Positions 1 to 32,000 of a DNA stretch of 32,000 bases are shown one piece after another. The stretch comes from Kineococcus radiotolerans SRS30216 = ATCC BAA-149. GTDB taxonomy: Bacteria > Actinomycetota > Actinomycetes > Actinomycetales > Kineococcaceae. Below the pieces are notes generated by a model. It saw nothing but the letters and a program-made list of their open reading frames with translations. It was not told the origin of the DNA and searched no databases. Numbering within the stretch: position 1 is the stretch's first letter; every line of letters starts with the position of its first letter. The stretch covers positions 4,680,001 to 4,712,000 of the forward strand of contig NC_009664.2 of NCBI RefSeq assembly GCF_000017305.1, in the 5' to 3' direction. A program made the translations under genes and the position numbers.

Positions 1-683
1 TCGCGTTCGGGCTGAGCGCGACGGTGGCGCCGGTGACTGCGACGGTGCTGGCAGCGGTCCCCGCGCAGCAGGCAGGGGTGGCGGCAGGGGTCAACAACGC
101 CGTCGCTCGCACGGCTCAGCTGATCGCTATCAGCGCGCTGCCTCTCGTCGTTGGGCTCAACGGCACGGCGTACACCGATCCCCAGGCCATCAGCGAGGCA
201 TTCGCGACCGCGATGCGTATGTGCGCAGTCCTCGCACTCACCGGCGCAGCCATCGCCTGGGCGATGATCCGCACCCCGCCACCGCGTTCGCGAGCAATTC
301 CTCCACGAGCAGGAGCTGGGGAATCAGACACGGTGGCCGGTCGTGCGCCCAGCAGGCCCCCCAGCGAGTCCAGTGCCCGGGCGGTGGTGCCTCCGGCTGC
401 GGGGCCGATCGGTGGCCCAGCCGAGCTGATGGCGGATCGGCGGTCAAGCCGACCGGTAGGCAGGCAGGCGCCCGAGGTGACGCACGGACCGATATCAGCG
501 GCGATGGACGCGGCGATGGACGCGGCAACGGGTGAGGCACCCCTTGTAGGGAAGAGGCAACTCTGGCACTGCGCCGTCGCCGACCCGCCACCTCTCACGG
601 CCGTGCTGCTGGGGGAGCCTGCACCGCTCAGCGCCCCCCGGACCTCCTCTCCAGGTCCTGACGGGCAACGCCACCATGGCTGA
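1..683 (+). CDS. MFS-type transporter, C-terminal part (5' end outside window) with long Pro/Ala/Ser-rich tail
   Basis: The ORF is open to the left window edge (track 24..683; frame continues to nt 3). Hydrophobic segments VLAAVPAQQAGVAAGVNNAVARTAQLIAISALPLVVGL and MRMCAVLALTGAAIAWAMI look like the last TM helices of DHA2/EmrB-type pumps. The last ~130 aa are low complexity. Confidence 0.55.
   Translation, partial: AFGLSATVAPVTATVLAAVPAQQAGVAAGVNNAVARTAQLIAISALPLVVGLNGTAYTDPQAISEAFATAMRMCAVLALTGAAIAWAMIRTPPPRSRAIPPRAGAGESDTVAGRAPSRPPSESSARAVVPPAAGPIGGPAELMADRRSSRPVGRQAPEVTHGPISAAMDAAMDAATGEAPLVGKRQLWHCAVADPPPLTAVLLGEPAPLSAPRTSSPGPDGQRHHG
498..526 (+). repeat. 12-nt in-frame tandem duplication (gcggcgatggac x2 plus partial third unit)
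   Basis: Read directly: gcggcgatggac at 498-509 and 510-521, then gcggc. It encodes AAMDAAMDAA in the low-complexity tail of the MFS ORF. Confidence 0.8.
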
Positions 684-954
684 TCGGGTTCCATGAGGCC
701 CCCTCGGCGGGACGCACGGGCCGGCCTGGCGTGGATCGGCGCCTCACTGGCTCGCGCCCGCAGTCCACGGCCACGCAGACGGCGTCTTGGAAGCAGTCAG
801 GTAACGGATGCCAAGAGGATCTGGGTGCGCCACGCTAGGGCGAACCTGCCGGGGCGGTGAGTCGAGCTTGACCGCTGTCGAACAGACTGCACGGGGCCTT
901 AACACCCATCCGCGTGGGCGCGGGCAACGAACACATCGCCAGTGAAATACGGAA

Positions 955-975
955 CAGAAGCGCATATTGCTTCTG
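955..975. promoter_or_regulatory. Perfect 7-bp inverted repeat CAGAAGC-N7-GCTTCTG, candidate operator upstream of oxidoreductase/AKR pair
   Basis: Seen in the most AT-rich patch of the 684..1027 intergenic region, 53 nt upstream of ATG 1028. Its function is only inferred. Confidence 0.25.
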
Positions 976-1027
976 CAGATACGGCTACATTTCAGCACCG
1001 TGGAACAATCGAGCACGAGGAGTGCAC

Positions 1028-1675
1028 ATGACAGTCGTCGGTATCATCGGTAGCGGAAACATCGGCGCACAGGTCGCGCGCCGCGCGGTCAGCGTCGGCT
1101 ACGACGTGGCCATCGCAAATTCCCGGGGCCCGCAGACCCTTGAAGGTCTCATCGAGGAGCTCGGCCCGCGAGCTCGAGCGGTGGATGTCGAGGAAGCCGC
1201 CCGAGCCGCGGACGTCGTCGTGGTGGCCATCCCCATCGACAAGTACCCCCAGCTGCCAGCTGATGCCTTCGCCGGCAAGGTCGTCCTGGACGCCGGCAAC
1301 TACTACCCGGACTGGAACGGCCGCTTCCCCGCCCTCGACGACGAATCGACCACGACAGCGGAGCTGCTGCAGGAACACTTGAGCGCCAGTCACGTGGTGA
1401 AGGCGTTCAGCAACATCGCCGCAGCCGACATCACCACCGACGGGCAGCCGGCGGGGAGCCCGTCCCGGCGCGCGTTGATCATCGCCGGCGACGATGAAGC
1501 AGCCAAGGAGCAGGCGACGCGGCTGATCAACGCCTTCGGCTTCGACGTCGTCGATGCAGGCAAGCTGGCGGAGGGCTGGCGCTACCAGCGCGACACCCCC
1601 GCCTACGGCGCCCGCTTGGATGTCGACGGCGCCCGGCGCGCACTGTCCGAGGCGCGGCGCTACCGGGACATGTGA
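1028..1675 (+). CDS. NAD(P)-binding oxidoreductase, F420-dependent NADP oxidoreductase (NpdG-like) family
   Basis: ATG 1028 lies 5 nt after GAGGAG (1017-1022), and the N-terminal Rossmann motif is VGIIGSGNIG. It is a paralogue of 16961..17566 (shared IANSRGPQ/ISNSRGPQ and VVKAFSN/LVKAFNT blocks). I trimmed the longer track ORF (914) to the RBS-supported start. Confidence 0.8.
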   Translation: MTVVGIIGSGNIGAQVARRAVSVGYDVAIANSRGPQTLEGLIEELGPRARAVDVEEAARAADVVVVAIPIDKYPQLPADAFAGKVVLDAGNYYPDWNGRFPALDDESTTTAELLQEHLSASHVVKAFSNIAAADITTDGQPAGSPSRRALIIAGDDEAAKEQATRLINAFGFDVVDAGKLAEGWRYQRDTPAYGARLDVDGARRALSEARRYRDM

Positions 1676-2718
1676 GGCAGGCGGTGGACTACCGCACGCT
1701 GGGGCGCACCGGCGTCAGCGTCAGCACCACATGCCTGGGGGCCATGATGCTCGGGCCGTGGGGCAACCCCGACCCGGAGGAGGGCGTAGCCATCGTCCAG
1801 CAAGCCCTCGACGCCGGTATCAACTTCATCGACACCGCCGACGTGTACTCCGCCGGCGAGTCCGAGCGAATCGTCGGCAAAGCCTTGGCCGGCGGTCGCC
1901 GGGAGAACGTCGTCCTGGCCACCAAGTTCCACAACGCGATGGGGCAGGACCGCAACCAGCGGGGAAACTCCCGCCGCTGGATCATGACGGCGGTAGAAGA
2001 TTCCTTGCGTCGCCTGGGCACCGACTGGATCGACCTCTACCAGGTGCACCGCCCCAGCACCGAGGTCGACGTCGAGGAGACCCTCGCCGCCTTGAGCGAC
2101 CTGGTCCACCAGGGCAAGGTGCGATACGTCGGATCCACCACCTTCCCCGCCAGCCAGATCGTCGAGGCGCAGTGGGTGGCCAGAGACCGGCACCTGCAGC
2201 GGTTCGTGACTGAGCAGCCGTCCTACTCCCTGCTGACCCGCGGCGCAGAGAACGACGTTCTGCCCACCGCCGCCCGCCACGGTATGGGCGTCATGACCTA
2301 CAGCCCTCTAGCAGGAGGGTGGTTGTCGGGGCGCTGGCGCAGGGATGCCGCTGACTTGGCGCCTACGGCCCCGGCGCGGCAACGGCTGCGGGAACGCTTC
2401 GACCTCGCGCTGCCGCAGAACCAGCGCAAGCTCGAGGCCGCTGACGCTCTGGGAGGGTTGGCTGATCAGGCCGGCCTGAGCCTGATCCAGATGGCCATCG
2501 CCTTCGTGATCAACCACCCGGCGGTGACCTCGGTGATCATCGGACCGCGTACCCTTGAGCAACTGCACTCCCAACTTGCAGCCGACGGCGTGGTCCTGCC
2601 CCCTGACCTCCTGGACCACATCGACGGTGTTGTCGCTCCAGGAGTGACGCTCAACGCCGCGGACGAAGGCCTAGACAACCCCCACTTGCAGCCCGCGGCC
2701 CGTCGGCGCAGCGTCTGA
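1672..2718 (+). CDS. Aldo/keto reductase
   Basis: GTG 1672 overlaps the upstream stop (GTGA), which suggests coupling. AKR-type blocks are YRTLGRTGVSVS, FIDTADVYSAGESE, VLATKF, IDLYQVHRP and KVRYVGSTTF. Confidence 0.9.
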   Translation: MRQAVDYRTLGRTGVSVSTTCLGAMMLGPWGNPDPEEGVAIVQQALDAGINFIDTADVYSAGESERIVGKALAGGRRENVVLATKFHNAMGQDRNQRGNSRRWIMTAVEDSLRRLGTDWIDLYQVHRPSTEVDVEETLAALSDLVHQGKVRYVGSTTFPASQIVEAQWVARDRHLQRFVTEQPSYSLLTRGAENDVLPTAARHGMGVMTYSPLAGGWLSGRWRRDAADLAPTAPARQRLRERFDLALPQNQRKLEAADALGGLADQAGLSLIQMAIAFVINHPAVTSVIIGPRTLEQLHSQLAADGVVLPPDLLDHIDGVVAPGVTLNAADEGLDNPHLQPAARRRSV

Positions 2719-2942
2719 GGCGCTCGTCGGCGCAGTCCCTAGGGCCCACGTTGCGGCCCCGCCCTGAGGTGCCTCCGCGGCATCTCATGTGGGACCCACG
2801 TCGTGGTGGATGCGGGTGCGACGGCTATAACACGACAACTTCACCTGCTACGCCCGCAGCGTCGAAGCGACGAGGTTGAGCGTCCTGACCCTCACCCTGC
2901 CGGGGGGAGGCGGGCCCACAGCCGCTCAGTGGACAGCAGCCG

Positions 2943-3254
2943 TCATCCGCGGCGGAATGCCAGTTTCGCCCGAGGGTGAGGCCGCAGCCCAGGCGACAAA
3001 CAGGACGCCGACCTACGAGCCTGCACCGACCGCGGTGACTGCACCGGCTCGACCGGCTCGACCGGCTCGACCGGCTCCACCGGCACGACGGGCCCGTAGC
3101 CTCGATGGACGCTGATGACGCCGTCGCGGAGACCAGCTCGCGGCGTGAGCTGGTAGCCCTCCTGGGGCGCGATGTGCTGGAGAGGCCGGAAGGTGAGCGG
3201 CGTCTCAGGCCGCACCCGGGATAGCAACACGGTTGCCGCGGGCACCCCTGGCAC
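2943..3254 (-). CDS. Hypothetical protein with (PVE)4 repeat
   Basis: This 103-aa ORF has a GTG start directly after an in-frame TAG. Third-position GC is high in its first two thirds and higher than in the overlapping + strand ORF 2876..3115. It contains the 9-nt tandem repeat. No family recognised. Confidence 0.3.
   Translation of the reverse strand: MPGVPAATVLLSRVRPETPLTFRPLQHIAPQEGYQLTPRAGLRDGVISVHRGYGPVVPVEPVEPVEPVEPVQSPRSVQARRSASCLSPGLRPHPRAKLAFRRG
3043..3084. repeat. 9-nt tandem repeat (accggctcg x3, then accggctcc and a partial unit accggc)
   Basis: Read directly at 3043-3084. It translates to PVEPVEPVEPVEPV on the minus strand or PARPARPARPAPPA on the plus strand. Confidence 0.9.
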
Positions 3255-3962
3255 CTACGACCCCATGCTCTCCCAGCCTCTGCCTATGCCCTGACGGGGA
3301 TGCCTACGTCATGCGTCCTCTCGGTACCCAGTGTGGCAGCCCCCGGTGGAGGCCAAGGGTGGGATGCGGCATGAACGCGCCGGCTCCGAGGTAGGCCACG
3401 CCCTCCGGCGAGGCGACGGTGTCGGCCTGGGACCTGACGCGCTCTGCCGGCTGAGGCTTCCAACACGCTCAGATCCTTCAACCTAGGCAAGGGGCAGCCC
3501 GCGCAGTCGGCTCTGGCGCCGAGTTGCCCCTGCCATCGAGATGGGTGAGAAGTACTGGCCAGCGCCGAAGCCGTGCCCCTTCTCTTGTCGTCCCCGGCGT
3601 CCAACCGCACTGGTCAGCAACAGCACCTCCGCCAACCCTTGGCGCTGTGGCGCCACCAGCCGTAGACCACTGATCTCGAAGCGGGTATCGCCAGGGACGG
3701 TAGGCAAGACGGCGCCGACACAAGCGTCGGCCCGATCCACCTCGCCGATTCTGCCCGCCTTGACCGAGCCCAAGGCCGCAGAGCGGCCCACGCTGGCGTG
3801 GCCACAGGCCGGCGATCGCGTCCCCTTCCGCGGAGGCAATGCCTGGGCCGTCCTTGGCGCGAGGTCGTGCACGTCGTGGGCCCGTCGCCGGTCGTTTGCC
3901 TCTGGCCCGAAGGTGCTGCTGCTCGATCGCTGCTCGGTAAGCCGGGCGCAGCCTTCAGCGCC

Positions 3963-4331
3963 TCAACGGTGCAGGTGCCGAACCCAGTCAGTCGGCACCC
4001 GGTCCGCGGGCCCGGGAGCGCTCTGGTCCTCCGGGTGGTGCTGGGGAGAGGCGAGCTCAGGGCCGCCGGCGTAGGTGGTGTCGCTGGTGAAGTCGTAGAA
4101 CCATTCCTCGCCGGGCTCGAAGCTGCGCACGATCGGGTGCCCCGTGCCGGCGGCGTGCCCGCGGGCGTGCTGGCTGGGGGAGGAGTCGCAGCAGCCGACG
4201 TGGCCGCACGCGGCGCAACGACGCAAGTGGAACCACCACCCCTTCGGGGTGGCGACCTCGCAGTCTGCACAGCCGGGACCGCTGGGAGCCATGGTGGGAT
4301 CGATGGGCTCGATGACGTCAGGGGTGCTCAC
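3963..4331 (-). CDS. UBP-type zinc-finger domain protein
   Basis: The Cys/His pattern GCADCE...RRCAACGHVGCCDSSPSQHARGHAAGTGHP matches the ZnF-UBP signature. GTG 4331 is preceded by GAGGAGAAGG. It lies 53 nt downstream of the kinase gene on the same strand. Confidence 0.85.
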   Translation of the reverse strand: MSTPDVIEPIDPTMAPSGPGCADCEVATPKGWWFHLRRCAACGHVGCCDSSPSQHARGHAAGTGHPIVRSFEPGEEWFYDFTSDTTYAGGPELASPQHHPEDQSAPGPADRVPTDWVRHLHR

Positions 4332-4384
4332 AGTGCGCCTTCTCCTCAGGTAGGGGTACTCGATCAGAACAGGAATGGTCAGCC

Positions 4385-6151
4385 TCAGGGCTCGTGTCGC
4401 TGTGCCTCGCCAGGGTCAACCGCGCCCAGATCCGTCGGCAACCACACCCGGAAGACCGTCCTCCCCGGCTCACTGGTCACCGCCAGCCGGCCACGGTGAC
4501 GCTGCACCACCACCCGCCAGGCGATGTCCAGGCCCAGCCCAGTGCCCTGCCCGACGCCCTTCGTGGTGACGAAGGGCTCGAAGATCCGCGGCAGCACCTC
4601 CGGGTCGATCCCCGGGCCGTTGTCGATGACTTCCACCACGACACCACCCTCCAGAGTGTCCGGCCCGACCCGCACGATGACCCTGCCCTCCCGCTCAGGC
4701 GTCTCCGCCAAGGCGTCCAACGCGTTGTCGAGCAGGTTCGTCCACACCTGGGTCAGCTCCCCGGCGTGAGCGAGGACCTGAGGCACCTCGGCGTACTCCC
4801 GGACGATGCTCACGCCCTGCGGGGCCCGCCCGGCGCCGGCGCCGAGCATGTCGATGCTGGCGTCGATCAGCTCGCGCACATCCACCCAGCGTGTCGGGGC
4901 CCGGTCCAGCTGGGCGTAGCTGCCAGCCGAGGCCAGCAACGCGCTGATGCGGGCGCTGGCGGCGGCGGCTTCGGCGACGAGCCCGTCCACGGCGAGGGTG
5001 CGGGCCAACCAGACCACCGCCTGCGCCGCGCCTCGTGCCGCAGTCCCGTCTCCAGGTCCGTCCTCGAGTCCAGGTTCAGCTGCGGATCCCGCCGCCCTCG
5101 CTCCGGCCAGCGCCGCGATCTCTTCGGGCCGGGCTCCGTGCTCGGCCAGCGTCGTCGCCAGCTCCTCGAGCAGTGCCTGCTGGGCGTCGTCCGCATCTTC
5201 GCTTGCGGCCTCGTTCCCGTCGCGGAGCCCTCTACTGCTGCTGCCACTGACCGTGCTGCCCTCCTCGAGGGCTGCGATCTCGCCCACTCCGAGGTCCTCC
5301 AAGACTTCCAGCAGGGCGTCCTCGGCGTCTGCGCGGGCCAGGACGTTCCCTGCCGGTCCCTGCCGTCCAGCGAGGTCGTCCCGAGCCTGCGCCAGCTGCG
5401 CCCCTCCGGGCAGAATCCGGACCAGATCGTGGTGCAGAGCCGCCACCTCTTCACGCAGCTGAGCCACGCTGCGGCTTAACGCCGCGGCCGGGTTGCCCAG
5501 CTCGTGGGTCAGCCCGGCGGTGAGCGAACCCAGAGCGATGAGGCGCTCGCGGGCGCTGGTGAGGCGCTGGGTCTCGGTCAGGCCGATGCGCAGCCCGGCG
5601 AGCAGGTGAACGGCCATCGGGAACCACTCACGCACCGCGGCGCCGAACTCCGCGGCGGGCATGGTGAAGAAGCGCGACGGCTCCAGGACGCGCAACGACG
5701 TGTTGTACCCCGTCGGTGCCTGCTCGCCCATGTAGGCCTCCCAGGCGCCGGCGTAGACACCACGCTGGCGGGTACGGCCCAGCTCCAGGTCCTCATCACC
5801 CGTGCGGTGGTGCAGCGCCAACGCCCCTTCGAGCAAGATGAAGAGCCAGCGCGGCTCCTCCTCCTGCCGGTACAGCCAACCGGGTTCGGCGTCCAGAACA
5901 CGGCCCGCGGCGGCGATGCGTTGCAGCTGAGAGTCGCTGAGGTGCTCGAAGAGGAAGAGGGTGCGCAGCTCCTCCGGACTCAGCCGTCGAGGACTGTCGT
6001 GGGAGGCATGCACCGGATCATCGCCCACCCGCTGGTCGTGCCGCTGCAGGGCACTCTCCGTTCCGCGCCCCGGCTCAGCGGGAGGCAGCGACCCGGTGAC
6101 GGACGAGTGTCCATCGGAGCTGCTCACGTCGCCGCTCACGTCGCTGCTCAT
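4385..6151 (-). CDS. Sensor histidine kinase with N-terminal cyclic-nucleotide-binding-like domain
   Basis: The cNMP-like region runs LFLFEHLSDSQLQRIAAAGRVLDAEPGWLYRQEEEPRWLFILLEGAL. The H-box is LTHELGNPAAAL and the HATPase_c blocks are NLLDNALDAL, DNGPGI and GTGLGLDI. ATG 6151 overlaps the stop of the upstream gene (ATGA). Confidence 0.9.
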   Translation of the reverse strand: MSSDVSGDVSSSDGHSSVTGSLPPAEPGRGTESALQRHDQRVGDDPVHASHDSPRRLSPEELRTLFLFEHLSDSQLQRIAAAGRVLDAEPGWLYRQEEEPRWLFILLEGALALHHRTGDEDLELGRTRQRGVYAGAWEAYMGEQAPTGYNTSLRVLEPSRFFTMPAAEFGAAVREWFPMAVHLLAGLRIGLTETQRLTSARERLIALGSLTAGLTHELGNPAAALSRSVAQLREEVAALHHDLVRILPGGAQLAQARDDLAGRQGPAGNVLARADAEDALLEVLEDLGVGEIAALEEGSTVSGSSSRGLRDGNEAASEDADDAQQALLEELATTLAEHGARPEEIAALAGARAAGSAAEPGLEDGPGDGTAARGAAQAVVWLARTLAVDGLVAEAAAASARISALLASAGSYAQLDRAPTRWVDVRELIDASIDMLGAGAGRAPQGVSIVREYAEVPQVLAHAGELTQVWTNLLDNALDALAETPEREGRVIVRVGPDTLEGGVVVEVIDNGPGIDPEVLPRIFEPFVTTKGVGQGTGLGLDIAWRVVVQRHRGRLAVTSEPGRTVFRVWLPTDLGAVDPGEAQRHEP

Positions 6152-7884
6152 GACTGTGCCAGGTAGCGGTGCACAAGCATGACGGCCATCGCGCCCTCAC
6201 CCACCGCGGAAGCAACCCGCTTGACCGACTCAGCGCGTGCGTCGCCGGCGACGAACACTCCCGGGACCGAGGTCTCCAGGTGGTAGGGGGCGCGGTCCAG
6301 TACCCACCCCGGCGGCCGGTCGCCCTCGCGGTGTAGGTCGGGGCCGGCGACGATGAAGCCCTTCGCATCGCGTTCGACGACACCGTCGAGCCAGCTGGTG
6401 CGCGGTTCGGCCCCGATGAAGACGAACACGTGCTGGGCAGCGACCTCCCGCTCGTCTCCGCCGGCCCGGTCGCGCAGCACGATCGAGGAGAGGTGCTCAC
6501 CGCCGCGAGCTTGGACCACCTCGGTGCAGGTGAGGACCCGAATGTTGGGCCGCTGGGCGATCTGCTCGATCAGGTACGACGACATCGACGCGTCAATGGA
6601 GGGTCCCCGCACGAGCATGGTGACGCTGCGAGCCGAGCGAGCCAGGTTCACCGCCGACTGCCCGGCGGAGTTCGCCGCGCCGACGACGAACACGTCCTCG
6701 TCGGCGCAGGCGTTGGCCTCTGACAAGGCCGCGCCGTAGTAGATGCCGCGCCCGGTGTACTGCTCCACGCCTGGCCCCTGCAGCGTGCGGTAGGCGACCC
6801 CGGTGGCCAGGAGGACCGTGTGGGCGGCGACGCTGGTGCCGTCGGTGAAGTGCAGTACCCGCGCGCTGCCTGAGACCTCCAAGCGGGTGACGCTGCGCGC
6901 CGAGAGCGTCTCTGCGCCGAACTTCGCGACCTGCCGCCGGGCCCGGTCGGCCAGCTGCGCCCCCGACAGCCCGTCGGGGAAGCCGAGGTAGTTCTCGATG
7001 CGGGAGCTCTGCCCGGCCTGCCCACCCGTGGCGCGCTCCTCGATCATGACGGTGCGCAGCCCTTCCGAGGCCGCGTACACCGCCGCGCCGAGCCCCGCGG
7101 GACCCCCACCGACGATCGCGACGTCGTAGAAGTCCCGGGCAGGCCGGGTGCTCAGACCGACGTGCTCAGCCAGCGTCGTGTCGTCAGGATCGACCAGGAC
7201 TGCCGGCCGCCCGCCCTCAGCGGCCGAGGTGCCCGGCCGCGGCGGGGTCAAGACCACGGGCAGGCGGATCGGACCCTCCAGCCGGCCCAGGTCATCGGTC
7301 CAGCCCAGACCCGCCGCCTCCAGCAACCGCCCGGCCTCCGCTTCGTCCACGCGCAACCAGCGGTAGGGGACCTCGTTGCGGGCGAGGAAGTCGCGCACCG
7401 CGAAAGAGCGCGCCGACCAGCGGTCCCCGATCACCACCACCTCGTCAGCCGGGCGTGGTGGAGCGGCATGCCAAGACTCCAGCAGGGCGTCCAGCACCGG
7501 GTAGAGCTTCTCCTCCGGCGGGTTCCACGGCTTGAGGAGGTAGTGGTCGAGGTCGACGTCGTTGATGGCGCGGATGGCCGCGGAGGTGTCGGCGTAGGCG
7601 GTCAGCAGGACCCGGCGCGCGGTGGGGAAGAGGTCCATCGCCTGCTCGAGCAGCTGCACGCCGTCCATCTGCGGCATCCGGTAGTCGGCGAGGACGGCCG
7701 CGACCGTCCCGCCGCGAAGCTTCACCTCCCGCAGCGCCGCGATCGCGTCGTCGCCGCAGTCGGCCCGGAGCACGCGGTAGGCCTGGCCGTAGCGGCGGCG
7801 CAGGTCGCGGGCGACCGCCCGCGACACCGCGGGGTCGTCGTCGACGGTCATGAGCACGGGGCGGCTCACCGCGGCGTCAGGCAT
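6148..7884 (-). CDS. Fused response-regulator receiver / thioredoxin-reductase-like FAD oxidoreductase
   Basis: The N-terminal REC domain shows VLMTVDDDP..., ADYRMPQMDG and LLKPW. The C-terminal FAD/NAD(P) fold shows YDVAIVGGGPAGLGAAVYAASEG, ATGGQ, VVGAANSAGQSA and VFVAGDA. There is no CxxC anywhere in the protein. Confidence 0.9.
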   Translation of the reverse strand: MPDAAVSRPVLMTVDDDPAVSRAVARDLRRRYGQAYRVLRADCGDDAIAALREVKLRGGTVAAVLADYRMPQMDGVQLLEQAMDLFPTARRVLLTAYADTSAAIRAINDVDLDHYLLKPWNPPEEKLYPVLDALLESWHAAPPRPADEVVVIGDRWSARSFAVRDFLARNEVPYRWLRVDEAEAGRLLEAAGLGWTDDLGRLEGPIRLPVVLTPPRPGTSAAEGGRPAVLVDPDDTTLAEHVGLSTRPARDFYDVAIVGGGPAGLGAAVYAASEGLRTVMIEERATGGQAGQSSRIENYLGFPDGLSGAQLADRARRQVAKFGAETLSARSVTRLEVSGSARVLHFTDGTSVAAHTVLLATGVAYRTLQGPGVEQYTGRGIYYGAALSEANACADEDVFVVGAANSAGQSAVNLARSARSVTMLVRGPSIDASMSSYLIEQIAQRPNIRVLTCTEVVQARGGEHLSSIVLRDRAGGDEREVAAQHVFVFIGAEPRTSWLDGVVERDAKGFIVAGPDLHREGDRPPGWVLDRAPYHLETSVPGVFVAGDARAESVKRVASAVGEGAMAVMLVHRYLAQS

Positions 7885-7938
7885 GTCAGGAAGCTCGCAC
7901 CCGCGCCCTGACGGGTCAAGGGCCGCAGGCCGAAGTCA

Positions 7939-7953
7939 GTCAGGTGACGGATG
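7939..7953 (+). promoter_or_regulatory. CACGTG-core motif copy A (GTCAGGTGACGGATG)
   Basis: One mismatch to the 15-mer found at 9915 and 19408(rc). It lies 55-70 nt upstream of ATG 7884 of the minus-strand operon. Confidence 0.4.
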
Positions 7954-8349
7954 GGCTGGACGCAAGCACCCATCGCACGGGGGCGGGTGCTCGGCGCGAC
8001 GGTGACGAGACTGCGCGTCAGTGCGCCCGGCGAGGTGGGCGGTTTGCCGGAGGCAGTTCGGGGCGGGACATCCGCTGATCTTCCGCCCACGCCGCGCCGG
8101 CCGAGCACGTGATCCGTCGTGTGAGAAGTCGGCAGGATGCCGCGTCCTGCTGCTGACGGCGCCGGACACGCAGACGGCGTGGCCGCAACAACGCACGGAC
8201 TTTGACCGGATCCTGAGAGGGCTGAGCCGGAGTCGTCCGGCCTTGGACGACCTTTCAGGTCGGCGTGTCTGCCGCTGCTACGCGAGGTAGGGCAGGGCAT
8301 GCCCATCCTTCACCGAACAATGGTCCCGTCGGGGCTGCTTCAAGAAAAC

Positions 8350-8811
8350 TCACACCTCAGGGCGACTGGAAGCGGCGCTGGGGGGCGGCGCCATCATCGA
8401 GGCAGGGCAAGACGCCACCGGCAGATGCCTGGGGCGCGGAGGCCTCTCGGCCGGTGGAGGAAGCCAACCCGCAGGCGTCTCATGGGAGGACACCGACAGC
8501 ACTGACGAGACCGAGTCGGTTGTCGACACCAGCATCAAGCGAGTCATGCCTGCGGTCGGGAGCGAACTGGCCGTACTTGAGATGGCCGACGGAACCGAAG
8601 CCGTAGCCGTCTTAGCCAGGGCAGGAAAGGGTGAGGGGCCGCTGATGTACCCGGCTAGGGCACCAAAGAGCAGTGCCGGCAGTAGCGCCGCGGCAAGCAA
8701 GCCCGGCCGGGGAGCGCGAGTAGCGTCCACGGCCCACGGGACGAGAACCAGGGTTGCAAAGGAGACGACAGCACTACCGACTGCCCGTCGTATGCTGAGG
8801 CGTTCCGCCAT
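8350..8811 (-). CDS. Hypothetical small membrane protein (weak call)
   Basis: This is an internal ATG of track ORF 8350..8961 (MAERLSIRR...), followed by two hydrophobic helices (AVGSAVVSFATLVLVPWAV, LLAAALLPALLFGALAGYI). Third-position GC is only moderate, and it sits in a gene-poor region. Confidence 0.3.
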   Translation of the reverse strand: MAERLSIRRAVGSAVVSFATLVLVPWAVDATRAPRPGLLAAALLPALLFGALAGYISGPSPFPALAKTATASVPSAISSTASSLPTAGMTRLMLVSTTDSVSSVLSVSSHETPAGWLPPPAERPPRPRHLPVASCPASMMAPPPSAASSRPEV

Positions 8812-8883
8812 GACCAGACCCAATCTTCGCGCCGTCGCAACTACCGACGCACCCTCCCAGGTGCAGACGACACGCGTCCATCG

Positions 8884-8898
8884 GTCACGTGACGGACC
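8884..8898 (+). promoter_or_regulatory. CACGTG-core motif copy B (GTCACGTGACGGACC)
   Basis: It shares GTCACGTGACGGA with copies C and D. It lies 73 nt upstream of the candidate start at 8811 (minus strand). Confidence 0.35.
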
Positions 8899-9402
8899 TC
8901 TGAGACGGCTCCGACGTTGCGTCTCAGGTCCTCCACGAATGCTGCAAGGCTCCGTCCGCACGAACAGTTCCCCAGCAAAAGGTCTCTTCTTGCGCGACGG
9001 ACGTGGTCAGCCGAACGACACAGGTGGAGTGAGCAGGTGCCCGTGGGTGCCCGTTGGTGTGGGCGATCTCCCGGCCTTCGAGGGCTGCGGCAGAGGACTC
9101 ATCACTGCATCTGCCGCCGCTGCTGAACCAGGCCAGGAGCTTCCACGGTCGTGTAGGGCCGCGTGCGGACCGTCATCTTAGTTCCGAGCAGGGCTCACTG
9201 CTGGTCACATCCATCAACCCGGTCTTCGCGTCAGCGCAGCCACTCAGTCGCTGCCGTTGGCGAAGATCCGTGCGCGTGCACTCTGGATGACGCTGGGTGC
9301 GCCAGCCACGAGCGCAACGAGAGGGCGGAAGGTCGACGACTCGTCGAGGTCAGTAGGCTTACCGATGTCTGACGGCGCTAGCCTCGCTTAGCGTTCCACC
9401 CC

Positions 9403-9903
9403 ATGAGCACCCCCAAGGATGCCGTCACCACCTCACGTCTGACCGCACCGTTCATCAGCAGCCCCGACGTGCAGGATGCGATCGAGTTCCTCGGTGCTGT
9501 CGAGCGCATCCGCGTCGATGGTCAGCACACAGCAGGTGAGCTAACCGTTCACGACGTGGAAGCTCTACGCGGCCACGGTAGCCCGATGCATCGTCACCTG
9601 CTGGCCAGCGAGACCTTCTTCGTCCTCGAAGGGCAGCTGCGGGTCCTGGTGGATGACATCGACACCCTCGCCGGTCCCGGCACCGCCGCGATCCTGCCAC
9701 CTGGGCACACCCACGGCTTCGTCGTCACCAGCCCCACCGCGCGCTACCTCACCCTGCACACACCCGCAGGCTTCGACGATTTTGTCCGCGCCGCCGGGCA
9801 TCCCGAGGGGTTCTCCGACCCGACGCCGCCTGATCCAGAAGAGTTGACCCGGATCGCCGCGCAGTTCGGCATCGAGATCGTTGGCCCACCGCCCCTGCCG
9901 TGA
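9403..9903 (+). CDS. Cupin domain protein
   Basis: Two-motif cupin signature: GHGSPMHRHLLASETFFVLEG ... LPPGHTHGF. Confidence 0.85.
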   Translation: MSTPKDAVTTSRLTAPFISSPDVQDAIEFLGAVERIRVDGQHTAGELTVHDVEALRGHGSPMHRHLLASETFFVLEGQLRVLVDDIDTLAGPGTAAILPPGHTHGFVVTSPTARYLTLHTPAGFDDFVRAAGHPEGFSDPTPPDPEELTRIAAQFGIEIVGPPPLP

Positions 9904-9914
9904 CTGCGGCCGCA

Positions 9915-9929
9915 GTCACGTGACGGATG
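9915..9929 (+). promoter_or_regulatory. CACGTG-core motif copy C (GTCACGTGACGGATG)
   Basis: Perfect 10-bp palindrome GTCACGTGAC plus GGATG. The 18 nt GCAGTCACGTGACGGATG are identical to the reverse complement of 19408..19425. It lies 12 nt after the cupin stop and 166 nt before the GFA start. Confidence 0.4.
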
Positions 9930-10094
9930 CGCCTGCGACGCCGGTTCACCAGAATTCCACCGCCGAGGGCGCAGAACGCCGGGTCGCCGAGCTCACAGCG
10001 AACGGCAGGACAGCGAGGCGTCGCGTCAGAGAAATTCACCCCATGCGCGCAGCCCGTTGCGGAACAAGAAGTCATCAAAACGAAGGAGCAGTAC

Positions 10095-10556
10095 ATGTCC
10101 GAGAAGTTCACCGGACGTTGCGAATGCAGCGTCATCACGTACGAGTTCACCAAGGCACCCGAATTCGTCGCGAACTGCTACTGCAAGGACTGTCAGAGGT
10201 CCTCCGGAGGTGTCATGGGCAGCTACTTCAGCGTCGCTCAGGAAGACTTCACCCTCCTCAGCGGTAACCCGAAAGGCTACTCCTACGTCGCCGCGAGCGG
10301 GAACACGCTCGTGCGCAACTTCTGTCCCGAGTGCGGGGCTCGCGTCTTCACCGACCACCTCTCAGGGTTTCCGGGTCAGGTGTTCGTGATGCTGGGTAGC
10401 GTCGACGATCCTGAGCGCATCAAGCCGCCGATCATGGAGATCTTCACCAGGGACCGCATCTCCTGGACCAAGGCGCTCGACGTGCCGCAGTATCCCGCCC
10501 GGCCCGACGCAGCTCCCGGATCCCCGGAGGAATCCGCACCTGGCGGCTGCGGCTGA
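10095..10556 (+). CDS. GFA (glutathione-dependent formaldehyde-activating / CENP-V-like) family protein
   Basis: ATG 10095 lies 6 nt after GAAGGAG (10082-10088). The Cys pattern CEC...CYCKDCQ...CPECG is typical of the GFA zinc sites. I trimmed the track ORF (9927) to the RBS-supported start. Confidence 0.85.
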   Translation: MSEKFTGRCECSVITYEFTKAPEFVANCYCKDCQRSSGGVMGSYFSVAQEDFTLLSGNPKGYSYVAASGNTLVRNFCPECGARVFTDHLSGFPGQVFVMLGSVDDPERIKPPIMEIFTRDRISWTKALDVPQYPARPDAAPGSPEESAPGGCG

Positions 10557-11005
10557 TTTTCCTGGACGGTAACGCCGGCCGTGGCCGCAGACACCTGATC
10601 GGGCACAGGTGAGTACCGGTTGCATGACCGGCTCTGGTCCCCGCAGGAAGGTGATGGCCTGCTGAAGCCTGGCGGACCAGCGCCAGAAGAAGCCATCATG
10701 CGGCGGTCTCCTGCGGACCTTTCCGCACGAGGCCGCCGCAGCTCTTCCGCTATCGACCCTGAACCTCCGCCCGGCCGAGCCGGGCATCCGTCGTGTTCGC
10801 GACCAACGAACGAGGTGAATGACCTCGTACACGCCAGGTGGGCACACGCTGCGGCAGCTGCCGCAAGCTCTGACGCACGTCAACGCACAGCTCACAAGAC
10901 AGCACGGCGGTCTGCGGCCATTGCTCGGGACACCGCGCGCTGCCGCGTCCCTGCATCCAGACCACACCCAGCGCAGGCAACGCGCGCGCCAACACCGGAG
11001 GACTC

Positions 11006-12547
11006 GTGGCAACCCCCCAGCTACCTCGCGAACGGATGAACACGCTCGCCCTGATCGTCCTGGCCGCGAACCAGCTCATCATCGCCATCGACTACAACAT
11101 CGTCTACGTCGCACTCCCCTCGCTGGCATCGGACCTGCACTTCACTTCCGCGTCCGTCCAATGGGTGGTCTCCGCCTACGCCTTGGCCTTCGGCGGCTTT
11201 CTCCTCCTGGGCGGCCGTGCTGCCGACCTGCTGGCTCGACGCGCCGTCCTCCTGACGGCCCTCGGCCTCTACGCCGCTGGCTCCCTCCTGGGCGGCCTCG
11301 CACCCAGCCAGCCCCTGCTCATCGCAGCCCGCGTCGTGCAGGGGCTCGGCGGGGCGCTCCTCTTTCCCGTCACCCTCGCGCTCATCAACGCGATCTTCCC
11401 CGAAGGCGCCGCCCGCAACCGCGCCCTGACCGTCTGGAGCGGGGCGGGAGCAGCCGGAGGCGCCATCGGGGCACTCCTGGGAGGCTTGCTGACCAGCTCC
11501 CTCGGGTGGCGCTCCACGTTCTTCGTCGTCGTCCCCTTCGCCCTGGCCGTGGGCCTGCTCGCCCTGCCCGCGCTCGCCGACACCCGGAAACACACACGCA
11601 CCAGCCCACGCGGGGCGTCGCGCGCGTGGAGCCAGTACGACATCCCCGGCAGCGCCACCGCCACGCTGGGGTCGCTGTCCCTGGTCTTCGCCCTCGTTGA
11701 AGGTCCGCAGCAGGGCTGGTCATCACCGGTGACCCTGACGGCGTTCGTGATCGCCGCTCTCTCGCTGGCGCTGTTCCTGCGCATCGAGGCGCGAGCGGCC
11801 CACCCCCTCATGCCACTGACGATGTTCCGCAACCGCAACCTCACGACCGGTGCCCTGCTGACGGGGGTGCACTTCGCCGGCTTCGGTGGTCAGTTCTTCC
11901 TCGTCACCACCTGGCTGCAGGGCGTGCACGGCTTCACCGCCGTGCAGGCCGGTCTGGCGTTCGTCCCCTTGTCCCTCGCCATCGTGGTCGGAACCAGTCT
12001 CGGCGGCCGCCTGGTCGCCCGGATCGGAGCGCAGCGAACGGCGTTCACGGGGCTGATCGCCGGCACCGCGGCGATGGGAGCGCTTGCCCTGCTGCTGCGC
12101 GCCGACCAGGCCTACGTCATGGTGCTGCTGCCCCTGAGCTTGCTCTCCGGCCTGGGGATGGGCACCGCCTGGACGGCTCAGTGGGTCATCGCCTCCACCG
12201 GCGTCCCCGCCGAGCAGCAGGGGGTCGCCAGTGGGGTCGCCAGCACCTCCCAGCAGGTGGGTGGATCCATCGGCCTCGCTGTCCTGATCGCCGTCAGCGC
12301 CGCCGTCACGCACGGTGTTGCCGGACCGGTCCAAGCCGAGGTCGTCACGACCGGACTGCGGTGGGCTTTCGCGTCTGCAGCGCTCCTCCTGGCTGGCGGA
12401 GCGGTGATCGCGCTGCTTGCCTCCCGGCGACCCGTCGGCTCCACCCTCGTCCCGGCAGCCATACCAGTCCCCGCCCCCGCCGGTACCCCTGCCCCTGTCG
12501 CCGCTGGCGCCGACGAGGGCGACGCGGGCTCAGTCACCGCGCGCTGA
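11006..12547 (+). CDS. MFS transporter, DHA2 (EmrB/QacA-like, 14-TMS type)
   Basis: Many hydrophobic helices, a motif-A-like GGRAADLLARR and a DYNIVYVALPS N-terminal block. The start could instead be ATG 11036 (MNTLALIVL). Confidence 0.9.
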   Translation: MATPQLPRERMNTLALIVLAANQLIIAIDYNIVYVALPSLASDLHFTSASVQWVVSAYALAFGGFLLLGGRAADLLARRAVLLTALGLYAAGSLLGGLAPSQPLLIAARVVQGLGGALLFPVTLALINAIFPEGAARNRALTVWSGAGAAGGAIGALLGGLLTSSLGWRSTFFVVVPFALAVGLLALPALADTRKHTRTSPRGASRAWSQYDIPGSATATLGSLSLVFALVEGPQQGWSSPVTLTAFVIAALSLALFLRIEARAAHPLMPLTMFRNRNLTTGALLTGVHFAGFGGQFFLVTTWLQGVHGFTAVQAGLAFVPLSLAIVVGTSLGGRLVARIGAQRTAFTGLIAGTAAMGALALLLRADQAYVMVLLPLSLLSGLGMGTAWTAQWVIASTGVPAEQQGVASGVASTSQQVGGSIGLAVLIAVSAAVTHGVAGPVQAEVVTTGLRWAFASAALLLAGGAVIALLASRRPVGSTLVPAAIPVPAPAGTPAPVAAGADEGDAGSVTAR

Positions 12548-13186
12548 GTCATGCCGCCTCCGCAGGGCACCCGGCCTGAAGGCTGGTGCCAGTCCGCTTG
12601 CGCCCCTCGCGGCACCCTGCGCGTCGTCCAGGTGTGGGGCTGCGGCGGACGTCGCGCGAGCTCTAGGCCGACAGGAGCCGGACCCCGGCCCGCATGCGGG
12701 AGGGGCACGCGTGAGCGCAACGCCTGCCTGAGCTGCAAGCTCGGGGTGCGGACGACGTGGTGTCAGCCTGGAGTCCCGCTCCCGCTTGGAGCGGTACGGG
12801 CGCGGCGGGGCGGCGCTGCAGCGGGTTGACCCAGCAGGGCGCGTGTTGCCGCGCTCGGCAACCAGGACTCCACTTCCTGCGACCTTCAGCCGATCGACGC
12901 CAATCGTGCTGGCGCTGTGCCTACTGGCGCGCCCGCGGCCGAGCCGGCGCGGGCGGGGGTGGTGGCACGGCGGCGCCGACGCGCTCGCCGCGTTGAAGCG
13001 GGTCCAAGGTGACCCGTTGCACGACCTCTGGCGCGACTCCGTGCACGACACGGCAGGCGTGCGTGGGACTTTTGCCATGTCAGCCGCCCGATGGGACGCT
13101 GAGCCCGGCCCGCGCCGGCGCGTGGCCTCGCTGGGCACGAGCGGCGAGCAACCGGCGTTGGTCGTCACCACCGCGGCGGGACGCCA

Positions 13187-16033
13187 GTGCCCGCGGCCAG
13201 CGGCGAGGTGGTGGGGGAACAGACCAGAGTGATCGGCCGAGAACGTGAGCTGGCGGAGCTGCGTGAGCTGCTCGAGCTCGTCATGGCCGCCGGGAGCGGT
13301 CGCGCGGTGGTGGTCGAAGGTGAGCCCGGCATCGGCAAGAGCGCGCTGGTCGCCGCTCTGACCGGCGTGGCTGTCGCGGCGGGCTTCCAGCCGTTGCGGT
13401 GCGCGGGCTTCCAGCGCCAGGCTCTGGTGGGTTTCGCCGCGCTGCACGAGCTGGTGCATCCGGTGCTGGACCGGGTCCCCGCGCTGCCCCCTCGCCAGCG
13501 GGCGGCGTTGTTGACCGCCTTCGGCCTGCAAGAGGGACCCGCGCCGGACCGGCTGCTCATCGCCCTTGCGGTGCTGGGGCTGCTGGAGGAGGTGGCCGCC
13601 ACTCGGCCGCTGCTGCTCGTCGTGGAGGACGCCCAGTGGTTGGACGTCTCCAGCGCGGGGGTGGTGGGTTTCGTCGCCCGGCGACTGCACACGGCCCCGA
13701 TCGCCCTGGTGGCCACCACCCGCACCACCAGCGGCGGCGAGGTCGCCCTCGAGCGCACCCGCGAGGTGCTGAACCTCGGCGGTGCCGAGCACCTGCACGT
13801 GCCGCCGCTGTCGGCCGAGCACTCCGAGCGGCTCCTGAGCACCCTGGACACGCCGCCCGCCGTCTTGACCCGCGCCGTGCGGCAACGGGTGCTCGAGGAG
13901 GCGGGCGGGAACCCGCTGGCGCTGCGCGAGTTCGTTCACGCTCAGCGCGCCCGCGGCGGGGACGAGGCGGTGCCCCTGGGTGTGCCGCTGCCCACCACCC
14001 GCCGCCTGGAGGCGGCGTACCTCGCCGAGGTGGCCGACCTGCCAGCCGCCAGCGGTACCTTGCTGCTGTTGGCCGCCGCCGGTGAGGAGCTCACCCTGCC
14101 GGAGCTGCTCGCGGCCGGACACGAGCTGGGGCTGACGCCCCAGGACTTGATCCCGCTGGAGCGGACGGACCTGGTGAGCGTCGTGGCGGACCGGCTGCAG
14201 CTGCGCCACCCCCTGCTGCGCTCGGCCATCTACGGCGCGGCGTCCTCGATCGAGCGCATCGAGGCGCACCGGGTGCTCGCCGGAGCCGTGCGCGACGGCA
14301 GCCGGGCCGCCTGCCACCGGGCCGCGGCCACCGTGGAGCCCGACGAGTCCGTGGCCGCCGAGCTGGAAGCCGCCGCCACCCGGGGAGCGCAGCGCGGGGC
14401 GCGGGCCGAAGCGGCCGCCGCCTTGCGCCGAGCCAGCGAGCTGTCGGTGCAGGGGGAGGACCAAGCGCGACGCATGGTGCAGGCAGCCGAGCTGGCCCGC
14501 CAGGCCGGCAGCCTGGCCCAGGCCGAGCAGATCCTCACCGAGATGCTGACCCTGCCCATGTCGCCGCAGCACCGCGCCGAGCGGACGCACGTGCGGCGCC
14601 TGCTGGGGTACTACCAGGGCGAAGACCACAGCGACCCCAGCGACGAGCTCGCCTACGCGCGGGAGCTCGCCGGGCCCTCCGGCACCGAACACCCCGAGGA
14701 GCGCATCACCATCCTGACCACCGTGGCGTTCGGCGTCATCCACCACTACAGCGGTGACCTCGCCGTAGACGAAGCGGTGCGGCGTCGCGTGCACGACGAG
14801 CTGGCCGCGGTGAAGCCGCCGAGCTGGAGCGGTCCGCAGCAGCTGGGGCTGGCGGTGCTCGACCCGCTGGCGCACGCGGCAGCAGTGCGGCCCGCGCTGC
14901 CCCGGATCCTGCAGCAGCCGCCGCCGGTGTTCTTCTTCCTGCTCTCCGTCGCGATGACGGCGGAACTCCTGCAGGACCTGCCCACGGCACGTCGGGCGTG
15001 GATCATGGCCGCCGAGGCGTTCCAGCGCGCGGGCTCCTCCAGCGACGTCGTCCGGGCGTTGGACGCGCTGGCCGTCCTGCACGTCATCGCCGGGGACCTG
15101 TCCGAGGCGCTGGCCACGGCGGAGCAGGCCCGGCGCACGGCCCTGGACCTCGAGTTCCCGCTGGTCGCGGCGTCCGCGGAGGCCACCGCGGCCCAGGTGC
15201 ACGTGTGGACCGGGCATCCGACGCTGGCGACCGAGGCGCTGGGGCGCAGTCGGGCGCTGCTCACCGGAGCCCGGATCCCGAACGTGACGGCGGGCATAGC
15301 CTGGGCGGCCGGGTCGCTAGCGCTGCACGAGGGGCGTCCCCTCGATGCCGTGGCTGAACTGCGCGGGGTCGTCGTGGATCGCGCCTACGCGCAGTGGGCG
15401 GTGGCGGATCTGACCGAGGCCGCCGTGCGTGCGGGCGAACCGGAATCGGCTCGCGAACTCCTCGCGGACGCCGAGGAGGCCGCTCGCGAGCTCGGCTCGC
15501 CGCACCTGCAGATGCTGGTGCACCGCAGCCGGGCCCTACTGGCCGACGGGGGCGAGGCGGAGGGGCATTACGAGGCCGCGCTCGCCGCGGGCGCCCACAG
15601 CGACGCCCCCCTGGAACTGGCCCGCACCCACCTGCTCTACGGCGAGTGGTTGCGCCGGGCGCGACGGGTGCTGGAGGCGCGCGAGCACCTGACCGTCGCG
15701 CTCGAGGCGCTGCACGCGGCCGGTGCCGGGGCAGGTCCCCTGGCCCTGCGGGCCTCGGCCGAGCTCGCGGCCGCCGGCGCCGTCCCCGCGAGCCGTCCGG
15801 CCCCGCCAACCGCACCCTCGTCGCCCACCGCCTCGTCGCTGACCGCGCAGGAGCTGCAGATCGCCCGGCTGGCGGCGCAGGGATTGACGAACAAGGAGAT
15901 CGCCGACCGGATCTACCTCTCACACCGCACCGTGTCCACGCACCTCTACAAGGTGTTCCCCAAGCTCGGCATCACCAACCGCCGTCAGTTGCGCGAGGTG
16001 CTGCTCGGTGATGGTTCCTCTGCCTCGAGGTGA
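13187..16033 (+). CDS. LAL-family (MalT-like, large ATP-binding LuxR) transcriptional regulator, paralogue 1
   Basis: Walker A is GEPGIGKS and Walker B is LLLVVEDAQWLD, followed by a long helical-repeat middle. The C-terminal LuxR HTH is LTAQELQIARLAAQGLTNKEIADRIYLSHRTVSTHLYKVFPKLGI. The conserved block shared with the paralogue begins at VIGRERELA (GTG 13229), so the true start may be 13187-13229. Confidence 0.9.
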   Translation: MPAASGEVVGEQTRVIGRERELAELRELLELVMAAGSGRAVVVEGEPGIGKSALVAALTGVAVAAGFQPLRCAGFQRQALVGFAALHELVHPVLDRVPALPPRQRAALLTAFGLQEGPAPDRLLIALAVLGLLEEVAATRPLLLVVEDAQWLDVSSAGVVGFVARRLHTAPIALVATTRTTSGGEVALERTREVLNLGGAEHLHVPPLSAEHSERLLSTLDTPPAVLTRAVRQRVLEEAGGNPLALREFVHAQRARGGDEAVPLGVPLPTTRRLEAAYLAEVADLPAASGTLLLLAAAGEELTLPELLAAGHELGLTPQDLIPLERTDLVSVVADRLQLRHPLLRSAIYGAASSIERIEAHRVLAGAVRDGSRAACHRAAATVEPDESVAAELEAAATRGAQRGARAEAAAALRRASELSVQGEDQARRMVQAAELARQAGSLAQAEQILTEMLTLPMSPQHRAERTHVRRLLGYYQGEDHSDPSDELAYARELAGPSGTEHPEERITILTTVAFGVIHHYSGDLAVDEAVRRRVHDELAAVKPPSWSGPQQLGLAVLDPLAHAAAVRPALPRILQQPPPVFFFLLSVAMTAELLQDLPTARRAWIMAAEAFQRAGSSSDVVRALDALAVLHVIAGDLSEALATAEQARRTALDLEFPLVAASAEATAAQVHVWTGHPTLATEALGRSRALLTGARIPNVTAGIAWAAGSLALHEGRPLDAVAELRGVVVDRAYAQWAVADLTEAAVRAGEPESARELLADAEEAARELGSPHLQMLVHRSRALLADGGEAEGHYEAALAAGAHSDAPLELARTHLLYGEWLRRARRVLEAREHLTVALEALHAAGAGAGPLALRASAELAAAGAVPASRPAPPTAPSSPTASSLTAQELQIARLAAQGLTNKEIADRIYLSHRTVSTHLYKVFPKLGITNRRQLREVLLGDGSSASR

Positions 16034-16960
16034 CGGTGAGTCCCGGGCAGGCTCCCTGTGGGCGAGTCCTCACGGGTGCCCCAGGGAAGAGGCGCGTGCG
16101 GGGACTGGCCCCTCGCTGGACTGCGTCCCGGTGCGCGATCCAGCGCGGGGCGGCGCTGACGGGCTCGAGGAGGAGCCGTCCGCCGGACCGCCTTCGGGTG
16201 CGCGGCCGCCGGATGGTTGGGTTCGAAACGTCGTCCACGCTGGAAGGGTCCCGGCGTCGCCCCCAGCGAGCTCGGATCCTCGCCGGATGCCGGCCCCAGC
16301 TCGATCCCGACCGCTGCTCCCGCTGCGCGCCCAGCAGGTGAACTCGACGGCGGTCGCACCCGTCACGACGCGGTCGGTCATCACTACCAAGAGCACGCGG
16401 TCCCCCCCATCGGTCGACCACCCCGTACAGCGACGGGCGTTCTCCACCGCCGCGGTGATCGTGGTGGGCCAGCCACCCGACCGCTCCGCCCACGCCGGGG
16501 AGAGATCGGCTCGATCGCCCGCACCTTTCCACCGCAGGGTCCGTGGCGGCTTTCCGAGGACCTCCCGCCCTGCACGCGCTACCGGGTCGCTTCCGCCAGC
16601 AGGCCGCCTGCGAGCCTTCCGCACCATCGTCGACGGCGTCCGCGCTCCGGCCTGCGCTTCGACGCACTCCCGGACCCCGGGTGGACCCGGCACGGGCGTG
16701 CCGGAACCGTCGCCCTCATGGTCGACGGTCTCGCGACACAACTCTTGGCGTCGGCGTGCGGTCGAGGAGGCGTGCTGCGGCCGGTCGATCTCCGTCGGCG
16801 GCTCGTCGGGGCCCGGTCGGTGTGGGCCACGACCCCGCCCGCACTCGGCCGCTGCGGCGCGCCGCAGCGGCCGAGTGCGGGCGTCGGACTCGCACGGACG
16901 CGGTGGCGCGGAGCGACCTCACCGCCGAGCGCCCAGCCCCTCGGCGAAGGCGGCTCGCCC

Positions 16961-17566
16961 TCACCCCTGCAGGAGGAGATCGAGGGTAGGCAGAGGCCCC
17001 CCGGGGAACTGCTGCAGGCGGCCGCCGACCGCGAGCGGGCCGAGGTCGACGGGCGCCCAGCCCGCCGCGTGGACCAGGGTCGCCACCTCCCGGTTCGCAC
17101 CGGGGTGATCCCCGGAGAGGAACACCACGCGCCGTCCGGCGCCCGTGCGCGGCTCAGCGGCGAGCGCCGCGGGAGCGAGGGTGTTGAACGCCTTGACCAG
17201 CCGGGCGCCGGCGACCAGGTCCTGCACCACCTCGCTGGAGGTGCGTCCGCCGAGGTCAGCGACGCGGAAGTCGGGCGGTTCCAGGGGGTTGGTCGTGTCG
17301 ACCACGATGCGGTCCCGCCAGTCGGCGACGCCGGCCGCGTCCACCGCCGCCGGCACCTGGCTCCATGGGACGGCCAGCACCACGGTGTCGGCGGCCCCCG
17401 CCTCGGCGACGGTGCCGGGGTGCAGGTTCGACCCCAGCTCCGACGCCAGCTGCGCCAGCGACTGCGGGCCCCGGCTGTTGCTGATGACGACCTCCTGGCC
17501 GGCGGCGGTGAAGCGGGCCGCCAAGGCCTGCCCGATCGCGCCGGCACCGATGATGCCCCAGCTCAT
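16961..17566 (-). CDS. NAD(P)-binding oxidoreductase, F420-dependent NADP oxidoreductase (NpdG-like) family
   Basis: Rossmann motif WGIIGAGAIG. It is a paralogue of 1028..1675 and the last gene of a three-gene minus-strand operon. Confidence 0.85.
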   Translation of the reverse strand: MSWGIIGAGAIGQALAARFTAAGQEVVISNSRGPQSLAQLASELGSNLHPGTVAEAGAADTVVLAVPWSQVPAAVDAAGVADWRDRIVVDTTNPLEPPDFRVADLGGRTSSEVVQDLVAGARLVKAFNTLAPAALAAEPRTGAGRRVVFLSGDHPGANREVATLVHAAGWAPVDLGPLAVGGRLQQFPGGPLPTLDLLLQG

Positions 17567-17615
17567 CGAACGTCTCCCTCGATCCCTGTTCTGGTTGTGG
17601 TTGCGGTGGTGCGGG

Positions 17616-18968
17616 TCACGGCTGCGAGGGGCGGCGGTCCGTCCAGTCGAAGACGATCCGTCGTTCGGCGATGCGCCAGCCCTCCGCGGTCCGTTCGAAG
17701 GTGTCCAGGTAGCGGATGGCCATGGTCAGCAGCACGCGCTGCCCGTCCTGCCGGAGCAGGTGGTGGGCCATGCAGTACGTCTCGGCGCTCGCTGAGCCGC
17801 CGGCGACGTCGATGTCGCTCTGGCCGTTGAAGTAGGTGGTGGCCTCGTACTGCGCAATCAGACCGGCGAACGTCGCGGCGAGCGCCTCGCGGCCGTGGAC
17901 GGTCTGCACCGGGTCGGCCTGCGCGGGGTCGCTCTCGAAGAGCAGCACCCGAGCGTCCTCGCTGAACACCGCTGCCTGCCGGGTCGGGTCGCGCCGATCG
18001 GCGTGGTGGGCGTAAGCGTTGATGAGGCGCTGGATCGCCTCGCGGTCGGAACGGACGTCGGGGTCGCTCTGGATGGTGCTCACGCCGGCTCCTCGGTGCG
18101 GGTTCGGAAAGGGGGAAGGTCGTTGCTGCGAGGCCAGGAAGGCGGGGAAGTCGTGAACCCCCGGGTGCAGCCGCCGGGTGAGCGGTCGGTCCGCGCGGTA
18201 GGCGGGAAAGCGTGCCAGCCAAGCGAACATCGCCCGGAAGTCCTCGTCGGCCACGGCCTCGACCGGGGTCGGCTCGAACCGCCCGGCGAGCCCGTACCGG
18301 CGACCCAGGTGCTCGGCGATCTGCTCGGCGCTCAGCTCATCACCGGCGACCTCGACGGCACCGGCCCCCGCCAGATCCGGGCGGACGAGCAGGGCGGCCG
18401 AGACGGCGCCGACGTCCAGGGCCGAGATCAGCTGCAGGGGCGTGTGCGGGCGCAGCGGTGCCCGTAGCACCAGGTCGTCCCCCTCGCGCACGGGGGCCAT
18501 CGACTGCAGGAAGTTCTCCATGAAGAACACCGGGCGGACCACCACCGCTGGCACGCCGCTGGCGCGCAGGTGCTCCTCGACGGCCCACTTGCTCTCGAAG
18601 TGGGGGACGCCGGAGCAGCGTTCGGCGCCTCCGACGGAGCTGTACACCAGGTGCGGGACCCGTGCGGCGGCGGCCGCGTCGACGACGGCCCGCCCCTGCA
18701 CCACCTCCCCGGCGGGGCCGCGGGCGGCGAAGACGGTCATGACGAACAACGCGCTGACGCCGCTGAAGGCCTCGTGCAGGCTCACCGGGTCGTCGGTGTC
18801 GGCGTGCGCCACGCGCACGCCCGGCAGTTCCGCCAGGGCGGCGGCCGCCATGGGGCGGCGCATGAGGGCGCGCACCGGCACGCCCGCTCCCGAGAGCGCC
18901 CGGACCACCGCAGAACCCTGTTGCCCGCTCGCCCCGAGGACACCGACCTCACCTCGCTGCTCCCTCAC
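17616..18968 (-). CDS. NmrA-like NAD(P)-binding protein fused in frame to a SnoaL_4/NTF2-like domain
   Basis: GTG 18968 overlaps the stop of the upstream gene (GTGA). The NmrA-type N-terminus is VGVLGASGQQGSAVVRAL, and no stop separates it from the C-terminal NTF2-like part (DREAIQRLINAYAHHADRRD...). An internal GTG at 18083 with GAGGAG upstream could also express the NTF2 part alone. Confidence 0.7.
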   Translation of the reverse strand: MREQRGEVGVLGASGQQGSAVVRALSGAGVPVRALMRRPMAAAALAELPGVRVAHADTDDPVSLHEAFSGVSALFVMTVFAARGPAGEVVQGRAVVDAAAAARVPHLVYSSVGGAERCSGVPHFESKWAVEEHLRASGVPAVVVRPVFFMENFLQSMAPVREGDDLVLRAPLRPHTPLQLISALDVGAVSAALLVRPDLAGAGAVEVAGDELSAEQIAEHLGRRYGLAGRFEPTPVEAVADEDFRAMFAWLARFPAYRADRPLTRRLHPGVHDFPAFLASQQRPSPFPNPHRGAGVSTIQSDPDVRSDREAIQRLINAYAHHADRRDPTRQAAVFSEDARVLLFESDPAQADPVQTVHGREALAATFAGLIAQYEATTYFNGQSDIDVAGGSASAETYCMAHHLLRQDGQRVLLTMAIRYLDTFERTAEGWRIAERRIVFDWTDRRPSQP

Positions 18969-19318
18969 CCCGGTACCAGCATCGTGTAGACGTCGGTGAT
19001 CAGGCCCTTCTCGACGATGGCGATGTCCGCACCGCGCACCACCGGGTCCTGGCCCTCGGGACCGAACTGCCAGGCCAGGTACCCCAGGTCCTGCACGACG
19101 TGGACCGGCCCGCCGGGGCTGAAGACGAAGCCCGGCGATTCGTCGAGCAGCCGTTGGGCCTTCTCGTGGAGGGCCTGGTGACCCACCACCGTCTCGTCCG
19201 GGTCGGCGAACCTGACGCCGGGCACGTAGACGCGCTCGATGGCCGCCCACCGCCGTTCGGGGTCCCGCTCGGCGAAGACCTCCAGGAGGTTGGCGTGCAT
19301 GAGTTCCTCGACCGTCAC
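18965..19318 (-). CDS. SnoaL-like / NTF2-family small protein
   Basis: GTG 19318 lies 5 nt after GGAGGAG. The 117-aa product (VTVEELMHANLLEVFAERDPERRWAAIERVY...) has the size and pattern of NTF2-fold proteins. It is the only plausible coding part of the 410-aa track ORF 18965..20197. Confidence 0.7.
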   Translation of the reverse strand: MTVEELMHANLLEVFAERDPERRWAAIERVYVPGVRFADPDETVVGHQALHEKAQRLLDESPGFVFSPGGPVHVVQDLGYLAWQFGPEGQDPVVRGADIAIVEKGLITDVYTMLVPG

Positions 19319-19407
19319 CGGTGCTCCTCCGCTGCTCGTCCAGCCACCAGCGTCCAGACAACGCGCTGGGGGACGACCACCACCGTGCCCCGGACGAGGG
19401 CGAGTCA

Positions 19408-19422
19408 CATCCGTCACGTGAC
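19408..19422 (-). promoter_or_regulatory. CACGTG-core motif copy D (GTCACGTGACGGATG on minus strand)
   Basis: It sits in the divergent region between the SnoaL operon (start 19318) and LAL paralogue 2. An extra GTCAC half-site lies at 19404-19408. Confidence 0.4.
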
Positions 19423-19492
19423 TGCAGGCGCGGTGGGCGAGACGCCGGATCGTTGCGCCGGGCCCACCGGGATGGCACCCTGACGCGGGCTC

Positions 19493-22438
19493 GTGGCGGT
19501 GGTCGACTCCACCGGGCATGAGCCGCGGGGCCGACGCGGGGTCGTCGCCCCGGTGGGTCCCCGTCGTGATCTCCACGCTCGGGCGCAGGCGCAGGGGTGG
19601 GCAGTGATCGGGCGCGAGCGGGAACTGGCTCGGCTGCGTGAGCTGCTCGGTTCGGTCGCGACCTCCGGTGCCGGCGAGGTGGTCGTGGTCGAGGGCGAGG
19701 CCGGCATCGGCAAGACGACCCTGGTCGCCGTCCTCACCGACGCGGCTGCCGCGGCGGGCTTCCAGACGCTGCGGTGCTCCGGTTTCCAGCGCGGTGCCCT
19801 GGCAGGTTTCGCCGCGCTGCACGAGCTGGTGCACCCGGTGCTGGACCGGGTCTTCGCGCTGCCCCCTCGCCAGCGTGCGGCGCTGCTGACCGCGCTGGGC
19901 CTGCAGGAGGGTCCCGCGCCCGACCGGCTGCTCATCGCCCTGGCGGTGCTGGGGCTGGTGGAGGAGGTGGCCGCCACCCGGCCGCTGCTGCTCGTCGTGG
20001 AAGACGCCCAGTGGTTGGACGTCTCCAGCGCCGAGGTCATCGGTTTCGTCGCCCGCCGCTTGGGCGTCGCCCGGGCCCTGCTGCTCGCCAGCGCCCGCAC
20101 CGACCGCGGCGAGGCTTCCTCGCCGGAGAGCGGCAGCGAGGTCCTGGAGTCCGCGGCGACCGTGAGGGTGCTGCTGCAGCCGTTGTCCCGGCACCATTCC
20201 GAGGAACTGCTGGACGCCGTGGAGGCCGCCGTCGCGCGTGCTCCCGGTGCCGCGGCGCCGTCGCCCCTCACGGCCGAGGCGCGCCGACGCGTCCTGGACG
20301 AGGCCGGCGGCAACCCCCTCGCGCTGCGTGAGCTGACAGCCGCCCTGCGCGCCCGCGACACGGGCCAGCGTCTCCCCGCCACGGCACCGCTACCGACCAC
20401 CCGCCGCCTAGAGGCCGCCTTCCTCGGCGAGGTGGCCGATCTGCCGGCCGCCAGCCGCACGCTGCTGCTGCTGGCGGCCGCCGGGGAGGGCGAACGCCTG
20501 TCGGAGCTGCTGGACGCCGGTCAGCGGCTCGGTGTGCTCATCCAGGACCTCACACCGCTCGAGCGGGCCGACCTGGTGAGCGTCGTGCGGGACCGGTTGA
20601 GGTTGCGCCACCCCCTGCTGCGCTCAGCCGTCTACGGCGCGGTCTCCTCCCTCGAGCGAGCCGAGGCGCACCGGGCCCTGGCCGCGACCACCGGCGACAG
20701 CGGTCGTGCCGCCTGGCACCGGGCCGCGGCCACGGTGGCGCCCGACGAGTCCGTGGCCGCCGAGCTCGAGACCGCGGCCGCGCAGGCGGCCGGGCGCGGG
20801 GCGCGAGCCGAGGCGGCCACCGCCCTGCACCGGGCCGCTGAGCTGTCTCCGGTGGTGGACGAGCGGGTGAGGCTTCTGGTGCAGGCGGCGGAGCTGGCCC
20901 GCCAGGCGGGCAACCTGGCCCAGGCCGATCAGGTCCTCGCCGAGGCGGCAGCATTGCCGATGTCGCCGCGGCGCCGCTTCGAGTGGGCGCAGTCCCGGGC
21001 GCTGGTGAGCACCTACCTGGGCCGGGAGCACAGCAGCACCGCCGACCAGCTCGCGTACGCCCAAGCGCTGGGGGGAGCCAGTGGTGCTGAGCATCCCGAG
21101 CAGCGCGCTGCAGTCCTCGTGGCCGCGGCGTTCCACGCCAGCAACCACGTCAACTCCGACACCAGCAGCGAGGTGGCGCTGCGCCGGGCCGTGCACGACC
21201 AGTTGGCTGCGATCGACCTGGGGCGTCGGGACGCCGCTCAGCAGCTGGGGCTGGCAGTGCTCGACCCGCTGGCGCACGCAGGGTTGGTCCGCCCCACCCT
21301 GCCGGCAATGCTCTCCCGCGCACCCGGTGACTCCCTGCTGTCCCTGCTCACCCTCGCCCAGGCGGCCGAGCTGCTGCAAGACCTGCCGACGGCGCGCCGT
21401 GCCCGCGCGCTGGCGGCCGAGGAGCTGCAGCGCCTGGGCTCACCGAGCGATGTCGTCCACGCGCTGAGTGGCCTGGCCCTCCTGGAGGTGATCGCCGGGC
21501 AGCTGCCCGACGCCCTCCAGCACGCCGAGCAGGCACGGCGCACGGCCCTCGATCTCGGTCTGCCGCTGGTCGCGGCGCTGGCCGGGGCCAGCACCGTCCA
21601 GGTGTACCTGTGGACCGGCCGCCGCCCGGAGGCGGCTACCGTGCTGCAGTCCAGCCGTGCGCTGTTGGCGGGCGCGGGCGTCGAACGCGTCCCCGCTGGC
21701 CTGGCCTGGGCCTCGGGCCTGCTGGCGATGGACCAGCGCCGCTACTCCGATGCCCTCACCGACCTGCACGGCACCTCCAGGCACCCGGTCTTCGAGCAGT
21801 GGGCGATCGCGGACCTCACCGAGGCAGCGGTGCGCAGCGGAGAGCCGGAGGTCGCCCACCCGGTCCTTGCCCGGGTCGGCCGGGCCGCCGAGGTGCTGGG
21901 TTCGGCGCACCTGAGCGCCCTGGTCCATCGCAGCCGCGCCCTGTTGGCCGACGGGCACGAGGCGGAAGAGCATTACCGGGCGTCACTGGCCGCCGGCGAG
22001 ACGGGCGGCGTCCTGCTGGAGCAGGCCCGCACCCAGCTGATCTACGGTGAGTGGCTGCGCCGTGCACGGAGGGTACTGGAGGCCCGTGAGCAGCTAAGCG
22101 CGGCGCTGCGCACCTTCGAGGCCGCGGGCGTCGGGGCCGGTTCGCTGGCGCAGCGCGCTGGTGCCGAGCTGCGCGCGGCGGGCAGCGTGCCTGCGACCCG
22201 CCCAGCGCCCGAACGTCCGCTGGCGTCGCTCACCTCGATGCTGACCGCGCAGGAACTGCAGATCGTGCGGCTGGCCGCGCAGGGGCTGACGAACAAGGAG
22301 ATCGCCGATCGGGTCTACCTCTCGCATCGCACCGTAGGCAGTCACCTGTACCGCGTCTTCCCCAAGCTCGGCGTCGCCAACCGACACCAGCTGCGCGAAA
22401 TCCTGGAGCGTACGGACCTTGCGCTGCCCAATCGGTGA
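19493..22438 (+). CDS. LAL-family (MalT-like, large ATP-binding LuxR) transcriptional regulator, paralogue 2
   Basis: Walker A is GEAGIGKT and Walker B is LLLVVEDAQWLD. The C-terminal LuxR HTH is LTAQELQIVRLAAQGLTNKEIADRVYLSHRTVGSHLYRVFPKLGV. Long nucleotide runs are identical to paralogue 1. The conserved block starts at GTG 19604 (VIGRERELA), so the start is uncertain (19493-19604). Confidence 0.9.
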   Translation: MAVVDSTGHEPRGRRGVVAPVGPRRDLHARAQAQGWAVIGRERELARLRELLGSVATSGAGEVVVVEGEAGIGKTTLVAVLTDAAAAAGFQTLRCSGFQRGALAGFAALHELVHPVLDRVFALPPRQRAALLTALGLQEGPAPDRLLIALAVLGLVEEVAATRPLLLVVEDAQWLDVSSAEVIGFVARRLGVARALLLASARTDRGEASSPESGSEVLESAATVRVLLQPLSRHHSEELLDAVEAAVARAPGAAAPSPLTAEARRRVLDEAGGNPLALRELTAALRARDTGQRLPATAPLPTTRRLEAAFLGEVADLPAASRTLLLLAAAGEGERLSELLDAGQRLGVLIQDLTPLERADLVSVVRDRLRLRHPLLRSAVYGAVSSLERAEAHRALAATTGDSGRAAWHRAAATVAPDESVAAELETAAAQAAGRGARAEAATALHRAAELSPVVDERVRLLVQAAELARQAGNLAQADQVLAEAAALPMSPRRRFEWAQSRALVSTYLGREHSSTADQLAYAQALGGASGAEHPEQRAAVLVAAAFHASNHVNSDTSSEVALRRAVHDQLAAIDLGRRDAAQQLGLAVLDPLAHAGLVRPTLPAMLSRAPGDSLLSLLTLAQAAELLQDLPTARRARALAAEELQRLGSPSDVVHALSGLALLEVIAGQLPDALQHAEQARRTALDLGLPLVAALAGASTVQVYLWTGRRPEAATVLQSSRALLAGAGVERVPAGLAWASGLLAMDQRRYSDALTDLHGTSRHPVFEQWAIADLTEAAVRSGEPEVAHPVLARVGRAAEVLGSAHLSALVHRSRALLADGHEAEEHYRASLAAGETGGVLLEQARTQLIYGEWLRRARRVLEAREQLSAALRTFEAAGVGAGSLAQRAGAELRAAGSVPATRPAPERPLASLTSMLTAQELQIVRLAAQGLTNKEIADRVYLSHRTVGSHLYRVFPKLGVANRHQLREILERTDLALPNR

Positions 22439-22481
22439 GGCCGGTCACCGCTGGTCGTGCGCCTGAGATCACGCGCAGATC

Positions 22482-22495
22482 GCGGGATGACCGTG
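22482..22495 (+). repeat. Array repeat copy 1: GCGGGATGACCGTG
   Basis: Exact core, preceded by acGCGCagatc. It lies 44 nt after the LAL stop. GATGAC (22486-91) pairs with GTCATC (22498-503). Confidence 0.9.
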
Positions 22496-22534
22496 AAGTC
22501 ATCGAAGGGGGCTGCGGTGCCGACGGTTACGGCA

Positions 22535-22540
22535 TAGCGT
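22535..22540 (+). promoter_or_regulatory. Candidate -10 hexamer TAGCGT for leaderless transcript of 22547 gene
   Basis: A TANNNT hexamer followed by exactly 6 nt and then ATG 22547. No Shine-Dalgarno sequence is present. Confidence 0.4.
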
Positions 22541-22546
22541 GCCGGG

Positions 22547-23086
22547 ATGCCTTCTGGACAGTCACTGGGGTGGGACCCCCACCAGCAAGAGCTCTGGGGA
22601 GTGATCGCACCAGGCCGCGACCCTGAGGACCAGCGGCGCACCTTCGAGCTCACGCGTGACGAGAGCTCCATCACCTGGGGGATGGACACCGGTCGTCTTG
22701 ACTGTGAGTACGAGGTGAGCGTGACGCGCTACCCCAGGGTGATGTTCGACTTCACCTTGTTGGACGACAGCGCCCCAGACAGCTGGCTGGAGCTGGTTGA
22801 GGTGAGTAAGGCCAGTGGCACCTCCATCGGTCTCAACGCCGTCGATGGAGCTGCAGTGGGTTCGGGGGGAGTCGGGGTGGAGCTTGAAGACGACCTGGGC
22901 ACGTTGTACAGCGCTGCCACGAACCACGTCGGGTCGGACTACGGGTTGATCTTTCGTCCGCGTCCACCGGCGGCAGCAAGTGAGTTGCGCATCTCGGTCG
23001 TTCAGGGTGAGCGGGTGCTCGCGCGGTACGTCGCTGACCTCACTCGTCCCCAACCGGTCCGCTCTGGCCTGGAAGCCACGCCCTGA
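22547..23086 (+). CDS. Hypothetical protein (cassette 1), no recognised family
   Basis: The 179-aa ORF has protein-like composition (W, F, Y, D and E present), unlike the overlapping antisense ORFs. Confidence 0.6.
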   Translation: MPSGQSLGWDPHQQELWGVIAPGRDPEDQRRTFELTRDESSITWGMDTGRLDCEYEVSVTRYPRVMFDFTLLDDSAPDSWLELVEVSKASGTSIGLNAVDGAAVGSGGVGVELEDDLGTLYSAATNHVGSDYGLIFRPRPPAAASELRISVVQGERVLARYVADLTRPQPVRSGLEATP

Positions 23087-23115
23087 GCGCGCACCACCCG
23101 AGCAGCGCGCGGATC

Positions 23116-23129
23116 GCGGGATGACCGTG
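23116..23129 (+). repeat. Array repeat copy 2: GCGGGATGACCGTG
   Basis: Exact core within GCGCGCGGATCGCGGGATGACCGTGCGTTC (23105-23134). An extra GCGCGCACCAC left-half sits right after the stop of the previous gene. Confidence 0.9.
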
Positions 23130-23177
23130 CGTTCCGCACTATGGCTCGACCAGACGTAGGGGCAGACCCCCGTGCGG

Positions 23178-24569
23178 TCAGGCTGCGGGAGACATGAGGT
23201 CAGGTAGGTGCTCGGCGACCCAAGCGGTGAGCTCGGGATTGGTGCTGGGCCAGCGTCGGCGTAGTCGCTGAATCTCGGCGGCAGCATCGAGGTGCTCGCG
23301 GTGCCGCCACAGGAAGTCCAGCAGCTCCAAACCCCACGGAGGATCCAGCAGCGGTCCAGACCGGCCATCGACGCGGGCAGGAGTGTGCTTCGACTTCACC
23401 ACCAGCTTCAGCGCACCCACCGCGGCCGGAACATCGTCTGCTGTGCCGTAGCGGGCGATGAGGTCCGTGGCGAACCGGCGCGCGGGCAGTGATCGCTCGA
23501 GAAGGAGCCGCTCCCACACCGCCCTGGCCACCGCCGGCCCACCCCGCAGGACGAGGTGGTGCATCGCACCCAGACGCACTTCCAGGCTCGCCGAGTGGCT
23601 CAGCTGCTCCAGCGCCTGCTGCACCGTCACCGTGCTGGGGCAGCGTCCGAGCACGTCGACCGCGTCGCTGGTCACGATCGCAGCGCTGGCGCCCTTCTTG
23701 GCGTCGTGACTCAAGGCGACCTCGGCCACGACAGCGGCAGTGGTCTCGCTCAACGGGCCCGGTAGCACCGTGAGGATCTTCAGGACCGGCCAATGCAGGT
23801 CGCGGCAGGGGCTGGCCAGCAGCTCGGTGAGCACCTGCTGATCCAGGGGCGGAACAGGCCAGAACTGGGCGTCGAACCAGCGCGCGACCGGGGTCACCGC
23901 ATCCTCGACGGCGTTGACGAGGTTGGCGACGTACTCCGGTGCCCGGGTGCGGGCCGGGGCGGTCGCCAGTGCTGCGCGCAGCTGATCGAGGGCGACGTGC
24001 AGCACCTGCTGGCACAGGGCTTCGTCGGGGGTGTTGCGCAAGGCGAAGACGCAGGTGTAGGCCGCGTTGCGGCGAAGCTGCAGCGAGGCGGCGGGGTTGG
24101 TGACGATGTCCAGCAGTTGCTGCACGATGCGCGGTCCGCCGATCGCGAACATCGTCGGGGAGCTCGTGAAGCTGTAGGGGTTGGGGTCTGGACCGCCGAT
24201 CAGCTGCTGCAGCCAGATGTCGCTGACGGTCTCGATGACGTCCAACGGCCGGGCGAGCAGTACCTGCACTCCGGCGTCCGCCAGCCGCAGGCTGGGGCGG
24301 ATCACGGCGACCGGACGATGGTGGTGATCGACCTCCACGCAGAAGAGCGCCGTCTGTCCCTGGACGTGGGCCTCAGTGCGGCGCAGCACCTCTTCATCGG
24401 CGTCGAGGGCGGCGGCGGCCAGCTCTGCGTCGTCGGCAGCGACGGTGATCTTCACTCGGGACGGGAGGTGGTCGCCCATCAGGGATGCGACCCACTCCTC
24501 CGGCCACTGCAATGCCTGCTGCAGTGCCTGCTGCTGCTGTTCCGGAGAGGTCTCAGACTCCGCGCTCAT
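23178..24569 (-). CDS. Hypothetical all-helical (HEAT/ARM-like look) protein (cassette 2, reverse orientation)
   Basis: The 463-aa ORF is Leu/Ala/Val/Asp/Gln-rich with a helical-repeat feel. An SD-like AAGGTG lies 7 nt before ATG 24569. The overlapping + strand ORF 23793..24815 is Gly/Arg-rich antisense shadow. Confidence 0.7.
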   Translation of the reverse strand: MSAESETSPEQQQQALQQALQWPEEWVASLMGDHLPSRVKITVAADDAELAAAALDADEEVLRRTEAHVQGQTALFCVEVDHHHRPVAVIRPSLRLADAGVQVLLARPLDVIETVSDIWLQQLIGGPDPNPYSFTSSPTMFAIGGPRIVQQLLDIVTNPAASLQLRRNAAYTCVFALRNTPDEALCQQVLHVALDQLRAALATAPARTRAPEYVANLVNAVEDAVTPVARWFDAQFWPVPPLDQQVLTELLASPCRDLHWPVLKILTVLPGPLSETTAAVVAEVALSHDAKKGASAAIVTSDAVDVLGRCPSTVTVQQALEQLSHSASLEVRLGAMHHLVLRGGPAVARAVWERLLLERSLPARRFATDLIARYGTADDVPAAVGALKLVVKSKHTPARVDGRSGPLLDPPWGLELLDFLWRHREHLDAAAEIQRLRRRWPSTNPELTAWVAEHLPDLMSPAA

Positions 24570-24735
24570 GGCCTCACACCTTCTTCATCAGCACCTGACT
24601 GCCCGCCGCGGAACGACGGACACACCAACCACCATGCCGCATCCACCTTCGCTACCAAGTGCCGTTCACAGCGCATCACTCGCTCGCTCTTCACCGTGAT
24701 CGCGTCGGCGCCGACAGCTCAGGAGCGCGCACCAC

Positions 24736-24749
24736 GCGGGATGACCGGA
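24736..24749 (+). repeat. Array repeat copy 3: GCGGGATGACCGGA
   Basis: Exact 12-mer GCGGGATGACCG, preceded by GCGCGCACCAC. Confidence 0.9.
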
Positions 24750-24817
24750 CATTCCCCGTGCTGGTCCAGGCGCCCTTCCCCCAGCCGGAGGACGGCTGAC
24801 ACGGTGGAGGGGTGAGC

Positions 24818-25489
24818 GTGCACAGCGAGGACTCCTTCCGATCCCAGCCTTTGAACGGCCTCCCGCTGCCGGCCTCGACCGCGGCCGCCGTGGAGTCGTT
24901 GCTGTCTCCGCGCGGGCGTCCTACCCGAGGTCCGGGCGAGCGGGGCCGGCTGGGGCACTTCGAGCCGATCCCGGAAGAAGCCGCAGCTGAGTGGCTGGGC
25001 TTCGCCCCGCCCACCTTGCCCAGCCTGAGCGGGTCCGGGTTCCGTCGGCACTTCGCACGCCAAGGTGGGCGCGACCTCGTCGCGCGGGCGGACCTGACTC
25101 GTGGCGAGAGTGCCGCGGTCTACGTCTTCTACTTGCCGGCGGGCTCGGCGTGGCGGGAGGAGACGAGGTTCGCCGAAACGCGCCGGGAGGGTCTGACGTT
25201 CTTGTGGCTGCGGGCGGGGTACGGGGTGCCCTGGCCTGAGGAGGAAGGAGGACCGGTGGGAGTGGAGGAGACCGCGACCATTGGTCGTGACCCTGCCAGT
25301 GGTGACTTCCTCACGCTGACGGTGAGCAGTACCCGGGTCGGGGTCCAGTACCAGCGAGGGGTGACTCGCCTGGCGTGGTCGTACCGTTCCCAGGACGCCG
25401 ACTTCAACGTCACGGTGATGAGTGGGCGCTCACCGCGGGCGTCGGTGGAGATGCTGGTGAGCGACCGCGGCGCGCTCTACCTGGGCTGA
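24818..25489 (+). CDS. Hypothetical protein (cassette 3)
   Basis: The track ORF starts at GTG 24812. GTG 24818 sits 7 nt after GGAGG (24806-24810), so I prefer it. No family recognised. Confidence 0.6.
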   Translation: MHSEDSFRSQPLNGLPLPASTAAAVESLLSPRGRPTRGPGERGRLGHFEPIPEEAAAEWLGFAPPTLPSLSGSGFRRHFARQGGRDLVARADLTRGESAAVYVFYLPAGSAWREETRFAETRREGLTFLWLRAGYGVPWPEEEGGPVGVEETATIGRDPASGDFLTLTVSSTRVGVQYQRGVTRLAWSYRSQDADFNVTVMSGRSPRASVEMLVSDRGALYLG

Positions 25490-25547
25490 GACATGCTCCC
25501 TGCGTGAGGAGCTGTCGCATCACCGGTCACCGGAACCCGCCCGAATT

Positions 25548-25561
25548 GCGGGATGACCGTG
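25548..25561 (+). repeat. Array repeat copy 4: GCGGGATGACCGTG
   Basis: Exact core. Upstream CCCGC-N7-GCGGG can pair, and ATGACC pairs with GGTC(G)AT at 25563-25569. Confidence 0.9.
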
Positions 25562-25592
25562 CGGTCGATGCCGCTGCTGGCACGCTGACAGC

Positions 25593-26207
25593 GTGGACGA
25601 GGCGATCATCTACGACGACCAGCCCCCGCCGTTGGGACAGCACTGGCGGGTAACCGTCAAGGCCCAGCTGACGGTGCACGGGGTGCACGGGCGGACACAG
25701 GCGCAAGGTCATCCGGCTCCGCGCACCGTGGTGCAGGTCGCCGATCAGCGGGGCGTGGATGCGGCGGTGACCGCACAGGTCCAGGAGGGACACCACTTCG
25801 CCATCCACGTCGAGTTCCAGGACCCGCAGGTGCCCGCGTGGGATGAGCCGATGCATCCTGCGCTGCGCCGGAGGCTGGAGAAGCAGCGCACGGTTCACTC
25901 GACCTACCTGCAGACCGGAAGATCGCACGTGGTGCAGTCGGGGTTGAACGTCCGGGTGGACTCCGGCGTCGATGCCCGGCTGGGCTGGGTCCTGCCCTCC
26001 CCGCGGCCTGGGGTCGCCTTCATGGGCACCCTGGCTGCCTTCGCGGGCTGGCACCTGCTGGTGCTTACGGGTGCACCGGGCACCTTCAGCTTGCAGGCGC
26101 CGGCGTGGTGGGGGTACGTGGATCGGTCACCGGAGCAGGTCGCACCGGGGCAGGCCCAGCCGGCGGACGGCGCCCTGGTTGTCTCGGTGACCTTTCAGGT
26201 GCCATGA
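25593..26207 (+). CDS. Hypothetical protein with C-terminal hydrophobic segment (cassette 4)
   Basis: The 204-aa ORF starts at GTG 25593 with no SD. A hydrophobic stretch VAFMGTLAAFAGWHLLVL lies near the C-terminus. Confidence 0.55.
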   Translation: MDEAIIYDDQPPPLGQHWRVTVKAQLTVHGVHGRTQAQGHPAPRTVVQVADQRGVDAAVTAQVQEGHHFAIHVEFQDPQVPAWDEPMHPALRRRLEKQRTVHSTYLQTGRSHVVQSGLNVRVDSGVDARLGWVLPSPRPGVAFMGTLAAFAGWHLLVLTGAPGTFSLQAPAWWGYVDRSPEQVAPGQAQPADGALVVSVTFQVP

Positions 26208-26238
26208 CCTGGCGCGCCGGAGGTGTGGTGACCGGATG

Positions 26239-26252
26239 GCGGGATGACCGCG
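26239..26252 (+). repeat. Array repeat copy 5: GCGGGATGACCGCG
   Basis: Exact 12-mer, preceded by GGATg and followed by CGTTC. Confidence 0.9.
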
Positions 26253-26272
26253 CGTTCGGCAAGGCATCGAAG

Positions 26273-26518
26273 CTAGGAGCGGCGACGGAGCCCGCGGGCT
26301 ATGCCGGCTTGGTAGCGGTACAGCAGTGCCTCGCCGAGGGACAAGGCCAGGGAAAGGCCGAAGACGACGGCCGCGGTCGTCAAGCTGCCAGCCCAGGCGC
26401 CGGTGAAGAGGCGGTGTGCTGGCAGAGCAAGAGTAGCGAGCAGGAATGCGAGGGGCACCGCGAGGCGCAGAGTCAGCCGAGCGTTGCTCGGCTGTTCTCG
26501 CTGGGTGCGCGTCCTCAT
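26273..26518 (-). CDS. Small two-TM membrane protein (cassette 5, reverse orientation)
   Basis: The 81-aa ORF has helices LAVPLAFLLATLALPA and LTTAAVVFGLSLALSLGEALL, with basic termini. Confidence 0.5.
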   Translation of the reverse strand: MRTRTQREQPSNARLTLRLAVPLAFLLATLALPAHRLFTGAWAGSLTTAAVVFGLSLALSLGEALLYRYQAGIARGLRRRS

Positions 26519-26524
26519 GGAGTA

Positions 26525-26530
26525 AGGCTA
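26525..26530 (-). promoter_or_regulatory. Candidate -10 hexamer TAGCCT for leaderless transcript of 26518 gene
   Basis: The minus strand reads TAGCCT-tactcc-ATG, i.e. TANNNT plus a 6-nt spacer. Confidence 0.4.
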
Positions 26531-26599
26531 AGGCTCGCTGAGACCATCATGATTGCTTTCGAGCATGAGATGCAGGTGCATGGCCCGATCGCGCGGACG

Positions 26600-26613
26600 G
26601 CGGGATGACCGGA
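26600..26613 (+). repeat. Array repeat copy 6: GCGGGATGACCGGA
   Basis: Exact 12-mer, preceded by GCGCGGAcg. The ATG inside it is the artefactual start of track ORF 26605. Confidence 0.9.
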
Positions 26614-26676
26614 AGGTTGTCTACAGCGGTGCGGGGACGCGTAGTTCGGGCCGTGCGTTTGTGCAAGGCTCCGAAG

Positions 26677-27540
26677 ATGGCGGACTTCCCCTGGTCACGT
26701 GCGTCGGTCGTCCATGCCCTGGGCGAGCGGGTCCTCACCGAGGGGGCGGTGACCAGAGGATTCACCGGCATCGACGTCCGGCCGGCGCTAACAGGAGAGC
26801 TCCTGCACCTCGACGCCGTCCACGAGCACGTGGTCGTCGTCCTGCGGTGGCAGCAGGACCCCGGCATCTACGCCATCGCTATCCCCCTGCTCCCTGCGGG
26901 AGCCTATGGCGACGCGGGGCTGCCGCCGGGTATGAGCACTGGACTGCCCGTCACCTCGTTGCCGGAGTGGGTCGAGGAGGTGGCCTTGTGGCTGATGGAG
27001 GAGTTCGATACCGGACTGGTGCGCCGCGCGACCCGCATCCAGGTTGGTGACCTCATCTTCCTCACCGCCGACGGCGGGGCCGCTGACGTCGCACCTGAGG
27101 GGTACTACGTCAGCACTCTCCACCTCGGGCCTGGCGGCGGGAGAGGTGAGCACCTCGCCGACGTCGGCCTCGACGTCAGCACCGCCCGGCGCATCCTGAG
27201 CAGTGGACGCCTGCTCACCTGGCTCCACGCCTACGTCGACAACGGCCGCGGTGAGCCCTTCATCGGTCATGCCGTCGTAGCCCGTGCACCCGCTGACCCG
27301 GGCGGCAACGGGACGCAACCAGCGCGGCTGGAGGTCTTGGAGATCGTCCCCGGTACCCCGGGCACGGTCGCTGCCGCGTTGGTCTACCATGCCGTCCGCG
27401 ATGCCATCGAGAGCGGCGCGGAGACCGTCTCCAGCACTCTCGACGATCCCGCCTTGGAGAAGGTCGGCTTCCGCCGTCACGGGAGCGGGTACCTGTCGTT
27501 GTCGTGGCGTGACGTTCAGATCCCTGACCTTCGCCGCTGA
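26677..27540 (+). CDS. Hypothetical protein with GNAT-like C-terminal segment (cassette 6)
   Basis: ATG 26677 (MADFPWSR) is the first start downstream of the repeat. The C-terminal RLEVLEIVPGTPGTVAAALVYHAVRDAIESGAETVSSTLDDPALEKVGFRRHG resembles the acetyl-CoA-binding end of GNAT acetyltransferases. This similarity was judged by eye only. Confidence 0.55.
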   Translation: MADFPWSRASVVHALGERVLTEGAVTRGFTGIDVRPALTGELLHLDAVHEHVVVVLRWQQDPGIYAIAIPLLPAGAYGDAGLPPGMSTGLPVTSLPEWVEEVALWLMEEFDTGLVRRATRIQVGDLIFLTADGGAADVAPEGYYVSTLHLGPGGGRGEHLADVGLDVSTARRILSSGRLLTWLHAYVDNGRGEPFIGHAVVARAPADPGGNGTQPARLEVLEIVPGTPGTVAAALVYHAVRDAIESGAETVSSTLDDPALEKVGFRRHGSGYLSLSWRDVQIPDLRR

Positions 27541-27615
27541 CCTGTGCTGCAGCGGTGCTTGAGTTCGCTCATCGGTAGACCTTGGCCTCGCCGATCGCTG
27601 ACGTCCGCCCGGATC

Positions 27616-27629
27616 GCGGGATATCCGTG
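27616..27629 (+). repeat. Array repeat copy 7 (variant): GCGGGATATCCGTG
   Basis: Two mismatches (GA to AT) create the palindrome GGATATCC. It is preceded by cGGATC as in copy 2. Confidence 0.8.
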
Positions 27630-27708
27630 GGGTCACCCAGCCGGCTCATCATGGCCCGACGATGAAGAAGTTCGCGTGGCAGTCCAGGATCATGAGGGGG
27701 CGATCTGG

Positions 27709-28008
27709 ATGCTGTGGCTGGTGCCGGCGGCGCTCTTTTCGGGCCTCTCCGGCTGGATGCAGGCTCGGCCCGCTCCAGAGCGCGCCTCGTGGGAGAGGGA
27801 CCCAAGCCAGCGCGGCTGGCCCAGAGTCTTCGACGTCGCAGCGTTGGTGTTCATCGCCATGGCCGGGGTCGCATCGTCTGATTCGACGCTGCCCTTCTGG
27901 GCTCGGCTGGCGATCATCCTGGTGGTCGCGGTTGTGCCGTATCAGGTGGTCACCACGGTCGTGAGGCGCAGAGGTGACAAGTCGCCGCGCAAGACGGCGG
28001 GTCGGTGA
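27709..28008 (+). CDS. Small three-TM membrane protein (cassette 7)
   Basis: ATG 27709 lies 8 nt after GAGGGGG. Hydrophobic helices are MLWLVPAALFSGLSGWM, VFDVAALVFIAMAGV and ARLAIILVVAVVPYQVV. The track ORF start at 27544 precedes the repeat and is unlikely. Confidence 0.5.
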   Translation: MLWLVPAALFSGLSGWMQARPAPERASWERDPSQRGWPRVFDVAALVFIAMAGVASSDSTLPFWARLAIILVVAVVPYQVVTTVVRRRGDKSPRKTAGR

Positions 28009-28020
28009 GACCGGGCGCTG

Positions 28021-28560
28021 TCAGCGGCGGTGGGCTGGTCTGCCGTGGTAGGGGTCCAGGACGTGGGTGTGGGTGGTGAGCCAGTCCATCTGCTCGTCCC
28101 ACTACCATCGGCGCTGCGGCACGGGTGGCGGCTGGTGCGCGTCGCCCCAGATGTAGGCGTGCACGCCGTGGAAGCCGCAGCGATCACTGATGGCTTCGGC
28201 AGCCGACGGTTGGCCGAGTGAGGCCGCGGCGTCGAAGAGCAGGTCGTCCATCGCCACCAGAGCGCCCCGGACGGCGCCGTTCCATACGGTGTGAGGGCGA
28301 GTCAGCGCCCGCCGGCACCGTTTCGCGTCGATGGACAGCCGGGTAGGCCCTACCGGTGCTTGCAGCAGGCCCCGCTGGTGGTTGCCTCGCAGCAACGTCT
28401 GGCTGCTGTGGGCGGCGAGCAGGTGCCCATCGGCGACGCACAGGGGGTCGGAGCCGGGGAAGCCGGCGAGGGCAGGTCCTGCGTTCAGCCGCAGGAAGTG
28501 CAGGGGAACCAGGTGGCCGGGTAGACGCACGTGGATGAGCTGCAGCTGCGGGTCATCCAT
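28021..28560 (-). pseudogene. Degenerate metallophosphoesterase-like gene interrupted by in-frame TAG at 28102-28104
   Basis: The order LIHVRLPGH ... ADGHLL ... LRGNHQ ... THTH loosely follows the DxH / GDxxDR / GNHE / GHTH motifs. The same frame continues for 26 codons past the amber codon to TGA 28021-28023, and that stretch carries the THTH block. Confidence 0.4.
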
Positions 28561-28661
28561 GGGGCCAGTCTGCCCGCTCTACGTGCTGGATGGCGTGCAC
28601 CGATCATCCGGCCTTCGACAGAAAGGTGAGATCGCCGGCCGCTAGCGACAGCGCGCACAAC

Positions 28662-28675
28662 GGGGGATGACCGCG
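28662..28675 (+). repeat. Array repeat copy 8 (variant): GGGGGATGACCGCG
   Basis: One mismatch in the 12-mer, preceded by GCGCGCACAAC. It is followed by the perfect palindrome GCGACGTCGC. Confidence 0.85.
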
Positions 28676-28693
28676 ACGTCGCAGGTGCGACTA

Positions 28694-29257
28694 CTATTCG
28701 TGGCCGCTGCCGTGGGCGAGGAGGGCACCGTCGGCTGCCACCGCACGCCAGCTGCTGTCCTTCACTGCCCACTCGCTGGCCTCGTCCAGGAGGGCGGGGG
28801 TCCACCAGATCCCGCCCGTGGCGGGGGCGTAGTGCTCGATTCCGTCGGGTGTGCGCACGAGGACGACGGCGACGTCGGCGCGGGCGTAGCCGAAGAAGTG
28901 GCTGACCCCTCCGCCCGGTGCACCGGAGACTTCCGGATGACGCCAGGTGGCGGCTACGTCGTCGGCGGGTGCGGTAATCGTGCTGGTGAAGTAGCCGTGG
29001 CTGGCGCGGGTGCGCTGACTGGCGGTGAAGTACGTCGTCGCTGCGTTCGATGCGCGCACACCCAAGGCATCGGCGTAGGAGGTGCGGGCGGCGTAGACCG
29101 CGCGCAGGCCGTTCGGTACGGGCGTGGGTACCGCGCGGGGTGCATCAGGTACCGGTCCTTTGCGCAGGTAGAGGTTGGCGGCAGCCTTGAAGCAGCCGAT
29201 GACGGACTGCTCGGACACCGTCGCTAGGTCCAGCAGTCGGGGTGTCCTGAAGTCCAT
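28694..29257 (-). CDS. Hypothetical protein (cassette 8, reverse orientation)
   Basis: The 187-aa ORF has normal composition. The overlapping + strand ORF 28667..29227 is Gly-rich shadow that starts at the ATG inside the repeat. Confidence 0.6.
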   Translation of the reverse strand: MDFRTPRLLDLATVSEQSVIGCFKAAANLYLRKGPVPDAPRAVPTPVPNGLRAVYAARTSYADALGVRASNAATTYFTASQRTRASHGYFTSTITAPADDVAATWRHPEVSGAPGGGVSHFFGYARADVAVVLVRTPDGIEHYAPATGGIWWTPALLDEASEWAVKDSSWRAVAADGALLAHGSGHE

Positions 29258-29263
29258 AGTGCG

Positions 29264-29269
29264 ACTCTA
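29264..29269 (-). promoter_or_regulatory. Candidate -10 hexamer TAGAGT for leaderless transcript of 29257 gene
   Basis: The minus strand reads TAGAGT-cgcact-ATG, i.e. TANNNT plus a 6-nt spacer. Confidence 0.45.
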
Positions 29270-29396
29270 GGACGGCACAACCGGGACCTCTTAGATCACT
29301 CGCTCTTCGGCAAGACCGCGACGTCGCCGACTGTCCATGATCACGTCCTGAGCGTGGGGCGAGCGGGAGATCGTCGTCGCGTGTCAGCATCGGCTC

Positions 29397-29822
29397 ATGC
29401 CGTGGAGTCCGCCATCGTTCGAGGCCCCCGTGCACGATCCGCGCATCGAGCGGTTCCGGGACCGCGCCGCCCGCATCCGCCACCGCGATGGTCGTGTGGG
29501 GACCGTGTACTTCGCGGTCAGCATCGAACAGGCCAGGCCGGAGGGTCATCTGTGGTGGCGGCGGTGGTCCGCGCCGTTCTCCCTGGTCGATGGTTACGTG
29601 TGGGGCGATGCGGAGGTCACATCGACGCTCGATCCCTCCGGTCGGTACGGGCCGGAGTACCGGGTGAGCTATCAAGCCTGGGGTGAGGATCTCGAACGGC
29701 TGCTGGACGAGGCTGACCGGGGCGTTTTCACCTGGTTGGAGGAGGTGTGGCAGTTGGAGTGGTTGGGTGATGAGGAGATGGCGCGCTTCCGTGAGGAGCG
29801 CAGGGACGAGCTCGACGAGTGA
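29397..29822 (+). CDS. Hypothetical acidic/Trp-rich protein (cassette 8, second gene)
   Basis: The 141-aa ORF is divergent from 28694..29257. No family recognised. Confidence 0.6.
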   Translation: MPWSPPSFEAPVHDPRIERFRDRAARIRHRDGRVGTVYFAVSIEQARPEGHLWWRRWSAPFSLVDGYVWGDAEVTSTLDPSGRYGPEYRVSYQAWGEDLERLLDEADRGVFTWLEEVWQLEWLGDEEMARFREERRDELDE

Positions 29823-29918
29823 GCTGAGCCCGAGAGACTCGTCGCCCTGCCCGCAAGAGGCACCTTTGACATGGAGTGACGCCAAGACCGTGAGGTCGCC
29901 GCGGGCAGCGCCCGTATC

Positions 29919-29932
29919 GCGGGATGAGCGGG
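29919..29932 (+). repeat. Array repeat copy 9 (variant): GCGGGATGAGCGGG
   Basis: One mismatch in the 12-mer (C to G), followed by CGTTC. ATGAGC can pair with GCTC(G)AT at 29946-29952. Confidence 0.8.
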
Positions 29933-30020
29933 CGTTCGAGTTCATGCTCGATGCGGGGTGTAACGCTGGTGACATGAGTAGGTAGAGCGACCTGCGGGAG
30001 GGCGCTGGATGGGGTGAGGA

Positions 30021-30833
30021 ATGAACCAGGACGACAGCTTCCAGCTGAGGGATCTGCTGGAGCAGGCCGGTGGCGCCGGGCTTTCGCAGGGTGAGGCCGA
30101 GACCGTCTTCGCGCAGGCGTGGGCCCGGATCGAGGAGGGCATCGCTCGAGAGCCGGGCGACACGGCCGAGAAGTCGGCTTCTGCCCGGCGACTGGACGTC
30201 CTGGCGCTGCAGCCGCAGCGTCGCCGCAGGAGGGCGCGGGCCATCGTCATCACGTCGGCGGTCCTGCTGGCCGGCGCGAGCAGCGCAGCGGCCGCGGAGT
30301 ACATCGCCGCCCGCACCGGGCAGCACCTGAACGGCTGGGAGCTGGGCGCCGCGGGTCCGGGTGAGGTCCTCGACCAGGGCGGCAGCGACTACCGCCAGGT
30401 CCTGGAGGACTCCGTTGCCGGCATCCCCTTCGCCCCCGGCTACGAGGCCCAGCGCGCTGACACCCTGACCCAGGGCATGCTCCAGGCAGAAGCGGGCTCT
30501 CAGCTCACTGAGGGCGCGGCACGAGCGCAGTTTGCCCGCAACGCCTTGTGTACCTGGGCCGACGCCTGGGTCGTGGCCCAGGCCGCCGGGAACACCACCG
30601 CACAGGCGCAGGCTGTCGCGACGCTGGCCGCGGCCCACGACTGGCCCGACGTCCAGGCCCTCGACGAGTACGGCCCCGCCACGAGCTTCGCGTGGCTCGC
30701 ACCGCTGGAGAGCGCCGCCCGGGCGGGTGACCGCCAAGGCGTGCTGGACGCCGTCACCGACAGCAGCCGCTGCCGCCCCGACCTGGCTCCGGCCATCGCC
30801 GCCGACCCCGCCTTCCAAGGCTTCAGCAGGTGA
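30021..30833 (+). CDS. Single-pass membrane protein, possible anti-sigma factor
   Basis: ATG 30021 follows GGTGAGGA. A basic stretch RRRRRAR is followed by the TM helix AIVITSAVLLAGASSAAAA and then a ~170-aa extracytoplasmic part. Its stop overlaps the sigma gene start (GTGA). No zinc-binding anti-sigma HxxxCxxC motif is present. Confidence 0.6.
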   Translation: MNQDDSFQLRDLLEQAGGAGLSQGEAETVFAQAWARIEEGIAREPGDTAEKSASARRLDVLALQPQRRRRRARAIVITSAVLLAGASSAAAAEYIAARTGQHLNGWELGAAGPGEVLDQGGSDYRQVLEDSVAGIPFAPGYEAQRADTLTQGMLQAEAGSQLTEGAARAQFARNALCTWADAWVVAQAAGNTTAQAQAVATLAAAHDWPDVQALDEYGPATSFAWLAPLESAARAGDRQGVLDAVTDSSRCRPDLAPAIAADPAFQGFSR

Positions 30834-31375
30834 GCTCCGTGCAGTCCGCCGCCACCGGTGAGGAGCTGGCGGCTTTCGAGCAGGTCTACCGCGACACCCG
30901 CCAGGCGCTGCTGGCCTACCTGCACCGCCGCGCCCCCGCCGACGCCGCCGATCTGCTCGCCGAGGTCTACCTCGTGGCATGGCGGCGCCGTGACGTCCTC
31001 CCGGCCGGTGAGCAGCAGCGCCTGTGGCTGTACGGCATCGCCCGCCGCCTCCTGGCCGAGCACCACCGCACCCGGGCAGATCACGCTTCTCTCGACACCG
31101 TGGGTGAAGCCGTCTTAACCCCCTGGCGGGAGGGCCGCGACGGCGAGACGCCGAGGGCCGCGGCAGTGCGGCAGGTGCTGGCGGAGCTAAACGACACCGA
31201 CCGCGAACTGCTGACCCTGACCACCTGGGAGCACCTCAGCACCACCGACGCCGCCCACGTCGTTGGCATCACCGCCGGGTCGGCGCGTGTGCGCCTGCAC
31301 CGCGCCCGCCGCAAGCTCCGTGAGCATCCGAGCCTGCGCACCCTGCTCGACGAACCCTCACCCCATCTCGCCTGA
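30830..31375 (+). CDS. ECF-type RNA polymerase sigma-70 family factor
   Basis: Region 2 is DLLAEVYLVAWRRRDVLP...WLYGIARRLLAEHHR. Region 4 is LNDTDRELLTLTTWEHLSTTDAAHVVGITAGSARVRLHRARRKL. Confidence 0.9.
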   Translation: MSSVQSAATGEELAAFEQVYRDTRQALLAYLHRRAPADAADLLAEVYLVAWRRRDVLPAGEQQRLWLYGIARRLLAEHHRTRADHASLDTVGEAVLTPWREGRDGETPRAAAVRQVLAELNDTDRELLTLTTWEHLSTTDAAHVVGITAGSARVRLHRARRKLREHPSLRTLLDEPSPHLA

Positions 31376-31456
31376 GCTCCGACGTCTACGCCGTGCACCA
31401 GTACGCGCTCCTCGCCAGAAGCGTGAAGTTGCCGGCCGCCGACGACCGTCCGCACC

Positions 31457-31470
31457 GCGGGATAACCGCG
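31457..31470 (+). repeat. Array repeat copy 10 (variant): GCGGGATAACCGCG
   Basis: One mismatch in the 12-mer (G to A). GCGCAG pairs with CTGCGC just downstream. Confidence 0.8.
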
Positions 31471-31515
31471 CAGTCGAGCAAGCTGCGCCAGGGGCGTGGT
31501 GGCAGGCTTGGTGAC

Positions 31516-31809
31516 ATGGCACCCCTCGTCGAGACCAACGACGTCGTTGAGGCGTTGGAGTTGTACGACGGTGACGTGATCAAGCACCCCGTCACTGGGG
31601 CGGTCATGACGATTACCGCCCACATGCACCTGAACCCCCACTACCTCGACCTCATCCCGGGCATCGTCCGGTTCGACGTCTACAGCGGTCTCAACGTGGA
31701 GGGCCCGCTGGAGTGGGAGGGGCCCGAGGAGCAGTTGGTCATCGGTCCTGGCATGCGCATCCGCCGGCTGTACCAGTACACGCTGCCGCCGGGAACCCGC
31801 ATCAAGTGA
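31516..31809 (+). CDS. Hypothetical small protein (cassette 10)
   Basis: ATG 31516 (MAPLVETNDVV) is the first start after the repeat. The 97-aa product has normal composition. The track start at 31393 precedes the repeat. Confidence 0.55.
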   Translation: MAPLVETNDVVEALELYDGDVIKHPVTGAVMTITAHMHLNPHYLDLIPGIVRFDVYSGLNVEGPLEWEGPEEQLVIGPGMRIRRLYQYTLPPGTRIK

Positions 31810-31923
31810 CGCCTCACGTGGTGCAGGACCGGATGATCACACGACAGCGTCCGCTCGTGAACTGCGCCCGTCCGCTCGTCGGCGGCAGGTGCGGACGTCA
31901 CCGGATGTCCATGATCGTGCACC

Positions 31924-31937
31924 GCGGGATGACCGTG
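31924..31937 (+). repeat. Array repeat copy 11: GCGGGATGACCGTG
   Basis: Exact core flanked by GTGCAC on both sides (a possible 6-bp stem). Confidence 0.9.
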
Positions 31938-31952
31938 CACTTCGCGCGCACC

Positions 31953-31966
31953 GCGGGATGACCGTG
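31953..31966 (+). repeat. Array repeat copy 12: GCGGGATGACCGTG
   Basis: Exact core within GCGCGCACCGCGGGATGACCGTGCGTTC. It lies 29 nt after copy 11 with no ORF between them. Confidence 0.9.
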
Positions 31967-32000
31967 CGTTCTGATTGAGGTGTCACAGAGAAGCGCCCGC

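Follow-up and report, generated by a model that had tools for sequence, protein, structure and literature searches.

Chromosomal integrons and CALINs are arrays in which recombination sites of the same orientation separate one- or two-gene units, and the order and context of these cassettes vary among related genomes, with junctions that fall in the site. Their cassettes carry mainly orphan genes, GNAT acetyltransferases, toxin–antitoxin pairs (often reversed) and glyoxalase-type genes, are mostly promoterless and co-oriented, and are expressed from Pc. The attC site is a 57–141-nt hairpin recombined as single-stranded DNA, an imperfect palindrome with R''/L''/L'/R' boxes; the integrase, IntI, a tyrosine recombinase with an insertion specific to it, lies with attI at a fixed end, the head of the array, and is transcribed divergently, and CALINs lack a local integrase. 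The pdif modules of Acinetobacter plasmids are small gene modules, including toxin–antitoxin genes, that occur in varied contexts and are bounded by short double-stranded Xer-type sites; these are 28-bp look-alikes of dif (11-6-11) that alternate in orientation and are used by the host XerC/XerD. Simple-integrase elements (Brujita-type Int and XerT/IntKX) encode an Xer-like recombinase without an arm-binding domain, are linked to mobile DNA and consist of one phage or island inserted into one site (Smyshlyaev et al. 2021, PMC8138268). The host phylum of the DNA analysed here has been reported to be without complete integrons (PMC9024848, PMC4889954).

The window is a stretch of 32,000 nt, in which 9.5 kb at the right end are probably part of a cassette array formed by site-specific recombination, integron-like in its working but not a member of the integron family. 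Twelve sites on the same strand partition this region into one- or two-gene units. Between 22482 and 31964, GCGGGATGACCG is matched exactly eight times and with one or two mismatches four times, always on the + strand (8 exact copies observed vs 0.01 expected by chance), and the sequence is absent from positions 1–22438. Exact and near-match searches thus reproduced the twelve copies listed by the first-pass annotation, as did a 33-nt position-weight matrix (PWM), which recovered all 12 with scores of 19–42; its other match in the window on either strand, at 4672 alone, scored at chance level (9.3). The core-to-core intervals, which agree with the lengths given earlier, are 634, 1620, 812, 691, 361, 1016, 1046, 1257, 1538, 467 and 29 nt. 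The sites, the genes between them and the left boundary are as follows.

19493..22438, + strand: LAL-type regulator (AAA_16 + TPR + GerE), left boundary, outside the array
22470..22501, + strand: site copy 1, the array's first site; core 22482-22493 exact, PWM score 37.1
22547..23086, + strand: cassette 1 gene, 179 aa, or 161 aa from 22601; orphan
23104..23135, + strand: site copy 2; core 23116-23127 exact, PWM score 42.3
23178..24569, − strand: cassette 2 gene, 463 aa; orphan
24724..24755, + strand: site copy 3; core 24736-24747 exact
24812..25489, + strand: cassette 3 gene, 225 aa; orphan
25536..25567, + strand: site copy 4; core 25548-25559 exact
25593..26207, + strand: cassette 4 gene, 204 aa
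26227..26258, + strand: site copy 5; core 26239-26250 exact
26273..26518, − strand: cassette 5 gene, 81 aa; orphan
26588..26619, + strand: site copy 6; core 26600-26611 exact
26677..27540, + strand: cassette 6 gene, 287 aa, reading frame open from 26605; orphan
27604..27635, + strand: site copy 7; core 27616-27627 is GCGGGATATCCG, two mismatches, PWM score 19.1, the weakest
27676..28008, + strand: cassette 7, gene 1, 110 aa; weak coding score
28102..28560, − strand: cassette 7, gene 2, 152 aa
28650..28681, + strand: site copy 8; core 28662-28673 is GGGGGATGACCG, one mismatch
28694..29257, − strand: cassette 8, gene 1, 187 aa
29430..29822, + strand: cassette 8, gene 2, 130 aa
29907..29938, + strand: site copy 9; core 29919-29930 is GCGGGATGAGCG, one mismatch
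30021..30833, + strand: cassette 9, gene 1, 270 aa, 4-nt overlap with the start of the sigma gene; orphan
30830..31375, + strand: cassette 9, gene 2, ECF sigma factor (Sigma70_r2 + r4_2)
31445..31476, + strand: site copy 10; core 31457-31468 is GCGGGATAACCG, one mismatch
31516..31809, + strand: cassette 10 gene, 97 aa by an independent gene call; orphan
31912..31972, + strand: site copies 11 and 12; cores at 31924 and 31953, both exact, 29 nt apart

The array begins with copy 1, 44 nt past the stop codon of the LAL regulator, and directly past this gene the G+C content falls from about 0.74–0.77 to 0.66–0.70, so that the array lies below the adjacent chromosome. All 12 copies are intergenic if 31516, the position given by an independent gene call on L001, is taken as the start of the last gene; the earlier statement to this effect holds with that start and fails with a start at 31393. 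Nine of the array genes are on the + strand and four on the − strand, the first-pass annotation having counted three of the latter and missed 28102-28560. Of its ECF sigma pair, Pfam supports one member alone (30830-31375), and its GNAT-like tail was not borne out, a GNAT domain being detected in no cassette of the window. The cassette 3 gene has a distant homologue (30% identity) in L045, just beyond the motif run of that locus, and the second gene of cassette 8 has a homologue within the L049 array (38%) and a short match in L036 (64% over 33 aa). The first-pass annotation proposed following the array past nt 32000 in search of a recombinase. The array does continue, with a further doublet at ~32471/32500 on a Logan contig identical to positions 29311–32000 of the window; tblastn found no recombinase gene either in the window or in the adjoining 0.5 kb of known sequence. 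Seven listed Logan contigs, each from a different run, all stop 16 nt beyond the core of copy 3.

The site is a linear motif of ~32 nt, CGCGCnnnAnC-GCGGGATGACCG-yGnnGTCG, conserved from about −12 to +20, in keeping with the longer consensus proposed earlier. Information content is highest at core positions 4–10, between CGCGG and CCGYG; the central positions (GGATGAC, asymmetric) are nearly invariant and the flanks drift. A dyad, CGCGG-N5-CCGYG, spans just 5 bp on each side, the arms being otherwise asymmetric. No complementary pairing covariation was found among 101 motif copies, and single-stranded folding of eight window copies gave z-scores of −1.6 to +1.3 and no hairpin, in agreement with the first-pass view that it differs from attC; the motif is short, linear and non-folding. 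The motif has no coding frame, Rfam 15 gave 0 matches at the gathering threshold in the whole window, and the sites do not seem to resemble the actinobacterial dif sequence.

Kineococcus genomes other than this one, at least 11 of them (siccus, G2, NPDC059986, SYSU DK001/002/003/005/010/019/025 and K. endophyticus), also have motif arrays on a single strand, the densest holding 10 copies within 8 kb. Among 103 Kineococcus copies in 23 loci, none is on the opposite strand within its locus, and 99 are intergenic. Within a genome, the motif is spread over many contigs, where it stands alone, in doublets or in arrays. Scatter in both orientations upstream of core genes, considered in the first-pass annotation, was not seen: the 23 loci are locally same-strand, intergenic and beside accessory-type genes. 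The array genes include GNATs (six), PIN proteins (five, with three VapB), Phd, zeta/AAA_33, a glyoxalase, DUFs and many orphans, and ECF sigma factors, which account for 3 of 96 array genes, recur as cassettes. With GNATs, VapBC/Phd toxin–antitoxin genes, ECF sigmas, a glyoxalase and orphans, the arrays have contents similar to those of chromosomal integrons. Array genes are co-oriented with the motif in 45 cases and opposite in 51, showing no bias and agreeing with the earlier observation that repeat orientation is unrelated to gene direction; the distance from motif to start codon is variable.

The last two results bear on the main alternative named in the first-pass annotation, a shared regulatory box. 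Candidates for its binding are the adjacent MalT-like LAL regulator and the ECF sigma factor of the array, and the region would then be a regulon island. Two LAL regulators lie directly upstream, an ECF sigma gene lies within the array, the motif is intergenic, and the core contains GGGATGA, which we take to resemble a MalT box. However, neighbouring genes are antisense as often as sense (downstream 36 vs 46; upstream 46 vs 50), start-codon distances vary without a conserved −10-like element downstream of the motif, a LAL homologue is present in 0 of 23 other motif-bearing loci, and the 7-nt spacing from GGGAT to CGT is wrong for an ECF promoter, whose elements are 16–17 nt apart. A regulatory box also leaves unexplained the junctions within the core and the complete loss of synteny described below. 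With no relation to gene orientation or spacing, this alternative is very improbable.

Comparisons between genomes showed mosaic junctions at the sites. In pairs drawn from 118 motif instances, none shared both flanks, 41 shared the right flank only and two the left flank only; in these 43 one-sided pairs, the homology switch falls within the 12-nt core. Blocks of homology between genomes have their ends concentrated at −19..+5 and −12..+23 of the cores, and no synteny between genomes extends across any motif copy, so that the locus invariance that would have spoken against a cassette array was not observed and the breakpoints lie inside the core. Close-strain comparisons were limited to identical sequence or assembly artefacts. 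Cassettes are drawn from a shared pool: cassette 25593-26207 recurs in an array of Kineococcus sp. G2 (L025; 83% nucleotide identity) with different neighbours, the homology stopping right past copy 5, and a VapBC-like cassette 92–99% identical in three genomes has three different upstream neighbours. Because homology is one-sided and switches inside the core, the cassettes appear to travel as units whose joints lie in the core; judged from these alignments, they would be mobile units with their junctions in the site. The first-pass reading of an integron-like cassette array is thus supported by the related genomes.

Direct core repeats at each boundary are also the established outcome of serial integration, and an ordinary chromosomal gene lies right next to the first copy, as expected if small integrative elements, each with a different phage- or ICE-type enzyme, had accreted in tandem at a reusable att site forming a hot spot. 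Nevertheless, the units, 0.36–1.6 kb in size, encode no integrase of their own, one site is used at many loci in many species, no phage or plasmid matches were found, and no tRNA-type target was apparent among the features considered, all of which make such accretion quite improbable.

A highly conserved Xer-like tyrosine recombinase of ~308 aa is embedded in arrays of this kind in other genomes, beyond what the first-pass annotation could see. It consists of Phage_integrase and SAM-like domains with a complete R-K-H-R-H-Y set, and mean column identity is 78% across at least five genera. In Kineococcus, the gene is always antiparallel to the motifs (L048, L056, L166/167 and L173) and has motifs on either side. 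Variant cores (GCGGCATGAGCG-like), recognized post hoc, accompany it in Cellulomonas, Motilibacter, Jatrophihabitans and Actinomadura, so that the core sequence follows the genus to which the neighbouring recombinase belongs. Near-exact variant cores in Cellulomonas number nine on the minus strand and one on the plus strand, with the recombinase antiparallel to the majority; the corresponding counts are 22 vs 0 antiparallel to the recombinase in Motilibacter and a strand split of 6 vs 2 in Jatrophihabitans, and antiparallel variant cores adjoin the gene in Actinomadura and an actinobacterial contig. In Cellulomonas, Motilibacter, Actinomadura and L176, the start of the recombinase gene is preceded at ~45–85 nt by a site on the opposite strand. 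The place of the gene relative to array polarity varies: in Cellulomonas it is close to the upstream end, in K. auxinigenes to the downstream end. It was present in 2 of 23 motif-sampled Kineococcus loci and in 0 of 3 metagenomic arrays, and because of this rarity action in trans must be assumed.

Assignment of the recombinase to known families was rejected for IntI (52–54 bits on TIGR02249, cut-off 265; 27–29 bits on PRK15417, cut-off 435) and for XerC/XerD (114–118 bits on TIGR02224/TIGR02225, cut-offs 335/330). Its closest PDB relatives are XerD and XerA, Brujita gp33 (5vfz) is a detectable structural relative, and no IntI appeared among its PDB matches.

The scarcity of recombinase genes near most arrays, together with the spread of the motif over many contigs as singletons, doublets and arrays, would also suit a dispersed intergenic repeat, either REP/MITE-like and selfish or the preferred target of an insertion element, spread between accessory genes, with mosaics arising by general or microhomology recombination and no dedicated recombinase. 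The tandem amplification in Motilibacter resembles slippage or unequal crossing-over, and transposases of the IS110 family, which are directed to specific repeats, are found repeatedly in arrays from other genera. Such a repeat is nonetheless an unlikely source of the pattern: palindrome, hairpin and inverted partner are all absent, same-strand polarity is strict over up to 10 copies, and the identity available for homologous recombination is just 12–20 nt, which counts against it given established RecA requirements. A near-invariant centre with drifting flanks is, moreover, the prediction for a strand-exchange region, and the core differs according to the genus of its recombinase. Repeats of the REP/BIME type were rejected on the missing hairpin and single orientation, and no RAYT transposase was found among the top 25 Pfam families reported per protein set.

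For the preferred reading, a site-specific cassette array, we infer construction by conservative recombination at a double-stranded site of ~32 bp. The CGCGG and CCGYG halves of the dyad are predicted to be two recombinase-binding arms and the GGATGAC centre the strand-exchange region, whose asymmetry would account for the uniform direction of the copies. Between direct repeats, circles could be excised and integrated, but no inversion would follow. One or two genes, in either orientation and with their own promoters, would make up a unit together with a right site flank before them and, after them, the left flank of the following site. Such units would undergo excision, integration and exchange, the last with other arrays in the same genome and in related ones. 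The likeliest enzyme is the ~308-aa Xer-like recombinase, itself carried in arrays antiparallel to the sites, which would serve arrays such as this one in trans, the 32 kb of the window having none.

Arrays of this kind share with chromosomal integrons the same-orientation sites, one- or two-gene units, shifting order and contexts, junctions in the site and type of cassette content, as well as an associated simple (CB + CAT) tyrosine recombinase that, in several genera, is transcribed away from the adjacent site; as with CALINs, many arrays have no local enzyme. They differ in that the recombinase is not IntI and lies within arrays rather than at a fixed end, and that gene orientation is unbiased, and therefore no Pc-driven expression logic applies. 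With pdif they have in common small modules, toxin–antitoxin pairs among them, that stand between short sites and recur in different contexts, but the sites are all direct and the recombinase is dedicated, scoring far below the XerC/D cut-offs. As in simple-integrase elements, the Xer-like recombinase has no arm-binding domain and is linked to mobile DNA; unlike those elements, the arrays consist of many small recombinase-less units. Sites of this kind and the conserved recombinase span several genera of actinobacteria, the group reported to be without complete integrons.

Copies 11 and 12 bound an 'empty' unit consisting of a right and a left flank and nothing else. Similar doublets occur in other genomes, and Motilibacter has a tandem run of 17 copies; the doublets, 25–35 nt apart, and the 17-copy run are unexplained by simple excision and integration. 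The IS110-family transposases recurring in arrays of other genera recall the IS1111-attC group. Finally, a second type of site was observed at two positions.

28617..28634, + strand: second site type, weaker copy TCGACAGAAAGGTGAGAT, putative by comparison; 45 nt upstream of core 28662
31412..31429, + strand: second site type, TCGCCAGAAGCGTGAAGT; 45 nt upstream of core 31457

TCGCCAGAAGCGTGAAGT is near-identical to a K. endophyticus site that abuts the stop codon of the recombinase gene.

The first-pass annotation had reported eight exact copies of GCGGGATGACCG, the 12-nt core of the repeat, and all eight were recovered at the stated positions on the + strand, whereas 0.01 copies were expected from a dinucleotide-preserving shuffle; the four near copies, at 27616, 28662, 29919, and 31457, were likewise confirmed on the + strand. 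A scan of both strands of the 32 kb with a position-weight matrix trained on approximately 100 copies of the motif found all twelve copies and one chance-level match, at 4672. The conserved stretch spans approximately 32 nt (CGCGCnnnAnC - GCGGGATGACCG - yGnnGTCG), and core positions 4–10 are invariant at 96–100%. The G+C content changes from approximately 0.74–0.77 to 0.66–0.70 precisely at the start of the array, after a LAL-type regulator gene. Logan contig L001 is identical to window 29311–32000 and carries 544 nt beyond it, with one more gene and one more motif doublet; the array therefore continues past the window end. Logan contig L002 differs from the window at one base in 7.9 kb. All seven Logan contigs listed, from as many runs, stop at window 24763 (ends of L002–L007), 16 nt beyond the core that starts at 24736, and this shared end suggests either further copies of the unit start elsewhere in the genome or polymorphism within the samples.

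The genes previously annotated in the window were reproduced by codon-position G+C and codon-usage score, but one gene on the minus strand (28102–28560) had been missed. Searches against Pfam, NCBIfam, and PADLOC returned almost no matches among the array genes of the window, the exception being an ECF sigma factor gene at 30830–31375, and an exact-protein look-up of the last gene, taken from a start at 31393, gave no match. The 115-aa gene located just beyond the window is unrelated to the 115-aa genes found near the recombinase described below. Two paralogous LAL-type regulators of approximately 980 aa (AAA_16, TPR, and GerE domains; window 13103–16033 and 19493–22438) lie directly upstream of the array.

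Scanning one genome per species for GCGGGATGACCGYGCGTTC yielded 57 loci, 23 of which came from ten Kineococcus species, while the remainder were single chance matches. In the 8-kb Kineococcus loci, the core occurs up to 10 times per locus, always on the same strand within a locus (103 copies versus 0 on the opposite strand), and 99 of the 103 copies are intergenic. Among 120 metagenomic loci, 117 were chance matches and three were real arrays. Pfam analysis of 96 array genes identified GNAT acetyltransferases (6), PIN toxins (5), VapB antitoxins (3), and ECF sigma factors (3), together with Phd antitoxins, zeta/AAA_33 proteins, glyoxalase, several DUFs, and many orphans, a profile resembling that of the cassettes of sedentary chromosomal integrons. 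The 104 flanking genes encode ordinary metabolism and regulation.

A shared regulatory box was the main alternative to a cassette boundary. The core resembles a MalT box, and LAL-type genes adjoin the array in the window, which would fit a MalT-box/LAL regulon, but homologues of these regulators were found in none of the 23 Kineococcus loci; their adjacency to the array is thus probably coincidental. The array genes run in either direction relative to the motif (45 parallel and 51 antiparallel), and the gap between motif and gene is set only by which gene end faces the motif (median 85–122 nt for 5' ends and 50–60 nt for 3' ends). An ECF or sigma-70 promoter is contradicted by wrong spacing and by the lack of anything conserved downstream at promoter distance. 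As the motif has no link to gene direction, spacing, or LAL homologues, the regulatory box was removed as the main reading. Because the genes lie in either direction and have room for promoters of their own, their expression would not need a common promoter.

Other identities of the repeat were also rejected. No Rfam match was found in the window, which argues against an RNA element. The variation read on the minus strand is synonymous-like (DxTVIPRSAR), as in a coding repeat, yet an open reading is not favoured in any of the six frames across the core; an upstream ORF starting from the core ATG (MTVRS...) would give peptides of arbitrary length, and conservation stops at the motif. No column pair showed complementary covariation, and the folding of single strands does not exceed that of shuffled sequences (z = −1.6 to +1.3), so the repeat is a linear site and not an attC-like hairpin. 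A phage or plasmid origin received no megablast match, and motif matches in viral contigs were single, chance-level, and without the flanks.

The units bounded by the repeat appear in different contexts. Window 25573–26257, comprising the gene at 25593–26207 and the next site, is also present in Kineococcus sp. G2 with 83% DNA identity but with other neighbours on both sides. Similarly, a VapBC-like pair shows 92–99% identity in three genomes; the likeness starts at the motif, upstream of which each genome has a different, unrelated neighbour. When all pairs among 118 sites were compared, homology was found on the right side only in 41 pairs, on the left only in 2, and on both sides in none; the cassette interpretation, against which the first-pass annotation had set invariant synteny across related strains, therefore stands. 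Wherever only one side matched, each flank kept to the unit it borders, the left one to the upstream and the right one to the downstream unit, and the ends of inter-genome homology blocks are clustered within approximately 20 nt of the cores. Such a flank pattern is what recombination within the invariant core would produce. Two strain comparisons were discarded: L171 proved identical in sequence to L168, a Cellulomonas locus, and an apparent breakpoint between K. auxinigenes strains was traced to a hairpin at which the assembly contains an artefactual poly-G run.

Two tyrosine recombinases of approximately 300–320 aa with a SAM-like N-terminal domain were found among the array genes. They score far under the thresholds for XerC/XerD and IntI, and their nearest solved relatives are XerD and XerA. 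Matches with 70–92% identity occur in Kineococcus, Cellulomonas, Motilibacter, Jatrophihabitans, Actinomadura, and many soil metagenomes, and an alignment of 11 sequences has a mean column identity of 78%, with all six catalytic residues present. A recombinase gene was contained in only 2 of the 23 motif-sampled loci and in 0 of the three metagenomic arrays, and it occupies no fixed end of an array; both points sit awkwardly with the mechanism proposed below. The Kineococcus SYSU DK010 assembly (L173) carries two recombinase genes in one array (5001–5948 and 7493–8431), 87% identical and 1.5 kb apart, the first lying near conserved trmI, M50 peptidase, and PDDEXK genes.

In all Kineococcus contexts examined (L048; L056, gene at 2534–3493; L166/L167; and L173), the recombinase gene lies amid motif copies and antiparallel to them. 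In Cellulomonas sp. ATA003, nine near-exact GCGGCATGA(C/G)CG copies lie opposite the recombinase strand and one on the strand of the gene, separating small genes, a Phd/ParE pair, and two IS110 elements. Motilibacter peucedani contains 22 copies of GCGGCA(A/T)GAGCG, with the left flank CGCGCGC as in the motif, all opposite the recombinase strand. Among them are a triple just upstream of the recombinase gene and a run of 17 copies repeated in tandem every 34 nt:

L170 (Motilibacter peucedani) 15004–15548: 17 head-to-tail 34-nt units consisting solely of the local site version CGCGCGCAGA GCGGCAAGAGCG CGCGATGCTAC

This run corresponds, in amplified form, to the 'empty' 29-nt doublet at window 31924/31953. 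Such doublets, 25–35 nt apart, are too short for circularization and do not fit simple excision and reintegration. Jatrophihabitans has a recurring composite of two related cores (6 antiparallel and 2 parallel), and in Actinomadura and a metagenome-assembled contig, a GCGGCATG... site is located approximately 45–65 nt upstream of the recombinase start codon on the other strand. The core thus changes with the recombinase host, whereas its place and polarity are constant.

The site resembles a tyrosine-recombinase core site, with short inverted arms (CGCGG / CCGYG) and an asymmetric centre of approximately 7 nt (GGATGAC). This centre, which varies least within the motif, would be the region of strand exchange, in which invariance would be needed to keep many sites mutually compatible. 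Direct orientation of the sites would allow circles to be excised and then reintegrated at any other site, and the array in the window, which has no recombinase of its own, would depend on one acting in trans, as in a CALIN (a cassette array without a local integrase).

The chromosomal integron/CALIN is functionally the closest known system, whereas Xer-dependent dif modules are nearer in site type. By their defining features, the arrays belong to neither family: IntI, an attC fold, and cassette co-orientation are lacking on the integron side, as are XerC/D and dif-like sites of alternating orientation on the dif side. Integron surveys have found Actinobacteria to be without complete integrons, for reasons described as unclear (PMC9024848, PMC4889954). 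Our literature search, itself incomplete and no proof of novelty, found neither the motif nor any cassette system of Actinobacteria described. The arrays would be a variant form within a kind already known, namely recombinase-built cassette arrays, and there is a substantial chance that they constitute a new family of genetic element. More specifically, we tentatively propose, with confidence just short of even, an as yet undescribed actinobacterial counterpart of the integron, in which a conserved Xer-derived tyrosine recombinase family (with thousands of soil-metagenome relatives) recombines short double-stranded sites with the core GCGG[G/C]A[T/A]GA[C/G]CG, assembling and shuffling promoter-bearing chromosomal cassettes, and which is independent of IntI/attC in origin and differs in site chemistry (double-stranded, no hairpin) and expression logic. 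If it works in this way, Actinobacteria, a phylum that includes major antibiotic producers and soil generalists, own a separate cassette-capture device, and searches for actinobacterial accessory-gene flux would change because attC and IntI models miss such a system. It would also provide a second, independently evolved case of recombinase-driven cassette arrays to set against integrons. Orphan genes, toxin–antitoxin pairs, and possibly defence genes are gathered in these arrays at high density, and a short double-stranded site with a small, highly conserved recombinase that is active in high-G+C hosts could serve genome engineering.

A second site type, TCG(G/C)CAGA(A/T)GCGTGAAGT, was found only on the strand of the motif (7 versus 0) and either abuts the recombinase stop codon or precedes a core by 45–47 nt.

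Occurrences of the second site
Window 31412–31429, motif strand: second site, 45–47 nt upstream of a core
Window 28617–28634, motif strand: second site (weaker), 45–47 nt upstream of a core
L019 277; L049 4788; L048 1499; L056 4477; L166 9980 (comparison loci, motif-oriented coordinates): second site

A non-coding element of approximately 215 nt always begins at a motif core, with a different left flank each time; Kineococcus SYSU DK010 and G2 have multiple copies of it.

Occurrences of the 215-nt element
L036 2636–2845: 215-nt element
Also in comparison loci L011, L015, L018, L045, L048, L049, L054, L056, and L173

It has a very strong predicted fold (RNA MFE −119.6 kcal/mol, z = −6.1), and its 24-bp hairpin shows compensatory changes between SYSU DK010 and G2. 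The L173 copy has a core on one side and the site adjoining the recombinase gene on the other. The element may act as a small RNA, as a terminator, or as a structured accessory to recombination. In loci L172 and L174, long poly-G/poly-C runs start from 6005, exactly at its hairpin; these are artefacts of assembly that mimic a strain-specific breakpoint.

Genes for IS110-family transposases recur inside the arrays associated with the recombinase in Cellulomonas, Actinomadura, and an actinobacterial contig, recalling the IS1111-attC elements, which target integron sites.

IS110-family (DEDD) transposases
L168 (Cellulomonas): 2002–3240, 6143–7213
L175 (Actinomadura): 20514–20927
L176 (actinobacterial contig): 6501–7842, 15057–16397, 17584–18924

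Beside the recombinase of Actinomadura geliboluensis (L175 11210–16743) are genes with defence-like domains (Trypco1, MoxR-type AAA, CHAT, and cNMP-binding/Crp) as well as Barstar and NADAR genes, which suggests that such regions carry anti-phage or toxin-immunity cargo.
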